Part shown: positions 1-64,000 of the stretch, one piece after another | Position numbering within the stretch: the stretch's first letter is position 1 | How the letters are laid out: each line of letters starts with the position of its first letter | From: an uncultured archaeon | GTDB taxonomy: Archaea > Aenigmatarchaeota > Aenigmatarchaeia > QMZP01 > QMZT01 | Direction: 5' to 3' | Length of the DNA: 64,000 bases | Assembly (NCBI GenBank): GCA_964447525.1 | Contig: CAYUSU010000001.1 | Coordinates: 26,012 to 90,011, forward strand | Notes under the pieces: model-generated | Told to the model about the DNA's origin: nothing | Seen by the model: only the letters and a program-made list of their open reading frames with translations | Databases searched by the model: none | Program-made: the position numbers and the translations under genes

Positions 1-834
1 AGTCTTGACATTCCAGTCCCTTACATCGGGATTATCGCTCGCCAGCTTGTCCTTGACGATCTTTGCCATGTATTTTCTGGCTTGTTGGGATTCCTTGACG
101 CCTAAATTTTTGGATATCTTTTCGCTTTCGTTATTGATGAAATTCTTCAGTTTTTTTATTTCCTCTGTGAGTTCCTCTTCGGTTATTTCCCCGGTTTTTA
201 ACCGTAGTTGCAGTTCAGCATCCTTTCTCTGTGCAATGTCATTCAGCCGGTCCGTTCCCCTTTTCTCCTCTATCCTTATCTCCGAATGAGCCGTCTGGGC
301 AGCTTCTACCCTTTCCTCTTCATCCATTATTTGCCCCGGGTATCTCCCTTCCCCCAGTTCCCACATGTGCTGGATGAACCAGTCCCTGAGTTTGGAATTT
401 TCGTGCATGATCTCTGAGATGAATTTCCCCTCGTGGTCGCACATGGTGATCTCCAGTTTGGTACCTACATATGTAAGCATCTCTACCCAGAAATGGAGGC
501 ATGAGTGAAATAATGAATATTTGCAGCCGGAATTGACTGCAGAACGGATGGATTTCTGCATGTGATCATAAGCGTCCCTCCAGTCCGACCTTTCGGGAAT
601 GGTAACCGGGACGGTGAGTGAACCGTGAAATAAAAGATCAATACCCTGCTTTTCCGCTATGTATCTTACTTCCTTTCCGTCTGTATAATCTATCTCGTGC
701 GGAACGTCTCCGGAAATTTCTATAACATTCGCCCCTCTGGTGAGACCGTAACCTATCTTTTTCACGATAGTGGCAAGTTCCTCCGCCCTCGCCACGTAAT
801 ACAGTCCCGTGGTCACTCCAACATTCAAAGACAT
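1..834 (-). CDS. hypothetical protein, 3'-truncated by the window edge (>=278 codons). The N-terminal region resembles xylose-isomerase-like TIM-barrel (sugar phosphate isomerase/epimerase) proteins; the C-terminal part is K/E-rich
   Basis: Own minus-strand translation: ATG at 834..832, then no stop down to position 1 (MSLNVGVTTGLYYVARAEELATIVKKIGYGLTRGANVIEISGDVPHEIDYTDGKEVRYIAEKQGIDLLFHGSL...). It is absent from the ORF track because it has no stop inside the window. It abuts the stop (837..835) of the upstream gene, so the two are probably in one operon. Confidence 0.5.
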   Translation of the reverse strand, partial: MSLNVGVTTGLYYVARAEELATIVKKIGYGLTRGANVIEISGDVPHEIDYTDGKEVRYIAEKQGIDLLFHGSLTVPVTIPERSDWRDAYDHMQKSIRSAVNSGCKYSLFHSCLHFWVEMLTYVGTKLEITMCDHEGKFISEIMHENSKLRDWFIQHMWELGEGRYPGQIMDEEERVEAAQTAHSEIRIEEKRGTDRLNDIAQRKDAELQLRLKTGEITEEELTEEIKKLKNFINNESEKISKNLGVKESQQARKYMAKIVKDKLASDNPDVRDWNVKT

Positions 835-2556
835 CTATGGTCCCACACCGCTTAGTCGATAACAGGTTTGTTTGATAAGTTCGTTCAATTCGGCAACCTG
901 CGGACCGAAATAATCTCCGAATGTTTTATTTATTCTTTCCCTAACAGTGTTCTCATAAGGTCCGGGTTTCAAAAAATAATTTCTCATGGGCATGAACATC
1001 CCCTTTAGCCATCCTCCTGTTTTGACGGTTTTCTTTTTGAATTTGAATAATGATTCCAGTCTTTTGACCGATTCCTCTTCCTTTTTGAATTCCTCGTCGA
1101 TACTCTTCAAAAATCTTTTCTCTACCTTGCTCAAACCTATTAATTCTTCGACTTCCCGGTCGAATGCCTTCTCCTTCGCGGCCATTTCCATGTGGAAAAG
1201 AAGCATGACGTTCTTGGACAAGATGAACGGATAAATGTGGAAATACTGGTCCTCCATCACCATGGGACCACTGGAACCTTTCTTATATTGGCACTCGTAA
1301 TCTATGTCCACGAAAGCATAGTAAGCGAACCTCTCGTCGTAACAAGGACCGGGATGCGCTGACAGGATCTCGCCTTTCTTTTTTCTCGCTCCGGTCATCT
1401 GGAGCCCTTTTATGAAATCCCTTACGATTATGTAGTAAGGATTTATCCCTTCTTCCTTCTCCCTTTTATTCTTGTCTGCTTTGTCATGATAAATCCGGAT
1501 TTTGTATTTCTTTTCCAGTGTCTTGCATTTATTCTTCACCCAGTTGTCATATGGATCTAGCTCGTAACCCTGACCCTGTAATATTATGGGCTTAGCCATC
1601 TCTTCCGGCATGATCGGCTTGAACATCCAGAGCTTTGCGTAAACGTAGCCCTGCGGGGTGTTGGCAAAGACAAGAGGATTGGTGAGATTTGCCGAAGGGC
1701 CTGCCCCTCCAAAAGGGCTTACTTCTATCTCCTCCTGCTCCCTTATTTGTTTGTAAAGGGACACTATGGGTTTTAACCATTCCCTGTATTGGTCTATTGA
1801 CTTTTCCCTTGACTGGAGGAGATTGCGGATTCTTGCATATCTTTCTTTCACGTCCGGGAAGAACAGTTTCTTCCATTCCTTGTACAATTCGTTCTTCGTT
1901 CGGAGCACGACGGCTTCCGCTTTCGTGACCTTCATCTCCTTCATTATGTCTTCCGGACTATCGAGATTTGTCAGCATCCTTATGAAGTCTGAAATTATGG
2001 TAGGCCATCTTTTTGCCATGGTTATCATTGAATATCCTTCGCCTGTGTAGGCGTCTACCCTGTCCAAAAAAAGGGAACGAAGCACATGTTCATCGTTTTC
2101 CTGTTCCGCTTTCTTGAAGAAATCCAGAATGTCCCTGTACTTTCTCAGGTCATGTTTGAGAAGTTCATAATCAGCGACGGCCTGAGCAGCGCTTGCCATT
2201 CCTGATTTTATTTTGCCTTCCATCCTTTCTTTTTGTGACATTAAGGGAACGAATGCCGGCGGTGCGGCAGGCGTGACCGCGATGAATTCATCTGCTTTGT
2301 AAACGTTCCAGTGCCACTTCGCTGAACGATAAAGCCATACATTATAAATTATCTCGGACTGCCCTTCCAGCGTGACTGGGTTCAGTGTGGTTCTCTGATC
2401 GATTAGTGCAGGCGAAACCACAGCTTCCCCGAGCAGACCCTTTTTATCTCTCGCTTCGCTCAGAATTTCATCAACAAGCATTCCGGATGGAACTTCTATT
2501 TCCTTTTCCTTCTTCATTAGTCCGAGATCAATTGCGATATCATTAATTATTCCCAT
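835..2556 (-). CDS. hypothetical protein (573 aa), no recognisable family
   Basis: Long uninterrupted ORF, followed immediately on the same strand by the truncated gene at 834..1. Confidence 0.6.
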   Translation of the reverse strand: MGIINDIAIDLGLMKKEKEIEVPSGMLVDEILSEARDKKGLLGEAVVSPALIDQRTTLNPVTLEGQSEIIYNVWLYRSAKWHWNVYKADEFIAVTPAAPPAFVPLMSQKERMEGKIKSGMASAAQAVADYELLKHDLRKYRDILDFFKKAEQENDEHVLRSLFLDRVDAYTGEGYSMITMAKRWPTIISDFIRMLTNLDSPEDIMKEMKVTKAEAVVLRTKNELYKEWKKLFFPDVKERYARIRNLLQSREKSIDQYREWLKPIVSLYKQIREQEEIEVSPFGGAGPSANLTNPLVFANTPQGYVYAKLWMFKPIMPEEMAKPIILQGQGYELDPYDNWVKNKCKTLEKKYKIRIYHDKADKNKREKEEGINPYYIIVRDFIKGLQMTGARKKKGEILSAHPGPCYDERFAYYAFVDIDYECQYKKGSSGPMVMEDQYFHIYPFILSKNVMLLFHMEMAAKEKAFDREVEELIGLSKVEKRFLKSIDEEFKKEEESVKRLESLFKFKKKTVKTGGWLKGMFMPMRNYFLKPGPYENTVRERINKTFGDYFGPQVAELNELIKQTCYRLSGVGP

Positions 2557-2603
2557 AATAACCTGTTAATAATTAGTGTAAGACAATTAAAATTAATTAC
2601 CCT

Positions 2604-2795
2604 TTATTGTATCATTACGAGGTATATTCCCACTACAAGGAATATAAGGCCCATTATAATGCCGTTAACGGAAAAATTGGGTCCTGACTGTGGATTCTGG
2701 TGCGACTGGATTCCGGGAAAAAACACCGTAAGAAACAGCCCTATCAAAATAAACACGACTCCAATCAGTTTCAATGCAATCCATCCTAAAACCAT
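2604..2795 (-). CDS. small membrane protein with two predicted TM helices (63 aa)
   Basis: Two hydrophobic helices (LIGVVFILIGLFLTVFF and IIMGLIFLVVGIYLV). No known family. Confidence 0.35.
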   Translation of the reverse strand: MVLGWIALKLIGVVFILIGLFLTVFFPGIQSHQNPQSGPNFSVNGIIMGLIFLVVGIYLVMIQ

Positions 2796-2840
2796 ACTAA
2801 TTTATAGTTAACTTAGAGAAAATATAAATAGTGATGAAAT

Positions 2841-3353
2841 ATGCCCGCCTTTGCCCGAACAAAAATGGTTCTACAGGAAGATTGCTATCAGGACAAACCT
2901 GAAAGACCTATTATGAAGTATGTCGGACCGAACGTCATTAAACTCTATTACAAATCTTTTGAACTTTTGAAGGCGATTTTCCAATGTTCCGATGCCGACA
3001 TAGAGGAAGAAAGATTCAATTGGGGTAAGGGTGAAAAGGAGAAGTTCAAAGTCAGATGGTTTGTTCATAAGGATATCGATGCTTATACATACCTTTACAT
3101 AAGGGTTGATGTATCTGGTTCAGGTGACGAAAAGAACGGGAGCGCAAAGATACAGCTTAAACCAGTCATGAGAACTGAATACCCGCAGGATACTATATGG
3201 CAGCGCTCGCTTTTTTATGAGATGATGAGGATGTTCTGGCACAGGGCTTTCTATCATGAGAAAAGGGAAAGAATCGGAGAGGAGTGCAGATCTCTGGTTA
3301 TCCAGTTCCAGCGACAGATGAATGAATTCTTTAAACAATTAAGGGAAATGTGA
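2841..3353 (+). CDS. hypothetical protein, first of a tandem paralogous pair
   Basis: 170 aa. Its N-terminus (QEDCYQDKPERPIMKYVGPN) is alignable with that of the next ORF (QDDCFAPRRTRWVEYAGPD). The two genes overlap by 4 nt (ATGA). Confidence 0.5.
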   Translation: MPAFARTKMVLQEDCYQDKPERPIMKYVGPNVIKLYYKSFELLKAIFQCSDADIEEERFNWGKGEKEKFKVRWFVHKDIDAYTYLYIRVDVSGSGDEKNGSAKIQLKPVMRTEYPQDTIWQRSLFYEMMRMFWHRAFYHEKRERIGEECRSLVIQFQRQMNEFFKQLREM

Positions 3354-3856
3354 CCTGTATGGCTAAGGTAGAGATACAGGATGATTGTTTTGCGCCAAGG
3401 AGAACGAGGTGGGTAGAATATGCTGGACCAGATCCATTCGCTTTCTACCGTGAAGGAAGGAATATACTTCGTCCGGTTTTTGAGATTGGAACTTCCTCCA
3501 CAGGCGAGCCCAGATTCATGTGGGACTGGACAGGTGACCCTGTCCAGTTGTATGTTCACTGGCTTGCCAAGAGGAGTTACAGTGCCTTCACTACAATGTG
3601 GTTCAGTTGCAGGTGCGTCGGTTTCAAGGCTAAATCAAAAAACGAAGGTACATTCCGAATGGAAATAGAACCAACGTTAAGGCACAATATAAAGGGAAGC
3701 AGACTGGTTATATTTTTCTGGTGGATGTACTGGTATCTTTTCTATAACAGAGCCAGGCAGGGTATGCTCGAAAGGTGCAAGGATCAGGCTGAAAGATTCA
3801 TGAACGTAATAAAGACCATGTATCACTTAGGAACTTTCACCGAAGAAACGATATGA
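3350..3856 (+). CDS. hypothetical protein, Trp-rich, paralog of the preceding gene
   Basis: 168 aa, translationally coupled to the previous ORF. Family unknown. Confidence 0.5.
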   Translation: MTCMAKVEIQDDCFAPRRTRWVEYAGPDPFAFYREGRNILRPVFEIGTSSTGEPRFMWDWTGDPVQLYVHWLAKRSYSAFTTMWFSCRCVGFKAKSKNEGTFRMEIEPTLRHNIKGSRLVIFFWWMYWYLFYNRARQGMLERCKDQAERFMNVIKTMYHLGTFTEETI

Positions 3857-3896
3857 TATATTTTGAAGAACAGCTTCTATCAAACAATGTAAGCTG

Positions 3897-5693
3897 TCAG
3901 TTTTTTGTGTAGTAATATTCGCCTGATTCTTTTTGTTCCCCGTCTTTCTGTGAATCAGGTTTGTTTGCCCTTGCCCTTCCGGTTGACGGATCTCTCCTAA
4001 AGGTGACACCGAGACTTTTCAGGAACGAGTTCATTCCTTCTTGGATTTCACACGGAGTCCTTCCAAGACCGACGGAACCCGACTTCCCTTCGAAAACCAT
4101 TATTCTGTCCGAAACAGAGTCGATGACCTGAAGATCATGATCTATAACGAATGCAGAAACTCCATGTTCTTCGATGTGTGAACGAATAATTTTGCAGACA
4201 CTGAGCCGCTGTTCTACATCCAAGAAAGCGGATGGCTCATCCATGAGAATTATGTCATGTTCCTTTCCCAATGAAGTGGCTATGAACACCGCCTGCAGTT
4301 CACCCCCTGAAAGATTCTTCATTTTTTTATCGAGATTTCTCGTTATACCGATAGATTCCAGAAGCCTTTTAAATTCCGAATCCATGCAGGTTTTACCGGA
4401 TTTTTTTTCGAGATAATCCTTCACCATCATTTCATTTTCTTTTTTCTTTATAACCAGTCTTTGCGGTTTGTAAGATATCTTGAGACCTTCCAATGATTTC
4501 CCTTTATCCGGTTCCAGCTCACCGACCATCATCTTTATGAAGGTGGTCTTTCCTATGCTGTTTGGACCAAGTATTCCTATTATTTCACTCCGATAAATTT
4601 CGCCTGCCTCCGTTCGCATTTCGAAACCATCGAATTTTTTAGAGAATTCCGTGAAATCCAGAAATTTCTGGTTTTTAACCGAAAGTTGCGGTCTGTTGCT
4701 GAATGTTATAGGTTTTTCACGGAAGCGAACGTTCTCTTCCTTTATGTAACCTTCCAGATAAGTGTTTATTCCCACCCTCACACCAGCCGGTTTGGAAACG
4801 ACACCGAAAACGCCGGGCTTTCCGTATAGGATGTGAACGTCATCGCTTAGATAATCCAGTATCGCAAGATCATGTTCAACCACCATTATCATGGATTTTT
4901 CGGAAAGAGAACGGATTACCCTTGCGACCAGAAGTCTCTGTTTGACATCGAGATAAGACGATGGTTCGTCGAAAAAATACAGATCGGAGTCCTTGGAAAG
5001 AACGGCGATTATCGCGAGAAGTTGCAGTTCACCACCGGAAAGGTCTGATACGTTTTTATTGAGCATCTTCGTTATCTCAAATTTTTCAGCCAGTTTCAGG
5101 ATCTTGTTTTCGTTGCTGGTTTTCTCCAGCAGTTTTTGAACATTTCCTGACCATGTATTGGGTATCAGGTCTACGTGTTGCGGTTTATATCCAACAGTTA
5201 TTCCACCCTCTTTAAGAGTTTCGAGATATCTTTGCAATTCTGTTCCTTTGAATTTTTCAATGAATGTGTCCCAATTGAACTTCTTTCCAGGTATTCCAGT
5301 ATTTGGTTGGATGTCCCCTGAAAGGACGTTAAGGACCGTCGTTTTCCCGACACCGTTAGGACCGATGAGGCCGACGACCATGTTTTTCCTTGGTATGGGA
5401 AGCCGGAATAACGCAAAACCGTTCCTTCCATATCTGTGGACGGGGTTCTCTTCCAGCTCCTTCGGAAGGTTGACGACGGAAAGCGCGTGGAATCCCATTT
5501 TATCGCATTTCTTTATGCATAAAAGGCACCCTATGCACAGTTCCTCGTTTATTACAGGGAAAACTCCTCCTTCCTCTATGTAGATGCATTCTTCCCCGCT
5601 CCTGTTAACAGGACACGCTTTCTGGCAGTGATATCCACACTTAACGTTCCTGCAGAGTTCCTTGTCGATCACAGCTATCCTTTTTTTCCCCAT
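3897..5693 (-). CDS. abce1: ABCE1 / RNase L inhibitor-type ribosome recycling ATPase
   Basis: N-terminal two [4Fe-4S] ferredoxin Cys clusters (CRNVKCGYHCQKACPV and CIGCLLCIKKCDK) followed by two ABC ATPase domains (GPNGVGKTT and GPNSIGKTT Walker A, LSGGELQ signatures); 598 aa. Confidence 0.9.
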   Translation of the reverse strand: MGKKRIAVIDKELCRNVKCGYHCQKACPVNRSGEECIYIEEGGVFPVINEELCIGCLLCIKKCDKMGFHALSVVNLPKELEENPVHRYGRNGFALFRLPIPRKNMVVGLIGPNGVGKTTVLNVLSGDIQPNTGIPGKKFNWDTFIEKFKGTELQRYLETLKEGGITVGYKPQHVDLIPNTWSGNVQKLLEKTSNENKILKLAEKFEITKMLNKNVSDLSGGELQLLAIIAVLSKDSDLYFFDEPSSYLDVKQRLLVARVIRSLSEKSMIMVVEHDLAILDYLSDDVHILYGKPGVFGVVSKPAGVRVGINTYLEGYIKEENVRFREKPITFSNRPQLSVKNQKFLDFTEFSKKFDGFEMRTEAGEIYRSEIIGILGPNSIGKTTFIKMMVGELEPDKGKSLEGLKISYKPQRLVIKKKENEMMVKDYLEKKSGKTCMDSEFKRLLESIGITRNLDKKMKNLSGGELQAVFIATSLGKEHDIILMDEPSAFLDVEQRLSVCKIIRSHIEEHGVSAFVIDHDLQVIDSVSDRIMVFEGKSGSVGLGRTPCEIQEGMNSFLKSLGVTFRRDPSTGRARANKPDSQKDGEQKESGEYYYTKN

Positions 5694-5705
5694 AATACCG
5701 CCGAA

Positions 5706-6119
5706 TTAATTGTTTTTGAAACGTGTTAATAAATTCTTGTTCGGCCAGAGTTTAAAATCAATGCTTTTCAGAGAAATCCATGAACCAACCATCGCGCCGG
5801 CGGTATCCACCAAAACATCGATGATGTCCATCACCCTGGTGGGAACGAATAACTGGATAGTCTCGCATAACGTTCCTACGAAGAATCCGGCCAGTATAGG
5901 GAGCAATAATATTTTTCTCTTTCCATGCCCGAGATTGATCATCAATCTGCTGAATATGAACGCGTAGACGAGATAAGCGATGAAATGTTCCACATCACCG
6001 CCCCGCATGAAGTCCGTTTCTACCGTAGCGAATGACGGAATGAAAGAGAACCATAACAATACTATAGTTTCTGCCAAAAACAGCGCGAGATAAATATAGA
6101 ATTTGAAGTTCTTCCCCAT
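5706..6119 (-). CDS. VanZ-like family membrane protein
   Basis: Four TM segments and a C-terminal DIIDVLVDTAGAMVGS motif typical of the VanZ-like family. Confidence 0.45.
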   Translation of the reverse strand: MGKNFKFYIYLALFLAETIVLLWFSFIPSFATVETDFMRGGDVEHFIAYLVYAFIFSRLMINLGHGKRKILLLPILAGFFVGTLCETIQLFVPTRVMDIIDVLVDTAGAMVGSWISLKSIDFKLWPNKNLLTRFKNN

Positions 6120-6152
6120 ATCCTTTTCTTGATCGGTGTGGTTAAAAAAAGT

Positions 6153-6890
6153 TTACTTCTTCCCTTTCCTGCGTTTCCTCTTCTTCGCGATCACCAATGA
6201 GATGACCACAATTATAATAATTATTATCACTGCTATGATCATGTAGTCTTCGATATCCTGAGGGTTTGTTATGCTTTCAACAACGTTATTGATATCATCC
6301 ATACCAATTACTGGTATACCTTCGTTTTCTTCTTGGTTATCTCCCTCCGGAATTGCGTTATCCTCCTCTTCGTTACCCTGTGGTATTTCTCCGACCTGAT
6401 CACCAGCGATAACCGCAGGTTCTCCCGGAAGATCTGATCCTTCTCCTACATCGGATGGAGGGCTCGATGTTCCGTCGACCATCGGGCATTCATTCCCGTC
6501 CTGTGAGGTGAAATATATTATCCTCTTTTCGAGGCCCGCATGTATATCGTCCATGCTGATAAAGAAATCGTATTTTCCGAAAAGAATGGCTGGAATGTAT
6601 CTGTAAATTCCGTATTTCTGCCGGTACTGATCGAATACCTGCTCATTCCCCTGAACGTCGAGATCGTATGTTATTACCATCGTGTTGTTGTATATTTGTG
6701 TCATGTTCTGGATGAATTCATCTATGGTCAGGCAGTTGAGACAGTTCTGTTCGGTGAAATGAATAAAGCATACGTCATTCGTCTCTTGTGACATAATTCC
6801 TGGTGCAATTAAAAGAAAAAATAATATTGGAATCATTACCAAAATCCATTTCATACTTAATTTTTTATTTGGTTTGATATTTATCCCCAT
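6153..6890 (-). CDS. secreted, C-terminally membrane-anchored protein. It has a thioredoxin-fold-like N-domain (CLNC) and an acidic E/D/N/G-rich linker
   Basis: Signal peptide (the likely true start is MKWILVM at 6854), a C-x-x-C motif, an acidic low-complexity region, and a C-terminal TM helix plus KKRKRRKGKK tail. It sits directly downstream of the giant VWA gene. Confidence 0.4.
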   Translation of the reverse strand: MGINIKPNKKLSMKWILVMIPILFFLLIAPGIMSQETNDVCFIHFTEQNCLNCLTIDEFIQNMTQIYNNTMVITYDLDVQGNEQVFDQYRQKYGIYRYIPAILFGKYDFFISMDDIHAGLEKRIIYFTSQDGNECPMVDGTSSPPSDVGEGSDLPGEPAVIAGDQVGEIPQGNEEEDNAIPEGDNQEENEGIPVIGMDDINNVVESITNPQDIEDYMIIAVIIIIIIVVISLVIAKKRKRRKGKK

Positions 6891-9800
6891 ATCCTTATCT
6901 CCAGTTCAGAAGGTCCCCATAGCGACGGTATCTGTGATATGTATTCCGAAACGAAGCTGACTTCATGAGTGATTTCCAGATCTATCGGATTGGACTGGTT
7001 CACTGCATCGTATGGATCAACAACGGTTCCTGATCCGTACGTGTCCGGATTTTGATCGTTAATGAAATCCAGCATGTCCATGAGTCTCATGAACGCATCG
7101 TCTATGCTGTCATTCTGCGGGTCAAAAACGTCCGAAGGATAAGGACCAATCTGAACACTGGTTGATCCGTCCGGTGAGTTGTCGCCGTTGTTGTCGTAAT
7201 AAATGGTGACCGTCGATCCTTTAAGTTTATGAAAAACATCGCTGTATCCCTGTAACCCTATCCCGGTTATTCCCAGTGTATATATTACGCGGGAATCCGG
7301 TGATCCTCCCGTCCCGTTTGTCGGGCCGAGACCTGTTCCTATCCGGACAGAATTGTTCCCTCCGGGTGTTAGGAGATTTACCGGTATGTTAATGATGTAT
7401 GGATCTCCTATGTCCTCGTAATTCCCTGAAAAATTCCCGAGCCAGTAAACGTTGGTCCAGTTCTGGTTGGGCGTGTTGGAAGAATTGATCCATAATCTGT
7501 CTGCCCAGTAATATGAAGAATACGCAGTGATCTTTGAATCCAAAATTCTGGTATTGTTCTGTATGAAGAACCATCCTTCCTTGGTGCCAGTGGCATTATC
7601 GGTTATTGTCGCGTTTCCGGTCGAGTTTTCCAGCCTTGTGGATTCATACGTAAGCGTTATCTCTCCGTAACTCAATGGTTCCGAGATTGGAGTGTATTCA
7701 TACGAAATGTAAGAATCCGGGTATAGCGTATTGTTGGTTTCGACATCTCCGGTTATAACGACGGCCTGTGCCTTGAATGCTATTTCCAGAATGTCCTTGG
7801 CTATCTTCTCGTAAATCTCGACAAGCTCGTCTGAATCATCACTGACATAGAAATTAGAACAATTATCACAGCATGCTATATCCCTAAGAGTGTCTGTGTC
7901 GGCACCTGATCCGAATGCGACGGAATATATACTTATGTTGTACTTGTTGTGCGCTTCGCATGCCTTGTCTATCGCTTCCTGAGAAGGTGTGGAGGCTCCG
8001 TCCTGACAGTTATTACAATCCCCTATCCTCGTGTTGGCGTGCCCGTCGCTCATAACTAACATCGCCTTGAAACGGTCGTAAGGGAAGGATTCGTTGCTCT
8101 CCGTAGTTGTTATCATAACGTTCCGGAAAGACCAATAATTATCGCTTCCAGGTCTTTTGCAGCCGCCGTCTATGCTTGTCCCGGCGTCTTCCATAGTTCC
8201 TGCAGTGAACGTGATGTTGTTTCCCCCTTCGTTCAGCCAGAATGTCGGGAGATCGAAAGTTACGTTCTGCCAGATATTCGTCCCATTCCATTCCTGATGC
8301 CTTATCCTGCCAACAAAATAATCGTTCAGATATACGCAGTTATAATAATACGGATCCACGTTGTTTGCCTCGAACACGATTCTCGCTGCTTTCAGTCTGG
8401 AAGTGTTTATTTCCATGTCCATGGTTACGTTTATCATATAATTGGTTGGTGGAGCGTAGTATGACGAATTCGTTAACCCGATAGAGATGTCATCGAATCT
8501 GAAATATCCCCATTCCGAGCTTTCAGTCCCGAGAATTTTCCCACCTATATCAAGATAATAAAGTCCCGGACCTTCGATCCATTGCGTAAGATTCTGGTAG
8601 AAATTACCGGAGAAATCGTCATCCGGATTGTCCCTCGTATCTATCTCTTCGTCCCCGTCAGATCCGTCATCTCCTGTGTCAAGATCACTTCCAAGATAAT
8701 GATAACCCGAAGTTGGTGAATACCATCGTCCCTTTATCCAGACCTGATCAGAACCCTCAAATGGATTATCGTTCCCATCCCATTCGTAGTCCATCGAAAA
8801 ATATACCCAATCCCCTGCCAAAATGCTTGAATAAACATCATCTGTTATGTTGACTTCGATTCCGTACGCCCCGGAGCAATCATAATCGGAGCATCTATTT
8901 CTTGAAGGAGAACCAGTTCTCATGTCCAGTTCCAATTTACCTCCGGTCACAGGAGCGTAATCCACGTTGTCGTCCCATCCGTACGGACCGACACCGTTCT
9001 GAAGATCCCAGTCCCATCCGTCATCTCCTGCCCCCGGACCGAATGTAGTGAATGTCCAGTTCAGTCCGCTGGTGAAATCGATCGGGTACGGTAGGTCGGT
9101 TGCCAGTTCCCACATGTCAATATAGTTCTTGATAAGGAACCCGCCGGGATAATTGATATATGTTTCCTGATTATCGGAAAACTCGGTCACATTTCTGGTA
9201 AGGTTCTGAAGTTCCCACAATGTTATCCTGACGTCCTTGAAGTTCCAGTCGTCATGGCTGCCGCCGATTTCATTGCAGTCAATCGTTGTCCCTGAAGTAA
9301 GGGTTACTGTATTTATTCCCTGATTGAGCCAATCCTGCTTCAAGTCGAATATACAGTCATGATAACCATCGGAATTGTCTTCTGCCGGATAGCACATCCT
9401 GCCAAGGTATCTACCGTTCAGATAAACACAATTTTTGTAATTCTTGTTGCCGGCGTCAATATCCCTTCCGAACACACTGAGCCTCGCCTTTACGATTTTC
9501 TGTTGATCGAAAGTTATGTTAACATTCACATCGGCGGATCTCGGCTTCCCACCATAATCATCGCCAATATCATACCAAGTCGTATTCACTTCTGATGTCA
9601 TGTTGGTTCCGTGTAGTGTTTGTGTTTCCATCACAAGTTTAGTGGCGGATTCAACTCCGCAGGAAACGCATGTCCATCCGCACCATTCGTTTGCGTAATC
9701 GTCTATTCTTGTCCTCAGGGATTCGTTGTCGTCGGTCATATCTCTGAAAGAGCAGACAGGACTCGCTCTTTTTCCGTAACCTATCATACCCACCCTGTTT

Positions 9801-11182
9801 CCGGTCGTATTCAGTATGGCGTCAAGGAATGCTTTGTTTGATTTCTGGACTATCTTATATCTCCTTTCGTGACAGTCACCCCAAGGATCGCAGATATCCG
9901 GTTCAGCGCAGTTTATATCCACATCACACGAGTCCATGCTTCCCGTTCTGTCTGTTATCAGAACAACATCCGCTTTCTGTCCAAGACCGAAAAGATAGCT
10001 AAGATTCGCCGTACCCAACCTTATCGGAACCGTCCTGTTGCTGATATAATCGATATGTTCTAATCCGGTACCTGAAAAAATGGAAGAATTTATGAAAGAG
10101 TCGTTTATCAATATTTTTTGCTCGCTGGTGTTGGAATCGCTGTGTAATGTCACGTTTCCCATCGTGAAATAAACTGGATAATTACTCTTATAATGAAGAT
10201 ATGCTGAAATATTGTTGAGTGTCCCGGGAACGTGGAAAGATGAATACAGATTTATTAACCCTTCTATTCCAGGAAACCAGTATTTATCGGCGCTCGTGTT
10301 TCCGGTATAAAGGAATCCTGTGAGTTCTGATGTTGTGTAGGTAAATTTTATGTACCCACCCCCTATTGATGAATTTTCGATCATGGTGAAATTGATTTCA
10401 ATTGTGTTTTTCCCCCCAGAGAAGAGAGAGCATATCCCGGGATTAAACGTTGAAGAGCAGACATTCCATTTATCCGCTGAAAAATTACCCTTGGTCTTGT
10501 TGTATGTGCCTGCGGAAATATTGTTGATATGCAGTGAAAAATTATTTCCTACGTTCATTTCCATGTAGACGAACGATACATTCGCATCTGCGGGAAGATC
10601 TATGAATCTCGTTATGTTCCCCTCTCCGACATAACCCCCAAAATAGAGGAAATCGGAAGTCGTCTTTTTTGCCTTGGAAAGATAAACCTTTGCCATGTAA
10701 CCGTCCACTGGTTTCGTTTTCTCGTATCCGGAAACAATAGTGGTCAGCCTTGCGAGGAAGTTATTGACCGGTTGTGTGGATGAATTATATATATTTTCCC
10801 CTCCGAACACGATCTCGTATTCGTGACCAGTTTCGTTCAGTAATGCGTCAAGAATATCTTTCGTTATGTTCCCGGCCTCGGAAACATTTCCTGACGTCCA
10901 AAGCGAACCTATCACGTCCAGTATGGTTCTTCCCATATCATCCTGTTCCAAAACACCTGTTGCGATGTAGTTTTGTATGACCGGAAGGAACTGGACGGAA
11001 GACATAGGCGTTTGTTCAAAAACATATACCAAATCCTTTCCTGTATAATAATATCTCTGGTATCTAAGATCTGGGGAAGAATACGTGTGGAGAAGTGAAA
11101 CCAGGAAAAAACCTACGAGAATCAGTATTGAAACAGCGAATACAGCGTCCATCGAAAGCAGGAAACCCCTATAACCCCTCAT
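6881..11182 (-). CDS. giant (1433 aa) cell-surface protein with a pilin-like class III signal peptide and a VWA (MIDAS) domain; putative pilus-associated adhesin
   Basis: The N-terminus MRGYRG|FLLSMDAVFAVSILILVGFF fits the archaeal prepilin [KR][GA] cleavage-motif pattern. DxSxS MIDAS-like motif (ITDRTGSMDSCD), many Cys pairs and dozens of N-x-S/T sequons. Confidence 0.7.
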   Translation of the reverse strand: MRGYRGFLLSMDAVFAVSILILVGFFLVSLLHTYSSPDLRYQRYYYTGKDLVYVFEQTPMSSVQFLPVIQNYIATGVLEQDDMGRTILDVIGSLWTSGNVSEAGNITKDILDALLNETGHEYEIVFGGENIYNSSTQPVNNFLARLTTIVSGYEKTKPVDGYMAKVYLSKAKKTTSDFLYFGGYVGEGNITRFIDLPADANVSFVYMEMNVGNNFSLHINNISAGTYNKTKGNFSADKWNVCSSTFNPGICSLFSGGKNTIEINFTMIENSSIGGGYIKFTYTTSELTGFLYTGNTSADKYWFPGIEGLINLYSSFHVPGTLNNISAYLHYKSNYPVYFTMGNVTLHSDSNTSEQKILINDSFINSSIFSGTGLEHIDYISNRTVPIRLGTANLSYLFGLGQKADVVLITDRTGSMDSCDVDINCAEPDICDPWGDCHERRYKIVQKSNKAFLDAILNTTGNRVGMIGYGKRASPVCSFRDMTDDNESLRTRIDDYANEWCGWTCVSCGVESATKLVMETQTLHGTNMTSEVNTTWYDIGDDYGGKPRSADVNVNITFDQQKIVKARLSVFGRDIDAGNKNYKNCVYLNGRYLGRMCYPAEDNSDGYHDCIFDLKQDWLNQGINTVTLTSGTTIDCNEIGGSHDDWNFKDVRITLWELQNLTRNVTEFSDNQETYINYPGGFLIKNYIDMWELATDLPYPIDFTSGLNWTFTTFGPGAGDDGWDWDLQNGVGPYGWDDNVDYAPVTGGKLELDMRTGSPSRNRCSDYDCSGAYGIEVNITDDVYSSILAGDWVYFSMDYEWDGNDNPFEGSDQVWIKGRWYSPTSGYHYLGSDLDTGDDGSDGDEEIDTRDNPDDDFSGNFYQNLTQWIEGPGLYYLDIGGKILGTESSEWGYFRFDDISIGLTNSSYYAPPTNYMINVTMDMEINTSRLKAARIVFEANNVDPYYYNCVYLNDYFVGRIRHQEWNGTNIWQNVTFDLPTFWLNEGGNNITFTAGTMEDAGTSIDGGCKRPGSDNYWSFRNVMITTTESNESFPYDRFKAMLVMSDGHANTRIGDCNNCQDGASTPSQEAIDKACEAHNKYNISIYSVAFGSGADTDTLRDIACCDNCSNFYVSDDSDELVEIYEKIAKDILEIAFKAQAVVITGDVETNNTLYPDSYISYEYTPISEPLSYGEITLTYESTRLENSTGNATITDNATGTKEGWFFIQNNTRILDSKITAYSSYYWADRLWINSSNTPNQNWTNVYWLGNFSGNYEDIGDPYIINIPVNLLTPGGNNSVRIGTGLGPTNGTGGSPDSRVIYTLGITGIGLQGYSDVFHKLKGSTVTIYYDNNGDNSPDGSTSVQIGPYPSDVFDPQNDSIDDAFMRLMDMLDFINDQNPDTYGSGTVVDPYDAVNQSNPIDLEITHEVSFVSEYISQIPSLWGPSELEIRIWG

Positions 11183-11279
11183 AAAATTATATTTGAATCT
11201 CTGTATAAAATGGTTTTTCGCCAGTTCCCGGTTATTTTTAAAGATTTATAGCAAATTACTAAATATTAAAGGTGATACG

Positions 11280-11882
11280 ATGGACTTCAGAAAATTTATA
11301 AAATCGACTTTCGGAAAGGATGTCTTTTCGATCAGCGAGGACGATATAATCAAGGAAAGGGTCCGGGTAGAGAAACAAGTGGAGAACATATCGGACGACA
11401 TCAAGAACATACAGGAAAAGATACAGAAGCTGATGATCGAATCAAAGGGCCAGCCTTCCACCTTGAAAATGCTGAATGTGCAGAAAATCAAGGCTCTCCG
11501 GCTTGAATCCAGAACCAAGCAGATGGAGGCGAATCACTTCATCCAGCAGATGCAGGTTCTTCTTCTTGTGGAGGCCATGAAGCAGAGGGAAAAGGGAGAC
11601 AAAGAATCCAAGATAACCGACGAAATTCTCAACTCTGACATGGACAAACTCAGTGCAGTCCTTCTTGTCACCGACGTCAGGGAGGCCCTTAAAGAGGGAA
11701 GGATTGATCTGGTCAAGGACAAGCTTGGAAGGGTTTTCGGGAAGGAACAACTTTTGGTCGACGACGAATCCCAGGAACTGATGAGCGCAATAGATGATCT
11801 GGAGAAGGTCGATGAGCAGACGGCGATCAAGATGGCCGGTCAGAAGGCAAAGGAACTGGCCGACGAGAGGGTTGACGAATAA
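11280..11882 (+). CDS. ESCRT-III / Snf7-family (CdvB-like) protein
   Basis: About 200 aa, with a basic N-terminal half and an acidic C-terminal half. The core QKIKALRLESRTKQMEANHFIQQMQVLLLVEAMK matches the Snf7 helix-2/3 consensus (..nleq..f.ie.a......v..amk). A GGTGA RBS precedes the ATG at 11280. The longer ORF-track start at 11193 is rejected. Confidence 0.65.
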   Translation: MDFRKFIKSTFGKDVFSISEDDIIKERVRVEKQVENISDDIKNIQEKIQKLMIESKGQPSTLKMLNVQKIKALRLESRTKQMEANHFIQQMQVLLLVEAMKQREKGDKESKITDEILNSDMDKLSAVLLVTDVREALKEGRIDLVKDKLGRVFGKEQLLVDDESQELMSAIDDLEKVDEQTAIKMAGQKAKELADERVDE

Positions 11883-12050
11883 GACCTTCCCAATTCCATT
11901 ATTTTTGATTTTTTTCAGATATTTCAGTCTTGTTATTATAAGTTGAAATAATCTTTGATCATTTTCTTGAAACTTTCGTGGCCTGTCTCAAAGTCATCTG
12001 ACATGAATTCTTCCGGTGTTACCCATTTGTGTTCTGTGAGATTTTCCTCT

Positions 12051-12356
12051 TCATCCACATTTTTTTGTCATATCTATTTCACCGGAAACGTGTTCGCAGA
12101 GGAATGTGGTTATAACAACCTGATCACCATCGTTTTCCCTGAAAAAATACCAATTACCGACAAGTTTCAATACATCCACATCCAGATCAGTCTCTTCTTT
12201 GAATTCCCTCATCAGACAAGACTTGGGATCGCTTCCGTATTTTATCCTTCCACCCGGAAGATCCCATACCGAAAAACCAGAAAGCTTTTGTTTAACTATT
12301 AGGAATTTTCCGTCTTTCATCAGAATTCCCTTTACCGCGGCCTGAACGTTTGTCAT
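12051..12356 (-). CDS. NUDIX hydrolase
   Basis: Nudix box GGRIKYGSDPKSCLMREFKEETDL (GX5EX7REUXEEXGU). The ORF is short (101 aa) and may be truncated. Confidence 0.7.
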   Translation of the reverse strand: MTNVQAAVKGILMKDGKFLIVKQKLSGFSVWDLPGGRIKYGSDPKSCLMREFKEETDLDVDVLKLVGNWYFFRENDGDQVVITTFLCEHVSGEIDMTKKCG

Positions 12357-12413
12357 TTTATTGAATTAGAGTGCAGTTTTTAAAATCTTTGATCAAATTA
12401 TAAACAGGTTATT

Positions 12414-13538
12414 ATGGGAGAAATAAGAGAATCGGTCCTGAAACAGCAGCTCCAGAAGGAGATGGATGAAGCAAAAAAGCTGGATTCCAAGGGCAAGGGA
12501 AAGCAGGCAGCAGTCCATTACCAGAATGCAGCAAACATTTACAGGAGGCTGGCTTACATAGCTCCCAGAGATTATGCAGAGAACTTCTTCACAAATGCTT
12601 CCCAGTATGAGAGTCTTGGTAATATACTGAAAACCACTACCCCGTACACTAGGGCGGAATCCACTGAAATGATCGAGACTATGATAATATCCGAGAAACC
12701 CAAGATAAAATGGGAGGAAATAGGCGGCCTGAGTGAGGTGAAGTCGACGATAAAGGAAGCTATTGTTCTCCCATTCATAAACAACAAGCCGGATTTTGTG
12801 GAAGCTCCCAAAGCCATCCTACTTTACGGTCCGCCCGGAACCGGGAAGACGCTTCTTGCTAAAGCCGCAACTAACACGCTGGAAGCGACGTTTTTCGAGG
12901 CAAGAACATCTACGCTACTTTCGAAATACTTTGGCGAGAGCAGCAAAATAATATCAATGCTTTTTTCAAAGGCGAAAGAGAAACAACCATCGGTAATATT
13001 CATGGACGAATTCGATAGCATAATGGTCAGCAGGGACAAAGATATGAATGAAAGCACCCGTCGCGTGGTCGGGCAGCTTCTTCAGGAGATAGAGGGATTC
13101 GCTTCTACGAGTGATGACAAGATAATACTGATAGCCGCAACCAACAAACCATGGGACTTGGACGATGCAATGATATCGAGATTCCAGAGAAAGATATATG
13201 TTCCTCTGCCGGATCAGGAAGCAAGAAAAGCAATAATAGAGATACACATGAAAGGGGTAACACTCGAAGGGATGACCATCGGTTCACTTTCCGAAAGGAC
13301 GGATGGTTTCTCTGGCAGAGATATAGCGAATCTTTGCAGGGAAGCGGTAATGATAATGATAAGGGAAAAGAACCCGAAGCTTGAGGAATTGACTTCGACG
13401 CAGATAGAGAAATACACAATGAGTCATCGGTCGCTGAACGAGAATGATTTTGAGAAAGCTTTCGAAAAAATCAGACCAAGTGTTGATCCCGATTCTATTC
13501 AGAAATATTCTGAATGGGGAAAACAAATGGGAATGTAA
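12414..13538 (+). CDS. Vps4/CdvC-like AAA+ ATPase with an N-terminal MIT domain
   Basis: N-terminal helical MIT-like region, single AAA module (GPPGTGKT Walker A, IFMDEFD Walker B), Vps4-type motif KPWDLDDAMISRFQRKIYVPLP and a Vps4-like C-terminal tail (YSEWGKQ). Confidence 0.9.
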   Translation: MGEIRESVLKQQLQKEMDEAKKLDSKGKGKQAAVHYQNAANIYRRLAYIAPRDYAENFFTNASQYESLGNILKTTTPYTRAESTEMIETMIISEKPKIKWEEIGGLSEVKSTIKEAIVLPFINNKPDFVEAPKAILLYGPPGTGKTLLAKAATNTLEATFFEARTSTLLSKYFGESSKIISMLFSKAKEKQPSVIFMDEFDSIMVSRDKDMNESTRRVVGQLLQEIEGFASTSDDKIILIAATNKPWDLDDAMISRFQRKIYVPLPDQEARKAIIEIHMKGVTLEGMTIGSLSERTDGFSGRDIANLCREAVMIMIREKNPKLEELTSTQIEKYTMSHRSLNENDFEKAFEKIRPSVDPDSIQKYSEWGKQMGM

Positions 13539-13541
13539 ATT

Positions 13542-15290
13542 ATGAATATTTTTGAGGTAATGGAAGAAGAGAAAAAATACTTTGATAAAGACAAACTTCA
13601 ACACCATCTCGATGATCTTCTGAAAAAGATAAAAAAATCCAGAAGAGATGAAACATTCGAAAGATCAGCCATTCTTTTTTGCGAAGCGGCCAATATTGCT
13701 CATCTTTTGGGAGATTCGAGAGCAACAGAATTCTATATGAGCTCCGCTCAGGAGAATCTCAAAACCAAAAACATATACAACGCAGCATGGGCTTACAGGA
13801 ACGCTGCGCTGGTTTCTTTCGAAAACGGTGATTATACCAATGCAATTTCATTCTCGCAAAAATCGGTAGAACTATTCGAAAAATCTCATACGCAATATGG
13901 ACTTGAATGGTGCTTCAAACTTATTGGGGAATCATTCGAAAAGAGCGGTAAAACAGGGGAAGCAATAAAATACTATAACAAATCCCTTGAAATACAAAAA
14001 GACGAGGAAATCGAAGAAAAGATCAAACACCTCATGAAAAAAACACCTGAAATTTCAGTTAGTCATAATTCTGATAAAGATTCAGTCAAGAAAAACGGAA
14101 ATGCCGAATTCCGGCTGGAAATCAGGAACCTTTCTAATGATATCATAAAGGAAATAAAAGCAGTGGGAGCCGATTCTAAAATAATAGATTCGTTCCAGAA
14201 TCTGGGTCCTAACGAGATACACATTTTCAAAAAAACAGTAAAGACCGGCAATAATTCCGCCTCTTCACCGTTCCATCTGGTAGAATGGGATACCGTTCAG
14301 GGAGATAGATTCGAAAGAGAGATTGAACCAATCGAGCTGAAGATCAAACCAAATATCGGAATGAACGCTTATTTCCGCGAGAAACCGCAAGTCGGTAAGC
14401 AGTCTTTTTTCGTTGTGTTTGTGAGGAACGACTCCGGTTCCGATATAACGAATGTTCGCCTTCGTATGGATTTCCCGGTTGAAGTCAAGGTGAAACCAGT
14501 TACCGGGTACACTTTCGAAAAAATTCAGATCGGTGAGGAGAAAGGATTCGTTTTCAAGATCCTTCCCACCGCTCTGGAAAAGGTAACCCTGAAACCTTCC
14601 GTGACCTACGATTATAATGGGAAGAGTTTTGACGAGACGATGGAACCATTTTCGATGAATGATACACTCGAATTACCGGAAGATAAAACCATTTCCAATG
14701 ATACTTCCAAAATACTTGACAACACAATGCTTGAAAAAATGAATGATATCCGCGAGGAGAAGAGATTCATTAATTCCAGATTTGAACCTTTTCAGATGAA
14801 TGAAATAGAGTTCATAGAATCTCAAAAGGAAATGGCATCCGTTAACAAGGGATTTTCACTAAAAAATACTAGTATTAATGAGACATTCTCTTTGATAAAG
14901 GAAGAACTGAAGGACCTTCATATAGTATCGGAAAGAGAGAATGAAAATTCCTCTTTGTTGTGTTATTCATGCAAGACCAGAGGAGAAGGGGAGAAATATC
15001 TACTTAAAATTGTTATCAAAGATGAGAAAAATATAGTGTTCGTTGTTTCAAGAATGTATTCGGACAAAGATGATGGTCTGGATGATTTGCTTTCGAAAAT
15101 ATCCAACATACTGGAACATACGATAACTGCAATGACCTTCGCAACCGAAGTTCAGAACGTTGAGGTCAATGAGACAATAAATATCATAGACTCCGTTGTA
15201 CAACGATCAAAGATAGGTGGGGATGAAGATAAAACGGAAAATAAAAAAATAAAATTAAAGGATTCGGTGGTACAGAAGACCGATCTGTGA
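13542..15290 (+). CDS. 582-aa protein with N-terminal TPR/MIT-like helical repeats, a central beta-rich region and a C-terminal acidic part. Function unknown; coupled to the Vps4 gene
   Basis: It starts 4 nt after the Vps4 stop. TPR-like helices at residues ~40-150 (AAWAYRNAALVSFENGDYTNAISFSQKSVELFEK...). Confidence 0.6.
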   Translation: MNIFEVMEEEKKYFDKDKLQHHLDDLLKKIKKSRRDETFERSAILFCEAANIAHLLGDSRATEFYMSSAQENLKTKNIYNAAWAYRNAALVSFENGDYTNAISFSQKSVELFEKSHTQYGLEWCFKLIGESFEKSGKTGEAIKYYNKSLEIQKDEEIEEKIKHLMKKTPEISVSHNSDKDSVKKNGNAEFRLEIRNLSNDIIKEIKAVGADSKIIDSFQNLGPNEIHIFKKTVKTGNNSASSPFHLVEWDTVQGDRFEREIEPIELKIKPNIGMNAYFREKPQVGKQSFFVVFVRNDSGSDITNVRLRMDFPVEVKVKPVTGYTFEKIQIGEEKGFVFKILPTALEKVTLKPSVTYDYNGKSFDETMEPFSMNDTLELPEDKTISNDTSKILDNTMLEKMNDIREEKRFINSRFEPFQMNEIEFIESQKEMASVNKGFSLKNTSINETFSLIKEELKDLHIVSERENENSSLLCYSCKTRGEGEKYLLKIVIKDEKNIVFVVSRMYSDKDDGLDDLLSKISNILEHTITAMTFATEVQNVEVNETINIIDSVVQRSKIGGDEDKTENKKIKLKDSVVQKTDL

Positions 15291-15291
15291 C

Positions 15292-15558
15292 CTATTTCTT
15301 TTTCTTCTTGGGCTTTTCTGGTTCCTCTTCGAATTCCTTGCTCATTTTTAGTTCGTCGGCCTCTAGCCATACCACTAGCAATCCCACCAGTATAAGGAGT
15401 ATTGGGATTATTCCCGTGAGCACTATTACAAAGTTATCCAGCCAGTTGATACCGAGGGTTCCCGCGGTTCCTGTTATTGGATATACTGAGTCAACGAAGA
15501 GCCCTAACCCGATCAAAACCAGGATAAGCCCGACAATAATTTTTATTGCTGCATGCAT
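15292..15558 (-). CDS. small membrane protein (2 TM) with an acidic/lysine-rich tail
   Basis: Hydrophobic helices followed by EEEPEKPKKKKK. Confidence 0.4.
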   Translation of the reverse strand: MHAAIKIIVGLILVLIGLGLFVDSVYPITGTAGTLGINWLDNFVIVLTGIIPILLILVGLLVVWLEADELKMSKEFEEEPEKPKKKKK

Positions 15559-15688
15559 GTTTTTTCACCTATTTTGATAGACTACTTGTTTTTATATTAT
15601 AAGTAGTCAATTTCTTATAATTGATATAAAACTTTTAACTTTAAATTTATATACTTTATAATTCGTAAATAATTAATTCGGTGAAAAA

Positions 15689-16183
15689 ATGATAAAGGCA
15701 ACAAACATTGTGAAGAGAAAATCAGTCACTCCGAAACTCGTGGAGTGGAGGAAGCAAAAAGTAGTGGAAAGAATAGAGAGACCAACTCGTTTAGCCAGAG
15801 CGCATGCACTTGGATACAAAGCCAAACAAGGATTCGTTGTCGTAAGGGCAAGAATAAACAAAGGTGGAAGAAAACGTCCTATGCCAGCCGGCGGAAGAGG
15901 TCCAAAGAAATCAGGAAGATTCTTTTCCACCGGAAAATCCAAGAAGTTAATGGTAGAAGAAAAAGCTGCCAGGAAGTTTCCTAACATGGAGTTGCTGAAT
16001 TCTTATTATGTAGGAGAGGATGGAAAACACCAGTGGTACGAGTGCATACTTATTGATCCCAGTCACCCGTCCATTTCCAAATCCAAAGAAACCCGATGGC
16101 TTACCAGCGGGAAGCATACCGGAAGGGTTTATAGGGGAAGAACATCCGCCGGTAAGAAATCCAGGGGACTGTTGAAGAAGTAA
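15689..16183 (+). CDS. rpl15e: 50S ribosomal protein L15e
   Basis: Near-identity to archaeal L15e blocks (RIERPTRLARAHALGYKAKQGFVVVRARI, LNSYYVGEDGKHQWYECILIDPSHP, TGKHTGRVYRGRTSAGKKSRGL). Confidence 0.9.
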   Translation: MIKATNIVKRKSVTPKLVEWRKQKVVERIERPTRLARAHALGYKAKQGFVVVRARINKGGRKRPMPAGGRGPKKSGRFFSTGKSKKLMVEEKAARKFPNMELLNSYYVGEDGKHQWYECILIDPSHPSISKSKETRWLTSGKHTGRVYRGRTSAGKKSRGLLKK

Positions 16184-16242
16184 TTTATACTGATTCTCGG
16201 AAATAGAATTATAAACATAGTTATAATAATAAAGAGATAAGC

Positions 16243-16926
16243 ATGAAAATAGTCTTTGATGTTGGGGGATCGATACTCTGCCCCAAAGGGGTACCGAACG
16301 AAGAGATTATCAAGCTTTATTCTGAATTTTTGCTTTCGCTCGTCGCCGAAGGTCACGAGATTGTTGTGGTGGTAGGTGGCGGTAAGCTCGCAAAGAAATA
16401 CATATCAATTGCGGAAAATTTCTCAGATGAAAGAGAATTCCTTGACAATATCGGTATACAGAGTACAATACTCAATGCGATGGTTTTGATTTCTTCACTT
16501 GGAGAACATGTGAACAAAAAGGTACCAACCAGTACACGTGATCTGAAAAAAGCCATAGGAACGAAGAAAATCGTTGTAATGGGAGGACTGAAGCCGAAAC
16601 AGACCACGGATGCAGTGGCTGTTCAGGCGGCGGAGGTTTTGGGGGCGAATATGATAATAATAGGAACGGATGTTAACGGGATATATGACAAGGACCCGAA
16701 ACACCATTACAAGACAAAAATATTCATAAAAATAACCCCTCACCAGATATCCAAGATAATAGAGAAGGAGAGATTCACCCCGGGCCATTCTGCAGTAATA
16801 GATCCTGTTGCAGTGAAACTTCTCGACAAGAACAAAATAAAGACACTGGTTCTTAACGGGAAAGACATAGAAAACATACGTAACGCCATAAAAGGGAAGG
16901 AATTTTTAGGAACGACAGTAGAGTGA
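16243..16926 (+). CDS. pyrH: uridylate (UMP) kinase, archaeal type
   Basis: MKIVFDVGGS... amino-acid-kinase fold, 227 aa, and the VVVGGG motif. Confidence 0.85.
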   Translation: MKIVFDVGGSILCPKGVPNEEIIKLYSEFLLSLVAEGHEIVVVVGGGKLAKKYISIAENFSDEREFLDNIGIQSTILNAMVLISSLGEHVNKKVPTSTRDLKKAIGTKKIVVMGGLKPKQTTDAVAVQAAEVLGANMIIIGTDVNGIYDKDPKHHYKTKIFIKITPHQISKIIEKERFTPGHSAVIDPVAVKLLDKNKIKTLVLNGKDIENIRNAIKGKEFLGTTVE

Positions 16927-16930
16927 TATA

Positions 16931-17254
16931 ATGTATGTTGTGGTTCTTATAACTTGCCCTGATCGGGAAAGCGCCGAAAAGATATCAGACGTCATCCTTG
17001 AACAAAGACTTGCCGCATGCGTTAACATAACCGGTGATATAAAATCTTTTTTCTGGTGGGGAAAACACATGAAGAAGATACACTCCGCGAAAGAGGTGAT
17101 GATGTTTGTCAAGACGAGACAATCCCTTCTTAAAAAACTGATAAGGGAAGTCAAAAAGACCCATCCTTATTCCGTCCCAGAAATAATCGCCATTCCTGTT
17201 GTTGGCGGGTCAAAGGAGTATATGCAATGGATTGATGAGGAAACAAGAAATTAA
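16931..17254 (+). CDS. cutA: divalent-cation tolerance protein CutA
   Basis: LAACVNI, WWGK and HPYSVPEIIAIPVVGG motifs characteristic of CutA1. Confidence 0.85.
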   Translation: MYVVVLITCPDRESAEKISDVILEQRLAACVNITGDIKSFFWWGKHMKKIHSAKEVMMFVKTRQSLLKKLIREVKKTHPYSVPEIIAIPVVGGSKEYMQWIDEETRN

Positions 17255-17277
17255 TAGATTCAAAAGAATTATTATTA

Positions 17278-18986
17278 TGACATCCGAAAATATGTTTGAA
17301 AGAGAAGTCAAGAATCTTCTCGGGAAATATGTCAATAAAGATAAAATCGTTCTGGAAAAAACGGCGCAGCCGGAATTCGGTGATGTCGCGTTCCCGTGTT
17401 TCACTCTTTCGAAAGAGATGAGGAAAAGTCCGGTCGTCATAGCAGAAGAACTTTCGAAAAAGATAAAACCTGTTGATCTTGTCAGTAAAATAGATGCCAA
17501 GGGAGGATATCTTAATTTCTTCGCTGATTGGGGAAAGATTTTTAATGGCGTTTATGAAGAGATTGAAAAAAAACCGGAAGGTTTCGGTTCCGGAAATCCT
17601 GATAAAAAAGAGAAAATATTGGTTGAGTATTCTGCACCTAACACGAATAAACCCCTTCATCTCGGTCACATCAGAAATAATTCTTTAGGGATGTCCCTTT
17701 CCAGTATACTGGAGTTTTCCGGTTTCGATGTTGTAAAGGTTAATCTGGTGAACGACCGGGGTATTCACATATGCAAATCAATGATCGCTTACATGCTTTT
17801 CGGTAATGGGAAAACACCGGAAAGCGAGGGAAAAAAGGGCGATCATTTCGTCGGTGAATATTACGTGCTTTACAATGAAAAATCCAAGGATGATCCGTCC
17901 CTCGAGAGGAAGTCCAAAGAGCTTCTGAAGAAATGGGAAAACGGGGATAAGGATACCATGAATTTGTGGAAGAGGATGAATTCATGGACATTAGATGGGT
18001 TCAAAAAGACGTACGAAGATTACGGCTGCGAATTCGACAAATGGTATTATGAAAGTAAAACGTATGAACTGGGGAAGAAATTCGTCGTGGATGGCCTTAA
18101 GAAGGGGTTATTCAAGAAAGGGGACGAAGGGGAAATATACATAGATCTTTCGAAACAAGGACTGGACAAGAAGATACTTGTCCGTTCTGACGGGACGACT
18201 GTTTACATGACACAGGATCTTGGAACGACAAAACTCAAAAATGACGATTTTGATCCGGACAGGATGATATGGGTGGTTGCCAGCGAACAGAACTATCATT
18301 TCCAGGTACTTTTCAAGATACTTGAAATTCTGGGTCATGAATGGGCGAAGAATTGTTACCATTTGAATTACGGCATGGTTTTTCTCCCCGAAGGTAAGAT
18401 GAAATCGAGGGAGGGGAATGTCGTTGACGCGGATGATCTTTTGGAGAATCTCACCAAAGAGGCAGTCAAAGAGATTAAGAAAAGAGGGAATATTCAGGGA
18501 AAGAATGAAATAGAAAAAACGGCCAGAATTATCTCCCTCGGCGCAATAAAATTTTACATGCTCAAGACAAACCCGATGAAGGACGTTAGTTTCAACCCGA
18601 AGGATTCACTGTCTTTCGAAGGAGATACCGGTCCCTTTGTGCAGTATTCCCACGCAAGGATAGAGGGGATACTCAGAAGGCTCGGGAAAATTAAGAAGAA
18701 GCCCGATTTTTCACTGATGAATTCCCCGGAAGAGAATGACCTCATGAGAATAATTTACATTTTTCCTGATGTAGTGAAACAATCCAGCGAGAAATACAGT
18801 CCTTCCATAGTTGCCAGTTATCTTCTGGATGTTGCAAAATCATTCAACCGTTTTTATGAGAAGCATAACGTTATGAAATCCAGCGATGATGTAAAGGCTG
18901 CAAGAACAGCATTGATAAAATCAGTCAGAATTGTGATCAGAAATGGCCTGAAGCTTCTCGGGATAGAATCACCGGGTAGAATGTGA
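17278..18986 (+). CDS. argS: arginyl-tRNA synthetase
   Basis: Class I HIGH motif (PNTNKPLHLGHIRN) and ArgRS architecture (~569 aa). The ORF-track start at 17199 is an upstream extension; the ATG at 17278 is more likely. Confidence 0.9.
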
Positions 18987-18987
18987 A

Positions 18988-19650
18988 TCATATCGTTCTT
19001 ACGTGTATTCCTGTCGGACCTATTATCAACGGATGTATGTCCGTGGAATGATTAGTCATGCGCATTTTTCTTATTGACATCGAACGGTTGTATTTTGTCA
19101 TCCCCATATACTGTAAAACTATGACGGAATCCACCATGAACTCTATAACCCCTGATCTGGAAAGGGATTTGGTATCTTCCAGTATTTCTGACGTTACTAT
19201 TACGGCCTTGTTCATGTCCCTGAGCCTCTGCAGAATTCTGTAAAGGAATTTTCTTATCTTGAATGGCTCGTGTATATAGAGTTCGAACATGCTTACGGAA
19301 TCTATCACTACCCTCTTCGCTTTCATTGATTCCACGTTGTTAATTATCCTGTCCATTAATGTTTCGACATCAAAAGGTTCGATCTCTACCGTCTTGATCA
19401 TTTTCTTCTTTTCTAACGCGTCGAGATCCCATCCGAATTTTTTAGCCTGTTTCCTTATGTTTTCGATTGTTTCCCCGGTCGTTATGTAAAGACCCTTTTC
19501 ATTGTATTTTGTCGCCCCGTTGTGAATGAATTGCGTAGAAAAGATGGATTTACATGTTCCGGTCTTTCCGGAAATCAGTGTTATTGTCCCTTCTTCCAGT
19601 CCGCCTTCTATCAGACCGTCAAGACCAGGTATCCCCGTTTGCACCCTCAT
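18988..19650 (-). CDS. KaiC/RadB-like RecA-superfamily single-domain ATPase
   Basis: GIPGLDGLIEGGLEEGTITLISGKTGTCKS Walker A block typical of KaiC-like ATPases. Confidence 0.7.
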   Translation of the reverse strand: MRVQTGIPGLDGLIEGGLEEGTITLISGKTGTCKSIFSTQFIHNGATKYNEKGLYITTGETIENIRKQAKKFGWDLDALEKKKMIKTVEIEPFDVETLMDRIINNVESMKAKRVVIDSVSMFELYIHEPFKIRKFLYRILQRLRDMNKAVIVTSEILEDTKSLSRSGVIEFMVDSVIVLQYMGMTKYNRSMSIRKMRMTNHSTDIHPLIIGPTGIHVRTI

Positions 19651-19708
19651 GCATTACTTTTCTTTTTCTGGTTAATAAATTTTTTAAGCTTTATTATAAA
19701 AATAATGT

Positions 19709-20515
19709 ATGAATAAGAGACAACCGGTCGTGTCTGGAGTTTTTTACGAATCGGATCTCGATGAACTTAAGAATTCACTGAAATTGATGTTCAAGAATAC
19801 GAAACTCCTCGGTAACCTTGGTGTTATTTCTCCGCATGCCGGATATGTATATTCCGGAATAACTTCCGCGTTCTCCCTTGCCTCGCTGAAACCATCCAAA
19901 AGATTCCTGATAATCGGACCGAACCATAATCTTCTAGGTCACGAGTTTTCTATCTCTGACGGAATTTGGGAAACCCCTCTCGGAGAAGCGAAGATTGACA
20001 ATGAATTAGCGAAATACCTTCTGAACAATAACATTATAAAGGATGATCCTATTGCTCATTCTCATGAGCATTCCATTGAAGTTCAGATACCATTCCTCCA
20101 GCACATATTCGGGAACTTCACATTCGTCCCGCTGTCAGTTGCGAACTCTGACTATTCGCATAAATTCCTCTCCAAGTGCGAATCTGTTGCAAAAACTATT
20201 TCCTCCGAGCTAAAGAAGAAAGATTTCAGAATAATAGTTTCTTCCGACTTCTCTCATTATATCCCGCAGGCGGAAGCTGACGAAAAGGACGAAAAGGCGA
20301 TCGAGATGATAAAGAATCTCAATGTAAGGGGATTTTTCAAAACGCTCGAAAAATTAGATGCTTCCATGTGCGGTTACGGACCAATAGCTATTCTCATGTC
20401 AGTTGCAAAAGAGATGGGGTGGAAAAAAATAGAGGTAATCAACCATTCCTCTTCAGGTGACGTAACGAAGGATAGGGATTCCGTGGTCAATTATTATTCC
20501 ATTGGATTTCGCTGA
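19709..20515 (+). CDS. AmmeMemoRadiSam system protein B (MEMO1 family)
   Basis: VSGVFYESD... ISPHAGYVYSG... motifs of the Memo family; 268 aa. Confidence 0.8.
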   Translation: MNKRQPVVSGVFYESDLDELKNSLKLMFKNTKLLGNLGVISPHAGYVYSGITSAFSLASLKPSKRFLIIGPNHNLLGHEFSISDGIWETPLGEAKIDNELAKYLLNNNIIKDDPIAHSHEHSIEVQIPFLQHIFGNFTFVPLSVANSDYSHKFLSKCESVAKTISSELKKKDFRIIVSSDFSHYIPQAEADEKDEKAIEMIKNLNVRGFFKTLEKLDASMCGYGPIAILMSVAKEMGWKKIEVINHSSSGDVTKDRDSVVNYYSIGFR

Positions 20516-21096
20516 AGCCATTTCTCCTTCAGGGAATTGACTTCTTTCGCCGCTTCTTCCATGATCTTTTCGTTCCTGTCCATCCCTTTCCAGTTTCCTC
20601 TTTCCTCACTTCCGTAATATAATGCGAAGAGATCCCTGAAGAATTTCGGCTTTCCGATCTTCGTATCCACAGAAAAAAGATTATTGTTTATCTGGAGAAA
20701 CATGTATTTACCGTTCTTTTGGTATATTTTTTTTATCTGATCAATTGAATCTATCATTTTCACGTGCTCCTTTTCTTTTACGATATCTTCGATTTTCCCT
20801 TTGAAAGGAAGGAAGTGCATATGTGCATGGAAGACGGTCTGGCCTGTTACCCCGTGCTCGAAAACAGCGAATGATCCGTATTCCTCCTTCAGAAATTTAA
20901 TGACATTTTCGTATAATAATTTGAATTCTTCAAATTCCTCTCCGAGAGCACCCATGCAAGAAATGTGATCCTTTGGTATTATCAGAATATGACCTTCCTT
21001 CAGAGGATGAATATCTGCGTATACTGATAACTTCTTTCCCTTCGACAGAGGAACACTCAATGCAAAAGAATCAATGTTACAGTGCACGCAATCCAT
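20494..21096 (-). CDS. HIT-superfamily protein (histidine triad; ATP adenylyltransferase/GalT-like) with an extra C-terminal domain
   Basis: Histidine triad HAHMHFLP. Confidence 0.55.
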   Translation of the reverse strand: MDCVHCNIDSFALSVPLSKGKKLSVYADIHPLKEGHILIIPKDHISCMGALGEEFEEFKLLYENVIKFLKEEYGSFAVFEHGVTGQTVFHAHMHFLPFKGKIEDIVKEKEHVKMIDSIDQIKKIYQKNGKYMFLQINNNLFSVDTKIGKPKFFRDLFALYYGSEERGNWKGMDRNEKIMEEAAKEVNSLKEKWLQRNPME

Positions 21097-21097
21097 G

Positions 21098-21493
21098 TTA
21101 ACTCCTTCTTAACGGGTTTTCCGGAGACTGTTCCGCAAGGAAAAGGCGCTTGGGATTGGGATGACCCTTCACCGTGACGCCGAGCATCTCCATGAGCTCC
21201 CTTTCGAAAAGATCAGTACCGGGAAAGATTCCAGTGATCGTGTCAATTTCCGGATTCTCCTTGCTCAGCGATGTTCTGAGATTTATTACGATACCTTCGT
21301 GTGCCATGTGATATAACACTTCTATACTCTCTTCCACATCAACACCGCTTATCATAATGATTCTCTGTATTCCGGAATTGTAAAGCCTCTCCATAATTTC
21401 CTTCACATTAGCACTTTCGAATGCTGCCCATATTTCATTTCCGTTTCTGTGCATTTCTCCGGTTAAATCCCTGATAACATTATCAATGTTCAT
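21098..21493 (-). CDS. NuoC / 30-kDa subunit-like protein (MbhK-like) of a complex I-related membrane module
   Basis: ERELMEMLGVTVKGHPNPKRLFL matches the NuoC motif (ERE..dmfG..f.gHP); short at 131 aa. Confidence 0.7.
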   Translation of the reverse strand: MNIDNVIRDLTGEMHRNGNEIWAAFESANVKEIMERLYNSGIQRIIMISGVDVEESIEVLYHMAHEGIVINLRTSLSKENPEIDTITGIFPGTDLFERELMEMLGVTVKGHPNPKRLFLAEQSPENPLRRS

Positions 21494-21993
21494 TTATTTC
21501 CCTCCATCTTTTTGATTATTTTCACGACGCCTGCTATGATGGCCTCTGGTTTGGGTGGACATCCCGGAACGTAGACATCCACGGGGATGATTTTATCGAG
21601 CGGACCGTCCGAGTTGTACGAATCGTAAAAAACTCCCTTAGAAATTGCGCATGATCCAACCGCTAGCACGTATTTCGGGTTTGGTATCTGCTGATAGATT
21701 GTTATGAGCCGGTCTTTTACTTTTTTCGTTACGACCCCTTCAACAATGAGGATATCCGCATGCCTCGGGGACCCTTTTTCTGTTATACCAAATCTTTCGA
21801 CATCATATTTAGGTGTCAGGCTTGCCAATATTTCGATGGAACAGCCGTTGCATCCACCCGCCCCGAAATGTATAATCCACGGGGATTTTTTTCTGCAATA
21901 TTTCACAAGCTTTCCCATAACGGATTCGTTTTTTTTCTTCATTAAATCACCAAAACCATCATTACTATTATAACAACCCCCACAATCATCCAT
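21490..21993 (-). CDS. NuoB-like [4Fe-4S] small subunit of the group 4 hydrogenase type (MbhJ/EchC-like)
   Basis: GAGGCNGCSIE, GSCAISKG and the VPGCPPKPE cluster-binding motif. The CNGC form is characteristic of Ech/Mbh-type hydrogenase small subunits rather than bona fide NuoB (CCAVE). Confidence 0.8.
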   Translation of the reverse strand: MDDCGGCYNSNDGFGDLMKKKNESVMGKLVKYCRKKSPWIIHFGAGGCNGCSIEILASLTPKYDVERFGITEKGSPRHADILIVEGVVTKKVKDRLITIYQQIPNPKYVLAVGSCAISKGVFYDSYNSDGPLDKIIPVDVYVPGCPPKPEAIIAGVVKIIKKMEGNK

Positions 21994-22238
21994 ATAACGT
22001 AATCCGACAGTTTTCCCGTGTGGATGTCCCTGAGTTTGTTGAGACCGAAACTGTCGATTATTGCCTGATAGAAATTATCGGAAGTAACCGAATTTTTTTG
22101 TAAGTTCTCACCGCAGGTATATGTTTCATCCTTTTTACCATCGGGTCTGAACGACCTGTTGCCGAGAAGGTATATCATCAGACCTAACAAAATGAATCCC
22201 ACGAAGCAACCCACGAACAAAGTCCAGCCCTCAAACAT
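21942..22238 (-). CDS. small membrane subunit (NuoA/MbhI-like) of the Mrp/Mbh-like module
   Basis: 98 aa with two TM helices; assigned by position between the NuoB-like and MnhD-like genes. Confidence 0.35.
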   Translation of the reverse strand: MFEGWTLFVGCFVGFILLGLMIYLLGNRSFRPDGKKDETYTCGENLQKNSVTSDNFYQAIIDSFGLNKLRDIHTGKLSDYVIWMIVGVVIIVMMVLVI

Positions 22239-22244
22239 ACGACA

Positions 22245-23666
22245 TCATCCCACCCCCAGAACAGCGTTTATATATTGTCCCTGCTCCAATAAAACGTTCG
22301 TTGCCGGCTCAACGAACATCATTCCGATCTGCGGTAAAATACCTATAATAATGCATATAATTGCCAATATTATGATAGGTATCAACATAGTTTTCGGTGT
22401 TTTCTTTACTATCTTGAATGTTGAAGGTCCCATGAATATACATGAAAATACCTTCAAATAATACGCGAGAGTGATAGCGGAAACTATTATGGCTATCGAT
22501 GTTATGATTGGACTTACTTCCCACGTTGCAAGGTATATCAGCCATTTCGAAGCAAAACCGTTTAGTGGGGGTATTCCGGCTGTTCCCAGCGCCCCGATAC
22601 CGAAACAAAATGCAACCCATGGCATCCGTTTTCCGAGTCCGCCCAGCTTGTTCAGATCCCTCGTTCCCGTATGCCACAAAATAATACCGAACGAAAGGAA
22701 AAGGAGGCATTTTAGCAGTATGTTATTGAACAGATGGAAAAGTCCTGCCGTAACACCCGCGGGAGTTCCCATCCCGATGGCTATGAATATATACCCTACT
22801 TGGCTGACCGTCGAATAAGCGAGCAATCTCTTTACGTCTTTTTGCATTATCGCCATGAGCCCGCCCACGACCATGGTTATCAATCCGAGAATTATCAGCA
22901 TCCAGAAAATGCTCATTATGCCGAACACGGTGAATATTATCCTTATCGTCATGTAGACGCCTGATCCTATTATAACACTTGACAGGAGTGCGGAAACCGG
23001 CGAAGGTGCGGCAGGATGAACATCCGGTAGCCAGAAATGGAACGGGACGATTGCGGACTTCAATGATAATCCTCCCAGTATTAGGCCAAGCACGATCATG
23101 AATACAGGTCCGCCGGATATTTTCAGGGCCATGTCCGCCATATTAAGCGTTCCGGTGAGTCCGTAAAGCATCGCTATCCCTACCAGCAGGAACGACGATG
23201 AAAGAGATCCGGTAATCAGATACTTTAACGCCGCTTCGGTAGATTCCTTGTTGAGCAGGAAAGCCACCAGAGCGTATGAAGCGACTGACATCAGTTCGAA
23301 AAACACGTACATGTTGAATATGTCGCCCGTGAGGGATATTCCGATAAGACCTATCGTGAGGAGGCATATCAGCGTATAGTACCTGTGTTTCCTTTCCTTG
23401 ACGTATTTGACGGAATAGACCGCAGTGAGGGACATTATCCCGGTGATCATTATTGCCATGAACAGCCCGAGTTTGTCGAGCACCCATACTATTCCGAAAG
23501 GAGGAGACCAACCGGAGAATGCAAACATCATGATGTCCGGGCTGAAATACGCGAGAAGGAAGAAGATGAAAGAAAAAATTATTGCTGATATTGCTATTAT
23601 GTCCCTCTTCAGTACCAGTACAAGGAACGCGGCCAGGAAAAGGACGCTTAACACTATGGTTATCAT
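22245..23666 (-). CDS. Mrp antiporter subunit D / NuoN-NuoL family (MbhH-like)
   Basis: 473 aa polytopic protein with FHFWLPDVHPAAPSPVSALLSS, the proton-pumping antiporter signature. Confidence 0.85.
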   Translation of the reverse strand: MITIVLSVLFLAAFLVLVLKRDIIAISAIIFSFIFFLLAYFSPDIMMFAFSGWSPPFGIVWVLDKLGLFMAIMITGIMSLTAVYSVKYVKERKHRYYTLICLLTIGLIGISLTGDIFNMYVFFELMSVASYALVAFLLNKESTEAALKYLITGSLSSSFLLVGIAMLYGLTGTLNMADMALKISGGPVFMIVLGLILGGLSLKSAIVPFHFWLPDVHPAAPSPVSALLSSVIIGSGVYMTIRIIFTVFGIMSIFWMLIILGLITMVVGGLMAIMQKDVKRLLAYSTVSQVGYIFIAIGMGTPAGVTAGLFHLFNNILLKCLLFLSFGIILWHTGTRDLNKLGGLGKRMPWVAFCFGIGALGTAGIPPLNGFASKWLIYLATWEVSPIITSIAIIVSAITLAYYLKVFSCIFMGPSTFKIVKKTPKTMLIPIIILAIICIIIGILPQIGMMFVEPATNVLLEQGQYINAVLGVG

Positions 23667-23667
23667 T

Positions 23668-24117
23668 TTATCCCCTTAGATCGCTCATCTTCTCCGTATC
23701 AAGAGTCTTGAAATGCCTGTAGGCTATTATCGCAATGCATAACGCAAGCGCCGTTATGCTGAGGCTTATGACTATCGAGGTCAGCACGAGTGCCTGCGGA
23801 ACCGGATCCACGGAAAACTGTGAGAACGTGTTTACGTTTTCCGGCGTTATTATCGGGGGTATCCCGTTCTCCCTTGAACCTATCGTTATCAGCAGCAGAT
23901 GAATAGCATCCGTGAATATGGCGAGGCCTATTATCTTCTTTATGAGGTTCGGTTTCATCGCTACGCAATACACCCCCAACATCATCATCAACCCGGACGT
24001 TAAATACAACTCTATCATAATCATTCCTTGATCAGTAAAAATACGATCACGGTGAGAGCCATCGTGACCATTATCCCCCCGAATACATTCAGCAGGAGTA
24101 CCTGCTGAGCGCTCCAT
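23668..24117 (-). CDS. MnhC/NuoK-like subunit (MbhG-like)
   Basis: Three TM helices; MIELYLTSGLMMMLGVYCVAMKPNLIKKIIGLAIF is NuoK/MnhC-like. Confidence 0.65.
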   Translation of the reverse strand: MERSAGTPAECIRGDNGHDGSHRDRIFTDQGMIMIELYLTSGLMMMLGVYCVAMKPNLIKKIIGLAIFTDAIHLLLITIGSRENGIPPIITPENVNTFSQFSVDPVPQALVLTSIVISLSITALALCIAIIAYRHFKTLDTEKMSDLRG

Positions 24118-24416
24118 AAATTGAAAATAGTACCTGACGGCGTCAGAACGCTCCTGAAAAATGTCTCGAAAATCACCAAGAATATGAGGAAGGAGGCCAT
24201 CGTCCCTTCGATTATATGGGCGGTTTCCTCCTTTATTATTCTTTCCGCCTTTCTGAGCCCGAATGCCAAAGCAACCAACGTAATTCCAACGACGACCATG
24301 GTCCCTCCGGGGAAAGAGCCTCCCGGCGTCAGATGCCCGTGGAGTATGATGTAAACACCGAACAATAGTATGAAAGGGAAGAGACCCTTTACCGTGGTCT
24401 TCACTATAACATCCAT
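24021..24416 (-). CDS. MnhB-domain subunit (MbhF-like)
   Basis: HGHLTPGGSFPGG motif of the MnhB family. Confidence 0.6.
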   Translation of the reverse strand: MDVIVKTTVKGLFPFILLFGVYIILHGHLTPGGSFPGGTMVVVGITLVALAFGLRKAERIIKEETAHIIEGTMASFLIFLVIFETFFRSVLTPSGTIFNLWSAQQVLLLNVFGGIMVTMALTVIVFLLIKE

Positions 24417-24700
24417 TATTTTCCCTCCCCCTTGCCCAAACCGAACATTACCAAGCTGAATATGCCCATCGCTGCCGTGAAAAGGACCGTTTCTTCACCG
24501 AGCGTGTCGAAACTCCTGAAATCCCACACTATCGACCCCACGACATTCGCGGAATTCGTCTCCTTCAGGGAATTCTGGATGTAATGCTCCGCCACGGACT
24601 TGTTGTCCCATTCCCCGAAACCAGGGAACATGAAAACGTAAAGCATGAAAGAGAATATCATGACCATGCACACACCAACGACTATGTTTCTCTTCATCAT
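24416..24700 (-). CDS. MnhB-domain subunit (MbhE-like)
   Basis: SIVWDFRSFDTLGEETVLFTAAMG matches the MnhB (yRgfDTlgE) signature. Confidence 0.6.
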   Translation of the reverse strand: MMKRNIVVGVCMVMIFSFMLYVFMFPGFGEWDNKSVAEHYIQNSLKETNSANVVGSIVWDFRSFDTLGEETVLFTAAMGIFSLVMFGLGKGEGK

Positions 24701-24930
24701 TTTTCCATCCTCGCGGTTTTTTGTATCGCTATCACGAAAATCAGCGTAGTAAGGCCGGCCTTGATCGCTGCTTCTGTTATTGCGATGTCCGGTGCCTGAA
24801 GAATAAGGAATGACAATGAAAGCATAAGGGATAAGATGGCCAGGAAAATTACAGAATAAAGAAGATCCTTTGAAATCACTGCAAAAAATGCAAATGCCAC
24901 AATTCCCATCAGGAGAACTATAATGATCAT
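24697..24930 (-). CDS. small Mrp/Mbh membrane subunit (DUF4040/MbhD-like)
   Basis: 77 aa; the APDIAITEAAIKAGLTT motif is seen at the N-terminus of MrpA/MbhD. Confidence 0.5.
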   Translation of the reverse strand: MIIIVLLMGIVAFAFFAVISKDLLYSVIFLAILSLMLSLSFLILQAPDIAITEAAIKAGLTTLIFVIAIQKTARMEK

Positions 24931-24970
24931 ATAATATTATTATTATAGCCCTGATAAATTACTATTGGGT

Positions 24971-25390
24971 TCATAACTTTTTTTCTTTTCCCGACATTGA
25001 CTGTATTTCAGAACCAATTTCATTCATTTTTTCGGCTATCTGCTCCATTTGAACCTGTATTTCTTCCACAGTTTTTTCTATTTCTTCCGATCTTTCTTTG
25101 AGAAGTGTCTTAACATCCACCGTTTTTTTGTCTGAGATGATTCCTGCTCCAATATCTGTCAGGAGGGAATCTCTGTCAATTATTTTTCCCTTTGCGAAAC
25201 ACCCGCTTCCGAAAGGAACTAAAATTTCGTTTTCATTACCATTTTTTTTCATTTCTTCTATTGCGTTAATGGTGCTCCTTGTCTCTAGAAACTGTTGTTC
25301 TATCATATCCTGTTGCTTTTTGAGGGCTTCCATGTTCTGCTGAAATATCTGCAGCATGACGTATTTCTCGGTCATCTTTTGGTCAGTCAT
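24971..25390 (-). CDS. pfdA: prefoldin alpha subunit
   Basis: 139 aa coiled coil-hairpin-coiled coil; the ILVPFGSGCFAKGKI...DIGAGIISDKK hairpins fit the alpha class. Confidence 0.7.
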   Translation of the reverse strand: MTDQKMTEKYVMLQIFQQNMEALKKQQDMIEQQFLETRSTINAIEEMKKNGNENEILVPFGSGCFAKGKIIDRDSLLTDIGAGIISDKKTVDVKTLLKERSEEIEKTVEEIQVQMEQIAEKMNEIGSEIQSMSGKEKKL

Positions 25391-25431
25391 ACTGGTCTTA
25401 ATGTATTACAAACTTATAAATTTTCAAAAAA

Positions 25432-25770
25432 TCAGAGCAACTTAAGATGTTTGGTGACTTTGTCTATTTCTTTCTCCTCGCAAGGACCTATCCCTAGAAC
25501 GGTCACGGTTCCTGGCTCTAACTGGGTCCTTCCCGCGTCCCTTATTAGCGAACAGGGAAATTTTCCCCTGACATTTTCATGTATTTTCATTAGTCCCTTA
25601 AGGTCATCTACCTTCAGAATTACCTTTTTTGACCCTTCAGCTTCCCATTCCGCCCGTTCTTTCGAATCGGATTTCTTGTATGCCTCTATGCTGGCGTGAG
25701 CTACCTGCGCGGCCATCTTCCCTTTGTCCATCTTGATGTCTTTTCTTACGATAATCACTTGCTTGAACAT
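25432..25770 (-). CDS. pth2: peptidyl-tRNA hydrolase, archaeal type (Pth2)
   Basis: VIIVRKDIKMDKGKMAAQVAHAS... GTVTVLGIGPC; 112 aa, PTH2 family. Confidence 0.9.
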   Translation of the reverse strand: MFKQVIIVRKDIKMDKGKMAAQVAHASIEAYKKSDSKERAEWEAEGSKKVILKVDDLKGLMKIHENVRGKFPCSLIRDAGRTQLEPGTVTVLGIGPCEEKEIDKVTKHLKLL

Positions 25771-25848
25771 AATATTATTTGGGAACGGTTGAATAAAAAC
25801 AGAAATAAAAATAAAAAAATGTCCAAAAAGGAATGGGACGATTGTGAT

Positions 25849-26304
25849 TTACACTTTTCCTGTCACTGTGGCAGTGTCACTTGCCTGATAACCGCCCTGT
25901 GGAGTGTAAGTCACTACTACCTTCAGCGAATAGGATGATCCTGCAGACAATCCCATCGATGTGCAGTTGACTGTTGTTTCGGTTATCTGTCCGGGTGCTA
26001 TGTTGAATCCCGAAGAGTTAGTCGTACACCCAGTTCCCCCAGCGGTCGGAGCCACAGCCACAGAACCAACTGATATGGTCTTCCCTACCTGATTCGGAAG
26101 CTTTATTCGGAAAGTTCCGCCCGTTTCAAGTATGTGAGCTGTTGAAGCCCCAAGTGTTTGGAATCTTGCTTCTGTTGTCGTCGTCGCTGGAGTAAAGACA
26201 CCCAATGCGTATAGAGCTGCTGCCACTATTATAACGATCAGTATCGCCCATCCATATGTCATTAAATATTCCATTGCTGATTGAGCTTTTCTCATAACGA
26301 TCAA
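25849..26304 (-). CDS. archaeal type IV pilin-like protein with class III signal peptide (copy 2)
   Basis: MRKAQ|SAMEYLMTYGWAILIVIIV prepilin signal (probable ATG at 26295; the track start is TTG at 26304). The 5' 335 nt are identical to the paralog at 26443..26898. Confidence 0.8.
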   Translation of the reverse strand: MIVMRKAQSAMEYLMTYGWAILIVIIVAAALYALGVFTPATTTTEARFQTLGASTAHILETGGTFRIKLPNQVGKTISVGSVAVAPTAGGTGCTTNSSGFNIAPGQITETTVNCTSMGLSAGSSYSLKVVVTYTPQGGYQASDTATVTGKV

Positions 26305-26321
26305 TTTATAATTGGTTTCAA
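25987..26321 (-). repeat. 335-bp segment identical to 26581..26915 (pilin 5' region plus ~25 bp upstream)
   Basis: Line-by-line comparison of the two pilin genes: a constant offset of 594 bp and no mismatches seen. Divergence starts at the 3' third and at the promoter TATA region. Confidence 0.85.
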
Positions 26322-26360
26322 CTGCTATATAAATAATCCGTTATTCCCGGATTATCGAAG

Positions 26361-26410
26361 TATCTGAATAAAATAAAAAAAAATAAAAAAAAGAACTGCG
26401 GAAATAAAAA
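26361..26410 (-). terminator. hairpin (GAACTGC...GCAGTTC) followed by long T-tracts on the minus strand, between the two pilin genes
   Basis: 7-bp inverted repeat at 26383..26389 / 26404..26410, followed on the transcribed strand by TTTTTTTTTATTTTTTTTTATTTT. Confidence 0.5.
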
Positions 26411-26442
26411 AATGCAGTTCATTTTTATTGGACAATTGCGAT

Positions 26443-26898
26443 TTAAACCGTTCCTGTTACAGTGGCGCTGTCCGATGAAGCATACCCGCCAGTCGGTACG
26501 TAACTAACTGTTACCTTCAGCGAATATGGCGCACCAGATGATAATCCAAGCGTAGTACAGTTAACGGTTGTCTCCACTATCTGTCCGGGTGCTATGTTGA
26601 ATCCCGAAGAGTTAGTCGTACACCCAGTTCCCCCAGCGGTCGGAGCCACAGCCACAGAACCAACTGATATGGTCTTCCCTACCTGATTCGGAAGCTTTAT
26701 TCGGAAAGTTCCGCCCGTTTCAAGTATGTGAGCTGTTGAAGCCCCAAGTGTTTGGAATCTTGCTTCTGTTGTCGTCGTCGCTGGAGTAAAGACACCCAAT
26801 GCGTATAGAGCTGCTGCCACTATTATAACGATCAGTATCGCCCATCCATATGTCATTAAATATTCCATTGCTGATTGAGCTTTTCTCATAACGATCAA
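26443..26898 (-). CDS. archaeal type IV pilin-like protein with class III signal peptide (copy 1)
   Basis: Same signal/pilin N-terminus as copy 2; divergent C-terminal ~40 aa. Confidence 0.8.
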   Translation of the reverse strand: MIVMRKAQSAMEYLMTYGWAILIVIIVAAALYALGVFTPATTTTEARFQTLGASTAHILETGGTFRIKLPNQVGKTISVGSVAVAPTAGGTGCTTNSSGFNIAPGQIVETTVNCTTLGLSSGAPYSLKVTVSYVPTGGYASSDSATVTGTV

Positions 26899-26915
26899 TT
26901 TATAATTGGTTTCAA
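26581..26915 (-). repeat. second copy of the 335-bp pilin 5' repeat
   Basis: See 25987..26321. Confidence 0.85.
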
Positions 26916-26961
26916 TTGGTATATAAACCTTATTTAAAGCTTTTGTTTTCCAAAAAACAGT

Positions 26962-27918
26962 TTATATCGGCTTGAAACCTGCAAACATGGTTGAAATCAT
27001 TATCCTTGCTCCGAAGAATATAATAAGGGCGACAACCATAAAAATTGGAAAATATTTTATCCCTTCTTTTTCTTCCCCATTGCTGATGAGTCCGATTATT
27101 ATTCCGGAGAAGAATGTGGTGATCAGAATCGCGACCACGGAAAACACCAAAAGGAAATCCGGGGAAATCGATGCACCGAATTGGAAGAACGGCATGTTTG
27201 ACGGCATGGATTCCGGGATGGTTCCTGTTGCTCCTATGGTTGAAAGTGTTGTTATCAGGTATATTGAAAGTGCATACAGGACGGGTGCTCCCATAACCCC
27301 GGCGAAAACAATGAATATTCCATACATCATTATGTTAGCCTTCACTTCTTTCTGTATGGCTTGTTTCCTTCGTATGTCAATCGCATTCTCTTCCAGTAGG
27401 GCCACCAACTGACCTCCAGCTTCCGCCCCTTCTGCTATAAGTCTTAATGATTTTTCCAGCAGATGTGATTTTATGAATTTCGGTATTTTAGACATACTCT
27501 CCGAGAGCGTCTTGCCGGTCATTATATCTTTTCCGCATTTTTTTATCGCATCTGAAAGCGGTCCAAATTCAGATCTTGCACTCAATATAAGCGCCTTGCT
27601 GGGTATGAATCCGGACTTTATGTTAGCGGCCATCAGTTCCAGTGCGTCCGGTAGTATGCTTTCAACGAATTTCTTTCGTTTGTCTATGGCAAGAATCAAC
27701 CATGCGTTCATAAACAGAAAAACAGCCACAAAAACTCCAATCAGTATTATTATGAAATATGGTTGAACGAAGAATGCTATCGCAAAAGCCATGATCAGGC
27801 TGATGATGATTGATTTGTTTATGTATTTTCCGGCAGTCGTTTCCATTCCTGACATCAGTATCATTTCTGCGATTTTGTTCCTGTATTTCTTCGGGAAAAA
27901 TTTATACAACATGATCAA
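26962..27918 (-). CDS. TadC/FlaJ-like type IV pilus platform membrane protein (T2SS-F domain)
   Basis: Polytopic 318 aa protein; adjacent to the pilins and overlapping the next gene by 4 nt. Confidence 0.65.
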   Translation of the reverse strand: MIMLYKFFPKKYRNKIAEMILMSGMETTAGKYINKSIIISLIMAFAIAFFVQPYFIIILIGVFVAVFLFMNAWLILAIDKRKKFVESILPDALELMAANIKSGFIPSKALILSARSEFGPLSDAIKKCGKDIMTGKTLSESMSKIPKFIKSHLLEKSLRLIAEGAEAGGQLVALLEENAIDIRRKQAIQKEVKANIMMYGIFIVFAGVMGAPVLYALSIYLITTLSTIGATGTIPESMPSNMPFFQFGASISPDFLLVFSVVAILITTFFSGIIIGLISNGEEKEGIKYFPIFMVVALIIFFGARIMISTMFAGFKPI

Positions 27919-28811
27919 TCAATACCTACCGGTCTCCTTGATTTTATCAGTCCTATGAACATGAACTGGAAAAATATGAGAGATCCGAGTATTCCCATCA
28001 AAATCAATTCCATGTTCATTGTTATCCCACTGAATGAAGAAAGAACCAGAAGGAATGTGATCCCGAGGGTCGGGAATATCACGGCAAGCATCATATACAT
28101 AAGAGAAAGAGGGTTCAATTGGGAACCGTATTTTTTGATGGATACTCTTTGTTCAACTGCCAGTGACGCCACTATCTCCTTCATGGTCGATCCTATATCG
28201 GAACCTGATTTAAGGGAATTTATGAGTTGCCACATAACCCTGCGGAAGAACAATGAAGGGGTTTCCCTTGTCAGCTTTTCCAGAGCTTCGGCTTCCGATT
28301 TTCCGGTGTTTATCTCGTTCACAACTTTACGTATTTCGTCGGAAAGTATGCCATAATCCGTTTTCGCTATTGATACGAATGTATTGTAAAGAGGAACGCC
28401 GGATCTTACCTGTACTAGTATATGATGGAGTATGTGCGGAAGATTATTTTCTATATTCCTTATTTTCTTTCTTGATAACATCTTTGGATAGAAAAGCAGG
28501 AAGAACATGCTGGCAGTTCCTATTGCCAGCCCTGACAAAAAGGACATGACAAACGACATAATTATTTCAGCCTTGGCGATAGCGATGGTCAGGACAAACA
28601 TCATTCCGAAAATCATAGAAAAATACATAAGAAAAGCGAACAGAGCGATGGATGCCCATCTTCTCGGGCTGATCGGAATACCAGTTTGTTCCAGATCAAA
28701 TTCCATGGAAGGGAATATCTTTGAGATGTTCTCACCTAGACCTAGAAAATGCTCTGTTATTTTCATCAGCTTCGAATAGGAAATCGGAATAAATGGTATT
28801 TTATTTTTCAC
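27915..28811 (-). CDS. TadB-like type IV pilus platform membrane protein (second T2SS-F domain protein)
   Basis: 298 aa polytopic protein paired with the TadC-like gene. The platform is split into two genes here. Confidence 0.6.
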   Translation of the reverse strand: MKNKIPFIPISYSKLMKITEHFLGLGENISKIFPSMEFDLEQTGIPISPRRWASIALFAFLMYFSMIFGMMFVLTIAIAKAEIIMSFVMSFLSGLAIGTASMFFLLFYPKMLSRKKIRNIENNLPHILHHILVQVRSGVPLYNTFVSIAKTDYGILSDEIRKVVNEINTGKSEAEALEKLTRETPSLFFRRVMWQLINSLKSGSDIGSTMKEIVASLAVEQRVSIKKYGSQLNPLSLMYMMLAVIFPTLGITFLLVLSSFSGITMNMELILMGILGSLIFFQFMFIGLIKSRRPVGID

Positions 28812-28851
28812 AATCTATAATTGTTTTTCTCTCGATATAAATAATTCGAGC

Positions 28852-29472
28852 CTATCCGAATTCAAGATGTAACATTCCTTTTGAAAAGGATTGCCCGATT
28901 ATCCTGGATTTTGGAGGTTTTGTTAGTATCTTGAAATATGCTTTGTTACCGGTTATGGCCTTGACTTCTATGCTATTTTCGAGAGAATTTATCTGAATAT
29001 CTTTCTCATCCTTCACTTCGGGGAGTTTGATTTCAACCAATATTTTATCCCCGATCCTTTTCACATCAGTTTTTGGTTCTTCTGTTACCCTTGCCACACC
29101 AAATGTTGCTGTTTCAGGTTTGGAGTTTTTTTTGGCCTTTGGTTTGAAGCCCATTCTCTCTATTTCGTGTTCTATATCTTTTTTATCCACGTTCCCGAAC
29201 GTTTTCACGGAAACCCTTGGTTTCTGGTCGGCGCTTTGTGTTATCTTTATGGAAAAACCGTTCCCCATTGGTGTCTTTTTGAAGAACGGTGAAATATCAA
29301 AAACCTCGAAATTCTTTTCGAACAGTTTGTTAAGATGGTTCATTTCCCCTTCCACCCTCTCGAATACGTCCGAAAACACGTCTTTCCTTTCAAACCTTAC
29401 TCCGCATTTCGGACAGAAATCCCATTCGTCATTTACTTGACTACCGCAATTACCGCATTTCATAATTATCAA
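28852..29472 (-). CDS. zinc-ribbon plus Hsp20/alpha-crystallin-domain protein
   Basis: N-terminal CGNCG...CPKCG zinc ribbon; the C-terminus DKILVEIKLPEVKDEKDIQINSLENSIEVKA...GMLHLEF matches the sHSP ACD consensus. Confidence 0.6.
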   Translation of the reverse strand: MIIMKCGNCGSQVNDEWDFCPKCGVRFERKDVFSDVFERVEGEMNHLNKLFEKNFEVFDISPFFKKTPMGNGFSIKITQSADQKPRVSVKTFGNVDKKDIEHEIERMGFKPKAKKNSKPETATFGVARVTEEPKTDVKRIGDKILVEIKLPEVKDEKDIQINSLENSIEVKAITGNKAYFKILTKPPKSRIIGQSFSKGMLHLEFG

Positions 29473-29496
29473 TTAAAACATAGTTGATTTAAAAAA

Positions 29497-29982
29497 TTAT
29501 TTTATGATGTCTGCTGTCGCTGCGCCTATCGAAGCGAAGAACGATATGAATATGAATATCTTGAACGTCCAGAAAAGGTCATTAACGAATGACATAACCC
29601 CGAATAACCATAAGATGAAGATACTGACAGAATACGAGATAATGAAAAGGGACACGAGACGTTTCGGGACGTACATTCTTCCTACTATATGCGTATCAAT
29701 ATCTCCGCCTATGCTTTCTTTTGCGACTCGCTGGAATTTTGTATAGTAAATAATTATTGTTGCAATGACAACGCTGAGAATCACGAAAACTAACATCCTA
29801 GTAAAACCCAGGTTTTGAGCGAGTTTCCATACCTCTTCTGTTACACTGAGTGGTGCAGAAAAAAGAACAGCCCCGAATATCTGCTGCGCTACGTCGTCCA
29901 AACCGAACTTTTCAGGTTTTATTTTATTAGCTAAAGAAGATATTTTCGATTTCCCGTTTTCCCTCAGTAACGCCACAACCAT
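29497..29982 (-). CDS. integral membrane protein, unknown family
   Basis: 161 aa, 3-4 TM helices. Confidence 0.45.
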   Translation of the reverse strand: MVVALLRENGKSKISSLANKIKPEKFGLDDVAQQIFGAVLFSAPLSVTEEVWKLAQNLGFTRMLVFVILSVVIATIIIYYTKFQRVAKESIGGDIDTHIVGRMYVPKRLVSLFIISYSVSIFILWLFGVMSFVNDLFWTFKIFIFISFFASIGAATADIIK

Positions 29983-30119
29983 ACAATTCCCTCGGTGGCG
30001 GTTCGTTATCGTCTTCGCCCATTTTTAATCAGTCTCGTTTTAATTACCAAGATTATTATGATAGAAAACGTATATATATAATCAATTGAAAGGAAAATAA
30101 GGAAAAAAATAGTGATTTT

Positions 30120-30584
30120 ATGTTCGGTCTGGAAAAAAAGAAGAAGAATGTTGCGTTGTTCGTTGACGGTCCTAATATGATAAGAAAGGAATTCAACATA
30201 GACCTTCACGAATTGCGTGCTGTCGCGGAAAAATACGGCAGAATAATATACGGGAAGGTATACCTTAACCAGTATGCTTCGGAAAAACTGATTGAGGCAA
30301 TCGCCAATCAGGGTTTCGAACCGAAGGTCGTCCTCGCAGGAGAGATTGAATCGGACGTTGACGTTAGCGTGGCTGTCGAGATCGTTCAGGCATCATACGA
30401 CAGCAAAGTGGATGTGATAGCGCTTGTTTCAAGGGACGCTGATTTTCTCCCCGCTCTCCAGATAGCGAAAAAGATGGGCAAGTATGTTATTGTGATCGGA
30501 GCGGAAAGCGGTTTTTCGAAAGCGCTCCAGCACATGGCGGATAACGTGGAAATTCTTGTGAAGAAAACGATGAAGAGAAGATAA
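30120..30584 (+). CDS. NYN-domain (LabA-like) protein
   Basis: VALFVDGPNM... VDVIALVSRDADFLPAL... GKYVIVIG pattern of NYN/LabA nucleases. Confidence 0.7.
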   Translation: MFGLEKKKKNVALFVDGPNMIRKEFNIDLHELRAVAEKYGRIIYGKVYLNQYASEKLIEAIANQGFEPKVVLAGEIESDVDVSVAVEIVQASYDSKVDVIALVSRDADFLPALQIAKKMGKYVIVIGAESGFSKALQHMADNVEILVKKTMKRR

Positions 30585-30585
30585 G

Positions 30586-31542
30586 CTATATGCACGTTGC
30601 CATTCTGCTTTTTAATCCGACAACTAAATACGCCCCTATCAATATGAGCGCGGAACCAATTATCTGTATCAAGGGAACGGGTTCGTAAAGCCATACGTTT
30701 CCCAACGCCAGCGATATGACCGGAGCGATCAGAAGGACAAGTGTTGCCTTCGAGATGTTTATGTAACGTATTGCCGCATACCAAAAAAGAACGAATGCGA
30801 AAAGGAACCCTGTGGACATGAAAATGTTCATGACCTGCTGGCCGGTTAATGACAATATTATTCCCATTTTTCCTGTTAACAAAATCACTCCGAACAATAT
30901 CAGTCCGCCGAAGAACATCCTTGAGAACGAAACAACGAAGTTCGTATCGCCTTTGATCATTGCCTTCTTCGCTATTACGTTTTCTAGTGCCCATAATATT
31001 GTTGCTCCGATTATCATAATATCACCGAGCTGAGGGTTCATCCATAGCTCGGCAGGGTTTATTGTTGCTGAAAAAAGGACGACGGTTCCGACGAGCATTA
31101 TTATCATTGCATATATCTGCTTTCTGGGGATTTTCTCCTTCAGAAAAATGAATGCGAATACCGCCGCGTAAAGTGGGAGGGTCTTATGAAGGAACGCTCC
31201 TCTTCCCCCAGTGGTTAGCTGTAATCCGCTGAAGAACAAAAGGAAAGCGAATGATCCTCCTATTATGGCGATCAGCGCCAGATATTTCCAGTTTGTTTTT
31301 ATCCTTTCTTTTCGGAATCCGCCAGTTGCTAAAGAAATGACAAGAAATATCACACCGATTATAACGGCTCTGACGGCCGTGAACACGGTCGGATCTATAC
31401 CCACCACGAAAATTTTGTTGACTGGTATCGATACCCCCGAGACTATCGCGGTCAGCAATGCAAATATAGTACCGATCCATTCCCTTTTCATTTTCTCTCT
31501 CTCATCAGTTTTTTGACTTCTTCCTTGGGGAGTTTTTCGCAT
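30586..31542 (-). CDS. DMT-superfamily (EamA-like) transporter
   Basis: 318 aa with ~10 TM helices and a two-fold EamA repeat. Confidence 0.7.
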   Translation of the reverse strand: MRKTPQGRSQKTDEREKMKREWIGTIFALLTAIVSGVSIPVNKIFVVGIDPTVFTAVRAVIIGVIFLVISLATGGFRKERIKTNWKYLALIAIIGGSFAFLLFFSGLQLTTGGRGAFLHKTLPLYAAVFAFIFLKEKIPRKQIYAMIIMLVGTVVLFSATINPAELWMNPQLGDIMIIGATILWALENVIAKKAMIKGDTNFVVSFSRMFFGGLILFGVILLTGKMGIILSLTGQQVMNIFMSTGFLFAFVLFWYAAIRYINISKATLVLLIAPVISLALGNVWLYEPVPLIQIIGSALILIGAYLVVGLKSRMATCI

Positions 31543-31988
31543 ATATGATCATAATGCATGCTCACCCAGTCATTCCTTTTCAGTTCAGGCTCGAAATTTT
31601 TATCTATCACCCTTTTTCCCAGAGGAGTGTTGAGAACAACTGTTTTCCCGGCTTCCATAACCCTTCCCGGTTTGACCATACACTCTTTCAGGTCGATATC
31701 CTTGAAAAATAAACTTCTCCATTTGATCGCCTTTTCGTGCTCATGAAGAAAATATTTTCTTATCACGTCATCGTCTATCCTTTCCTTTCCCATGTTCTTT
31801 GCTAGGATGGAACACATTTTTCCGGCGACTGGGAATAATCTTCCTACTGGGAGACCTATGTCTCTTTTCATCTCTATTTTGTCCCTGAGTTTTTTCAGCA
31901 TTTCTTCCCGAAGGTCACCTCTTCTTACCAGAACCTCCCCGCAAGGTATTGCATAACGGAGGAACAATTCTTTGTTTTCTATTTCCAT
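31488..31988 (-). CDS. hypothetical protein coupled to hypC
   Basis: 166 aa; overlaps the hypC stop by 10 nt. No family recognised. Confidence 0.5.
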   Translation of the reverse strand: MEIENKELFLRYAIPCGEVLVRRGDLREEMLKKLRDKIEMKRDIGLPVGRLFPVAGKMCSILAKNMGKERIDDDVIRKYFLHEHEKAIKWRSLFFKDIDLKECMVKPGRVMEAGKTVVLNTPLGKRVIDKNFEPELKRNDWVSMHYDHICEKLPKEEVKKLMRERK

Positions 31989-32191
31989 AGTTCTTTCATC
32001 TCCTCCATCATCACTTCGAATCCCCTCTTGGTGATTTTCTTAATTATTATATCGTTGAACACGAGAACATGATCCCCCTTCACGATGGAATCCTCCATTC
32101 CGTGAATCACGTTCCTTTCCTTCCCGAAGATTTCAGCTGTTATTTCTTTTCCCTCGGTTTTCACTATCTTTCCTGGCAGAGCAAAACACAT
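31979..32191 (-). CDS. hypC: [NiFe]-hydrogenase maturation factor HypC/HupF
   Basis: MCFALPGKIVK... N-terminus (the MC(L/F)A(I/L)P signature) and ~70 aa length. Confidence 0.8.
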   Translation of the reverse strand: MCFALPGKIVKTEGKEITAEIFGKERNVIHGMEDSIVKGDHVLVFNDIIIKKITKRGFEVMMEEMKELWK

Positions 32192-32224
32192 AATATACCT
32201 TATTGATTTTATGGGTAATAAACT

Positions 32225-33148
32225 TTACATCTTACCCAATAAAAATAGCATCACTGCCATCTGGGACCACATGCGGTTCTCCGCCTGGTCGAAAATTATC
32301 GAGTTTTTATGATCTATCGCGTCCCTTGTGATTTCATATCCGACATGACATGGCATGCAGTGCATTATCTTCCCGTTGCATCCGTATTTTTCGAGAAGTG
32401 CCTTGTTTAGTTGGTATGGTGCTAACGCCTTTAGACGCCGTTCCTTTTCCTTCTTGAAACCGGGATCATTGATCAGTTCCATGTCAACCCACGTATCCGT
32501 GTGAACGAAATCCGCATTTTTCAATAAGTTCAAATCCTTGGTTTCCTCGTAAAGATCGGTTTCCCTCGCTTTTTGTATCAATTCTTCGTCAACAGACAGC
32601 GGATGTTTTTCGGCAACAATCATTGAAATTTTTGCTCCCAGTTTCGTGCAGACGTTGATCAGGGAATTGCTGACATTATTGCCTATTCCCATCCACACGA
32701 CATTTTTCCCTTCCAGCGAACCGCAGTTTTCGATCATTGTCATCGCATCACCTATGCCCTGAACGGGATGGTATTTTTCACAACATCCGTTTATCAGCGG
32801 GACTTTTATGTTTTTTGCCATTTCTAAAAGTGTGGAATGCTTCATTACCCTGGCCATCATGATATCCGCGTAACGTTCTATCGCCCTGATCTCATCTTTC
32901 AGCTCTGATATGCTTATCTGGGTCGTGCGTTTGTCAAGAAATATTCCATGTCCTCCCAGTTTTGTCATTCCTGCCTCAAAACTCAGACGGGTTCTTGTGG
33001 ATGTCTTCTCAAAATACATTACCAATGTTTTGTCTTTCAGTGCTTCCGAATAATTACCCGGATTTTTCTTTATCTCTATCGCTTTTTTTATTATACCTTT
33101 CAACTCTTCCGTTCGAATGTCTTTCAGATTCAGAAGATGCCTTACCAT
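32225..33148 (-). CDS. argF: ornithine carbamoyltransferase (ATCase/OTCase family)
   Basis: STRTRLSFE carbamoyl-phosphate motif, HPVQ, and HCMPCHVG (the OTC-type HCLP motif). Confidence 0.7.
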   Translation of the reverse strand: MVRHLLNLKDIRTEELKGIIKKAIEIKKNPGNYSEALKDKTLVMYFEKTSTRTRLSFEAGMTKLGGHGIFLDKRTTQISISELKDEIRAIERYADIMMARVMKHSTLLEMAKNIKVPLINGCCEKYHPVQGIGDAMTMIENCGSLEGKNVVWMGIGNNVSNSLINVCTKLGAKISMIVAEKHPLSVDEELIQKARETDLYEETKDLNLLKNADFVHTDTWVDMELINDPGFKKEKERRLKALAPYQLNKALLEKYGCNGKIMHCMPCHVGYEITRDAIDHKNSIIFDQAENRMWSQMAVMLFLLGKM

Positions 33149-33195
33149 GGAACCACCTAATTAAAATATTGTACCCATTCCTTAATTATTTAAAA

Positions 33196-34485
33196 TTAAC
33201 TTTTCCTTGAGAACTCGTAAAGATTTCTGAATGCCTTGACCGCATTTTTTACCGATGAAAATACGGGAATATCCATTAGCACATGCTTCACCCTTTCATG
33301 ATCTTCCGCTCCGGGGGCGCATAATATTACTGGCTTGACAAACTTCGTTGTTTTTAGGAAACGAAGATCCCTTTCCTTTAACATACACGACTTGAGTTGG
33401 GTAACCATGATCACACCATCGATGTTTTTATCCTTCATCAGAATTTTCAGAACCCTTCCGTATCTTTCACCATCCGCGTCGGCTATTATATCCAGCGGAT
33501 TTATTGGATGTAACCCACCGAACTTCCTGATTTCGGATTTGGTTTTTTCGGAAAACTCGGGCGTTTCCACACCGAAAAGATCACACCAGTCCGCCGCGAG
33601 TATCGACGATCCCCCGGTATTGGAAACTATCGCTATCCCGTTACCTTTGACTGGTTTATAATGATCAAGTGTGTTCGCATAATTGAAAAGTTCTCCGAGG
33701 CTTTTGGATTCTATTATCCCGGACTGGCGGAATGCGGCCTCGTAAACCATCGATTCAGTGGAAATCGAACCTGTATGGGAAAGGGCCCGTTGTTTTGCAC
33801 CTTCCCCGATTCCTCCCTTCATCACCAGTATCGGTTTTTTCGAATTCTTAGCGACCTTCATGAATTTGGCCGGATTTTTAATACCTTCGGCGTACATGAG
33901 TATTATTTTGGTTTCCCTGTCTTTGATTAAATATTCCATTATCTCGGTTTCATTGATGTCTATCGCGTCACCTATCCATACGAATTTAGAGATGCCGGTT
34001 CTGTTGTATGAAAAAAGATCCATGAGTGTCGCTCCTATACCTCCGCTTTGGGAAATTACGGAAATTTTCCCTTTCCTGAGATGCAAACCCTTCTCGAAGG
34101 TCGTGTCCAGTCCCTTCCCCGGTTCTATGACACCGCAGACGGAATTCGGTCCGAGTACCCTGAATTTTCTTTTATTTGAAATATCAAGGATTCTCTTTCG
34201 TTCATTAGCTGAAAATCCCCCTGAAAGAATAATAACGCATTTTCCTCTGATCGACGGGAGGGTTTCAATCACCTTTTTCGGTGGTAGCGTGATAACCACT
34301 AAATCGGCATACGGGATTCCCTTCGTGGTCGCTATGTCCACGAATGTTCTTTTCCCTTTGAACTTGGTGAGGTTTCTTTTTATTTCTCCGAACACGACAG
34401 GGTTCGTCAATACGAACTTACCGCTGAGTTTCGATGAACCTATAAGGAGCACGGATCTGGGATAGAACAAAGAATCGAGGCTCAT
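33196..34485 (-). CDS. acetyl-CoA synthetase (ADP-forming), alpha subunit
   Basis: CoA-binding Rossmann N-terminus (VLLIGSSKLSGKF) and ligase-CoA domains; ~429 aa. Divergently paired with the beta subunit. Confidence 0.75.
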   Translation of the reverse strand: MSLDSLFYPRSVLLIGSSKLSGKFVLTNPVVFGEIKRNLTKFKGKRTFVDIATTKGIPYADLVVITLPPKKVIETLPSIRGKCVIILSGGFSANERKRILDISNKRKFRVLGPNSVCGVIEPGKGLDTTFEKGLHLRKGKISVISQSGGIGATLMDLFSYNRTGISKFVWIGDAIDINETEIMEYLIKDRETKIILMYAEGIKNPAKFMKVAKNSKKPILVMKGGIGEGAKQRALSHTGSISTESMVYEAAFRQSGIIESKSLGELFNYANTLDHYKPVKGNGIAIVSNTGGSSILAADWCDLFGVETPEFSEKTKSEIRKFGGLHPINPLDIIADADGERYGRVLKILMKDKNIDGVIMVTQLKSCMLKERDLRFLKTTKFVKPVILCAPGAEDHERVKHVLMDIPVFSSVKNAVKAFRNLYEFSRKS

Positions 34486-34517
34486 AATATTTTATTTAAG
34501 CCGACGTAATTAATATT

Positions 34518-35153
34518 ATGAGAAAATTATCACCTTCCGAATCCAAGAAGATTATGAAAAAATACGGGATACCTGTCATCAAGGAGAAGACCATAAAAGT
34601 GAATACAGTTAAACTTCCGAAAGAACTGAAATATCCTGTTGTTTTGAAAATTGATTCTCCCGACATCATACATAAAACGGAAGCTAATTGCGTTTTTACT
34701 GACATAAGGAACGACAACGAATTAGTCAAAGCATCCGAGACCATTCTGAAAAACGCGAAAAAATATGATCCCAAGGCAAAGATAAAAGGTTTCCTCATAC
34801 AGGAATATTTCAGCGGTTATGAGGTAATAGTCGGGGGAAAGATAGATGAACAGTTCGGCCCGATAGTTCTTTTCGGGGCCGGTGGAATATTTACGGAATT
34901 GCTTGAGGATACGTCCATACGAATCTGTCCGTTTGGGAGGAAAGATGCTGCGGAAATGATAGACGAAATAAAGTTTTCAAAGGTCCTTGGCGGTTTCCGA
35001 GGAGAAAAACCAGTTGACAAGGAAAAAATAATAGACATTCTTATTGGAGTCGGTAATTTAATGATCAAGGAGAAAGTTAAGGAACTTGACATAAACCCCC
35101 TCATAGTTTCGAGTGTCGGAATACGTGCGGTTGACGTTAGGATAATAAAATAA
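34518..35153 (+). CDS. acetyl-CoA synthetase (ADP-forming), beta subunit (ATP-grasp)
   Basis: SESKKIMKKYGIPV...VVLKIDSPDIIHKTEANCV ATP-grasp_5 pattern; 211 aa. Confidence 0.75.
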   Translation: MRKLSPSESKKIMKKYGIPVIKEKTIKVNTVKLPKELKYPVVLKIDSPDIIHKTEANCVFTDIRNDNELVKASETILKNAKKYDPKAKIKGFLIQEYFSGYEVIVGGKIDEQFGPIVLFGAGGIFTELLEDTSIRICPFGRKDAAEMIDEIKFSKVLGGFRGEKPVDKEKIIDILIGVGNLMIKEKVKELDINPLIVSSVGIRAVDVRIIK

Positions 35154-35219
35154 GGTGATAAAATAGACTGGAAGATTCACACGATTTCTTCATTCGCTGC
35201 TTATTTTGTAATAATATTA

Positions 35220-35621
35220 TTGTTCGCTTTCTCGGTTCCGTTCGCAATCATTTCGTTTCTCGTGATGTTCTTCTTCTCGCTATTCCCTGACATAGATCAT
35301 CCGAGATCAATTATAAGAAAGTCGTCATCTGTACTGATTTTCTACTTCGCGGTGCTTATGATATTTCTTTATCTGAACGTTGGAATTTTCGAGAAGGTCA
35401 TTCTTTCGGGGATATCTGCTGTTCTGACATATTACCTATACAAGAAACTCCCTCTCCACCACAGGGGACCCAAATCCCTTCATAGATGGAGATACGCTCT
35501 GGTTCTTTCTTTCGCGTTTTCGATAATTTTCTTTTTCTTAAGCGTCGAAATAACCTTGGCGTTATTCGTTCTCTTTGGATACGGGCTCCATCTCTCTCTG
35601 GACAAGGTAAGGGAATTCTGA
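35220..35621 (+). CDS. membrane-bound metal-dependent hydrolase-like protein (DUF457/YdjM-like)
   Basis: LFPDIDHPRS motif in a 4-TM protein. Confidence 0.45.
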   Translation: MFAFSVPFAIISFLVMFFFSLFPDIDHPRSIIRKSSSVLIFYFAVLMIFLYLNVGIFEKVILSGISAVLTYYLYKKLPLHHRGPKSLHRWRYALVLSFAFSIIFFFLSVEITLALFVLFGYGLHLSLDKVREF

Positions 35622-35657
35622 TTTATTATTTTATACCACTGCCAACAATTATTATAC

Positions 35658-35963
35658 ATGGAAAAGCAGCAAACAATTCTCAAGAAATATGAATCTCTGG
35701 TAATGGAATGGAACACCGTGTCACTAGTATGCGCCATATCATTCGGGGCGACATTCCTTGGTCTGATCATTGGTCTGGTATACAACAGCATTTACGCGAT
35801 ATTCGTCAGCATGGTCGTTATGCTGGTTTTCGCTGCATTTGAATACAAAACCAGAAGAGCTTATGCCCGCATAAAGGAAACTCTGGAAGATGAGATGTTT
35901 GGCATGGCCGGCATAAAGAAACCGAAAGTCAGGGAGCTCATAAAGAAGGGAATGTGGTATTAA
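35658..35963 (+). CDS. small membrane protein (2 TM)
   Basis: 101 aa; followed by a 20-bp perfect palindrome. Confidence 0.4.
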   Translation: MEKQQTILKKYESLVMEWNTVSLVCAISFGATFLGLIIGLVYNSIYAIFVSMVVMLVFAAFEYKTRRAYARIKETLEDEMFGMAGIKKPKVRELIKKGMWY

Positions 35964-35971
35964 AACGGAAA

Positions 35972-35991
35972 GACGCATGTTAACATGCGTC
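35972..35991. other. perfect 20-bp palindrome GACGCATGTTAACATGCGTC (hairpin with 8-bp stem and 4-nt loop)
   Basis: Read directly. Located 9 bp after the stop of the 35658..35963 ORF and ~55 bp upstream of the porG homology. Confidence 0.5.
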
Positions 35992-36091
35992 ATGAAAAGA
36001 ATGAAGTAGTTTTTACCTGCTTCCTTCGAAAGTGTGGTGATGTTTTATTCACGAGATCAGATTTCATGGTCGGGGTGGTCAGGGCGTCAAA

Positions 36092-36586
36092 ATGAGTGCA
36101 CACATACTCGGTAGAGGTGCATTTCTTTCAGGCTTCAAAATACAGGATTTCGCCGTGTACGGTGCGGAGAGAAGAGGTGCCCCGCTTTCGTCGTTCTGCA
36201 GGATTTCGAAAGAACCTATAGGTACCCGCGGCTATATATTCAATCCCGATCATGTTGTATCGCTTGACCATAGTATAGGAACGGAAATTATCCTCGCGGG
36301 CGCAAAAAAGGGAGCGACCGTGCTGATAAATTCGGATAAGAAAGTTCCTAAAATGAAAGATTTCAAAATTTATCACATAGACGCCACTTCGATCGCGCTG
36401 GAAATAATAGGCAAGCCAATCCCGAATGTCGCAATACTTGGCGCATTCCTGGAGCTTACTAAAATGTTTCCCCTCAAGAATCTGGAAAGGGCGATCGAGA
36501 TAGAACTTGAAGAGGCAGGTCACGGGGAAATGGCGGATTCGAATATTCGTGCTTGCAGGGTTTGCTACAGGAAAATAAATGGATGA
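36092..36586 (+). CDS. porG: pyruvate/2-oxoacid:ferredoxin oxidoreductase gamma subunit. Conserved homology continues in-frame upstream of the only ATG, so the true start is uncertain
   Basis: Strong similarity to PorG (FAVYGAERRGAP, DATSIALEIIGKPIPNVAILGA). In-frame upstream codons encode the conserved EIRFHGRGGQG, but there is no ATG/GTG/TTG between the stop at 36038 and 36092. Confidence 0.8.
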   Translation: MSAHILGRGAFLSGFKIQDFAVYGAERRGAPLSSFCRISKEPIGTRGYIFNPDHVVSLDHSIGTEIILAGAKKGATVLINSDKKVPKMKDFKIYHIDATSIALEIIGKPIPNVAILGAFLELTKMFPLKNLERAIEIELEEAGHGEMADSNIRACRVCYRKING

Positions 36587-36891
36587 TCATTATGTTAGGA
36601 TTCATTTTCGGATGGGCGGGGAAAATCCGGAAGCTGCGGAAGAAATGGGACAGGCTAAGAGAGAAAGCGCTCAAAAAGAAGGAACCACTAAAATCGACCA
36701 TCCTTGTTAAGATGGACCAGATAGAGAACAATCTGCGCGTCCTCGAAGAGAGAAAATCGATAGCGAGGGTAGAGAGGGCGAGGCTATCCAAGGAAATTGA
36801 AATCGATCTTGAGGGAATCAAAGCGCTGGTGGAAACAAAGGACGAAGATTTCGTCCAGCAGCAGAATGTACAAACCGTCAGAAAACAGTGA
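36583..36891 (+). CDS. small protein with an N-terminal TM helix and a basic coiled-coil region, inserted between porG and porD
   Basis: Its ATG overlaps the porG stop (ATGA). MIIMLGFIFGWAG TM, then a K/R/E-rich helix. Confidence 0.4.
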   Translation: MIIMLGFIFGWAGKIRKLRKKWDRLREKALKKKEPLKSTILVKMDQIENNLRVLEERKSIARVERARLSKEIEIDLEGIKALVETKDEDFVQQQNVQTVRKQ

Positions 36892-36895
36892 TCAT

Positions 36896-37186
36896 ATGAA
36901 AGAAGAAAAAAGCCTGAAATATGAAAGGGTAAAAGGTATTCCTCATGTGAGGGAACCGGGAAATTCTGTCAGAAGGAAGACTGGGGAATGGAGGATTTTC
37001 AAGCCGGTTATAGACCACAAGAAGTGCATAAAATGCAAGAACTGCTGGCTGGTATGTCCGGATTCGGCAATAGACTGGAAGGGAAAGCCGGTGATTGATT
37101 ATCAGTTATGCAAGGGGTGCCTTGTCTGCTATAACGAATGCCCGGTCAAGGCAATTTCCAAGACCAATGATAAACACGAAAAATGA
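36896..37186 (+). CDS. porD: pyruvate:ferredoxin oxidoreductase delta subunit (2x[4Fe-4S] ferredoxin)
   Basis: CIKCKNCWLVCP and CKGCLVCYNECP clusters and the conserved TGEWRIFKPVID. Confidence 0.85.
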   Translation: MKEEKSLKYERVKGIPHVREPGNSVRRKTGEWRIFKPVIDHKKCIKCKNCWLVCPDSAIDWKGKPVIDYQLCKGCLVCYNECPVKAISKTNDKHEK

Positions 37187-37277
37187 TCAAACTATTTAAA
37201 TCAGTTTCTTATAAATAATTTATGCCAAACGAAACAAATTCCAGCTCATTCTTAACATATCGGAGGTTGTTACCCTT

Positions 37278-38987
37278 ATGAAAAAAGAGATAATGGAAGA
37301 GTTGTCAACAAAGACAGATGATCACGAGTTCTATTTTTCTGCACCGAAAGGATACACTCCGGGTAAAACAAAATATGTTATAATAACCGGATCCGTCATT
37401 TCCGGTGTTGGGAAGGGGACTTTCTCATCATGCATAGGGAACATACTGAGTCTTTTTCATGGCTATAAAGTATCTCCGATAAAGTTCGATGGTTATCTCA
37501 ACTGTGATGCTGGAACCCTTAATCCTTTCAGGCATGGTGAGGTTTTCGTTCTGGATGACGGTACGGAATGTGATCTTGATCTAGGGTCTTATGAGAGGAT
37601 GATAAACGAGAATCTTTCCAAGGACAATTACCTCACATCCGGAAAGATATTCAAGATGATAATAGACAAGGAGAGGGAAGGTGGTTATCTGGGTAGGGAT
37701 GTCCAGTTTATACCTCATGTCACCGGAGAGATTAAGGGGTTTCTGAGAAGTCTCGCGGTGAAAAGCGAAGCTGACATAGTTCTTGTCGAGGTTGGAGGGA
37801 CTGTGGGTGATCTGGAAAATTCATATTTCATAGAAGCAATGAGAGAGCTTTCTTACGAGGAAGGGAGAGAGAACGTTTTTTTCATAAACGTTACATACAT
37901 ACTTGAACCTCGTTCCTTAGGGGAGCACAAGAGCAAAGCAGCCCAGCTTGGTATAAAGAACTTGATGAGTCTCGGTGTACAACCAAACATGGTTATATGC
38001 AGGAGCGAAAAACCGGTTAATCAGAAAGTGCGGGAAAAAATAAGTATATATTCAAACGTCCCGGTTTCCCGTGTGGTCAATTGCTATGATGTGGAGAACA
38101 TATACAAGATCCCGGTTTTCCTCATGGATAACGGTGTAGATAAAGAGATAATAAGATGTCTTGGAATGAAAAATAATTCTGACATAAACCGCGACAATTT
38201 CGGAAAGTGGAGTCAGCTCATTAAAAAGATAGAAATGAAAGACAAGGAAATCACCGTTGGTATGATTGGTAAATATACGAACGTTCATGATTCTTATCTT
38301 AGCATACTGAATGCCTTGGAACATACCAGTCCTTATGTTGGAGCGAAGGTTAACGTCAAATGGATAGAGACGACTGAGATAGAAAAAGGAAAAAAGAAGA
38401 TGGAAGACGCAATGAAAGGACTGGACGGTATCATAATTCCAGGGGGTTTCGGAAAGAGAGGAATCGAAGGAAAGATAATGTTCGCTAAATATGCGAGAGA
38501 GAACAATATTCCGTATCTCGGTTTGTGTCTGGGATTCCAGATCGCGCTTCTGGATTTCGCGAGAAACGTCTGCGGTATAACGGACGCCAACTCGACGGAA
38601 ATGGACCCGAACACAAAATCTCCGGTCGTAGACATACTCCCTGAACAGAAAAAAATAGAGGGTCTCGGAGGGAACATGAGGCTCGGCGGAAAGGATGTTG
38701 AGGTAAAGAAGGGAACCCTTGCTCATAAACTTTACGGCAAGGATATAGTAAGAAAAAGATTCCGTCACCGATTCGAATGTAACCCAAAATATATAGAAAC
38801 ATTCGAAAAGAACGGTCTAGTTTTCTCCGGTAAACACCCGAAATATCCTATAATGCAAATACTGGAGATCCCGAAACATCCGTTCTTCGTCGCAACTCAA
38901 TACCATGCGGAATTCACATCAAAGCCGCTTGAACCAGAACCACTGTTCCTTGGATTCCTGGAAGCATGTGTGAAAGAAAAGAAATAA
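37278..38987 (+). CDS. pyrG: CTP synthase
   Basis: N-terminal synthetase domain (KYVIITGSVISGVGKGT) and C-terminal class I glutamine amidotransferase domain (GLCLGFQ, HAEF); 569 aa. Confidence 0.95.
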   Translation: MKKEIMEELSTKTDDHEFYFSAPKGYTPGKTKYVIITGSVISGVGKGTFSSCIGNILSLFHGYKVSPIKFDGYLNCDAGTLNPFRHGEVFVLDDGTECDLDLGSYERMINENLSKDNYLTSGKIFKMIIDKEREGGYLGRDVQFIPHVTGEIKGFLRSLAVKSEADIVLVEVGGTVGDLENSYFIEAMRELSYEEGRENVFFINVTYILEPRSLGEHKSKAAQLGIKNLMSLGVQPNMVICRSEKPVNQKVREKISIYSNVPVSRVVNCYDVENIYKIPVFLMDNGVDKEIIRCLGMKNNSDINRDNFGKWSQLIKKIEMKDKEITVGMIGKYTNVHDSYLSILNALEHTSPYVGAKVNVKWIETTEIEKGKKKMEDAMKGLDGIIIPGGFGKRGIEGKIMFAKYARENNIPYLGLCLGFQIALLDFARNVCGITDANSTEMDPNTKSPVVDILPEQKKIEGLGGNMRLGGKDVEVKKGTLAHKLYGKDIVRKRFRHRFECNPKYIETFEKNGLVFSGKHPKYPIMQILEIPKHPFFVATQYHAEFTSKPLEPEPLFLGFLEACVKEKK

Positions 38988-38994
38988 TTTTTAT

Positions 38995-41592
38995 TTATTT
39001 TTTTGTCGCAAATCCGTAAAATACCATCACTGAGAATACCATGATCAATGCGATTCCCAGCATGTTAATCCCCGGGAATTCTGACGGAAGGGAAACGTCT
39101 ATGTTTATAATGTGGGTATCTTCCGGTACGGGTGGATTTTCTCCCGTGAGCCGTAGTCGATAAGGTTCTCCTTGGTTTATGTTCGCTCCCGCTATTTCCA
39201 CACTAATTGTCCTTTCTTCCTGACGGTTAAAAGTGGAGGTCCATTCTTGACCATAACCCAGCGTCTGGCCGTCAACGAGGAATTTGGCATATTGACCGAA
39301 CCCTCCTCCAAGCGAAACCGTTATCTGGGAATCCTGATTCAGTATGTTTCTTACCTTGACCGGAATGACGTAATGCGTTCCTATGGGAAGGTAAAGGTCA
39401 CCTGACTGGAATTCAGCGATAGGATGCTCGTAAAAGTATACGGTCCAGTATGCGTTAGGAGCCCCGGGCGGGCTGTATTCAAAGTTGTTCGGATCAGTCG
39501 ATTCAACGGAGTGTACCCAGAAATTCAGTTCCTTGTCTTGGCCTTGCGGATCTAATGTTATGTTGCAATACTGGCCAATTGTCAGGGAAGGAGGACATAC
39601 TCGTTGTTGCCATACCAGCCCCTGATTAGGACCTGTCAATGAATAATTAATAACAATATTAATTCCATATGGGTGTTTGCTTCTTACACTCAGATTTACA
39701 GGAGAATTTGCGGAAGTCACCCCCCCGCTTATCGGCACCTCTCCGTATTCGGTGAACACGCGCACGTCCGCGTATTTGGGGAAGAACACGGTCGTGCTCA
39801 CGTCTTCCAGATTACCCTTGTTTTCCTCGTTCCCTAACATGTCTCTGGATATCGTGCGGAAATAGAATGTATACATATCAACATCCTCCGGATTGGTCAT
39901 TCCCGCTAGGACAACAAGGTTTATATCATCATGCGATGTCGCTGAAGTGCATGTTCCAAGATCAGTCCACCCAACTACCTGCACGTCTTCTTCGTCAGTC
40001 ACCATGTACTGCAGGGTGTAGCAATCCACACCTATACCATCCGTTCCGTCATCGAGTTTCTGGTCATCCCCTTCCCACGCTAGATTATCAATCATCGTCT
40101 CCTCATAAAGATATTCTCTAAGTGGTGTTGTAATTGACGAAATTGGAGGAAGATCATCCACGACCACCCAGTCGCTTGCGTTCCTCGAAATGTCTTCTAC
40201 GGATACGTTGAAATGGACCGTGTGGTTGCCGTTTTGGACCGGAAGATTCCAGTCCGGTCTGGACCCTGTTAAGCATGGTTCCGAAGCCCACGCATCGCTA
40301 TCATTTTTCAGATAACATGTTTCGGTGAAGTCTGCTATATTGGTATATACAAGGTCAAGATTTACCGTGTAATCTTTAACATAATTAGGTAGTGTGTCCT
40401 GTATGTCAATGGTCGTTAAAAGCGTGGTCAGTGTGATGGTCCTGTTTGACGTGTTCACCTTCGTGTTCACATCGTCTTCCACGAAAACCGTGTAATTGTA
40501 GACAGCGAAAGGATTATTTGCGAGACCCGTAATTTCAGTGAAATAAAAGTTGTTATTCACGTCTATATTCCCGCCAAAAGAGAGCGTATGTCTCTTCTCG
40601 TCCGTTCCGTTCTGAAGGATTGCGTATACATCCTGTATAGCGAAAGATTTGTTGTAGACAGTCACGTTTATGAATAAACTGTTACCCATTGCAATCTGAT
40701 TGTTCGGAGGGGTGGGGTCTTCAAATGTCACGAGAAGGTCGGATACGATGGTGACCGATATTTCTCCGGTTTTCTTCTCCTGGCTTATGGTGTTATTTGC
40801 ATAAACCGTGAATGAATATGTACCACCCACCACCATTGAAGGCATTCCGGCTGCCGGGACGGTTATATGATAATAATAGGCATTCCCAATGTTGATACCG
40901 GGAGTAATGCTCTTGTTTATTTCTATCGGGTTTAGCGGGTCGCTTTTATCGATCCACCTGACCCATACCTTGTCAATCGGATGGGTGTCATTCACAACGC
41001 TTACGTTTATCACGAAGGCACTGGTTTCAATGTCCCCCCCGGGAGGGGTGGGGTCTTTAAAAGTAACGGTTCCGAATCCTATGGATTCGATCTTGCAACA
41101 TACCTTTGTATCGAAGGCTTCGCAGTTTCCCGCGTGTGCGTTTGTTGGTCCGCTTATCGAAGCCAGACAGGCGTCCCATCCATCGCAGTCATCCTCCTGA
41201 TAATCGCAGGATATATCACCATTACTTACGCTTATGTTAGCACCGACAGAATATCCAACCTCCGGTCCGTTTGTTTTTTCCACATGAGCATTTGTTTGAC
41301 CGGAAAGTTCAAGGAAGGTTACGTAATCATCAGCGTTGGTATTTCCCAGACTGTATGTATTGGAACCGCAGCAGAGCAAATTCGGATAATGCGGAGGATC
41401 AACTGAAGGGAGCTCTGCATGGCCTCCAGTATCCCGGGAAATTCTGAGCAGAATAACTTCCCCTTCCCCAGAACAGGTATCTTTAACCTCACATGTAAGG
41501 TCCGCCAAAACACCTGAAGAAACAGCTATGCTGGTGACCATGAAGGAAATAATCAAAATTATCATTGCCACTCTTGGGATATTGATATCCAT
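38995..41592 (-). CDS. 865-aa secreted surface glycoprotein with a Cys-rich N-domain, repeated beta-domains and a C-terminal TM anchor
   Basis: Sec signal peptide, duplicated SG(Q/P)TNAH motifs, two F(K/E)DPTPP-initiated domains, many N-x-S/T sequons, and a C-terminal hydrophobic helix plus KK. Confidence 0.7.
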   Translation of the reverse strand: MDINIPRVAMIILIISFMVTSIAVSSGVLADLTCEVKDTCSGEGEVILLRISRDTGGHAELPSVDPPHYPNLLCCGSNTYSLGNTNADDYVTFLELSGQTNAHVEKTNGPEVGYSVGANISVSNGDISCDYQEDDCDGWDACLASISGPTNAHAGNCEAFDTKVCCKIESIGFGTVTFKDPTPPGGDIETSAFVINVSVVNDTHPIDKVWVRWIDKSDPLNPIEINKSITPGINIGNAYYYHITVPAAGMPSMVVGGTYSFTVYANNTISQEKKTGEISVTIVSDLLVTFEDPTPPNNQIAMGNSLFINVTVYNKSFAIQDVYAILQNGTDEKRHTLSFGGNIDVNNNFYFTEITGLANNPFAVYNYTVFVEDDVNTKVNTSNRTITLTTLLTTIDIQDTLPNYVKDYTVNLDLVYTNIADFTETCYLKNDSDAWASEPCLTGSRPDWNLPVQNGNHTVHFNVSVEDISRNASDWVVVDDLPPISSITTPLREYLYEETMIDNLAWEGDDQKLDDGTDGIGVDCYTLQYMVTDEEDVQVVGWTDLGTCTSATSHDDINLVVLAGMTNPEDVDMYTFYFRTISRDMLGNEENKGNLEDVSTTVFFPKYADVRVFTEYGEVPISGGVTSANSPVNLSVRSKHPYGINIVINYSLTGPNQGLVWQQRVCPPSLTIGQYCNITLDPQGQDKELNFWVHSVESTDPNNFEYSPPGAPNAYWTVYFYEHPIAEFQSGDLYLPIGTHYVIPVKVRNILNQDSQITVSLGGGFGQYAKFLVDGQTLGYGQEWTSTFNRQEERTISVEIAGANINQGEPYRLRLTGENPPVPEDTHIINIDVSLPSEFPGINMLGIALIMVFSVMVFYGFATKK

Positions 41593-41674
41593 GTATAATT
41601 TTTACATTAATCTCACTTATATAGATTCATAAAATAACCGAAATTATATTAGGAAGCTTTCATAATCAATAAAT

Positions 41675-42190
41675 ATGGATAAGAAATCAAAGAACCTCAT
41701 GTTCGTGATTGTCGCCTTCGTCATAATAATTTTTATCGTTGCATTTTCTGTCGCCCAGTTCGGTTTAAACGGCATCACTCCCACCGGACAGTACACTGAT
41801 GGGAGCGATATTAACACGTTTGATGCTGCGGTATCAGGGAATGATATATCCCTTTGCGAAAGAATAAAGGACACGTCCATGAAACAGGCATGCACTGATA
41901 TTCTCAGCGTATCCGGGGAGCCCCCGACCGATGAACAGATTAACGATCAGAAATACTTTGATGACGCGATAACGAACAACGACATCTCCGGATGTGATAA
42001 AATAATTGATTCTTCCCTGAAACAGTCATGTAAAGACATGCTTTCGGTGCATGCGGAAGAACCCACGGAGGAGCAGAGGATGGACATACAGTATTTTGAC
42101 CAAGCCATTTCGCAGTCAGATTCTTCGTTCTGCGTTAAGATTACGGACGCCTCCCTGAAACAGGCATGCAATGATCTGCTTGGCGGATAG
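41675..42190 (+). CDS. membrane-anchored protein with three ~45-aa Cys-pair repeats
   Basis: N-terminal TM anchor, then 3 repeats of the pattern NDIS-C-..I.D.S(M/L)KQ(A/S)C.D(I/M)LSV...EPT(D/E)EQ...QYFD.AI. Confidence 0.6.
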   Translation: MDKKSKNLMFVIVAFVIIIFIVAFSVAQFGLNGITPTGQYTDGSDINTFDAAVSGNDISLCERIKDTSMKQACTDILSVSGEPPTDEQINDQKYFDDAITNNDISGCDKIIDSSLKQSCKDMLSVHAEEPTEEQRMDIQYFDQAISQSDSSFCVKITDASLKQACNDLLGG

Positions 42191-42258
42191 ATTTTATATT
42201 ATTTTCTTATCTGGTCAGTTTTTTCCTTCTGAAATGTTATTATATGAGATAGCACATA

Positions 42259-42286
42259 ATTATTAATAATCATCATTAATGATGAT
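42259..42286 (+). promoter_or_regulatory. two adjacent AT-rich palindromes (ATTATTAATAAT and ATCATCATTAATGATGAT) just upstream of the TATA-like TGTGTATATTTTTT and the wHTH regulator gene
   Basis: Perfect 12-bp and 18-bp palindromes at 42259..42270 and 42269..42286; TATA-like element at 42293..42304; ATG at 42313. Confidence 0.45.
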
Positions 42287-42312
42287 CAATTGTGTATATT
42301 TTTTGGGGTTGA

Positions 42313-42540
42313 ATGGGTAAGAAAAATCATAAAACATCGGAGAAGATATTGAAAATTCTGGTCAAACACGGATACGGCCTGACGATAGAGGAAGTATCCA
42401 ATTTTCTGAAAATAAACCGTTCTACAGCGTCCAAATATCTGGCCATTCTGGAGGCAAAGGAGCGAGTTCTTATACGCGAGGTCGGGAAGGCAAAGCTCCA
42501 CTACATAAAAAGCAGGGAGATGGAAAAATGTCTGAAATGA
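42313..42540 (+). CDS. small winged-helix transcriptional regulator (75 aa)
   Basis: The HTH-like LTIEEVSNFLKINRSTASKYLAILEAKERVL; its stop overlaps the start of the giant LamG gene (ATGA). Confidence 0.6.
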   Translation: MGKKNHKTSEKILKILVKHGYGLTIEEVSNFLKINRSTASKYLAILEAKERVLIREVGKAKLHYIKSREMEKCLK

Positions 42541-45500
42541 AATCCCAGTTCTCTTTCGGCGACAAGACCCAGATAAGTGCAATGTTTGTATTTTTGGTAT
42601 TAACGCTCGTCTTGATTTCATATGTTGTCATAAGTGCGGGCAACATAATCGTTACATTGGTAGCGCCACAGAACGAATCTACGGATGATGATGGTATCAT
42701 TGAATTCATTTCTAACTTGACCGATGATTTTGAGATTGTTAATGCCACTCTCTACACCAACATCTCCGGCTGGGCGGCAGAAGAGACCAGGTGGAACGGG
42801 GAGATACCCTACAACGACACGGGGCTCGTCCTCCTCCTGCATTTAAACAACGAATCGGCCTTCGGGGAGAACGATACCCACGTCTACGACTGGTCAGGGA
42901 ACGGGAACAACGGCACTTTCCAGGGAAACCCTGAATATAACGCTTCAGGCGTCTTCGGGGGCATGCTGGAATTATCGGGATCCGGAGATTATATCATGAT
43001 ACCAAACGGAATGAATACGCTGATGAACAATCTTTACAACTGGACCCTGCAGATGTGGATATATCCGACATCCGATGAAAGAAATCTCCTGGGAACCAGT
43101 GCAGGAGGTGAGTTCTGGATATGGGTCGGTGATAACTATGACATAGGATTCGACCAATACTTTGGAATGGATCCCAGCTACGTTGAAAACGTATCAAGCA
43201 CACCTGACTATGCGGTCCAGCCCGACCAGTGGAATCACCTTATAATAACCAGAAACGTAACGGATTTCAGGATATACAGGGACGGGCAGTTCTTTGCCAA
43301 TCTAACGTCGACCGAAACGAAAAACGGCAACTACGGGACCGACATGCAGATAGGAAGGTATGATTCGTCCAGCAGCAATGACTTTCAGGGATACATGGAC
43401 GAGGTAGCGATCTGGAACCGGACACTATCTTCTTCCGAGATTCAGGATTTATACAGCTATACCAAGACCAGCTTCTACCCCGTCTTCCAGAACAAGACGG
43501 TGAACGAAGGTTCATATGTGTGGAATGTGCTGGCTTTCGATAACGACAGCAGTTCAGATTGGTCAGAATCCAATTATACTTTCACCTACGATTCCTCCGG
43601 TCCGACAATACAACTTCCGTTTTACACCAACGCAACCAAGAAAAACAGTTCGGATTCTCTCACCCTCAACATGTCCGTCTCGGATTCTCTCACCCAGCCG
43701 GACACATGCCTTGTATACGTGGCGGGACAGTCCTCCAACCAGACCCTTTCGTATTCGAACGGCTGGTGCAACGGCTCAATCTCGCTTATGGATTCCAATC
43801 CGGGAAACTCCACCATCTATACTTACGCAAACGATACCCTCAACAACTGGGGACTGAACGATTCGTATGTGGTCTGGATTGCTGGCGCTCCTGTCACACC
43901 TACCCCAGAAATAAACTCCACCGACGGAACCAACCATTCTTCCCAGGACCTGAACTGCTTCGACACGATAACGGATCCTGATAGCGACAACCTTAACGTG
44001 ACGGTTCACTGGCACATGAACGGCGTCTTTAACGTGAGTTACGATTACAACGACAGCTATTCCAGCGGATACGACTTCGTTTCAACCCTCGGATCGGGAA
44101 ATACCTCAGTCGGACAGAGATGGAGCTGTTCTTTGAGATTATTCGACGGCAAAAATTATTCCAACTGGGGTAACTCCAGTAACCTGACCATAATATCAGA
44201 ATCGGATAACTTGATTGTTGTTTCCCTCACCAGCCCGGATGACGATTCCACTGGTACTGACGGAATAATCACCTTCATCTCCAATGTAACCGATGATAAC
44301 GAGGTAATCAATGCTACTTTGTACACAAACATATCAGGTCCATGGACAGCCGAGGAAACCCGTTGGAACGGGGAGATACCCTACAACGATACGGGGCTCG
44401 TCCTCCTCCTGCATTTAAACAACGAATCGGACTTCGGGGAGAACGATGGTCTTTTTTACGACTGGAGCGGAAACGGAAACAATGCTACAGGCACTGATAT
44501 GAACTACTCCGCAGGCAAGTTCGGATTTGGGCTTTACGGCGAAGGCGGTGATGACGGTACTAAGGATTTCCCTGTTGTTACCCAGACAGCCAGCCTTAAC
44601 GTGACCAATCTTACGATCATGGTCTGGGTTAAGATGAACTCTCTTAGCAAAGATAATTCATTAGTTGCGAACGACTGGTGGGGTCAGGGTGATGGCTATG
44701 GTTTATATTGGGATGCCGCTGATGAGGATTTTATATGGGACCCCAGAAACGGCACAATGTATTGCGGAGCCCTCTTGAGCGATTCTGTTTCCGTCCAGGA
44801 AGGAACATGGTACCATGTTGCAGTCACCCACAACAGGACCTCTGCCAGGATATACCTCAACGGAACAGAAGTGGGAAGCTACGACGACTATGATTGCATT
44901 ATCGGGTATGACGACTCTGACACATACATTGCAAGCTATAACAACTGGAACAGTTATCTTAACGGCTCAATAGACGAGGTGGCGATATTCAACCGGACGC
45001 TTTCCCAGTCCGAGATCCAGGACATATACAACTACACGAAAACAATTTTCTACCCCGTCTTCCAGAACAAGACGGTGAACGAAGGTTCATATGTGTGGAA
45101 TGTGCTGGCTTTCGATAACGACAGCAGTTCAGATTGGTCAGAATCCAATTATACTTTCACCTACGATTCCTCCGGTCCGACAATACAACTTCCGTTTTAC
45201 ACCAACGCAACCAAGAAAAGCGGCATGGATCCCCTCACACTTAACGTCTCTGTCTCGGATTCCATCACCCAGCCGGACACATGTTTAGTATATGTCTCAG
45301 GACAGTCTTCGAATCAGACTTTATCTTATTCCTCTGGTTGGTGTAATGGTTCGATTTCTCTTACGGATTCCAACCCCGGAAACTCAACCATATATGCCTA
45401 TGCCAATGACTCCGCCAACAACTGGGGACTTAACGATTCGTATGTGGTATGGATTGACAATACAGGGGAGAATTCTTGGCTGGAAGTAGAATTGATTACT

Positions 45501-46259
45501 CCGTTGGAAGGACTTAACGTTCCGCAGAACACGACCTTTACAGTTAATGCTACGGTGTATTGCAGAAACGAAACCTGCGGCAATATCACCGGAACGGTTA
45601 GATATAATGAATCATCGGCAAACCCTGATACTATCATAAGCACTACATCTGGGGACAATCCATTTTACATCATCAGCGAAGATAATCCGCAGAACTGTTC
45701 AACCAACCCTCTGGAGGAGGATGAGTATTGTAACATAACATGGACAGTTAATGCGACTGGAACCATAGGTTCAAACTACGAGATAGGTGTATTGTTCCAA
45801 TCCAACTACACGGGTGTGAGTGTAAATTATACCGGAAACAATACGGTCGAGATAGCTGACTGTTTTATAGACATTAGTCTTTATTGGAGTGCCGTGTCAT
45901 TCGGTTCATTGATCCCAGGTGAAAGAGGAAACGCTTCCGGTAATGATAATGACGAATATAACATTACGATAGAATCCACCACCTCCTGTAACATAGATTT
46001 GTACATTAACGGGACTGATATTGAAAATACGAGCCTCGGATATACCATAGGAGTGGGAAACGTGTCATGGAACAACGTTTCTAATGATTATGCATCTTCA
46101 TACTCTTTGAGCAATTCTTGGAATCCTGTAAAGAAAGTAGTTCCGCCATCCACGAACACGACTACATGGTATTGGCTGGATATGCCATGCTGCATAGCAT
46201 CCGGTTTCTATGAAGGATCGGTAGAAATAATGGGAATAAAGACCGGGGAGAGTCCTTAG
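42537..46259 (+). CDS. giant (~1240 aa) surface glycoprotein with two LamG/concanavalin-A-like lectin modules arranged as a ~1.6 kb tandem duplication
   Basis: Each LamG_3-like module ends with DEVAIWNRTLSSSEIQDLY or DEVAIFNRTLSQSEIQDIY, followed by a repeated YPVFQNKTVNEGSYVWNVLAFDND... domain. N-terminal signal/TM. More than 60 N-x-S/T sequons. The start is probably at 42537 (the track gives 42528). Confidence 0.8.
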   Translation: MKSQFSFGDKTQISAMFVFLVLTLVLISYVVISAGNIIVTLVAPQNESTDDDGIIEFISNLTDDFEIVNATLYTNISGWAAEETRWNGEIPYNDTGLVLLLHLNNESAFGENDTHVYDWSGNGNNGTFQGNPEYNASGVFGGMLELSGSGDYIMIPNGMNTLMNNLYNWTLQMWIYPTSDERNLLGTSAGGEFWIWVGDNYDIGFDQYFGMDPSYVENVSSTPDYAVQPDQWNHLIITRNVTDFRIYRDGQFFANLTSTETKNGNYGTDMQIGRYDSSSSNDFQGYMDEVAIWNRTLSSSEIQDLYSYTKTSFYPVFQNKTVNEGSYVWNVLAFDNDSSSDWSESNYTFTYDSSGPTIQLPFYTNATKKNSSDSLTLNMSVSDSLTQPDTCLVYVAGQSSNQTLSYSNGWCNGSISLMDSNPGNSTIYTYANDTLNNWGLNDSYVVWIAGAPVTPTPEINSTDGTNHSSQDLNCFDTITDPDSDNLNVTVHWHMNGVFNVSYDYNDSYSSGYDFVSTLGSGNTSVGQRWSCSLRLFDGKNYSNWGNSSNLTIISESDNLIVVSLTSPDDDSTGTDGIITFISNVTDDNEVINATLYTNISGPWTAEETRWNGEIPYNDTGLVLLLHLNNESDFGENDGLFYDWSGNGNNATGTDMNYSAGKFGFGLYGEGGDDGTKDFPVVTQTASLNVTNLTIMVWVKMNSLSKDNSLVANDWWGQGDGYGLYWDAADEDFIWDPRNGTMYCGALLSDSVSVQEGTWYHVAVTHNRTSARIYLNGTEVGSYDDYDCIIGYDDSDTYIASYNNWNSYLNGSIDEVAIFNRTLSQSEIQDIYNYTKTIFYPVFQNKTVNEGSYVWNVLAFDNDSSSDWSESNYTFTYDSSGPTIQLPFYTNATKKSGMDPLTLNVSVSDSITQPDTCLVYVSGQSSNQTLSYSSGWCNGSISLTDSNPGNSTIYAYANDSANNWGLNDSYVVWIDNTGENSWLEVELITPLEGLNVPQNTTFTVNATVYCRNETCGNITGTVRYNESSANPDTIISTTSGDNPFYIISEDNPQNCSTNPLEEDEYCNITWTVNATGTIGSNYEIGVLFQSNYTGVSVNYTGNNTVEIADCFIDISLYWSAVSFGSLIPGERGNASGNDNDEYNITIESTTSCNIDLYINGTDIENTSLGYTIGVGNVSWNNVSNDYASSYSLSNSWNPVKKVVPPSTNTTTWYWLDMPCCIASGFYEGSVEIMGIKTGESP
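42650..45480 (+). repeat. ~1.6-kb intragenic tandem duplication (LamG module plus following domain) with patches of perfect identity (43473..43644 = 45048..45219)
   Basis: The protein repeats align over ~500 aa. Nucleotide patches of 172 bp and ~90 bp are identical between otherwise diverged copies. Confidence 0.8.
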
Positions 46260-46268
46260 GGTGTAAAT

Positions 46269-47063
46269 ATGAAAATAAACACAAAAAAATTAATCACTTT
46301 GGTTTTCCTAGTGGTTGTTTTAAATATGATTATCACAACTTCTGCGGAGGCGAAGATATCACTCGGTTCTGTCACCGGGATGAATCATGCAGAAGTTGAA
46401 CCTGGGGATTCAGTGGAATTAAAAATCCTTCTGTTCAACATACACGAGAGTTCAACAATGATTGTGGATTTGAATGTAGAAAGCAAACCTGACGGATGGA
46501 ATGTTCGGATAGAACCGGAGAGGATAGAGTTGCCTTATACGATACCGTCCAAATATGTCGATCAGGAATCCGGTTATGAATATCTCAGCGTCCCTAATAC
46601 CGGTGAAATGATAAAAGTGATGCCCGTCGTCGCAAGTGTGAATGTCCCGTCGAATGCGGTACCCGGGGAATATTTTGTAAATATTGTGGCTTCTGCGAGA
46701 AAAACTGGAGGAGTGTTATCGGCAGCTCAGCGCAGGAATTTTGATTTCACTGTCAGGATTTTGGATGAATCTTACGACCATCAGACCAAGGCAAAAAGCA
46801 ATAATATACCCATGGGAGGCCTTTATTCCGATCCAGAGACGGAAAAGACAAATAAATTGGTTGGTGATGAAATAATAAACAAGACAGAAGAAAAACCAGA
46901 TGAAAATGTTACTAATATAATTAAAACCGATACGGAAGAGCGACCGGATCCTGAGCCTTTGTCTGGGATAACTGGAATGATGATTTCAAGCAGTTCGGTT
47001 GTTGCTGTATTCATGTGGTTGGTGGTAATAATAGTTATTATAAAGGTGAGGAGATCCAGATGA
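46269..47063 (+). CDS. secreted protein with a C-terminal TM anchor (S-layer/NEW3-like beta domain)
   Basis: Signal peptide MKINTKKLITLVFLVVVLNMIITTSAEA; C-terminal TM plus KVRRSR. Confidence 0.6.
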   Translation: MKINTKKLITLVFLVVVLNMIITTSAEAKISLGSVTGMNHAEVEPGDSVELKILLFNIHESSTMIVDLNVESKPDGWNVRIEPERIELPYTIPSKYVDQESGYEYLSVPNTGEMIKVMPVVASVNVPSNAVPGEYFVNIVASARKTGGVLSAAQRRNFDFTVRILDESYDHQTKAKSNNIPMGGLYSDPETEKTNKLVGDEIINKTEEKPDENVTNIIKTDTEERPDPEPLSGITGMMISSSSVVAVFMWLVVIIVIIKVRRSR

Positions 47064-48442
47064 ACAAAAGAATTATTGTGTTTTGCTTGTTGATGATATC
47101 CGTGTTCTTAGTGTTGTCCCCTGATTTTACCGGATGGCTGACGACCAGTGGCACGCTTAGAATAGGTTTCTCTGTCGCGCAAAAAACAGATATTTGCATA
47201 ACTATTTTAGAAATTCCGGTATCCGTTCCCAGATACCAGTCAACCAGCATTACCTTCTGGGTCGAGAACTGCGGTAATTCCCCGGCTTCCGGTAATCTGC
47301 ATATATACATAATGAATTCAAACAGCAACACCACATCAGCCCATCTGGTCAGAGAATTCCCGAACATAATCCCGCTAAAATCCGTCATCCTCGTGGAGCA
47401 GTTCATTGCGAGTTTCGGACCCGGTAATTACTGGATTTCTGTCGCCTACGAAATCAACGGAACAATGTATCCCGCTAAAAACCTTACCGAGACATTCAAT
47501 GTCGTCGCTTCTTACTGCATCCCCGGGGAGGTGAAATGTTCCGGAAATGACATAATCAAGTGTTCGATGTATGGTGACACATGGGACTATGTAATGACTT
47601 GCCCCTACGACTGTCTTAACGGGGGATGCGCCTTCCTGTCCGGTGGTGCTCCGCCACCAGTTGTCCAGGGAGAACCACTGACAGACGTTTACGTAGAATA
47701 TTCCCAGAACGTCAGCCTTAATCCCGGTATGGAATTCCCGCTGATCTTCAAGGTGATCAACATAGGTGACACGGATGTTATTGACCTCACACTGAGCCTT
47801 CGTTCCAACGAAATATTTTCGGAACTGGAATCGCAATTGATTTCGGAACTGGAAATCAACGAATCAGTGGTTTTCCTCGGAGAATTGTCTGTACCGGAAA
47901 ATATCGAAGAAGGAATATATTATGTCGATTGGGAACTGACTTCAACAAAATTAAATAAAACTGGAAAAATAATGGTGAACATAACGTACTCTACAATGAA
48001 ATACAAATCAGAAAATCTGATTTCGTATTACGATTATCTTATAGAATATGTCGATGAAGAGATAGCGGACGCAAAAAGGAACGGAAAGAACGTTTCCATT
48101 CCGATGGGTCACAGCAAGGACGCTAAATTCGAACTCGCTGTCGCGAAGGAGATGCACAGGTTGGGACTTTATGAAGAAGCTATCATGCAACTTGATTTAA
48201 CAAGAAAAAAGATAAAGGATATGGTCACTACCTTGGTAAGGGCTAAATTCCTAATGAGAGAAGAGAAACCCACTGAGATAACACCGGAACCGATAATAAT
48301 AGACATCGATACACGACTTATAGCAATAGCCGTGCTTATTGTGGGAATTTCGGTAGTGATTTTCATTGCGTACAAAAAATATCTGAAGAGAAAGATGCTC
48401 CTTAGTCCGGGTAAGTGGGAACCTTCTAAAATAAAATTATAA
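47060..48442 (+). CDS. secreted protein with a C-terminal TM anchor
   Basis: GGTGAGGAG RBS then the ATG at 47060 (MNKRIIVFCLLMISVFLVLS); C-terminal TM plus KKYLKRK. The 5' end overlaps the previous gene. Confidence 0.6.
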   Translation: MNKRIIVFCLLMISVFLVLSPDFTGWLTTSGTLRIGFSVAQKTDICITILEIPVSVPRYQSTSITFWVENCGNSPASGNLHIYIMNSNSNTTSAHLVREFPNIIPLKSVILVEQFIASFGPGNYWISVAYEINGTMYPAKNLTETFNVVASYCIPGEVKCSGNDIIKCSMYGDTWDYVMTCPYDCLNGGCAFLSGGAPPPVVQGEPLTDVYVEYSQNVSLNPGMEFPLIFKVINIGDTDVIDLTLSLRSNEIFSELESQLISELEINESVVFLGELSVPENIEEGIYYVDWELTSTKLNKTGKIMVNITYSTMKYKSENLISYYDYLIEYVDEEIADAKRNGKNVSIPMGHSKDAKFELAVAKEMHRLGLYEEAIMQLDLTRKKIKDMVTTLVRAKFLMREEKPTEITPEPIIIDIDTRLIAIAVLIVGISVVIFIAYKKYLKRKMLLSPGKWEPSKIKL

Positions 48443-48453
48443 AATCAAAAATA

Positions 48454-50841
48454 TCATTCGAGAACTAACGGGCTCGCTTCATGATACGTGTTCATCCTTT
48501 CTTCAATCTCTGAAACTTTCTTTTTTATCGGTCCTAATCTGTGGTTCTTACCCTTTATGTCGTCAAGTTTAATTTTTATTTTTTCTATGTCCGTTGCCAT
48601 ATCCAAAAAATCCTCTGAATCCTGCGATTGCGCTGTTTGGTCACCCCTTGGGTCGTCTTCCAGAATTTCTTTCATGTTTTCTACCCTTTCTTTCATATCT
48701 TTCCCGGATTCCATTATCCTTTCACCCAATAAATTATCTATCTGACTTTTTTCGGTTTTTATCTCTTTTGCTACCCTTTCCAGATCTTCATTGAGAATTT
48801 CAAATCTCTTCTGGTAATCAGTTACCATGTCATTGACGAATTCCTTTACCTTCTCCTTGAAATCCTTAATGTCCCTCGTTTTTTCGTTTATTACTGATCT
48901 GAACTTTTCTTGATCTGCTTTTGTCTGTGTAATGAGATCATTGGATACCTTCAGAAGCTTGTTTTTTATATCATCGCTGAAATTCTTTTGTCTATTTTCC
49001 ATGTCCCGGAATCTTTTTTCGTAAGAATTAATGTTATCTATCGCATTTGCTATTTCACTCATTGTTGATTTCTTTTCGTTTCTAAGGATATTTACTTTAT
49101 CTTCGATGTCATTCTCAGTTTGTGCCCTCAGCCTGAATATATCATCCTTGGTTTCCTTTATCTTCATGTCCATGTCGGAAACCATGTTCTTAAGCTGCTC
49201 GATAACCTCCAATTTCCCTCTGTCGTAATCCTTGCTCCATTTCATCTCTTCGAATTCGCCGATGATGCCAGAAAGTGAATTTTCCATTTCGTTTATCTTT
49301 ATTTGAAGATCGTTTACCGTTCTTCTGTTTATGTTCGGACTCTGTATTTCCAGCTTGCTGATCCTGTCTTCAAGTGTTTTCATAGACGTTGCTATCATCT
49401 TTACATCCTTCCACGCGCCGTCCTTCATCATCTTTTCCTGATTCAATTCCCCTGTAAGACCGGCTACCTTGGAATTGAGGTCGAATACTGCCTGTTTGAT
49501 GTTACTGAAACCTTTGAGCTTACCAAGATCTATATCCTCTTTCAGTTTCATCTTACCAAACTCATTTTTCATGTCAGATATCTGCATTTCCACCTCTGTT
49601 TTGAAATTGCCAAAGTTGTTTACAATCTCCTTTATTACATCTCTTTTCGTGTCCATTTCGTTTATTTTGATTTTCATCCCTTCGACAATACCCTCGAAAT
49701 CATCAATCTTGCCAAGACCCATTTTAAGGTCATCCATTGATCCTTTAACATCCATTATCTCCTGAAGCTTACCTGAAAGGTCAGTTACTTTCCTTTCCAG
49801 ATCAGATACACGTTTCTCATTCCTCGTTTCGGTTTCCTTCATCTTGTTTATGACCCGTTCGATCATTTTCATCAGGTCTTCCTTTGTTTTTTTGGTTTTG
49901 ATCGCGTCTACCCCTTCCTTTAGTTTGAGATCTTCTATCTCTTTTTTCAGATCCCTGATGGAATTTTCGGTGTTCTTGATTTTATCTAGATGATCATTGA
50001 TTTCCCTTTCACCTTCCTTTAGTTTGAATATTCTTTCGTCAAGCTCATTTTTCATCCTGTTAAGAACCTCGCCGGATTTATTGGATCTGAGCCACTCTTC
50101 ATTATCGTTTTTCATCCGTTCTATTCCTACCAGAAGGTTTTTCAGTTCTTCCTTGGTTTTTTCTACATTGTCTTTCCCGCTAACCTTTTTTATTTCCGTG
50201 CTCAGATCAGCAAGCTTTTTTGCAACATCTGATCTGAATTTCATATCCCTCATGCTCTCGGAAGGACGTTTTGAAGCCTTTGCATTTATTTCAATCTTGG
50301 CCATATGCTCAAAAACAGAATTTTTCATCTTCCCTAAACCAGCTATTTCCTTTTCATTTTTTTTGATTGATTTTTCAAGAGAATTTAATCTTGAAATTGA
50401 CATAATGTTCTTTTTGGTGTTCATCTTTTCTTCCATTTTCTTGATGTTTTCCTTCACCGAAAGAACTTCCGTGACCTTCTTTTCAAGATTGTTCTTCACG
50501 TCATCTATTTGGTTTCTGATATCAACCTTGAACTTCTCAAAATCATCAGATTTCCCGGAACCAACCCTTACATCAAGATCATCGATATGTTTTTCAAAAG
50601 AAGCTAATTTTTCTGATATCCCATTGGTTTGGTTTTTCGTGAGATCATTTTCCGTTTTCAGATCTTTTATTTTGTTTCCGACCTCTGCCCTGAACTTCAG
50701 ATCATTCATGCTGTCAGGGGACTTACCGGGGGATTTTTCTAGTTTTTCCTCTAATCTTGATACCCTTCTGGCAGTATCCATTTTAAGGTTTTCCAGTTCA
50801 CTGGTTAATTCCTTCAGCGTCTGAGCTATAGGCTTCATCAA
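48454..50841 (-). CDS. large K/E-rich coiled-coil protein (6th and last gene of the coiled-coil array; 795 aa)
   Basis: Essentially continuous heptad-like K/E/D/L/I/N composition with no enzymatic motifs; translationally coupled to the upstream gene. Confidence 0.65.
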   Translation of the reverse strand: MMKPIAQTLKELTSELENLKMDTARRVSRLEEKLEKSPGKSPDSMNDLKFRAEVGNKIKDLKTENDLTKNQTNGISEKLASFEKHIDDLDVRVGSGKSDDFEKFKVDIRNQIDDVKNNLEKKVTEVLSVKENIKKMEEKMNTKKNIMSISRLNSLEKSIKKNEKEIAGLGKMKNSVFEHMAKIEINAKASKRPSESMRDMKFRSDVAKKLADLSTEIKKVSGKDNVEKTKEELKNLLVGIERMKNDNEEWLRSNKSGEVLNRMKNELDERIFKLKEGEREINDHLDKIKNTENSIRDLKKEIEDLKLKEGVDAIKTKKTKEDLMKMIERVINKMKETETRNEKRVSDLERKVTDLSGKLQEIMDVKGSMDDLKMGLGKIDDFEGIVEGMKIKINEMDTKRDVIKEIVNNFGNFKTEVEMQISDMKNEFGKMKLKEDIDLGKLKGFSNIKQAVFDLNSKVAGLTGELNQEKMMKDGAWKDVKMIATSMKTLEDRISKLEIQSPNINRRTVNDLQIKINEMENSLSGIIGEFEEMKWSKDYDRGKLEVIEQLKNMVSDMDMKIKETKDDIFRLRAQTENDIEDKVNILRNEKKSTMSEIANAIDNINSYEKRFRDMENRQKNFSDDIKNKLLKVSNDLITQTKADQEKFRSVINEKTRDIKDFKEKVKEFVNDMVTDYQKRFEILNEDLERVAKEIKTEKSQIDNLLGERIMESGKDMKERVENMKEILEDDPRGDQTAQSQDSEDFLDMATDIEKIKIKLDDIKGKNHRLGPIKKKVSEIEERMNTYHEASPLVLE

Positions 50842-51574
50842 TATCTCCTATCTTTTCTTTCAGGTCGCTTATTCCCGCCCTGACGGATTCGACCTCTTTC
50901 TTTATCTCATTTTTAAAGTCTTCCAGATCGGTAAAAGCTTCCTTGATCAGTTCATCACCTTCGGGGAATCCTCTTTCATTGATGAATGCCAAACCCTTTT
51001 CCAATGCTTGCATTCTGGCATCGATATTATCTATTTTCTGTGTGTGGCCTTCAAGGAAAGTCAGTCTGGAATCCATTGTGTTTGAGACCCTTGCTATCTC
51101 CTGAACTATCTTACTTTTCTCAAGTTTGAATTCTTTGACCCTTTCCATTACCTGCTTTGATATTATAGAAAGAGATTCAGTTGTGCTTAATTCCGCATTA
51201 TATTTTTGTATCGCTTTTTTTATTTCCGATATTTTATTTCCTATTTCCCTTTGTGATGATCTTAGTTTGTCAAAATTATCAATGGTAGATTTGAGTTCTC
51301 TATTAAAATTGGTTTCGTTCCGTTTTAACGAAGTAATGTCATTCCGCGTGTCAACGAATCTGTCCTCAACCTTATTGAAAGTCTTCCTTACCCTTTCGTC
51401 TATCCTTATGAACTTATCAATGTCAAGACCTTCTTTGTGTTTTCTTAGCGATCTCATCTCTTCCAGAACATCATTAACAATATTCTCAAGTCTCGTTATC
51501 CTCTTGTCTGCAAGTTTCCTCTCTTCCTTCATTGCCTTTATCCCTTCGAGTATTCTCATTCCTATTTCGTTCAT
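50798..51574 (-). CDS. K/E-rich coiled-coil protein (5th of array; 258 aa)
   Basis: The N-terminus MNEIGMRILEGIKAMKEERKLADKRITRLENIVNDVLEEMR is paralogous to that of the 4th gene. Confidence 0.65.
   Translation of the reverse strand: MNEIGMRILEGIKAMKEERKLADKRITRLENIVNDVLEEMRSLRKHKEGLDIDKFIRIDERVRKTFNKVEDRFVDTRNDITSLKRNETNFNRELKSTIDNFDKLRSSQREIGNKISEIKKAIQKYNAELSTTESLSIISKQVMERVKEFKLEKSKIVQEIARVSNTMDSRLTFLEGHTQKIDNIDARMQALEKGLAFINERGFPEGDELIKEAFTDLEDFKNEIKKEVESVRAGISDLKEKIGDIDEAYSSDAEGINQ
51450..51543 (-). repeat. 94-bp perfect direct repeat shared with 51943..52036 (5' ends of two adjacent coiled-coil genes)
   Basis: Compared base by base; encodes the shared KLADKRITRLENIVNDVLEEMR. Confidence 0.8.
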
Positions 51575-52125
51575 TACCTTTCCAACTCCTTAAGGATATC
51601 CTTGAGAACCTTTTCAGCTTCCATTTCCTTTTGTTTTTTTGCTTTGTCTATCTCCGGTTTCATTTTTTTCCTCACTTCTTTTTCCTTTTCAGCGATTCCT
51701 TTCTTCAGCGTTATGACCTTCTTTTTAATTTCCTCAGATTCTTTCCCCTTCTTTGCTATCTTATTTTCCATTTCCTTTCTGATTTCAGTATCCTTGGTCA
51801 CGACCTTCTTCAGTTTGGTTACATTAGCTTTCATCCTCTTTTTTTCTCTGTCTTTTTCTGACATGTCTCTTTCCATTTTTTTCATTCTAACGCTGATTTC
51901 TTTGTAATTATCATCTATTTTTGCCATCTTTTCAGAAATTATTCTCATCTCTTCCAGAACATCATTAACAATATTCTCAAGTCTCGTTATCCTCTTGTCT
52001 GCAAGTTTCCTCTCTTCCTTCATTGCCTTTATCCCTGAGGTTATTTTCATCGCAAGCTCATTCATCAGTTTCCAGCTCCTTGAGTATGTTCTTGAGAATT
52101 TTTTCAGAATCCTTTTCTTCATCAT
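51574..52125 (-). CDS. K/E-rich coiled-coil protein (4th of array; 183 aa)
   Basis: The N-terminus MNELAMKITSGIKAMKEERKLADKRITRLENIVNDVLEEMR shares a 94-bp perfect DNA repeat with the 5th gene. Confidence 0.6.
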   Translation of the reverse strand: MMKKRILKKFSRTYSRSWKLMNELAMKITSGIKAMKEERKLADKRITRLENIVNDVLEEMRIISEKMAKIDDNYKEISVRMKKMERDMSEKDREKKRMKANVTKLKKVVTKDTEIRKEMENKIAKKGKESEEIKKKVITLKKGIAEKEKEVRKKMKPEIDKAKKQKEMEAEKVLKDILKELER

Positions 52126-53674
52126 TTCTTGTTTTTTTAAGTTTCTCTTCCATGTTATCGAGCTTTAGATTGAATGCCATTTCCATGGCCTTTGACCTGT
52201 CACTCATTTTCTTTAGTCCGGAGTTCAGTTCCCTTATTTCATTTTCCAGTACCTTCATGCTCCCAACGTTACCCACCAGTTCCGTTTGCCTGTTTCTCAG
52301 GACCCCTACCACGGAACTGGCTTCATTCACTTTTCCTTCAATCCTTTTCAGTTCCTTGAGCCAGTATTCCCTTTCCTTTAGGAATTGCTGCATCTTGATC
52401 ATTATATCCTTCTCGAATTTTTCTACTTCTGCTTTTTTGTCTGACAGGCCGCTGTTTATTTTTACCGTGTGATCATCCATTCTTCTTTCTACAGCGTTCA
52501 TCTTGCCATTAACGAAATCCTTTGTCATCTCCATTTCATTTTTCAGAGTGTTTATGGTTTGCTCGGTTTCATGCGCTTTTGATATCATATCACTCGTGTC
52601 AGATTCCGTTCTTTTTGCGAATTCATTGACGTAATCCGACATTTGTTCTGCCTTGTTCAATATGTTGGATACCTGTTCTTTGTGCTTCTCCAGCCGGTCC
52701 TTCACCCTGTATTCCAGCGATCCGAAATTCTTTTTATGTTCGATCATGTCCGCCTTTATTTCCTCGATCTTATCGTTGAGATCCTTCTTCTCATCCAGCA
52801 CCCTTTCCAGTTCCACGTAAACCTTTTCTTTTATAACCTTTGTTTCACTTATCAAATTGTCACGTAAATTGAGAAGATCATTTTTAAGATTTTCGTGAGG
52901 GTTATTTGCGCTGTGCAGCTCTTCGTTGAGTCTTTCGATTTTTTTGTCGATAATGAACTGGCTGTTGTATACCTTTGTGAAGGATTTTTTTATCGATTCG
53001 AACGTTTCCTTAAGTTTTTTGTGATCACTTTCGGATTTATTTTCCCTGTTCTTCAATTCCTTTATGTCCAGAGAAATATTTTCCAACTTTCTGGCATTCT
53101 TACCGATTGAAGATAATTCCGATTCAACGGATTCCCTGATCTTTTCAACATCCGCTTCCGTGCTGCCGTCTTCCTTTTTCAGCGCCTCGATCTCGGATGA
53201 GATTTTTTTTATGAATTCGGAATTCTTCCCGATTGAAGATAATTCCGAATTTATCATGCTCTTGATTTTGACGGTGTCGATGTCTTTTTCTTTGTTTTTG
53301 TTTTTCAGCGCTTCGATCTTGGAATAAATATCATTTATCTTATCTGTATTTTCCTTCATTGAAGAGATCCCGGATTCAATCGATCCTTTTAGTTTCATTA
53401 AACCGCTTTCTGATGTCTTGTCTTCCGCCTTAAGCCCCTTCAGTTCAAGTAAAACATCATTTATCAAATCGGATTTTTTCCCAATCGATTTTTCATTTTT
53501 TTTCATTCCCCTGATCTCGATAGAGAGATTATCTATCATTGCAGCCTGTTTTTCGATTTTTACCATCATCTCCTTGGTGAGGCTTTCATAACTATTTTTC
53601 CATTCGTCCCTCTCCTTCTTGAGTTGATCTATTTTTTCCCCAACTAACTGGAATTTGCCGTCCATGCTATTCAC
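52058..53674 (-). CDS. large K/E-rich coiled-coil protein (3rd of array; 538 aa)
   Basis: Coiled-coil composition with repeated SSIGKN...ALK(K/N) modules. Confidence 0.65.
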   Translation of the reverse strand: MNSMDGKFQLVGEKIDQLKKERDEWKNSYESLTKEMMVKIEKQAAMIDNLSIEIRGMKKNEKSIGKKSDLINDVLLELKGLKAEDKTSESGLMKLKGSIESGISSMKENTDKINDIYSKIEALKNKNKEKDIDTVKIKSMINSELSSIGKNSEFIKKISSEIEALKKEDGSTEADVEKIRESVESELSSIGKNARKLENISLDIKELKNRENKSESDHKKLKETFESIKKSFTKVYNSQFIIDKKIERLNEELHSANNPHENLKNDLLNLRDNLISETKVIKEKVYVELERVLDEKKDLNDKIEEIKADMIEHKKNFGSLEYRVKDRLEKHKEQVSNILNKAEQMSDYVNEFAKRTESDTSDMISKAHETEQTINTLKNEMEMTKDFVNGKMNAVERRMDDHTVKINSGLSDKKAEVEKFEKDIMIKMQQFLKEREYWLKELKRIEGKVNEASSVVGVLRNRQTELVGNVGSMKVLENEIRELNSGLKKMSDRSKAMEMAFNLKLDNMEEKLKKTRNDEEKDSEKILKNILKELETDE

Positions 53675-56063
53675 TGAGCTTTTTAAGAAGTTCTTCCATG
53701 CCGGCCTGCTCTTCTTCGGAGACCGACAGTTCCTTGGAAAGTTTTTGCATCTTTACATTAAGATTTTCCATTTTCTGGTCAATACCGTGCTCCATCCTTT
53801 CAATTTTGTTCTCAAAGTTTTTCATTTGGTTATTGAGACCTTTTTCAATCTCTTTCCTTATAGGAGCGAGCATCGCATGTACCTCTTCCACGACGCTGCT
53901 TCTGAGTTTCATGAACTTTTCTATTTCACCATCAAGTATCTTTACCCTGTCATTGACACCGGCTTTCGCCTTTTCTATTTCTTCCATCATCTCTCCGAAT
54001 TCCTCTTTCTGTTTTTCTTCAGATTTCAAAACCCGTTTTTCTATCAAACCTGAAATTTTCCCGAGACCTTTCTTCTCTACATCCAACTCTGATTTTAGTG
54101 TCTTTATTTTGTCATCAAGCTTATCGTCAGATTCACCCATCTTATCGTCGAATTTCCTTTCGAACTTTTCTATCTCAACATCAACTATCTTGTCCGCACT
54201 CTCCATCTTCTTGTCAACGGACGAGAGTTTGGAATCTACCTTGAATACCATCTCACCGACCTTATCGTCAAACTGGTTAATGACAGACTTGACTATGTCA
54301 TTCTTTATTTTCTCACCCTTCTTTTCGAATCTTTCAATCTCCTTCCCTATCTGCTTCAAACTTTCTTCGGCCTGACCTTTCACGACAAGGAATTCCTTCA
54401 CGACCTTGTCCACGTCATTCCTTCTCTCTATCTCACCTTTCTCTATCCTTTTGTCTATCGAGACAGTAAGGCCTGAAAGATTGCCTGCAATCATGTCAAT
54501 CTGCTTCCCGAAGTCATCCATCTTTTCCTCTTCCTCCGTTTTCATTTCATCGAATCTTTCCCTTATGTTGTCCTTTATTCTTCCGAATGCTTCCTGGAGG
54601 TCCTTTCCCTTTACGATCTCCTCCTCCGAGAGTTCTTTCCTGAACCCTTCCAGCATTTTGTTTGTCTTTGTCATATCCTTTTCCACACCGTTTGCTATCA
54701 TTAATACCCTCTTGCCGATGCTCTGCCTGGCCTCTTCGATTTTTTCGGAAAAATCAACTTTCATTTTCTCGAAAGAATCTTCTATGCTTTTATCGGAACT
54801 TGTTTTTCCCCTTTCAATTTCGTTCCTCATTATTTCGATCGTCTTCTTTACACGGTTTTCGAAATCCAGCGAACCTTTCTCGTTCATTTTAAGCCACTTA
54901 TCCACTTCCTTTAGCGTATCGTTAACTATCTCCTTCTTGATTTCTTCTCCCCTTTCCGCGAATCTTTCAATCTCCTTCCCTATCTGCTTCAAACTTTCTT
55001 CGGCCTGACCTTTCACGACAAGGAATTCCTTCACGACCTTGTCCACGTCATCCTTTCTGGCTTTATCGCTTTCATCAATCTTCTTTTCCATTATGCCTGA
55101 AAGGTTTTCAATGACCTTTTTCGTGATGTTCAGGTCTCCCTGAACAGAAAACATTTTTTTGCTGAAATCATCAGCCAGCTCTTTGTTGTTGACTTTCAGT
55201 TCTTTCTCCAGCGCTCTTCTGATTGCGTCAAGGTGCTGGATGTTTTTTTCGTCATGGGCATTCCTCTCCTTCTTGACACCTTCTATCACCTTACCGAATT
55301 CGCCTCCCATATCGGTAATCCTGCCCTCGATCTCTTTTGCTCTCCTTTCGTAGGATGAAGTCATGTCTTTTAGTTTTTCGTCCAGTCCCAACTGGATATT
55401 TGAAATAAGCTTTCCGATGTATCTTTCATTCTTGGTATCCTTTTTCTCCACGTCGCTTTGTATCAGTCCTATGGCTTTACCCACTTCGGTCTTCATCTTG
55501 CTGATATCGTCATTGTTTGATTTTCTCATCTCCTCCAGGAAAGCCTTCATTCCTTTAATACTCTCGGCAAGCCCCCTATGGGTTTCCCCCAGCTTTTTGT
55601 TCACGCTTTCAGAGTCTTCCTTCCCTGACTCTATTGTAACGATCCTTTTCAGGAGTTCATCATCATATTTTGACATTTCTTTGATATTGCTCTCGAACTG
55701 CGCTTGGTTCTTCTCCAAAGTGAAAACCCCGGCCTTTATGGCACCGACCACTTTTTCAAAATCGTCTATCCTCCCCAGACCGTTCATAAGGGCTTTTTGG
55801 TGACCCCTTATCTCCGTTAGGTTGGAATCAAAATTATCAAGTTTGTTTTTGATCGGTTTGATTTGGCTATCAACAAATTCAGTAAGCTTCGTTCCCGCCT
55901 CGCTGTAGGCGTATGTTGCTTCCTTTAATTTTTCTGCAAGTGCCCTGTTCTTCTCGGAGAGCATTCCCTTCTCGTTTTTCAGCGTTTCCAGAAATTGTTT
56001 TTGCTGTTCCTTGTTATTTTTCATTTCCTTTAGTTTCGACTGAATCTCGTTCAGTTCTTTCAT
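53667..56063 (-). CDS. large K/E-rich coiled-coil protein (2nd of array; 798 aa) with an internal duplicated segment
   Basis: DVDKVVKEFLVVKGQAEESLKQIGKEIERF occurs twice, encoded by a 93-bp perfect DNA repeat. Confidence 0.65.
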   Translation of the reverse strand: MKELNEIQSKLKEMKNNKEQQKQFLETLKNEKGMLSEKNRALAEKLKEATYAYSEAGTKLTEFVDSQIKPIKNKLDNFDSNLTEIRGHQKALMNGLGRIDDFEKVVGAIKAGVFTLEKNQAQFESNIKEMSKYDDELLKRIVTIESGKEDSESVNKKLGETHRGLAESIKGMKAFLEEMRKSNNDDISKMKTEVGKAIGLIQSDVEKKDTKNERYIGKLISNIQLGLDEKLKDMTSSYERRAKEIEGRITDMGGEFGKVIEGVKKERNAHDEKNIQHLDAIRRALEKELKVNNKELADDFSKKMFSVQGDLNITKKVIENLSGIMEKKIDESDKARKDDVDKVVKEFLVVKGQAEESLKQIGKEIERFAERGEEIKKEIVNDTLKEVDKWLKMNEKGSLDFENRVKKTIEIMRNEIERGKTSSDKSIEDSFEKMKVDFSEKIEEARQSIGKRVLMIANGVEKDMTKTNKMLEGFRKELSEEEIVKGKDLQEAFGRIKDNIRERFDEMKTEEEEKMDDFGKQIDMIAGNLSGLTVSIDKRIEKGEIERRNDVDKVVKEFLVVKGQAEESLKQIGKEIERFEKKGEKIKNDIVKSVINQFDDKVGEMVFKVDSKLSSVDKKMESADKIVDVEIEKFERKFDDKMGESDDKLDDKIKTLKSELDVEKKGLGKISGLIEKRVLKSEEKQKEEFGEMMEEIEKAKAGVNDRVKILDGEIEKFMKLRSSVVEEVHAMLAPIRKEIEKGLNNQMKNFENKIERMEHGIDQKMENLNVKMQKLSKELSVSEEEQAGMEELLKKLSE
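54326..54418 (-). repeat. 93-bp perfect intragenic direct repeat shared with 54959..55051
   Basis: Encodes the duplicated DVDKVVKEFLVVKGQAEESLKQIGKEIERF. Confidence 0.8.
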
Positions 56064-58090
56064 ATATTTTTCAGCTCCTTCAGAATCTCGTTAATCTGGG
56101 CTTTCTGTCTTTTTGAACTTTCCATGAGCTCCTTTCTTTCCAGCAGGCTCTGTGTGACCACGTTATCAAATTGACCTTTGAGCATCTTCATGTTTTCGTT
56201 GACCTTTGAAATCTTATCGTTCATATCATCGATATCCTTCTTGTTCTTATTGGTGTCCTTACCGAGACCACTGAGGAAATCGAGACCCTTGTTTATTCCG
56301 TTTATCTGAGTGATCATATCCCTCTTTTCTCTCACAGCGTCGCCTTTTATTTCATTTATAACGGTCTTCAGATCATCTATTTCCGTCGTCTTTTCACTGG
56401 TTTTTTCAACGTGGTCTTTCATCTGGAGGAGAGATCTTACCGTACCCTGAAGGTCTTCTATGTCATTCTTCATATCCTTCAGGTATTCTTTCACGTTTAA
56501 CTGCGAGTCGTTGAATTTTTCTATTTTCGTTTCGAATTTGTTTAGCTGGTTGCCGAACATCTTTATTGATGGGTTGGCCAGATCCTCCAGCTGTGATATC
56601 CTGGACTCAACGGAGTCTATGCTGTCCTTGTTGTTTTCGGTTTTCTTTTCGAATATCTTTTCCATGTCATTAAGTTTCGCATCAACGTTTTCCTTGAACT
56701 TGTAGTTTATGACCTCTTCCGCATCCCTCGTAAAATTCTTCCTTTCTTCCTCAAAATCATTTATCCTTTCTTCCATCTTCCCGATCTGGTCATCCATTAG
56801 CTGGATCGTAGGTCTGACATAATTCTCCATTTTCGTTATTTTCGAAACCATCTCGTTAACCTGTTCCTTGGCGATGATAAGGTTCTTTGTTGATTTGTCC
56901 TCAAGTTCATTGAATCTGGCAGCAGAAAAATCCTCGAAAAGATTCTTTACGTCTTCCTTCATGGATTTATTGACATATTCCCGGACTTTGCCAATCTTCT
57001 CGACAAATTCCTTCTTCATTTCCTTGGAAAATTCCTTCTGTTCATCGATCAGGTCCTTGATGTGGGTATCTTTTTCGTTGAGGGTTTCGATTATTTTTTT
57101 ATTTTCCTTTTCCTTGTCTGAAGAGTCTTCCTTTATTTTTCCTATCTCTTTGAGCCCGGCCTTTATTTTCGAAACCTCGTTCATGGTCGTTGACATCTTC
57201 TTGTTGAGGGATGCTAGAACTTCCTTTATCTTACCGACATTATTGTACAGCGGCATTACTTGGATGTCCAGTTTTTTCGTTATTTCTTTTGGTATAATAT
57301 TATTCGATATTTCGTTTGCCGATAAAACAAGCTTGTTCAGCTTTTCTATGTTTTCCGCCCCGAACTTCTCGTTAAGGAAATCAAGCCTTTCTTCCATGTT
57401 GGCAAGCTTGCTCATTTCCTTTGTCTGATCTTTTAGCCTGATGAATTTGGATTCGGATGATTCTTTGAATTCATCCAGATCACTCTTTAACTTTCTCAGA
57501 GAATTCTTTACTTCTATGAGATCATCCTTGAAATCCATCGTTTCCCCGAATGCCGATAATCCCTTTGAAACGTCTTCCCCGCCGCTGGTTGGAATATTGG
57601 GCGGTGCCGTTAACTTTTCGCTCATTTCTTTGAGAGCTGATTCTATAGAACCAATCTTTTCGTCAGTGGATTCCTGCAGCTTTGAAACGATTTTTTTAAC
57701 ATTATCACCACCAGCGCCCTTCTCGGCACTTTTTACTTTTTCACCCAACTGAGAAATAGCACCTGTTATTGCCTTGATCTGATCATTAAATTTCTTTTCG
57801 ACATTGTCAAGCATTGGTTGAACATTCTGAACGGGTTGCGACTGGATAGGTGATTTTTCCGGGAGGTTTGCCGCAGGAGCGGAAGAAATTTCATCTATTA
57901 CGCTGGCAAGGTCTTCTTTCTCGCTTTCGAGTTTTTTTATTTTTTTCTTTTGTTCTTCAAGTTCATTTTTCGCATCGTCTTTACCAGAAGCCTTTTCTAT
58001 TTCCTCGTCTAGATCATTGATACCTTCAAGACCTTTTTCTTGATCAGCCATGGACACCCCCCTCGTATTTCGTATGACAGCTTGGCTCAA
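56060..58090 (-). CDS. large K/E-rich coiled-coil protein (1st of array; ~660 aa)
   Basis: The probable start is the ATG at 58051 (MADQEKGL), preceded by GAGGGGGGTG; the track start at 58090 is TTG. It has its own promoter-like region upstream. Confidence 0.65.
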   Translation of the reverse strand: MSQAVIRNTRGVSMADQEKGLEGINDLDEEIEKASGKDDAKNELEEQKKKIKKLESEKEDLASVIDEISSAPAANLPEKSPIQSQPVQNVQPMLDNVEKKFNDQIKAITGAISQLGEKVKSAEKGAGGDNVKKIVSKLQESTDEKIGSIESALKEMSEKLTAPPNIPTSGGEDVSKGLSAFGETMDFKDDLIEVKNSLRKLKSDLDEFKESSESKFIRLKDQTKEMSKLANMEERLDFLNEKFGAENIEKLNKLVLSANEISNNIIPKEITKKLDIQVMPLYNNVGKIKEVLASLNKKMSTTMNEVSKIKAGLKEIGKIKEDSSDKEKENKKIIETLNEKDTHIKDLIDEQKEFSKEMKKEFVEKIGKVREYVNKSMKEDVKNLFEDFSAARFNELEDKSTKNLIIAKEQVNEMVSKITKMENYVRPTIQLMDDQIGKMEERINDFEEERKNFTRDAEEVINYKFKENVDAKLNDMEKIFEKKTENNKDSIDSVESRISQLEDLANPSIKMFGNQLNKFETKIEKFNDSQLNVKEYLKDMKNDIEDLQGTVRSLLQMKDHVEKTSEKTTEIDDLKTVINEIKGDAVREKRDMITQINGINKGLDFLSGLGKDTNKNKKDIDDMNDKISKVNENMKMLKGQFDNVVTQSLLERKELMESSKRQKAQINEILKELKNI

Positions 58091-58132
58091 TCCTTATGAG
58101 CTGTCTTGCGCTGGTTTCGTATGACAGCTTGG
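58068..58132 (-). promoter_or_regulatory. two ~25-bp direct repeats (TTTCGTATGACAGCTTGG[C/T]TC[A/G]ATC) in the 5' leader of the first coiled-coil gene
   Basis: Copies at 58068..58092 and 58115..58139, 47 bp apart. Confidence 0.4.
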
Positions 58133-58163
58133 TTCGATCAATATTATCTGCAGTTCTTGTTTA

Positions 58164-58193
58164 TTGTACAAAAGTACTATATATATTGTACAA
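58164..58193 (-). promoter_or_regulatory. promoter-like region of the coiled-coil array: two palindromic TTGTACAA boxes flanking TATATATA
   Basis: TTGTACAAAAGTAC TATATATA TTGTACAA at 58164..58193, ~110-140 bp upstream of the ATG at 58051. Confidence 0.4.
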
Positions 58194-58321
58194 TTTATAC
58201 TTAATGTAAACTTGCATGATTTATAAATAACTCTGGAAAACTTGAACAAAACATGTGAGTCGTCATTCGAAATAAACACTGGACGACGTGGACAAAAAAC
58301 ATATAAAATTCTTCACTTAGA

Positions 58322-59155
58322 TTATATCATTTTCTTTATCTCGTCTTTTGTTATCAGTTCCCTTTGCTGTTTCTCCCGCCCAACACCGAATAATTTCAGG
58401 AATGATGTAAAAAATCCTTGTGGTTTGTATTCTATCCCAAGAAGTTTTCCGGCCAGTTTTTTATATTCTTTACCAGAAGGGGAATTCGGATTGTAAAGCA
58501 CGACTGGTACCTTAAGCGCAAGGCTTTTGAGAATATTCTTGTCCATGGGGACCGTGGATATTATCGGGAGTTCAACAAGTTGTTCGATCTCCTGAGAACT
58601 AAGTTCGTATTTCTCTTTACCTACCATGTTCAATACGACACCGAGTGCTTTGGTTCCTATGTCATTCGCAACCTGATGGCATTTTATTATGTCCATTGTA
58701 GACGGAACGAAAGGCGTATTTATGAAAATCACTTCATCGCTTGCCTGGAGTGTCGCCATTGCATCCCTCCCGAGGCCCGGCGCTGAGTCGAGAAGAATTA
58801 TGTCAGTCTTACCGAAAAGATCCTTTATCACGTGTTTGAGTTTGGCTATGTCCACTCCCTTCAGGTCATTGTACGAAAGGGAAGCCGGTATAACCCTTAG
58901 ACCCGGTATGTGATAATCATACATTGCATCGTGTATCTTCACTTCGTCTTTCAGAACCTGGTTCAGCGTGACAGGGCAATAATACATCCCGAGATAAAGA
59001 CCGAGATGCGATGTTGAAATGTTCGTATCAATAATCACTACATCTTTTTTGTAGTGTGAAGCGAGAATGGAACCTAGATTCGCCACGGTCGTAGTCTTAC
59101 CGACTCCGCCTTTCCCCGACACGATTCCAATGACCCTGGTCATTATAACACCCAA
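58322..59155 (-). CDS. MinD/ParA-family deviant Walker-A ATPase
   Basis: GIVSGKGGVGKTTTVANLG deviant Walker A and LDSAPGLG Walker B; 277 aa. Confidence 0.85.
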   Translation of the reverse strand: MGVIMTRVIGIVSGKGGVGKTTTVANLGSILASHYKKDVVIIDTNISTSHLGLYLGMYYCPVTLNQVLKDEVKIHDAMYDYHIPGLRVIPASLSYNDLKGVDIAKLKHVIKDLFGKTDIILLDSAPGLGRDAMATLQASDEVIFINTPFVPSTMDIIKCHQVANDIGTKALGVVLNMVGKEKYELSSQEIEQLVELPIISTVPMDKNILKSLALKVPVVLYNPNSPSGKEYKKLAGKLLGIEYKPQGFFTSFLKLFGVGREKQQRELITKDEIKKMI

Positions 59156-59188
59156 TGAATATTTTGTTTCCCAATTTATTATATTGGT

Positions 59189-59860
59189 TTATTGCCACTT
59201 AATACTGCACAATATTCTCGAAAGTTCGTTCTCGTTACGGACAACCATCGGGAAATCCTTTGCGTTTTTGAACTCAGAGTTTAGCTTGAACATGTAATTT
59301 ATCATGTTTTTTTCAGACGAAAGCGATATCAGAGTGGATATTATTCTCAACACCACGTCTGCCTTATATTTCCTAGTGAAAGACATTATGTTGGAAAATA
59401 GCACGAACATGAATATGTCTGAAAATATGTTCTGCCCGCTTCTTCCCACTATGTGTTTATCTCCCTTGTAAAGAAGCTTTATTTTCTTTATGTCAAAAAG
59501 AACGTTATGGTATTTCTGGACGAATTTTTGCACTATATTCCATTTTTCCCTTATCAGATTGTTAGGCATCCACTGTCCGGGCGCTTCCAGTACCTCCAAA
59601 GGCCTGTATTTTTCGTTTATGAAGCTAGGAATCCATTCGAACCTGGGTTTTAGGTGTTTTCCCGATTTCGTGAGGTATCCTTCGTTTATCATACATCTGA
59701 AAAGTGGCTTTCCGAGACTCGATTCATTGTGGTAAAGGTAGTTGGTTTTTATGTTCCACTCGTTCTGTATGCTAAACAAAGAGACCCCTTTCTCGCTTCC
59801 GGCGCAATTTAACCATATCAACCAGAAGTTTTTATAACCGGTAAGCTTCGACCTTGTCAT
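59189..59860 (-). CDS. hypothetical protein (223 aa) immediately upstream of the MinD-like gene
   Basis: 33-bp gap to the MinD gene, so probably co-transcribed. A TTATAAAT TATA-like box lies ~45 bp upstream. Confidence 0.5.
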   Translation of the reverse strand: MTRSKLTGYKNFWLIWLNCAGSEKGVSLFSIQNEWNIKTNYLYHNESSLGKPLFRCMINEGYLTKSGKHLKPRFEWIPSFINEKYRPLEVLEAPGQWMPNNLIREKWNIVQKFVQKYHNVLFDIKKIKLLYKGDKHIVGRSGQNIFSDIFMFVLFSNIMSFTRKYKADVVLRIISTLISLSSEKNMINYMFKLNSEFKNAKDFPMVVRNENELSRILCSIKWQ

Positions 59861-60036
59861 AAATGATCAGTATTTCTTGTATGAATATACTATTAACGGA
59901 TTTATAAGTGTTTCTTCTTCGTGGCTATGCGTATCGATAATATGAGAGTTTACGTTTGTACTAAAAATTTTCGAAGAAAGACACCTTACCCCCAAAAATG
60001 AACATTAGACGTATGTTATAATCGATTTTTTTTAGC

Positions 60037-60054
60037 TAAAAAAATTATATGTTT
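60037..60054. terminator. AT palindrome TTTTTTTAGCTAAAAAAA downstream of the giant surface protein gene; a T-tract on both strands
   Basis: Perfect palindrome centred on AGCT. Archaeal termination commonly occurs at oligo-T tracts. Confidence 0.35.
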
Positions 60055-60078
60055 GTACTATTTATAGCATATAAATTT

Positions 60079-63000
60079 TCACAGTTTATTCATTGTTGAC
60101 TCTATTGATTTTAATTTCTTTTCGTTCCTGCTCTTCAGGTCGTTATATGCCTTCTCTGATATGATTCCTTCCTGGTATTCCTTTTCGATGAGAGTGAGTA
60201 CCCTCTTTACGTTCTCGGTCTCTTTAGTGAGGGAACCCTTCTCTTCTATCTTCTTGACCGTTACCGTTGTCGGGCGAGGTACGCCGGATGCCTGGAACTT
60301 GAATAATTTCTCAGCGGCTCCCCTCATCCTCTTCATAAATATCAGCATCACTACCACTGCGCAAATAAGTACTGTCAGAAGAACGATAAGCCACGGAGGG
60401 AAGGTTGTGACCAAAAGAATATCAAGGAACGGTGCTTCGGCAAGAAGATACTTGGCTCTCTCTATGAATTTCCATCCGACGAACACCGCTTCTAAAGAAT
60501 CATCATATCTTTTTTCAGAAAGATACCTTTCAGCATCACGTATGGATTCCCTGACATTATCCAGAAGCGGCTCTATCTCCGACACGTCTTTTCCTATTTC
60601 CTTCGCGTTTTCAACATCTATCTCCAGTTCCTGAAGAGCTTTCTTCAGTCTTTCTACTTCCCACTCTATCAATTCCGCTCTCGAACCGAAAACCGTTACT
60701 GACATGGTCTTCTCGTCGCTTGTCTGGTTTGCCGCAATGGCAAGAAGATTTCCTATGTATTCTTTCGCTTCCGCGTTTACCGGCATGGTGATCTTGATCG
60801 AGAATGTCGTTTCTTCCCCCCTCTTTAATTCGCTGATCTCTCCCGGAGTTATTTCAAACCATGGAGTCGGAAGTCTTCTAAATTTAAGTGAGATGTTGTA
60901 TACGGTGACGTTTCCTGTGTTCTTCACAGTTACTGTTGGATATTTTGTCTGGCCTGCTTCTATTCCCATTTCCTGCGGATAATTTATGATTTCTATTCGC
61001 GGCGTTCCTGTTGGAACTTGTCCGGAAGGAGCCGGTCCGGCAGGGGCAGCCCCTCCAGGACCTTCAGGACCGGGTTCTGGTCCAGGGCCTGGCCCCGGTG
61101 CGCACTCGACAACATAGAACGTATCATTAGCTGTTGCGAAAAGAGTATTGTTGGAATCATAAGTAAGCCTCACGTTCAGCGTGTATTGTCCTAGTGGCTG
61201 GTAAGAAACGATAGGAAGGCTTTCCGTGTGATTTTCCGTCATTCCACCTTCCACTTCCTCTGAAATAGAACTGTAAGCCCATGTGGTGTTACCATCGGAC
61301 ACCCAGAACTCAACAAGATTTTCCGTTGCAGCTTCTCCCTCGTTGGTCATGGTTATGATGAAGTCGGCCATGTCTGCCTGACACACTTCGTATTCCAACA
61401 TATCAACGCTTACATGATAAGGACCGCCGGAAACGATTCGGAATGCTTTCATGTCCCATGATTCCTTTCCGTCATACTTGGTTCTCAATATTGCAAGATA
61501 TGGTCCGGTCGCTACAGCGTCTCCTATGAATTCAGTATATGACCAGAATCCAGGGTATGATTGGTTCATGTCATTCTTCGTCAGGCTTCTCCAGACGGTC
61601 GGGGAATATCCGGAAGTATAATATATGGTAAGATCAATCTCGTCCGGATCGGTGTAGTTGCCGTGGTCAAGCATTATAACGCTGGCTGTCATGAATCCAT
61701 TCTTGATTGTCATATCCTGAATATCGACCTTAGCCGTTATCTCGCTTTCCCCTCTGACTTCGAACTGTTCTATGGACGAATTGTATACGCTGAAATTTAC
61801 GTACTCATCCATGTATGATGAATTCTTGGTCAGCGTGTAATTACCTTCGTTCGCATCCGACGGTATCAGTAGCATGAGTCCACCGTATCCATTTGAAGCC
61901 GTCGTTGTGGAACTCCCCGTCCAAAGGTAGTGAGTAACATCATTACCCAGAGGATCTTCCAGCGTAACGTTTACTTCTGTTCCTCCCAGAGGGTATCCGA
62001 AATATTCATGGCTGTAGAAAAGTATGGAACCTATATCTCCCTGATAATAATCACCGACAGAGACGTCCGTGAAGAGGTTGTTGTAAACTATCATTTCATC
62101 ACTGAGTATCTTGAATCTGTTCTGATTATCTATCGCATGGAAGGTGATGTTGTAACTTCCTGTGACAGTGGTGTTGCCCCACGTTCCGTGAGTGATGTCA
62201 TTCGGATATTCTATCTGGTAAAAGAATACGTATTTCGAACCGTTGATTATGAAACCAAGATTGTTCATGTCCCTCTGAAGTGTGATGTTTTCCGGAGTGG
62301 TTATGTTTACGTACATGGTTTTTATTCCGACTGCCGAATGATCCGTGACGTTAGCATAAATCATAACATCCCCCGTCTGTTCTGTTATGTTCGGGGTTAT
62401 TTCATACGAAATGTCCGGCTTTACGAACGGGTTGAGGACTGATTGCAATATCCTCGACGATGGATCGGATTCCGGCTGGTCTCCGGATATAGTGTAATTG
62501 GTATAATAAAACACCAACGGAGCGCCTGTCGCATTGTAGTTGAGAGCGAACACATACGATGAAAGGTTCTTTACCTCGAAATTCGTGACATTCGTCCACG
62601 TGTATCCGGCCATATTTGTTGGGCCTGTCTGCGGGATGATAGTGAAATTAATGGGAACGTTTCCGGTGTTGTTTATGGTAACGTTGCACACGTTACCAAC
62701 AAGAGGGGTCATGACCTTTTCGCAAAATACCGGGCTCATCGTCCATGTTCTGATGTTGGAAACGGTTATCGTCAGATTAATTTCATGATAACCGGCATTA
62801 TCACTGGTGACATTTATGATACCTGTATGTACACCCGTTTCGTATCCGAGAGGCACGGAAACGTTTATGTCAACTCCCGTGACCTCTCCGGGGTTGAGCG
62901 TTGCGATGCTTGGAGCGTCGAAAGTGATATTAAAATCACTGGTGATGTTGGTGACGTTGAAAGTGATGTTGTAGACGTAATAATTGCCGGTGTTGTTAAG

Positions 63001-64000
63001 GAGGAAGAAACCAAGATAATTATCCTGTCCGTGCGTGACGTTGCCGCTTACGGAACTCTGCATTAGATTGTACATTGGCCTGGATGTCACGTTTATGTAA
63101 ATCTGGCTCATGTTAGATTTTATCCCATCACCGGGATCAGTCCAGTATGACGTCACGTTCACATAATAATCACCCGGTGGCGTCCCCTCGGTTACTATTA
63201 GCTTGAACGAGGTCGAGCAGTTAGAACCTTTCGTTACGTTGCCACAATCATGAGAACTCGTATTTGCCGTTATGTTGGTTGAAGAATACGCCAAAGTTAT
63301 GTTGGAGAAATATGCCGTCACGTTTCCGAGGTTCTCCGTGAACACGTATACGGAAAAATTCTGATCGTTGTAGTAGGAAATGTTGTCGGCAGTGAAATTG
63401 GTCTGGCTGACGTTTATGCTCATGTTAGTTCCTGACACGACCATAGTCACGTTTATTGTTTTATATCCGTCATTACCTGAAGTCACGTTTATGATCCCGT
63501 TGTAGAATCCCGGAGAATGTCCTGACGTCACGTTGGCCAGCAACATTACTGTATAACCGTTTCCCTGGCTTATTGATGAAATGCCTGTCGGATCAAAATC
63601 AAACGAAAAGTTCGAATCGAATCCGGATACTGTGTAGTTGATATCCGTAAGAGGGGCGTTCCCGCTCGCATAAACTGTGAAATTATTCGAATTTGCGAGT
63701 GTTTTTCCGCGTCCGATTTTTCCGGTGAGATTGTAATGCGATAATGAAAGGCTAACATTGTCGTTTACAGTCACATTGATCCATGTGTTGTTGTTACCTT
63801 TGGTAGAATCGTAATTGTCCCAGTCCACGGAAACGTTTATCGAATAATTGCCCGCCGGAGTCCCTCCGAGGGCGGTTACGGTGAAATTCTTTTCGCAGTA
63901 ATTCGATATTAGTACATTTCCGCAGGACTTGTTTTGGGAATCCGCGGTGAAGTTGTTGTCCGGGAATCCAAGCGAGATGTTTACGTTGAACGCGCTCCCG
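60079..64000 (-). CDS. giant surface glycoprotein (>=1306 aa, 5' end beyond the window). It has a Pro/Gly-rich linker, a TM helix and a ~90-aa cytoplasmic helical tail
   Basis: The frame stays open from 63828 to the window end (own translation; the track start at 63828 is a GTG). PGPGPGPEPGPEGPGGAAPAGPAPS linker, a TM helix (WLIVLLTVLICAVVVMLIF), and a very high N-x-S/T sequon density. Confidence 0.75.
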   Translation of the reverse strand, partial: GSAFNVNISLGFPDNNFTADSQNKSCGNVLISNYCEKNFTVTALGGTPAGNYSINVSVDWDNYDSTKGNNNTWINVTVNDNVSLSLSHYNLTGKIGRGKTLANSNNFTVYASGNAPLTDINYTVSGFDSNFSFDFDPTGISSISQGNGYTVMLLANVTSGHSPGFYNGIINVTSGNDGYKTINVTMVVSGTNMSINVSQTNFTADNISYYNDQNFSVYVFTENLGNVTAYFSNITLAYSSTNITANTSSHDCGNVTKGSNCSTSFKLIVTEGTPPGDYYVNVTSYWTDPGDGIKSNMSQIYINVTSRPMYNLMQSSVSGNVTHGQDNYLGFFLLNNTGNYYVYNITFNVTNITSDFNITFDAPSIATLNPGEVTGVDINVSVPLGYETGVHTGIINVTSDNAGYHEINLTITVSNIRTWTMSPVFCEKVMTPLVGNVCNVTINNTGNVPINFTIIPQTGPTNMAGYTWTNVTNFEVKNLSSYVFALNYNATGAPLVFYYTNYTISGDQPESDPSSRILQSVLNPFVKPDISYEITPNITEQTGDVMIYANVTDHSAVGIKTMYVNITTPENITLQRDMNNLGFIINGSKYVFFYQIEYPNDITHGTWGNTTVTGSYNITFHAIDNQNRFKILSDEMIVYNNLFTDVSVGDYYQGDIGSILFYSHEYFGYPLGGTEVNVTLEDPLGNDVTHYLWTGSSTTTASNGYGGLMLLIPSDANEGNYTLTKNSSYMDEYVNFSVYNSSIEQFEVRGESEITAKVDIQDMTIKNGFMTASVIMLDHGNYTDPDEIDLTIYYTSGYSPTVWRSLTKNDMNQSYPGFWSYTEFIGDAVATGPYLAILRTKYDGKESWDMKAFRIVSGGPYHVSVDMLEYEVCQADMADFIITMTNEGEAATENLVEFWVSDGNTTWAYSSISEEVEGGMTENHTESLPIVSYQPLGQYTLNVRLTYDSNNTLFATANDTFYVVECAPGPGPGPEPGPEGPGGAAPAGPAPSGQVPTGTPRIEIINYPQEMGIEAGQTKYPTVTVKNTGNVTVYNISLKFRRLPTPWFEITPGEISELKRGEETTFSIKITMPVNAEAKEYIGNLLAIAANQTSDEKTMSVTVFGSRAELIEWEVERLKKALQELEIDVENAKEIGKDVSEIEPLLDNVRESIRDAERYLSEKRYDDSLEAVFVGWKFIERAKYLLAEAPFLDILLVTTFPPWLIVLLTVLICAVVVMLIFMKRMRGAAEKLFKFQASGVPRPTTVTVKKIEEKGSLTKETENVKRVLTLIEKEYQEGIISEKAYNDLKSRNEKKLKSIESTMNKL

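Follow-up and report, generated by a model that had tools for sequence, protein, structure and literature searches.

Reviews describe DPANN archaea as lacking ESCRT machinery. Does a locus in an Aenigmatarchaeota (DPANN) MAG, in which a Vps4-type ATPase gene lies among genes for a helical-hairpin protein, an adaptor, and a small membrane protein, encode such a machinery? We analyzed a 64,000-nucleotide window (GCA_964447525.1 CAYUSU010000001.1:26012-90011) and confirmed all four open reading frames (ORFs) that an earlier note on this DNA had proposed, at the same coordinates. The gene set looks like a stripped-down ESCRT in which the Vps4-type ATPase is accompanied by a helical-hairpin protein, an adaptor similar to the "ear" of vesicle-coat adaptins from eukaryotes, and a small membrane protein. 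The features discussed below are, in window positions:

11280..11882, + strand: E3-like protein, 200 aa, a putative ESCRT-III-like helical-hairpin protein (hairpin model, charge layout, gene position)
11280..11330, + strand: its N-terminal basic amphipathic segment MDFRKFIKSTFGKDVFS (alignments A1 and A7)
11337..11594, + strand: its predicted alpha1/alpha2 hairpin, res. 20–105 (AF2 pLDDT 80–94)
11760..11864, + strand: its acidic C-terminal helices, res. 161–195, DxESQELMxAIxDLExVDEETA... (pLDDT 84–89)
11935..12356, − strand: NUDIX hydrolase gene, frameshifted (Pfam NUDIX 9.5e-15)
12414..13538, + strand: predicted Vps4-type MIT-AAA ATPase, 374 aa (Pfam AAA 1.2e-40, AAA_lid_3 1.2e-11, Vps4_C 6.7e-8)
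12414..12653, + strand: its MIT-like three-helix N-terminal domain, res. ~1–80 (profile A6 against PDB sequences)
13371..13532, + strand: its Vps4_C C-terminal helix region, res. 320–373 (Pfam PF09336 6.7e-8)
13542..15290, + strand: putative adaptor, 582 aa, TPR + Ig + Ig + α/β (platform-like), the C-terminal part adaptin-appendage-like (AF2 model pLDDT 78)
13587..14042, + strand: its TPR domain, res. 16–167 (Pfam TPR_12 1.9e-11, SNAP 2.4e-7)
14052..14639, + strand: its two Ig-like β-sandwich domains, res. 171–269 and 272–366 (DSSP of the model; faint Pfam DUF11)
14721..15140, + strand: its α/β platform-like domain, res. 394–533 (model pLDDT 76–91)
15189..15281, + strand: its twin C-terminal motif, DSVVQRS (res. 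550–556) and DSVVQKT (res. 574–580), in a disordered tail (pLDDT <35)
15292..15558, − strand: TM88, a small membrane protein of 88 aa with two hydrophobic stretches predicted as TM segments; its C-terminal tail is charged (no Pfam family)

Sequence features of the ATPase

The ATPase contains a single AAA module with AAA_lid_3 and Vps4_C, and the KPWDLDDAMISRFQRKIYVPLP stretch that the earlier note had quoted for its Vps4 is present. NCBIfam CdvC is the best match and aligns end to end (res. 8–371), with a score of 240 bits that lies far below the equivalog cut-off of 650 bits. The motifs comprise a Walker A GPPGTGKT, a Walker B VIFMDE, a pore loop KYFGE, and a second region of homology with a single arginine (SRF); relatives keep similar motifs, with small variations in the Walker B and pore-loop residues. 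The last 113 aa of the protein align over their whole length with katanin, spastin, and fidgetin-like 1. Its assignment to the Vps4 type is supported.

The N-terminal domain is a more marginal case. With profile A6, the best natural PDB matches are the MIT domains of Sulfolobus Vps4/CdvC (2v6y, E = 0.002; 4lcb, 0.013; 2w2u, 0.016), in weak agreement with the MIT domain proposed earlier, and the MIT domain of VPS4B scores 0.07–0.2. Pfam MIT has no match in the window ATPase and none precomputed for any family member.

The 200-aa hairpin protein

The 200-aa protein, whose ATG start is backed by 29 aligned homologues, belongs to a narrow family with 25 cluster representatives among 1.84e9 proteins. 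The Snf7 core previously attributed to it did not hold up: Pfam and NCBIfam give no Snf7/PspA match, 38 family members have none even at E ≤ 10, and PDB sequence searches return no Snf7/PspA protein. The basic-N/acidic-C layout described with it is real, with a net charge of +5 over residues 1–105 and −11 over residues 106–200 (family means +6.3 and −12.9). In the AF2 model (pLDDT 70), helices 20–54 and 60–105 form a long hairpin, after which come shorter helices. G57 and K63, in the turn, do not vary even among homologues at 20% identity. Foldseek of this model against the PDB gave nothing significant, with CHMP2A–CHMP3 at rank 17 (E = 1.6).

Both ends of the protein carry conserved elements. 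The N-terminal segment, in which F11 and G12 are nearly invariant, has a hydrophobic moment of ~0.5 and pairs in global hhalign with the MxxLFG N-terminus of ESCRT-III, making it a candidate membrane-binding helix. In the acidic C-terminal helices, D161, E163, L174, E175, V177, D178, T181, and A182 are invariant in alignment A1, and L167/I171/L174 follow a MIM1-like i, i+4, i+7 spacing. These helices are a candidate MIT-interacting motif.

A profile–profile comparison of the family with six Pfam-verified ESCRT-III sequences by hhalign scored 23.3 in local and 20.5 in global mode, with 195 columns aligned collinearly. A reversed control gave 16.5/4.6, and this score was reached by 0/60 full column shuffles and 0/120 composition-preserving block shuffles, the latter of which destroy heptad periodicity. 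Probabilities against the six eukaryotic ESCRT-III sequences are 3.5–11.5%. Adding to the reference the corresponding protein of L101, a metagenomic locus in which that protein matches Snf7 weakly (E = 0.0069, near full length), gave 8% (local) and 29% (global), compared with 33% for a positive control of eukaryotic ESCRT-III against the L101 protein; the family has no similarity to the L101 ESCRT-III sequence taken singly. Convergence can also produce helical hairpins with a charge gradient, and we infer the ESCRT-III identity of the 200-aa protein from its architecture, gene context, and weak collinear profile–profile signal.

The 582-aa adaptor and the adjacent membrane protein

The adaptor gene lies directly downstream of the ATPase gene, as had been noted, and starts 3 nt after its stop codon rather than 4 nt; because of this short gap, the two genes are probably co-transcribed. 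The TPR helices and the β-rich middle expected for the protein are both found, as a TPR_12 match and as strands of the model. The two Ig-like domains are followed by the platform-like domain, modeled as a pair of helices with a short strand, then a β region of five strands interrupted by one helix, and finally a long C-terminal helix. Within the family, this domain shows the widest conservation, with matches in L029 (i-E = 6.7e-39) and in many metagenome loci. Foldseek of the model against the PDB returned the AP2 alpha/beta2 and COPI gamma appendages as its first 10 matches (E 3e-10 to 5e-8) over ~265 columns, within which we assume the platform-like domain to lie since Foldseek gave no query ranges. 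The superpositions have an rmsd of ~15 Å and low TM-scores. Transglutaminase C-terminal barrels are also among the matches, together with appendage sandwich domains, and the generic Ig fold may account for some of the signal. The model thus points to an adaptin-appendage-like module in the C-terminal two thirds of the adaptor.

The twin motif, DSVVQR[ST], is invariant in 13 orthologues. It occurs in every full-length orthologue and is missing from four short forms of ~170 aa that keep only the TPR domain; a distant clade retains it and then has a Zn ribbon. The TM88 and adaptor genes converge, with 1 nt between them. TM88 is present at 68–95% identity in nearly all Aenigmatarchaeota loci examined, the exceptions being L020, L022, and certain divergent or truncated loci.

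The combination of an AAA ATPase with a TPR protein could also be read as an unfoldase pair resembling NSF–SNAP or a TPR co-chaperone system, whose client would be a 200-aa coiled-coil protein outside ESCRT-III that resembles it by convergence and has no part in membrane remodeling. We consider this unlikely. The TPR domain matches Pfam SNAP as well as the Hop/STI1 TPR2A domain in the PDB, the ATPase C-terminal region scores against katanin, spastin, and fidgetin like any meiotic-clade member, and the 200-aa family lacks both a Snf7/PspA profile match and a significant structural match, all as such a pair would have it. The collinear ESCRT-III similarity nevertheless exceeds every shuffle and the reversed control and is comparable to the positive control, and the 200-aa protein combines ESCRT-III-like charge polarity with a basic amphipathic N-terminus. 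In addition, the adaptor family recurs in a locus whose gene at the corresponding position is weakly Snf7-positive, and the appendage-like module and two-TM neighbor suggest membrane or cargo biology.

Gene linkage across genomes

The order E3-like / Vps4 / TPR-adaptor / TM88 (−) is found in all 12 species-level Aenigmatarchaeota loci having upstream sequence and in many metagenome loci. Across 13 species-level Aenigmatarchaeota genomes, the 200-aa protein and the ATPase are 58–95% identical and the adaptor 34–79%. The ORFs are real conserved genes. The NUDIX gene, correctly placed by the earlier note on the opposite strand between the E3-like and ATPase genes (ORF 12051..12356, −), proved to be frameshifted, with its last ~40 codons in another frame; the orthologue in the closest relative is intact (139 aa). 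It occurs only in these two genomes and is a lineage-restricted passenger insertion outside the module. Other insertions inside the cluster are a GNAT gene and a 201-aa ORF, the latter methyltransferase-like by eye. Opposite-strand insertions between the E3-like and ATPase genes argue against obligatory co-transcription of that pair.

Such clustering might be inherited synteny within a narrow lineage, among housekeeping neighbors (L15e, UMP kinase, ArgRS) and with no functional coupling. Synteny does extend over the entire block, L15e and UMP kinase included, in the 13 genomes, unrelated genes (NUDIX, the 201-aa ORF, GNAT) have entered the cluster, and L022 has the ATPase gene without its module partners. 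This explanation is very improbable and already largely refuted, as pairs and triads survive translocation to unrelated contexts. In L021, the adaptor gene immediately follows the ATPase gene, as it does in the syntenic loci, overlaps it by 4 nt, and is again followed by TM88, with the E3-like gene elsewhere in the same genome; in L020, E3-like and Vps4 are paired in yet another context and the adaptor is missing. Linkage also persists where identity of the 200-aa protein has dropped to ~20%: eight loci have such E3-like relatives directly upstream of MIT-type AAA genes, and another (L028) has one between two Vps4-like AAA genes, adjoined by a paralogue and a PP2C gene. The adaptor family co-localizes with E3-like and AAA genes in distant lineages; four loci have divergent adaptor homologues with no ATPase or E3-like gene nearby. 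Appendage-like relatives thus occur in ESCRT-type loci outside Aenigmatarchaeota, and the protein is more than the lineage-specific TPR/β protein first described; there, loci were compared by the Ig-like/appendage-like part rather than systematically by the TPR helices.

Least probable of all is an anti-virus defense module of IetA/TRIP13-like AAA with TPR and TM effectors, for although PADLOC relates the ATPase to IetA (8e-45) and TRIP13 (2e-20) in the AAA core, the TPR protein to PDLC01169 (5.5e-4), and TM88 to PDLC01168 'CARF, 2 TMs' (1.4e-4), these matches extend no further than the generic AAA core, TPR helices, or TM helices, the IetS protease and CARF domain are both absent, and core-genome synteny beside ribosomal and tRNA-synthetase genes with 58–95% identity across species is unlike a defense island.

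Proposed mechanism

We assign a probability of about 0.62 to the locus being a compact ESCRT-type membrane-remodeling or protein-sorting module of Aenigmatarchaeota. The analysis shows domain architectures, predicted folds, and gene linkage conserved across deep divergence; what follows, from polymerization and membrane binding to recognition of the tail by MIT, the adaptor role, and the cellular process, is a proposal. The 200-aa protein would be a very divergent ESCRT-III-like subunit that binds the membrane and polymerizes through its amphipathic helix and hairpin, its acidic C-terminal helices serving for autoinhibition and as a handle for the ATPase. The ATPase would grip this C-terminal region via its MIT domain and drive polymer turnover by pulling subunits out, or unfolding them, through its pore. 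The 582-aa protein may act as an adaptor or hub via its TPR domain, appendage-like Ig + platform module, and twin DSVVQR[ST] tail, linking the polymer/ATPase pair to cargo or partners, of which the neighboring two-TM protein may be one; in eukaryotic coats, the appendage Ig + platform is a peptide-motif binding surface. DPANN archaea usually retain FtsZ, so sorting of vesicles or proteins, or membrane repair, is more likely than division.

Comparison with known systems

The likeness to NSF/alpha-SNAP is a functional analogy only: both pair an AAA ATPase with an all-helical TPR-like adaptor, and Pfam SNAP matches residues 33–177 (2.4e-7). NSF differs from the ATPase described here in its N-domain and in having two AAA cassettes, and because TPR families cross-match readily, we claim no NSF/SNAP homology.

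TACK CdvABC shares with this locus a ~370-aa MIT-AAA ATPase with a Vps4_C helix, for which CdvC is the best full-length NCBIfam model despite the sub-cut-off score, and a ~200-aa helical partner encoded upstream. Here, the partner has neither a Snf7 signature nor a wH extension, and CdvA and PRC-barrel genes are absent; as the earlier note said, no CdvA-like gene is evident among the scanned locus genes. A division role is not indicated for this module. The thaumarchaeal arCOG08707 protein (PMC10936438), like the 200-aa protein, is a modeled hairpin without detectable sequence similarity to known proteins, encoded directly upstream of a Vps4 gene; it accompanies a bona fide CdvB, whereas no recognizable ESCRT-III was found within our window.

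In the Halo_adaptin system of Halobacteria, the 'derived' ESCRT-III is likewise weak (PspA, HHpred probability 33) and called largely by position (PMC10936438). Ig-like adaptin-related proteins are encoded beside the ATPase in both systems. In the halobacterial ATPase, MIT is missing and a VAT-N domain is present, whereas the ATPase here retains an MIT-like domain. The halobacterial loci also far exceed this one in size and include wH proteins, WD40/PQQ fusions, and a CetZ-like gene.

Meth_adaptin ESCRT of Methanosarcinales (Methanosalsum zhilinae) has the same order of a small gene at the ESCRT-III position, a Vps4-type ATPase, and an appendage-like Ig + platform protein. Its arCOG15284 component recovers AP-2 beta and coatomer appendages by HHpred (Makarova et al. 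2024, mBio, PMC10936438), the same kind of structures that the 582-aa model matches, and distant relatives of the present system have Zn-ribbon-bearing appendage proteins, as described for WP_013898571. The systems differ in that the 200-aa protein is unrecognizable as Snf7/arCOG00454, the appendage module follows an N-terminal TPR domain in the same polypeptide, coiled-coil/wH, SPFH, GOLD, and ProX genes are absent here, a conserved two-TM mini-protein is attached, and the host is a DPANN archaeon; the arCOG15284 list of PMC10936438 has no DPANN entry. L101, a Meth_adaptin-type locus, encodes a protein clearly homologous to the 582-aa one (E = 3e-29) and runs from the weak-Snf7 protein through Vps4 and a protein with a weak C-terminal wHTH match to this homologue. 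Its order mirrors the Methanosalsum locus (Makarova et al. 2024, PMC10936438) and therefore places the E3-like protein at the ESCRT-III position. We infer that the locus is an adaptin-type archaeal ESCRT variant with a putative ESCRT-III homologue, inside a superphylum described as ESCRT-III-less.

Gene content and genomic setting

The four open reading frames (ORFs) named in the earlier note were all found at the coordinates it had claimed, and are listed here with the two reverse-strand genes that border them.

6881..11182 (−), 1433-aa protein with a vWA domain (3e-7)
11280..11882 (+), 200-aa helical-hairpin protein, the proposed ESCRT-III-like subunit (E3-like)
11935..12356 (−), NUDIX gene
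12414..13538 (+), 374-aa Vps4-type AAA protein (ATPase)
13542..15290 (+), 582-aa protein with TPR, two Ig-type and α/β regions (adaptor)
15292..15558 (−), 88-aa protein with two putative transmembrane (TM) segments (TM88)

The start codon of the 200-aa ORF is the ATG at 11280, as 29 aligned homologs, all opening with MDFKKFI, confirm; the SRH stretch quoted earlier lies within the 374-aa ATPase. The 582-aa ORF does sit right behind the ATPase stop, with a spacing of 3 nt. Homolog names for all three proteins include 'Candidatus Aenigmarchaeota archaeon', and the neighbors are archaeal housekeeping genes, namely ribosomal protein L15e, an ABCE1/RLI-like gene, an amino-acid-kinase-family gene, taken as the archaeal UMP kinase, and CutA and ArgRS, identified via their orthologs in a second locus (L001). 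Together these place the window on the chromosome of an Aenigmatarchaeota (DPANN) MAG. Scans for sigma-70 promoters and terminators were set aside as uninformative, the host being an archaeon. The divergent 1433-aa vWA gene upstream of E3-like encodes an N-terminus that resembles an archaeal pilin-type signal (RG|F, then a hydrophobic stretch); it is kept in Aenigmatarchaeota loci that have E3-like, the ATPase and upstream sequence, and locus L020 has a partial match.

The NUDIX gene carries a frameshift near codon ~98 that places its last ~40 residues (DEEENLTEHKWVTPEEFMSDDFETGHESFKKMIKDYFNL) in another frame; its ortholog in the closest relative of the window (L004) is intact, with 139 aa. 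The window copy may be a pseudogene, or else the assembly is in error here. Being lineage-restricted and frameshifted, it was rejected as a component of the module. The spacers of the module repeatedly house unrelated genes (window 11883..12413; L009:5066-5671; L005:4979-5533): the opposite-strand NUDIX gene separates E3-like from the ATPase gene in the window and L004, a 201-aa opposite-strand ORF, by eye SAM-dependent methyltransferase-like, does so in L009, and a same-strand GNAT gene is inserted between the ATPase and a short TPR gene in L005.

Conserved linkage of the three genes

Gene context is the strongest evidence for an ESCRT-type reading of the locus. The order vWA giant (−), E3-like, Vps4, TPR protein, 88-aa TM protein (−), L15e and UMP kinase recurs across 13 species-representative Aenigmatarchaeota genomes. 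By itself, such conservation could be mere synteny, yet the units hold together when they are moved. The ATPase, a 582-aa TPR protein (4-nt overlap) and the small TM gene of GCA_016932735 stand amid unrelated genes (locus L021), and E3-like lies on a separate contig (L003), away from them; L020 pairs E3-like with the ATPase in another context and lacks the adaptor. The adjacency of the 582-aa gene to Vps4, noted in the window alone, is borne out in relatives, where the two remain adjacent in Aenigmatarchaeota loci as well as in the relocated L021.

The pairing extends to distant homologs. Relatives of E3-like with ~20% identity lie directly upstream of AAA genes that encode MIT-like N-termini and Vps4_C (L023, L025, L064, L069, L071, L081, L093 and L098), so that E3-like adjoins, and typically precedes, a Vps4 gene, as an ESCRT-III gene does. 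In locus L028, an E3-like relative and its paralog are flanked by two Vps4-like genes, one of which has a weak Pfam MIT match, and adjoin a PP2C phosphatase, an accessory described from 'Main'-clade archaeal ESCRT loci. There are exceptions to the linkage: the ATPase stands alone in L022, four lineages retain only a ~170-aa TPR protein, and some divergent adaptor homologs are solitary. With a eukaryote-derived ESCRT-III HMM, neither the window nor any retrieved locus yielded an ESCRT-III gene.

A distant clade conserves two further proteins, of ~195 and ~133 aa, between the adaptor and E3-like genes (L069:9135-9722 (−) and L069:8568-8990 (+); likewise in L029, L030 and L098), with no counterpart seen at the locus of the window. 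The 195-aa protein is winged-helix-like by eye, with weak Pfam matches only (HVO_A0261_N 0.0018, Replic_Relax 0.0047), and is reminiscent of wH proteins that other archaeal systems encode ahead of ESCRT-III.

A Vps4-type ATPase

The 374-aa protein has one AAA cassette (1.2e-40), AAA_lid_3 and Vps4_C (6.7e-8) in Pfam. Walker A, Walker B, the pore loop KY[FY]GE and a single-Arg SRH (SRF) are common to its relatives with minor substitutions. An end-to-end alignment of the C-terminal 113 residues with katanin, spastin and fidgetin-like 1 puts the ATPase into the 'meiotic' AAA clade, to which Vps4 belongs. CdvC is the best NCBIfam model, aligned over residues 8–371, and its score of 240.4 bits falls short of the equivalog cut-off of 650; we therefore rejected the identification of the ATPase as a CdvC ortholog.

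The Pfam MIT model matched neither the ATPase nor any of 120 orthologs. A family profile of the N-terminal 90 residues found the MIT domains of Sulfolobus Vps4/CdvC as its best natural PDB matches (2v6y, E=0.002; 4lcb, 0.013; 2w2u, 0.016), with all three helices aligned, followed by human and mouse VPS4B MIT at E 0.07–0.2. This weak but specific similarity points to an N-terminal MIT domain, which, or else the presence of neighboring ESCRT genes, is the mark of Vps4/CdvC in the scheme we applied (Makarova et al. 2024). With the single AAA cassette, Vps4_C and the weak MIT match (E=0.002), the original assignment of 12414..13538 to Vps4 stands, and we accept the protein as a Vps4-type MIT-AAA ATPase. 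In distant relatives of the system (L071:3800-5605 and L077:1839-3551, also L081 and L087), the Vps4-like AAA protein is fused at its C-terminus to a diadenylate cyclase domain (DAC, PF02457; 1e-16 to 2e-15), which suggests a tie between this ATPase and c-di-AMP signaling.

The modeled 582-aa protein resembles vesicle-coat appendages

Residues 33–177 of the 582-aa protein match TPR_12 (1.9e-11) and SNAP (2.4e-7) in Pfam. The protein also matches TPR_8, TPR_1 and TPR_2, and consensus TPR structures at up to 3.8e-27. A homolog search, swamped by generic TPR proteins, gave only five orthologs, and orthologs were taken from the loci instead. The AlphaFold model, built from five sequences (pLDDT 78), predicts eight TPR-type helices (res. 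16–167), two β-sandwiches (res. 171–269 and 272–366), and an α/β domain (res. 394–533) that leads into a disordered tail. Each of the top ten Foldseek matches of this model in the PDB is an appendage ('ear') domain from a vesicle-coat adaptor, including γ-COP (9qpq_H, 3e-10), the AP2 α ear (2e-9) and AP2 β2 (1.5e-8); COPI γ (1r4x) ranks 14 (1.5e-7), and transglutaminase Ig barrels come later. The alignments span about 265 columns on ~240-residue targets, which we take to be sandwich plus platform, although Foldseek gives no query ranges. Their rmsd is high (~15 Å), suggesting that the sub-domains are oriented differently and that the signal is partly generic to Ig folds. As modeled, the protein has the Ig β-sandwich and platform of an appendage-like ESCRT component, and its gene lies in a Vps4/ESCRT-III neighborhood.

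The tail contains two invariant copies of DSVVQR[ST]. This twin motif, NIIDSVVQR[ST]..G plus [DA]SVVQ[RK]T (window 15189..15281), is unchanged between Aenigmatarchaeota and a clade with ~30% identity over the remainder of the protein, and it was matched to no known motif class. Beside a distant E3-like gene, L029:1-1005 encodes the platform and twin motif, with a Zn ribbon after them (family HMM, i-E=6.7e-39). The adaptor HMM finds homologs in dozens more metagenome loci, several of which have E3-like and AAA genes. One such locus, L101, holds an adaptor homolog (E=3e-29) preceded, in order, by a 189-aa protein, Vps4, and a protein with a weak C-terminal wHTH match. The match of the 189-aa protein to Snf7 (E=0.0069) covers almost the full model, and the gene order is that of the Methanosalsum Meth_adaptin arrangement; E3-like thus occupies the position held by a recognizable ESCRT-III in a related system.

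TM88 has two hydrophobic segments that we read as TM helices, is 68–95% identical across loci, and stays convergent with the adaptor gene in L021; it is the probable fourth component of the module. In PADLOC, TM88 weakly matches PDLC01168 'CARF, 2 TMs' (1.4e-4) and the TPR protein weakly matches PDLC01169 'TPR' (5.5e-4); the two models are numbered consecutively, and the matches probably reflect TM/TPR composition, though the pairing is curious. A defense system was rejected, as the PADLOC matches are limited to generic AAA, TPR and TM models and the locus is syntenic within the core genome.

The 200-aa protein: architecture and remote similarity

The Snf7 core attributed to the 200-aa protein was not recovered: Pfam and NCBIfam gave no Snf7 (PF03357) or PspA_IM30 (PF04012) match, a significant match to Snf7, PspA or Vipp1 being our test of superfamily membership. 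Searching PDB sequences with either the single protein or its family profile brought up neither family, the most distant family members gave no such match, and none of 38 members, each scanned at E≤10, had one. The family is narrow: when 1.84 billion cluster representatives were searched exhaustively with its profile, only 25 proteins scored at E≤0.001.

The AlphaFold (AF2) model, with a mean pLDDT of 70, consists of a short N-terminal helix, a long hairpin of two helices (res. 20–54 and 60–105; pLDDT 80–94), a low-confidence helix (res. 112–152) and two C-terminal helices (res. 162–175 and 179–195; pLDDT 84–89). This predicted architecture agrees with that of an ESCRT-III subunit, ~200–240 aa with an α1–α2 hairpin and shorter helices, a fold that is not diagnostic alone. 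Foldseek returned nothing significant from the PDB, the matches being designed helical bundles and other non-significant entries, with CHMP2A–CHMP3 at rank 17 (E=1.6).

The basic-N/acidic-C layout noted at the outset was confirmed, with net charges of +5 and −11 for the two halves (family means +6.3 and −12.9); the polarity is that of Snf7, CHMP3 and CHMP1B, and the E3-like values fall below most of the half-charges of those proteins in size. A basic, amphipathic segment (MDFxKFIKxxFGK) forms the N-terminus, and Gly57 and Lys63 at the hairpin turn are invariant in relatives down to 20% identity. A highly conserved acidic amphipathic helix at the C-terminus has an MIM1-like spacing of Leu167/Ile171/Leu174; neither the Arg nor the terminal basic residue of MIM1 is present. 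In L028, a paralog (L028:3976-4560, E=3e-11) with a hydrophobic N-terminal segment (MIAAALGVIAVYKMI) stands in tandem with a standard member, so paralog pairs occur, as in ESCRT-III systems.

We compared the family with ESCRT-III by hhalign, using as reference six eukaryotic sequences confirmed as Snf7 by Pfam (1e-16 to 1e-58). The scores were 23.3 (local) and 20.5 (global, over 195 collinear columns), pairing the N-terminal motifs, α1 and the KG turn, and the DxDKL segment with DIDKV at the start of α4. They were unmatched in 60 full column shuffles and 120 block shuffles (blocks of 12 or 25 columns); block shuffles keep the charge gradient, and heptad periodicity is lost in shuffles. The reversed reference gave 16.5/4.6. 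The power of the comparison is low, as the known homologs ESCRT-III and PspA score only 14.1/6.6. As a positive control, the eukaryotic profile scored 29.9/25.5 against the weakly Snf7-positive archaeal protein of L101 (probability 27–33%); the E3-like family scored 26.0/24.7 against the reference with L101 added, at a probability of 8–29%, 29% being the maximum. These profiles suggest a weak similarity between E3-like and ESCRT-III, above matched controls and near the size seen for a true remote pair.

Proposed mechanism and implications

We put the probability that the locus encodes an ESCRT-type system at about 0.6. In the mechanism we propose, E3-like would use its basic N-terminus and hairpin to bind the membrane and would polymerize, the MIT-AAA protein would grip the acidic C-terminal helices of E3-like and recycle the subunits, and the TPR/appendage-like protein would act as a hub that binds motifs and connects cargo, or the two-TM protein, to the E3-like/ATPase pair. 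DPANN archaea usually keep FtsZ, making division a less plausible role than the sorting of vesicles or proteins, or the upkeep of membranes. Slightly short of even odds, in our estimate, is the fuller proposal that the 200-aa protein is a true, ultra-divergent ESCRT-III branch, forming with MIT-Vps4 and the appendage-like adaptor a functional ESCRT sorting machine in DPANN and other uncultivated archaea.

If true, this proposal would close the 'DPANN gap' in the distribution of ESCRT-III and date the pairing of ESCRT with an adaptin-like cargo adaptor back towards the last archaeal common ancestor. A module working in this way would extend ESCRT with adaptin-like adaptors to genome-reduced symbiotic archaea, support an ancient role of ESCRT in protein sorting, offer a minimal four-gene set for studying how appendage-type adaptors couple to ESCRT-III and Vps4, and flag a 'hypothetical' ~200-aa family as a likely polymer subunit.

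Comparison with described ESCRT systems

A 2021 review describes DPANN as devoid of ESCRT proteins (PMC10117752), and a 2025 review places ESCRT-III homologs in every major archaeal lineage but DPANN (PMC7619361). The parts of the text and tables of the 2024 survey of archaeal ESCRT considered here contain few DPANN Vps4 proteins, with no Aenigmatarchaeota entry, and no DPANN ESCRT-III or adaptin-like component (PMC10936438). Our literature search found no link of Aenigmatarchaeota with Vps4 or ESCRT.

The nearest described systems are the Meth_adaptin and Halo_adaptin variants of ESCRT (PMC10936438). In Meth_adaptin systems, arCOG15284, 'adaptin appendage, ESCRT system component', has appendage matches by HHpred (Makarova et al. 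2024, PMC10936438), with which the top appendage matches of the 582-aa model agree. The homolog in the Meth_adaptin-like locus L101 (E=3e-29) lends indirect support to a possible place of the 582-aa protein in arCOG15284. The Halo_adaptin ESCRT-III was assigned chiefly by position, as E3-like is here. Unlike both variants, the present locus has a protein without a Snf7 signature in the ESCRT-III position, an appendage module fused to TPR and accompanied by the twin motif, and a TM mini-protein, all within a minimal gene set in a DPANN host.

Follow-up and report, generated by a model that had tools for sequence, protein, structure and literature searches.

A 75-amino-acid winged-helix protein, a putative tandem operator in its promoter and an overlapping gene for a giant LamG protein are, taken together, probably best explained as an autoregulated adhesin operon heading a four-gene envelope operon in the window (the whole 64,000-nucleotide stretch of DNA analysed), which belongs to an archaeon closest to Aenigmatarchaeota (DPANN). 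The original prediction had proposed that a large LamG surface glycoprotein is coupled to a winged-helix regulator of its own, one that has a palindromic operator, and our sequence comparisons support that proposal. It had missed in-frame fusions of regulator and giant in relatives, which likely change the meaning of this 'coupling'. Because about 13 related loci fuse the same winged helix to ectodomains of unrelated folds, we take the pair in the window to be a split representative of a family that resembles transmembrane transcription regulators (TTRs) and has its centre in Aenigmatarchaeota. The genes of the predicted operon (winged helix, LamG giant, g264 and g475) and the gene preceding them are:

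41675–42190, + strand: g171, a small protein with an N-terminal membrane anchor and three ~46-aa Cys-containing repeats, directly 5′ of the winged-helix gene and kept in orthologous loci
42313–42540, + strand: 75-aa winged helix-turn-helix protein, predicted autoregulator (Pfam, AlphaFold2, Foldseek)
42528–46259, + strand: 1,243-aa N-terminally anchored LamG glycoprotein (alternative start ATG 42537)
46269–47063, + strand: g264, secreted, with an NPCBM_assoc/CARDB-like domain and a C-terminal membrane anchor, starting 9 nt past the giant's stop
47060–48442, + strand: g475, envelope protein with membrane helices at both termini; its ATGA overlaps the g264 stop and GGTGAGGAG precedes its start

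A T6 run (42219–42224) follows the g171 stop codon.

The winged-helix assignment of the 75-aa product was borne out by matches above the Pfam cut-offs for HTH_11 (25.3 versus 25 bits) and HTH_24 (24.2 versus 21.9 bits) and by an AlphaFold2 model (pLDDT 85) in which a three-helix bundle with a helix-turn-helix is followed by a β-hairpin wing (H1-H2-H3-wing; helices at residues 3–19, 25–32 and 36–48, strands at 52–57 and 60–65). The Foldseek neighbours of this model were ArsR, HlyU, NolR and MarR, with TM of about 0.7, and the recognition helix R-x-TAS-K-YLA is invariant throughout the family. Membership in ArsR/SmtB, Lrs14 or Sta1 was rejected (NCBIfam HTH_metalloreg 19.7 versus 55, Lrs14 16.2 versus 90 and Sta1 22.3 versus 80 bits), as was membership in TrmB (Pfam, 18.9 versus 25.6 bits) or HTH_5 (17.2 versus 22 bits). 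Small archaeal winged-helix regulators such as Lrs14, Sta1, ArsR/SmtB-like proteins and TrmB use palindromic AT-rich operators over the core promoter and are commonly autoregulated. The 75-aa protein has the fold in common with them, but it scores far under their family cut-offs, is shorter and lacks dimerisation helices or metal sites, and only the winged-helix family described here is linked in the genome to giant membrane proteins.

Upstream of this gene, two adjacent perfect palindromes had been reported at 42259–42286. Both sequences are present, ATTATTAATAAT at 42259–42270 and ATCATCATTAATGATGAT at 42269–42286, but they overlap by 2 nt and are really two copies of a single 12-bp box, consensus ATCATTAATGAT, spaced 13 nt start to start. 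The elements of this promoter region are:

42237–42245, + strand: putative TATA-like element TTATTATAT, ~12 nt 5′ of box 1
42259–42270, no strand assigned: operator box 1, ATTATTAATAAT, with two symmetric mismatches to the family consensus ATCATTAATGAT
42272–42283, no strand assigned: operator box 2, ATCATTAATGAT, exact consensus and core of the 18-nt palindrome at 42269–42286
42305–42309, + strand: GGGGT, putative Shine-Dalgarno-like element 4 nt 5′ of the winged-helix ATG, with similar GGGG(T) upstream of homologues

Against the AT-rich background of the window itself the palindromes are not unusual: shuffles matched the 18-mer (three mismatches allowed) in 14 of 100 cases and the 12-mer (one mismatch) in 46 of 100, neither significant, so their significance comes solely from comparison with relatives. 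There, 21 of 38 non-redundant loci carried the box compared with 2 of 273 AT-rich control windows, which argues for a family-wide operator and not AT-rich noise; 10 of the 38 loci had no box even when two mismatches were allowed. The consensus with at most one mismatch occurred 25 times in 5.7 kb of sequence from the 150 nt upstream and 4 times in 365 kb of flanking sequence, and box pairs at exactly 13 nt were found 16 times upstream and never elsewhere. A de novo 8-mer count recovered the same motif, 40–140-fold enriched, and two relatives (L003 and L005) have kept the boxes although the remaining spacer has diverged. The box is thus a cis-element that is conserved in the promoter of the regulator gene itself and accompanies this gene in different genomes, the pattern of an autoregulated operon. 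We give almost no credence to the alternative that the palindromes arose by chance in AT-rich sequence, form an RNA hairpin or terminate transcription of the upstream gene. The shuffle counts and the T6 run 3′ of the boxes (42298–42303) fit it, but it sits poorly with an enrichment of about 400-fold and an exact 13-nt spacing among winged-helix proteins that are 45–60% identical, with an RNA fold z-score of −0.05, with an Rfam search that returned no match, and with conservation of the sequence itself, not of pairing through compensatory changes.

The TATA-like element forms a conserved block in alignment A1, and the order of TATA followed by boxes recurs in L005, L006, L007, L009 and L015; whether TTATTATAT is a core promoter element is uncertain, as AT-rich DNA makes TATA assignment shaky. 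Transcription is predicted to start near 42267. In the autoregulated operon that we favour, the 75-aa protein would bind ATTATTAATAAT and ATCATTAATGAT, probably as dimers, between the TATA-like element and the start codon and across the predicted transcription start, and occupancy of the boxes would control the regulator's own gene together with the coupled genes. This geometry suggests negative autoregulation, in which recruitment of RNA polymerase would be blocked, and we infer repression rather than activation.

The winged-helix stop had been described as overlapping the start of the giant gene as ATGA. The overlap exists, in the −1 frame, and spans 4 nt if translation starts at ATG 42537 or 13 nt from the in-frame upstream ATG 42528, but it is the latter start that is better kept among relatives. 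A further element lies within the 3′ end of the winged-helix gene:

42515–42519, + strand: GGGAG, internal Shine-Dalgarno-like element 8 nt before ATG 42528, with GGAG(G) at this position in split loci

The position of this element before ATG 42528 indicates translational coupling, and both the overlap and the internal GGAG(G) are conserved among split loci. Joint production of the winged helix and the giant protein would follow from the overlap of their genes and from the Shine-Dalgarno-like element that the second gene has within the first. We also considered whether the split arose as a frameshifted, decaying fused gene, or whether a programmed −1 frameshift yields a fused winged-helix–giant protein. 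The giant ORF does lie in the −1 frame of the winged-helix gene, that frame is open across most of the gene in the window, and a GAAAAAT run occurs at the junction. This explanation is nevertheless very improbable: the A-run is not kept in relatives (L006 GGAAAGATGG, L007 GGAGAAATGG, L015 GAGGCATGG), the −1 frame of L015 has a stop two codons before the ATG, and the stop, the start and the internal Shine-Dalgarno-like element are kept in at least six lineages.

The second gene encodes the LamG/ConA-like protein of ~1,240 aa that had been predicted, with 1,243 aa and an ORF end at 46259. Laminin_G_3 (PF13385) matched it in two stretches with 156.3 bits against a cut-off of 27.6 (E = 8 × 10^−46), placing it in this superfamily. 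Its parts are:

42573–42641, + strand: single N-terminal transmembrane helix, residues 16–38 (hydropathy scan)
42654–44207, + strand: repeat unit 1, comprising A1 (Ig-like segment and first LamG strands), B1 (LamG core, 42918–43382), C1 and D; Laminin_G_3 at about 42822–43460
42792–42858, + strand: 67-bp patch with one mismatch to 44364–44430; Logan contig L001 ends exactly at 42858
43473–43644, + strand: perfect 172-bp patch, candidate gene-conversion tract, identical to 45048–45219 (offset 1,575)
44208–45479, + strand: repeat unit 2, comprising A2, B2 (LamG core, 44490–44948) and C2; Laminin_G_3 at about 44394–45035
45048–45219, + strand: second copy of the 172-bp patch, identical to 43473–43644
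45480–46256, + strand: C-terminal domain E, 259 aa, all-β and Cys-rich, kept at the C terminus of otherwise different winged-helix-linked giants

More than 60 N-x-S/T sequons had been claimed for this protein, and we counted 77, against 27.9 ± 4.7 in shuffles; none fell in the N-tail or the membrane helix. From this distribution and the fused relatives, the short N-tail is inferred to be cytoplasmic and the remainder extracellular, and this predicted topology with its sequon excess is that of an archaeal N-glycosylated surface protein. The giant would therefore be anchored by its one N-terminal membrane helix and expose two old [Ig-LamG-Ig] units followed by the C-terminal domain, which is conserved. 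The protein most likely serves as an adhesin that binds carbohydrates, with ligand binding by LamG assumed from the family name.

Two copies of a LamG-containing unit, arranged as a 1.6-kb tandem duplication, had been described. Both units and a 1.57-kb repeat are real, but domain D (~100 aa) is present in unit 1 and absent from unit 2, and the repeat is old. Synonymous divergence between the units outside the perfect patch (pS 0.66–0.70, dS 1.6–2.0) is near saturation and equal to that between the window and its L003 orthologue, and a recent tandem duplication was rejected on these grounds. The copies are also less alike than the ~75–80% identity first reported, with about 72% nucleotide identity in the flanks outside the patches and about 42% in the LamG cores, where B1 and B2 share 21–29% of their amino acids and are as unlike each other as unrelated LamG domains. 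The 172-bp patch was found exactly as described, and the '~90-bp' patch proved to be 67 bp with one mismatch. Within a segment about 72% identical, the 172-bp patch runs through 58 codons with zero synonymous changes, far longer than the surrounding divergence predicts, a pattern that assembly collapse could mimic. The perfect patches are best read as short gene-conversion tracts, as originally suggested, and the 172-bp patch would fit a recent event. A diversity-generating retroelement target was rejected, as the LamG cores differ over their whole length with many indels and a repeat search found no template/variable pair.

Comparison of copy number, another suggestion of the original prediction, revealed relatives with one or three units, and because the [Ig-LamG-Ig-D] unit recurs three times in one of them (L004, in A-B-C-D order) we regard the 1.57-kb repeat as an old modular repeat of variable copy number. 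The tandem order of the two units in the window is known from one metagenome assembly, and they or the perfect patches could be artefacts that arose when two strain alleles were joined through the repeat or when bubble popping merged nearly identical copies. In keeping with this, the contig is metagenome-assembled, the closest relative has a single unit and differs by exactly 523 aa, and the exact 1,243-aa product was not found in other assemblies. We consider an artefact unlikely, however: the D–A2 and C2–E junctions must be genuine for a loop to lead from the 172-bp repeat through D-A2-B2 and back, L004 carries the unit three times, the reading frame is intact across all junctions, and unit 1 is matched at 100% identity by two other contigs that break off exactly at or within the repeats, which is what repeats present in the genome would produce. 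Bacterial Ig-repeat surface proteins are repeat-containing adhesins homogenised by gene conversion, and the giant resembles them in its varying number of modular units (1, 2 or 3) and in perfect identity tracts within diverged repeats. It differs in that its units are old (dS about 1.6–2) and the presumed ligand-binding cores have diverged as far as unrelated LamG domains while the flanks remain similar.

The fused relatives (L008, L011, L012, L014, L020, L024–26, L028, L029, L032/33 and L038) form a coherent clade in which winged helix, basic linker, one membrane helix and giant ectodomain are encoded in frame, with lengths of 1,724 aa in L012, 1,892 aa in L032 and 934 aa in L024; a search of 1.84 billion representatives returned fused proteins of 2,119 and 2,054 aa among its top matches. 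Across relatives the ectodomain is a LamG, RCC1, β-helix, PQQ propeller or MG2 fold. The fused linker EKKWTKLDNLKSSCG is homologous to the split tail EKWLK / MKSQFSFG, and the pair in the window would be the split form of this family. Transcription regulators tethered to the membrane are recognised as a class in both bacteria and archaea, a TTR being defined as a polypeptide that combines a DNA-binding domain with one or more transmembrane helices (PMC10269533). L012, L032, L024 and others have this feature; TTR status was rejected for the 75-aa protein, a separate soluble product without a membrane helix that ends at the stop codon 42538–42540. The fused relatives are like ToxR, TcpP and CadC of bacteria and ArnR of Sulfolobus in that a cytoplasmic DNA-binding domain at the N terminus is joined by a single membrane helix to an extracytoplasmic domain, and in a putative target site within the regulator's own promoter region. 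The family differs from these regulators in its minimal 65-aa winged helix of no curated family, neither OmpR-type nor ArnR-type, in giant (up to >2,000 aa), adhesin-like ectodomains of many folds and, in the window, in the separation of regulator and membrane protein into overlapping genes.

These fusions hint that cell-surface or host-contact proteins may be controlled by a switch linked to the membrane. The pair could accordingly be a two-piece ToxR/CadC-type regulator, in which the ectodomain senses a ligand (for example, host surface glycans) and sequesters or releases the free winged helix through the membrane helix and tail, a reading that we hold to be possible but rather doubtful. The repeated in-frame fusions and the linker homology argue for it, as do the strictly kept overlap, which would ensure co-synthesis, the low synonymous divergence in the N-tail (pS 0.38) and the variation of ectodomain folds as seen in sensor domains. 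However, the cytoplasmic tail of the window protein has only ~15 residues, co-regulation alone could explain fusion, the ectodomains are adhesin-like and unlike known sensor domains, and the geometry of the boxes is not the same in the fused and the split clade, which may mean that the two forms work differently.

For the autoregulated adhesin operon, the locus offers a testable unit: a 75-aa protein, a 25-bp tandem operator and natural fused and split versions linking regulator to surface protein. Giant LamG-type surface proteins are the usual suspects for host recognition by DPANN archaea, and we know of no regulation described for them. LamG surface proteins have been proposed as host-recognition factors in these archaea (PMC10266531, PMC5498576), and in the accessible text of these reports those of Mia14 and nanohaloarchaea resemble the giant in being large, strain-specific and membrane-bound with several Laminin_G_3 domains; that text mentions neither a regulator dedicated to them nor an operator or a fusion to a regulator. 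At the locus described here, the N-terminal anchor and the C-terminal domain are conserved, and LamG units are one of several kinds of insert that can be exchanged between them. More speculatively, a DPANN-wide family of membrane-linked winged-helix regulators with hypervariable giant ectodomains might couple recognition of host or substrate surfaces to transcription of surface-protein operons, the split clade acting as a repressor (boxes downstream of TATA) and the fused clade as a ToxR-like membrane-bound activator (boxes just upstream of TATA). Rapid evolution of the locus, as first proposed, is evident at the same syntenic position in relatives, where a single LamG unit, an RCC1 propeller or another insert is found; the adhesin is rebuilt there with anchor and C-terminal domain kept and the middle swapped, as expected of a host-range determinant.

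The winged-helix ORF (42313-42540, plus strand) encodes a 75-residue product whose HTH_11 and HTH_24 scores both exceed the Pfam thresholds. Its structure model, built on an alignment of 27 family members, has a canonical fold (pLDDT 85; three helices and a wing followed by a short C-terminal helix), and a structure search with it returned ArsR/SmtB, HlyU, NolR and MarR as the nearest solved structures (TM ~0.7). Neither NCBIfam nor a PDB sequence search gave a family name above threshold, and no curated family claims the protein. Searching with the 75-aa protein revealed a family of small proteins in which the recognition helix, R-x-TAS-K-YLA...GKAK-HY, is invariant. Its members occur at 46 loci (38 non-redundant) in the genomic and metagenomic contigs that were scanned, and when 1.84 billion representatives were searched with a profile, 139 clusters, mostly of 60-100 aa, reached E <= 1e-10.

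A spacer of 122 nt separates the stop codon of g171, the gene upstream (42190), from the winged-helix ATG (42313). Both palindromes that had been predicted here are present, although they are better described as two copies of one 12-bp box that recurs upstream of the winged-helix homologues.

Elements upstream of the winged-helix gene and their family-wide forms
42237-42245: TATA-like element, TTATTATAT, ~12 nt upstream of box 1, in the window and near relatives
42259-42270: palindrome 1, ATTATTAATAAT, in the g171/winged-helix spacer
42269-86: palindrome 2, ATCATCATTAATGATGAT, in the same spacer
42259-42270: box 1, two symmetric mismatches to the consensus
42272-42283: box 2, perfect consensus match
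Family box consensus: 12-bp palindrome, ATCATTAATGAT, upstream of winged-helix homologues
Tandem form of the box: ATYATTAATRAT pair, 13-nt spacing

The suggestion that these palindromes stand out from an AT-rich background did not hold in the window alone, as, of 100 shuffled windows, 14 contained the 18-mer with up to 3 mismatches and 46 the 12-mer with at most 1; it did hold by comparison with relatives. At <=1 mismatch, the box matched 25 times in 5.7 kb of upstream sequence versus 4 times in the remaining 365 kb, and 21 of 38 loci carried it compared to 2 of 273 AT-rich control windows. Upstream regions usually contain two or three copies, exactly 13 nt start to start; 16 such pairs lie upstream of winged-helix genes and none elsewhere. 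An 8-mer count recovered the motif without prior bias (enrichment 40-140-fold), and the closest relative retains the boxes while the remaining spacer has diverged. This recurrence upstream of homologues is the decisive evidence, identifying the palindromes as boxes 1 and 2 of a predicted operator that, from comparison of sequences, is strongly supported as family-wide. A reading of the palindromes as an RNA element or terminator was rejected (fold z-score -0.05, no Rfam match). The search for a wider regulon came up empty, with no second tandem box within the 64-kb window and no tandem pair in 365 kb of related flanks. The window's one lone box with 1 mismatch, ATCATTAATTAT, at 2539-2550, within the first codons of a minus-strand ORF (835-2556), is probably a chance match.

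Transcription would be expected to start at ~42267, between the two boxes and ~26 nt past the TATA centre, and a GGGGT Shine-Dalgarno-like element stands ahead of the winged-helix ATG. Protein bound at the boxes would then block polymerase recruitment, the usual mode of archaeal repressors.

The giant ORF runs in the -1 frame relative to the winged-helix gene and overlaps it by 13 nt (ATG 42528) or 4 nt (ATG 42537). Split loci, those with two separate overlapping genes, conserve this overlap together with the second start codon and a GGAG(G) inside the winged-helix gene's 3' end; the -13 ATG is better conserved than the ATGA. A programmed -1 frameshift at the junction was rejected, as there is no conserved slippery sequence. 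At other loci (L008, L011, L012, L014, L020, L024-26, L028, L029, L032/33 and L038) the two genes are fused in frame, such that the winged helix is followed by a basic linker, one membrane helix (residues ~78-114) and a large ectodomain, giving proteins of up to 1892 aa. The fused-form linker is visibly homologous to the split-form tail. As the fused forms comprise one coherent clade and one separate case, they are not sequencing errors; the 139 clusters also include proteins of 2119 aa and 2054 aa with a membrane helix directly after the winged helix. By the published definition of transmembrane transcription regulators (PMC10269533), a known class of membrane-tethered regulators, the fused forms are single-pass members, and the window locus is a split version of such a fused regulator. 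Ectodomains differ wholly across members (LamG, RCC1 propeller, right-handed beta-helix, PQQ propeller, MG2 or nothing recognisable).

Upstream regions of the fused clade (L012, L029, L032, L038, L008, L025 and L026) were compared with window positions 42230-42312. In the fused clade, 34-85 nt lie between the boxes and the ATG, and a TATA-like (A/T)TATATA follows the boxes after 8-10 nt; in the split clade the TATA-like element lies ahead of the boxes, and the distance from these to the ATG is 0-33 nt (Mann-Whitney p = 3e-4, with clades that are not independent). These placements may represent activator-like and repressor-like geometries, respectively. Linkage to a giant is not universal, because in L010 (7250, minus strand) and L047 (1365, minus strand) the gene after the winged-helix homologue encodes a soluble protein of 473 aa rather than a membrane giant; L010 has boxes. 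In L035, a gene (6002-6802) whose product ends in domain E, the giants' conserved C-terminal segment, directly precedes the winged-helix gene (6986-7219), and modules of this kind may thus stand in tandem.

The giant ORF ends at 46259 and encodes 1243 aa from ATG 42528. As predicted, it contains two Laminin_G_3 domains (Pfam, E = 8e-46) and well over 60 N-x-S/T sequons: 77, versus 27.9 +/- 4.7 in composition-matched shuffles, with none in the N-tail or its single N-terminal membrane helix (residues 16-38). The exact protein is not on record in other assemblies, and a cluster look-up gave no names. The structure model of domain E was unusable (pLDDT 48).

Segments of the giant protein (residues)
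1-42: N-tail and membrane helix
43-130: A1
131-285: B1 (LamG core)
286-461: C1
462-560: D
561-654: A2
655-807: B2 (LamG core)
808-984: C2
985-1243: E

The two units, offset by 1572-1575 nt, are not the product of a recent tandem duplication. Outside the perfect tract, pS between them is 0.66-0.70 (dS 1.6-2.0), matching the divergence of the window from L003, a related Aenigmatarchaeota locus; dN is ~0.9 in the LamG cores versus 0.1-0.2 in the flanks, and B1 and B2 are 21-29% identical at the amino-acid level. This divergence pattern also led us to reject a diversity-generating retroelement. Instead, the modular repeat is old and holds tracts that were homogenised recently. A perfect 172-bp tract within saturated flanks fits recent conversion, in line with the part of the original prediction that invoked ongoing gene conversion; the second proposed tract proved to be 67 bp with one mismatch. 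Near-identical copies collapsed during assembly might also leave a perfect tract. Two other contigs, which may come from related samples, are 100% identical to unit 1 and end at 42858 (the exact end of a 40-nt perfect run) and 43556 (84 nt into the 172-bp tract); ends of this kind would be anticipated were the repeats present in the genome.

Comparing copy number, as originally suggested, gave two units in the window, one in L003 (720 aa, no D, the 523-aa difference being the extra unit) and three in L004 (A-B-C-D x3). The L003 LamG core is unlike either window core, and the same syntenic site holds an RCC1 propeller in L007 and D only in L027. As the N-terminal anchor and domain E are common to the giants of the window, L003, L007 and L027 while their inserts differ, the locus retains both ends and swaps what lies between. 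Neither the window nor the retrieved loci contained donors for the cores; database matches reach 32-35% identity at best. The stretch ETRWNGEIPYNDTGLVLLLHLNNE (42822-42917 and 44394-44489), from which the first LamG strands are formed, keeps 60-85% identity in many DPANN LamG proteins that are otherwise unrelated, and the cores behind it are not conserved among them; recombination that swaps cores could use it as an anchor.

Downstream, 9 nt separate the giant's stop from g264, which encodes a CARDB-like protein with a C-terminal anchor; the g475 ATG overlaps the g264 stop (ATGA), with GGTGAGGAG just ahead. Synteny of the block g865 (minus strand), g171, winged helix, giant, g264 and g475 extends to an Aenigmatarchaeota MAG (L003/L005), L007 and L027; the block's proteins are all membrane-anchored or secreted, and orthologues in the window and L003 are 53-85% identical. 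The small membrane-anchored protein of g171 (41675-42190, plus strand) has three ~46-aa repeats, each with an S-[LM]-K-Q-[SA]-C motif, and no match in Pfam or NCBIfam; its gene has been conserved as the immediate upstream neighbour of the winged-helix gene in L003, L007, L006 and L027. The divergently transcribed 865-aa protein (38995-41592, minus strand), syntenic in relatives at 29-61% identity, has an N-terminal signal or anchor, a C-terminal membrane anchor and no family match, and is possibly an S-layer-type envelope protein.

In DPANN archaea, strain-specific surface proteins rich in LamG domains are already seen as candidates for host recognition (PMC5498576, PMC10266531), and the window giant belongs to this known kind. 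Full-text searches returned no description of a winged-helix/giant-protein module, nor of a family combining a minimal winged helix, its tandem 12-bp operator and fusion or coupling to giant adhesin-like ectodomains. The predicted coupling of a winged-helix regulator with a palindromic operator to a LamG giant is real at the level of sequence, the operator being strongly supported by relatives. An autoregulated adhesin operon is the best-supported mechanism; the fusions suggest a more interesting reading, in which the ectodomain would signal to the regulator.

Two further predicted giant surface proteins lie in the window, one of 1432 aa with a VWA-like stretch (6881-11182, minus strand) and one of 1248 aa with an NPCBM_assoc domain (60079-63828, minus strand), neither with a winged-helix gene or boxes nearby. 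Three database matches (P0006, P0013 and P0029) are another class of giant archaeal surface proteins, in which a different ~90-aa helical cytoplasmic N-terminal domain, without a Pfam match and labelled 'sigma24 family' in one source, precedes a membrane helix and several copies of the same C-type Ig-like domain. Finally, long coiled-coil proteins follow one another at 48454-58090 on the minus strand (795, 258, 183, 538, 798 and 676 aa); they have weak matches alone, to SMC/Rad50 and an archaea-specific SMC-related protein, and the strand composition there is strongly skewed.

Follow-up and report, generated by a model that had tools for sequence, protein, structure and literature searches.

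In bacteria, membrane-bound MinD works with the coiled-coil landmark proteins DivIVA/MinJ, and crescentin, FilP/Scy and Helicobacter Ccrp are coiled-coil-rich cytoskeletal rods (CCRPs) that self-assemble under the membrane. In the PomXYZ system of Myxococcus xanthus, a ParA/MinD-family ATPase (PomZ, on the nucleoid) is accompanied by long, potentially scaffold-forming coiled-coil proteins, and the activity of PomX resides in an N-terminal peptide. PomX is described as having an ATPase-activating role (PMC7993993, PMC13170346). In archaea, the MinD4 and MinD2 proteins of Haloferax volcanii are reported to position archaella, chemosensory arrays and CetZ1 (bioRxiv 10.1101/2020.04.03.021790; PMC11588486; PMC11621097), and MinD4 carries a membrane-targeting helix (MTS) homologous to the bacterial one that is essential for its oscillation (bioRxiv 10.1101/2020.04.03.021790).

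The window (the whole 64,000-nt stretch analyzed) comes from a MAG of Candidatus Aenigmarchaeota (DPANN), a tiny archaeon of symbiotic type. On its minus strand a 223-aa protein (unk223) and an archaeal MinD precede a gap that bears a promoter. Beyond the gap lie six tightly packed genes for K/E-rich, all-alpha coiled-coil proteins, cc1-cc6 (Table 1), ~3,210 aa in total. All eight ORFs of the first-pass annotation were found at the coordinates it gave, and several of their start codons were refined by comparison with orthologues. At the refined starts, the cc1-cc6 junctions were a 4-nt overlap, a 1-nt spacer, a 2-nt spacer, a 1-nt overlap and a 38-nt overlap (cc5/cc6); of the overlaps of 4-68 nt claimed earlier, the tight packing was retained, and the 68-nt overlap vanished because of the new starts. 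The region has a low GC content and the locus is surrounded by housekeeping genes (RLI, ArgRS, PyrG, Mrp). No archaellum or chemotaxis genes lie near the module, and neither MinC nor MinE turned up in the window.

Table 1. Features of the MinD and coiled-coil locus, in window coordinates.
Coordinates	Strand	Feature	Length	Remarks
60079..64000	-	giant N-glycosylated surface protein	C-terminal ~1,300 of ~2,000 aa	gene exceeds window end
59189..59860	-	unk223	223 aa	N-terminal winged helix-turn-helix (wHTH) and C-terminal helical domain
58322..59143	-	archaeal MinD-family ATPase	273 aa	likely start ATG 59143
58052..58321	-	intergenic region		holds promoter of coiled-coil operon
56060..58051	-	cc1	663 aa	likely start ATG 58051
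53667..56063	-	cc2	798 aa	
52058..53665	-	cc3	535 aa	likely start ATG 53665
51574..52065	-	cc4	163 aa	likely start ATG 52065, as called in JGI contig L001
50798..51574	-	cc5	258 aa	
48454..50835	-	cc6	793 aa	terminal member; likely start ATG 50835

Related loci were collected as 25 metagenomic MinD orthologues (62-75% identity) and 5 further loci found via unk223 or cc1. In 28/28 of those with enough flank, cc1-type and cc2-type genes adjoined MinD and the winged-helix gene; the ATPase and the coiled-coil genes were thus conserved together in every related locus examined, which is what the first-pass annotation had proposed to check. The order unk223-MinD-(small TM)-cc1-cc2 was kept where flank allowed; at the two loci that diverge most, the array was flipped to the other strand with adjacency kept, and in one of these (L035) the glycoprotein was flipped too. 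A typical related locus has three coiled-coil genes and a ~90-aa single-pass membrane coiled-coil protein with a conserved TM helix, a coiled coil and a 'KLIEELGK' tail, the gene for which is absent from the window genome and its near relatives. The six-gene array reported earlier is real here, as a clade-specific expansion, most relatives having three genes: expansion of the last coiled-coil gene has produced four in the window genome and in genomes close to it. At its N-terminus cc3 resembles the last gene of three-gene arrays, and cc6 ends in '...SPLVLE', which corresponds to the '...AVIFE / ...PVILE' that closes the last gene of every array. The six-gene layout also occurs in two other species, including L038 (680/798/634/178/247/827 aa; cc4 and cc5 orthologues of 178 and 247 aa), where cc1 identity is only 53%. 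The module is a conserved gene set specific to Candidatus Aenigmarchaeota, consisting in order of a giant glycoprotein, a winged-helix protein, MinD, the ~90-aa TM coiled-coil protein (in most species) and a 3-6-gene operon.

The ATPase had been described as a deviant-Walker-A MinD/ParA-type protein, which was borne out: it carries GKGGVGKT and scored as archaeal MinD (TIGR01969 minD_arch, 234.5 bits, cut-off 201.75), with matches to PDB 1HYQ, a solved archaeal MinD (E = 2e-44), and 1G3Q (E = 3e-37). Its dN/dS against the sister MAG was 0.011. An MTS-like C-terminal helix, GFFTSFLKLFGV, is kept in all 30+ orthologues. The window MinD ends in a 17-aa charged tail, and such C-terminal extensions co-varied perfectly with absence of the small TM protein (7/7 loci without it vs 0/24 others). 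Like Haloferax MinD4/MinD2, the protein belongs to the archaeal MinD family, carries an MTS homologous to its bacterial counterpart at the C-terminus and appears to serve a role unrelated to classical MinCDE division control. The two differ in that the module lies apart from archaellum and chemotaxis genes and that no coiled-coil operon or winged-helix partner dedicated to MinD is named in the portions of the cited Haloferax papers covered here. The neighboring gene at 59189..59860, previously listed as unknown, is in fact an integral, always-linked winged-helix partner of MinD; its family is restricted to the phylum and always sits directly upstream of the module MinD. The unk223 protein combines a DNA-binding-type wHTH fold with a basic, flexible N-terminus, and it may act either as a MinD adaptor or as a transcriptional regulator of the module.

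The description of the array as almost pure coiled coil, without signal peptides, TM helices or Walker motifs, agreed with all measures used. Composition was K 11-25%, E 12-15%, Cys 0% and Pro 0.2-1.8%; hydrophobic periodicity peaked at 3.37-3.63 residues (power 12-42 vs ~1 for random sequence), and heptad-window coverage was 0.41-0.75 vs 0.05-0.09 in shuffles. No signal peptide or Walker A motif was found in cc1-cc6, and the maximum Kyte-Doolittle 19-mer was <= 0.73, therefore no TM helix is present. N-x-S/T sequons were as sparse as in housekeeping proteins (0.4-0.6 per 100 aa; surface giants, 3.6-6.2), and together these features place the proteins in the cytoplasm, as judged from their sequences. 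No known family claims them: no match to SMC, Rad50, chemoreceptor or tape-measure families was above threshold, the best sub-threshold NCBIfam matches being the archaea-specific SMC-related protein (ASRP, 59.6 bits) and SMC (about 40 bits) against cut-offs of 300-1,000 bits. Long coiled coils are common to the module and to SMC, Rad50, ASRP and arcadin-4, but the module proteins lack Walker A/B heads, hinge, zinc hook and cysteines. An AlphaFold2 model of cc1 was wholly helical and showed no globular domain, though at a low confidence (pLDDT 48).

Individual members share head and tail motifs. The best-conserved is cc1 (periodicity 3.49 residues), with a P/Q-rich linker, a conserved 'GGEDVSKGLSAFGETMDF' block and the tail ILKELKNI; its profile gave only 39 matches at E <= 1e-10 among 1.84e9 representatives. 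In cc2 the N-terminal ~130 aa are conserved, with a marginal Baculo_PEP_C match (PF04513, 39.4 bits vs cut-off 38), and the rod (3.63-residue periodicity, tail LLKKLSE) is built of repeats. The internal duplication noted there is genuine, though not of 30 aa, as it covers 183 nt (82% identity) and forms part of a tandem duplication of ~211 aa; cc2 orthologues range from 669 to more than 1,359 aa, with 62-aa tandem repeats. Internal repeats of ~84 aa and the tail ILKELETDE characterize cc3, and cc4 is very lysine-rich (about 25% K; tail ILKELER). The near-identical N-termini of cc4 and cc5 were confirmed (41 aa at 88% identity, 123 nt at 91%); cc5 (dN/dS 0.042 vs the sister MAG) has this head and no tail motif, and cc6 is 77% identical to JW754_00705 of the sister MAG. 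All cc1 tails and all complete cc2 tails examined carried the 'LLKEL' tail motif, as did cc3 and cc4 in both the window and L038 (chance rate 0.018 per tail), and no final gene of a complete array had it, while the head motif was present in 20/26 downstream array members (chance rate 0.009). The similarities found that bear on the paralogous family proposed earlier are these motifs, the cc4/cc5 N-terminus and weak cc3/cc5/cc6 similarity, which fall short of demonstrating full-length paralogy of all six.

Upstream of unk223 lies the glycoprotein, the frame of which stays open to the window end. It matched NPCBM_assoc and contained 61 sequons vs 20.1 after shuffling in 1,249 aa (4.9 vs 1.6 per 100 aa). 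It has a single C-terminal TM helix, and its cytoplasmic tail of ~85 aa ('...LIEKEYQEGIISEKAYNDLK...') is conserved. Orthologues of 1,962-2,113 aa with the tail motif conserved adjoin the wHTH-MinD pair at all loci with enough flank, and this motif also occurs in another adjacent K/E-rich protein.

No description of this module was found in the literature that was searched. We tentatively read it, at a probability of about 0.45, as a coiled-coil scaffold close to the membrane, lineage-specific and governed by MinD, that may be coupled to the surface glycoprotein. An undescribed membrane-associated scaffold is suggested because the MinD, winged-helix and coiled-coil genes stay together beside the giant glycoprotein, and coupling because that glycoprotein neighborhood is invariable. 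ATP-bound MinD dimers would bind the cytoplasmic membrane via the conserved C-terminal amphipathic helix, and the coiled-coil proteins, presumably made in fixed proportion from one operon, could use the shared N-terminal head and C-terminal 'LLKEL' tail to build a long, hetero-oligomeric rod or lattice beneath the membrane, with MinD and/or the small TM protein as tether. The ATPase cycle of MinD, to which the basic N-terminus of either cc1 or the winged-helix protein may provide a stimulus, would decide where, or whether, the scaffold assembles, and the scaffold may organize or anchor the ~2,000-aa surface glycoprotein. Several observations count against this reading: the MinD tail has an unremarkable hydrophobic moment on a simple scale (rank 76/265), the basic KKK patch at the cc1 N-terminus of relatives is absent from the window cc1, the 'KE' of the tail motif partly coincides in the window clade with the Shine-Dalgarno-like AAGGAG of the next gene, and synteny could be conserved without physical coupling in small, slowly rearranging genomes. 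The resemblance to PomXYZ would be by analogy only; a ParA/MinD-family ATPase stands beside long coiled-coil proteins in both, and the short basic N-terminal peptide of cc1 in most relatives recalls the activating role of PomX, whereas the module is archaeal, confined to one phylum, and has a MinD with a membrane-targeting-type helix, 3-6 coiled-coil genes with no detected homology to described families, a TM anchor, a winged-helix partner and a giant surface protein. A membrane-bound MinD acting with coiled-coil partners would likewise tie the module to bacterial MinD-DivIVA by analogy only. With the bacterial CCRPs the module shares long heptad-based rods with distinct ends, though it has no sequence relationship to them; unlike in the bacterial MinD and CCRP systems, its rods are several, in fixed order, with shared head/tail motifs and repeat-number variation.

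The strongest competitor, itself unlikely, is a free-standing cytoskeleton for shape or division, CCRP-like, in which MinD would place the division site, unk223 would be a local transcription factor and the glycoprotein link would be coincidental. Heptad-rich rods with head/tail motifs recall intermediate-filament architecture, the Pfam 'Filament' and crescentin-rod models match 2/38 coiled-coil family members, and the coiled-coil operon is served by a promoter of its own, apart from unk223-MinD. However, Haloferax division placement needs no MinD homologue according to previous studies quoted in PMC11588486, the Arco system placing division there (bioRxiv 10.64898/2026.07.23.738820), and the glycoprotein remains adjacent after local inversions with its cytoplasmic tail strongly conserved. 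Ranked below this, and improbable, is a chromosome- or nucleoid-handling cassette following PomXYZ/ParABS logic, with the wHTH on a centromere-like site, MinD as a ParA-type ATPase and the coiled coils as a nucleoid SMC-like or spindle-like scaffold. A winged helix strictly paired with a ParA/MinD ATPase fits DNA segregation, as do the unk223 fold and its basic, flexible N-terminus, the weak coiled-coil-only matches to SMC, Rad50 and ASRP, and the precedent of PomX and PomY as coiled-coil partners of such an ATPase on the nucleoid (PMC7993993). Set against these are an ATPase scoring as archaeal MinD, not ParA, the MTS-like helix in every orthologue, the dedicated TM-anchored protein in most species, the missing SMC head, hinge, zinc hook and cysteines, and the lack of a repeated centromere-like site near the locus except for a clade-specific 47-nt repeat.

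It is very improbable that the array is mobile-element, viral or defense cargo (a tape-measure-like, Lamassu/Wadjet-like or Zorya-like coiled-coil component): weak matches to the LmuB, JetC and ZorA coiled-coil arms and tape-measure PHROGs reach only coiled-coil segments and none of the ATPase or MotA-like parts, and the locus lies among housekeeping genes, syntenic across the phylum. An assembly or annotation artefact or decay, that is, broken giant coiled-coil gene(s) or functionless low-complexity K/E-rich sequence, might be suspected in a repeat-rich, low-GC region with overlapping ORFs, in which the sister MAG contigs break exactly at the internal repeats of the array. This reading is effectively refuted. 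The sister MAG is collinear without stop codons (dN/dS 0.01-0.08 for the four genes with estimable dS), an independent JGI assembly calls cc4 and cc5 identically, the head and tail motifs are position-specific, and gene boundaries and sizes are the same in three species, down to 53% identity. The earlier view that these are six separate ORFs and not one frameshifted gene was upheld, because two other species have the six-gene layout as well and purifying selection is evident (dN/dS <= 0.08 for genes with estimable dS).

The intergenic region had been called structured; its RNA fold stability does not exceed that of shuffles (z = 0.12), and it holds a promoter and a tandem repeat instead. A conserved TATA-like element, TTTATAAATCA, lies at about 58218-58228 upstream of cc1, and a Shine-Dalgarno-like run, GGGGGGTG, precedes the cc1 ATG. 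The TATA element and a 'ATATAGTA' block are invariant across the window, L004, L038 and L006. The 47-nt tandem repeat has two copies in the window (58068-58150), is absent from L038 and L006, and has three copies in the sister MAG.

All eight minus-strand ORFs reported for this module by a first-pass annotation were present: unk223 (a 223-aa protein), the MinD-type ATPase downstream of it, and six consecutive coiled-coil genes (cc1-cc6). Start codons were refined from orthologues and from a gene call made independently at JGI, giving coiled-coil proteins of 663, 798, 535, 163, 258 and 793 aa (total ~3,210 aa), with junctions of -4, +1, +2, -1 and -38 nt. The sister MAG GCA_016932215.1 was collinear with the module at ~75% nucleotide identity, and the comparison revealed no internal stops in any module gene. 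dN/dS was 0.011-0.081 for unk223, MinD, cc2 and cc5; saturation of dS precluded a ratio for cc1 and cc6 (dN = 0.17 and 0.13, respectively). A third species (GCA_964441265.1) had a cc1 identity of only 53%, yet carried the same six genes (680, 798, 634, 178, 247 and 827 aa). Because of this collinearity, the lack of stops, the dN/dS values and the six-gene layout of the third species, the reading as one frameshifted pseudogene was refuted, and the six ORFs are separate genes, as annotated. The near-identical N-termini noticed in cc4 and cc5 extend over 41 aa (88% identity), and the internal duplication noticed in cc2 covers 183 nt at 82% identity, within a ~211-aa tandem duplication. The sister-MAG contigs end exactly at both internal repeats, and these are therefore common to both genomes. 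As cc6 was 77% identical to a protein of this Candidatus Aenigmarchaeota MAG, and RLI, ArgRS, PyrG and Mrp are among the archaeal housekeeping genes that lie nearby, the locus is chromosomal in a DPANN archaeon.

Coordinates of the module, associated elements and envelope genes (window positions unless a related locus, L-number, is given)
Feature	Position	Strand	Remark
Module, eight ORFs	48454-59860	minus	
MinD start	ATG 59143	minus	orthologues/JGI call
cc1 start	ATG 58051	minus	orthologues/JGI call
cc3 start	ATG 53665	minus	orthologues/JGI call
cc4 start	ATG 52065	minus	orthologues/JGI call
cc6 start	ATG 50835	minus	orthologues/JGI call
MinD C-terminal extension	58322-58372	minus	loci compared: L004-L039
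47-nt tandem repeat, cc1 leader	58068-58150	minus	
14-mer upstream of unk223	59880-59893		
Same 14-mer in cc1 promoters of two relatives	L038:9957, L006:10865		
Conserved non-coding element	59989-60017	minus	
Repeat-built cc2 orthologue	L006:12897-16975		
K/E-rich and supergiant genes of relatives	L038:1-8125, L039:1-8047, L037:1-9812, L035:11853-20660		just past window position 64000 in the source genome
Further giant/surface protein	42528-46259	plus	very high sequon density
Further giant/surface protein	6881-11182	minus	very high sequon density
Further giant/surface protein	46269-48442	plus	very high sequon density
Vps4-like AAA ATPase	12414-15290	plus	

The six coiled-coil proteins are rich in Lys (11-25%) and Glu (12-15%), devoid of Cys (0%) and nearly devoid of Pro and Trp. 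Their AAA, GAA and AAG codons explain why this region is lower in GC and strongly skewed towards purines. Hydrophobic periodicity was 3.37-3.63 residues (spectral power 12-42 vs. ~1 for random sequence), with cc2 at 3.63 rather than 3.5, and heptad-compatible windows covered 41-75% of each protein vs. 5-9% in shuffles. The reported lack of Walker motifs and TM helices was borne out, with 0 Walker A motifs and 0 segments of TM-grade hydrophobicity. An AlphaFold2 model of cc1 was helical throughout, two linkers being the sole breaks, at low confidence (pLDDT 48). N-x-S/T sequons occurred at 0.4-0.6 per 100 aa, at or below shuffle expectation and at the same density as in RLI, ArgRS and PyrG, vs. 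3.6-6.2 per 100 aa (approximately threefold over expectation) in the window's three giant surface proteins. The low sequon density, together with the absence of a signal peptide or TM helix, places the predicted location of cc1-cc6 in the cytoplasm.

The view that cc1-cc6 lie outside known families was upheld by searches of Pfam, NCBIfam, PADLOC, PHROGs and PDB profiles. Matches in the first four collections were mainly sub-threshold and to the coiled-coil arms of SMC, Rad50, ASRP, LmuB, JetC, ZorA and tape-measure proteins, never to the enzymatic parts, and the PDB sequence-profile search gave no meaningful match. The sole above-threshold match was marginal (cc2 N-terminal region to Baculo_PEP_C, PF04513; 39.4 bits vs. 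38). This model, itself a helical and compositionally biased region, matched 23/38 cc1-family members at E <= 1e-4, which may reflect coiled-coil composition, and Pfam scans of cc1-family members returned helical or coiled-coil families only. Word-indexed homology searching saturated on K/E-rich words and returned only 2 and 6 relatives; an exhaustive profile search was used instead, and the cc1 profile recovered only 39 proteins at E <= 1e-10 among 1.84 billion representatives.

Known families of long coiled-coil proteins were considered in turn. An SMC, Rad50 or ASRP identity was rejected, as ABC head halves and Walker A motifs were absent and the arm-only matches fell far under the cut-offs; nor can an SMC/Rad50 hinge or CxxC zinc hook be accommodated by six cysteine-free proteins and a cc1 model free of globular insertions. 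For methyl-accepting chemotaxis proteins, no MCPsignal or HAMP match was obtained at E <= 0.1, and there is no TM helix. The phage tape-measure reading drew on cc5, the only protein with partial matches (E = 2e-5 to 1e-3), which fell on the coiled-coil parts of 1,500-aa tape-measure PHROGs; the chromosomal, housekeeping context also speaks against it.

By sequence, the window ATPase is an archaeal MinD. The whole protein matched TIGR01969 (archaeal MinD) at 234.5 bits (cut-off 201.75, E = 1e-69), vs. only 107.7 bits for the bacterial MinD model TIGR01968 (cut-off 212.9). Residues 1-236 matched 1HYQ (A. fulgidus MinD-1; E = 1.9e-44) and Pyrococcus 1G3Q and 1ION (E ~3e-37 to 4e-37), and the deviant Walker A SGKGGVGKTT with its signature lysine (xKGGxGK[ST]), near the N-terminus, was invariant in orthologues. 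A C-terminal motif resembling a membrane-targeting sequence (MTS), GFFTSFLKLFGV, was kept in every orthologue recovered; the C-terminal helix ranked unremarkably on a simple hydrophobic-moment scale. GFFTSFLKLFGV is a close likeness of the membrane-targeting sequence of bacterial MinD (...GFLKRLFGG in E. coli).

The fold of unk223 was assigned to the winged helix-turn-helix type (ArsR/MarR/PadR-like). No Pfam or NCBIfam match was found for it, and a Foldseek search against the PDB returned nothing significant (best E = 0.34, PadR-type two-domain proteins). Its family comprised 79 clusters at 44-100% identity, with Candidatus Aenigmarchaeota as the only source name and no Pfam domain. A further small gene (~90 aa; N-terminal TM helix, coiled coil and 'KLIEELGK' end) was located between MinD and cc1 in ~24 loci. 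Seven loci lack it, namely that of the window, those of its close relatives and the pair that diverge most, and no copy was found elsewhere in the 64-kb window. Where this small TM gene was missing, MinD carried 11-20 extra residues past the MTS-like helix (7/7 loci, vs. 0/24 where the gene was present), which suggests that the extension and the small TM gene substitute for each other.

A metagenome scan with MinD yielded 25 orthologues (62-75% identity), and five additional loci were reached via unk223 or cc1 homologues. Gene order in all loci with enough flank was giant glycoprotein, unk223, MinD, (small ORF), cc1, cc2 and last coiled-coil gene. In the two most divergent loci cc1 and cc2 were on the opposite strand, still adjoining unk223-MinD, and in one of these loci (L035) the giant glycoprotein was inverted too, again still adjoining. 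The check on co-conservation of MinD with coiled-coil genes was therefore positive, with adjacency in all related loci with sufficient flank, two of them in rearranged orientation. The module is phylum-restricted and strongly conserved, comprising an archaeal MinD, a winged-helix protein, usually a TM coiled-coil protein, and ordered, predicted cytoplasmic coiled-coil proteins.

Most species have three coiled-coil genes (cc1 of ~640 aa, cc2 of 669 to >1,359 aa, and a last gene of 397-844 aa), and the window clade has six. Of the ancestral last gene, window cc3 retains the N-terminal end and cc6 the C-terminal end ('...SPLVLE' vs. '...AVIFE'), so the extra genes were produced when this gene expanded or split. 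cc2 is a rod protein built from tandem repeats: the window protein has the 211-aa duplication, one orthologue has ~13 tandem 62-aa units (60-94% identity), and from the range of cc2 lengths across species it follows that rod length evolves via repeat number. A tail motif, hydrophobic-hydrophobic-K/R/H-E/H-hydrophobic (ILKEL, LLKEF, ILKHV etc.), lay 2-5 residues from the C-terminus in every cc1 and every complete cc2 protein examined, as well as in cc3 and cc4 of the window and of a six-gene relative (L038). It was absent from the last gene of every complete array (chance expectation 0.018 per tail). A head motif (..I..LKKEKE.L..) occupied residues 11-18 in 20/26 downstream members, cc2 onward (chance 0.009). 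In the window clade the tail motif partly overlaps a Shine-Dalgarno-like AAGGAG; an explanation of 'LLKEL' as merely an embedded Shine-Dalgarno site is partly true there but fails in general, as two relatives (L009 and L014) keep the peptide without an SD-like 4-mer.

The MinD-cc1 gap contains a TATA-like TTTATAAATCA and a ATATAGTA block, invariant in four species, three of which have a Shine-Dalgarno-like GGGGTG ahead of the cc1 start codon. With a promoter in this gap, the coiled-coil genes have their own, separate from that of unk223-MinD. The gap had been described as structured; its RNA fold was no more stable than shuffles, and Rfam gave no match in the window, so that description was not sustained. 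A scan with bacterial promoter and terminator models was uninformative for an archaeon. Within the cc1 leader, a 47-nt unit that contains an inverted repeat is present in tandem, as two copies in the window and three copies in the sister MAG; the more distant relatives L038 and L006 lack it. A single copy of the 14-mer ATAGTATRTTCATA is present in the window, 20-33 nt ahead of the unk223 start codon, and two relatives have it in their cc1 promoters. As a shared operator it was rejected; it is probably no more than part of the promoter/TATA region of near-leaderless transcripts. Some 130 nt upstream of the unk223 gene there is a conserved non-coding element consisting of AACAWACGKYTAATGTTC and then a G-run. 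It was also found in L007-L014 and, degenerate, in L039, and could serve as a site for a regulator or as a signal for the 3' end of the glycoprotein gene.

The adjoining giant glycoprotein has one TM helix, at its C-terminal end, and its cytoplasmic tail (..LLEREYKEGLISEKAY..LK.RN..KL) is strongly conserved. In relatives, the 'EGxISxxAY' motif of this tail occurs thrice in a K/E-rich protein (~480-740 aa) whose gene lies immediately upstream, and ahead of that protein is a supergiant protein of 4,400-14,500 aa. A SHOCT identity for the motif was set aside, Pfam matches being under threshold (E = 0.05-0.09). Other giant or surface proteins encoded in the window have LamG domains (two, with an internal duplication) as well as VWA and NPCBM_assoc domains; along with the coiled-coil array, these proteins make the window unusually rich in envelope genes.

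The first-pass annotation had interpreted the array as a possible filament, scaffold or positioning apparatus: this is partly supported, as co-conservation and placement outside known families stood, and such a role is putative. In the favoured model, MinD would bind the membrane via its C-terminal helix, and the coiled-coil proteins would assemble there, through their head and tail motifs, into a hetero-oligomeric rod or lattice. The MinD ATPase cycle would control the location of this assembly, which would be linked to the giant glycoprotein by way of the cytoplasmic tail of the latter. A bolder reading, at a probability of about 0.2 and hence unlikely in absolute terms, would make the module a DPANN cortical membrane skeleton. 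In it, an ordered, hetero-oligomeric rod or lattice of coiled-coil proteins, whose length would depend on the number of repeats, would be tethered to the membrane by MinD and the small TM protein and coupled to the cell surface via the glycoprotein tail. The site chosen by MinD could then be, for example, a zone of contact or attachment with a host cell. One main rival to the favoured model is a nucleoid or segregation function, in which the winged-helix protein would act as DNA adaptor; the tail of MinD favours a membrane over a nucleoid location. The other, a free-standing shape or division cytoskeleton, would make the synteny with the glycoprotein coincidental. That ~10 kb of coiled-coil genes, always glycoprotein-linked, are carried in genomes that look small from their contig sizes implies an important structural role.

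PomXYZ is the nearest system in logic, and haloarchaeal MinD4/MinD2 are the nearest in family. PomXYZ pairs a ParA/MinD ATPase with coiled-coil proteins that act as scaffold and activator (PMC7993993, PMC13170346); MinD4/MinD2 have motility structures and CetZ1 as cargoes (bioRxiv 10.1101/2020.04.03.021790, PMC11588486, PMC11621097). As in PomXYZ, a ParA/MinD ATPase is here genetically linked to coiled-coil proteins, but scaffold homology to PomX or PomY was absent from the Pfam, NCBIfam and PDB profile searches. For the ATPase-stimulating partner and nucleoid translocation of PomXYZ, the sequences offer only suggestive basic N-termini, in cc1 of relatives and in unk223. The module belongs to neither system, only its ATPase being in a known family, and was rated as a ParA/MinD-based organiser with novel partners. 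A literature search found no description of this MinD/coiled-coil cluster. Archaeal MinD is widespread; in the literature examined, its roles have been studied only in haloarchaea and no dedicated activator or cargo adaptor is named. With its winged-helix protein, TM anchor and coiled-coil rods, the locus supplies a full and conserved set of candidate partners. In other DPANN archaea, cryo-ET has revealed attachment organelles and cytoplasmic filaments with unidentified protein components (PMC11420986), and it is in this context, with DPANN cell biology almost unknown, that the locus could matter. The coiled-coil proteins are soluble and cysteine-free, which suits reconstitution and makes the hypothesis testable though the organisms are uncultivated.

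Elsewhere in the window, a Vps4-like AAA ATPase with AAA, AAA_lid_3 and Vps4_C domains (CdvC model 240 bits, under the 650 cut-off) is directly followed by a 582-aa TPR/SNAP-like protein, and the two may be an ESCRT-related pair.
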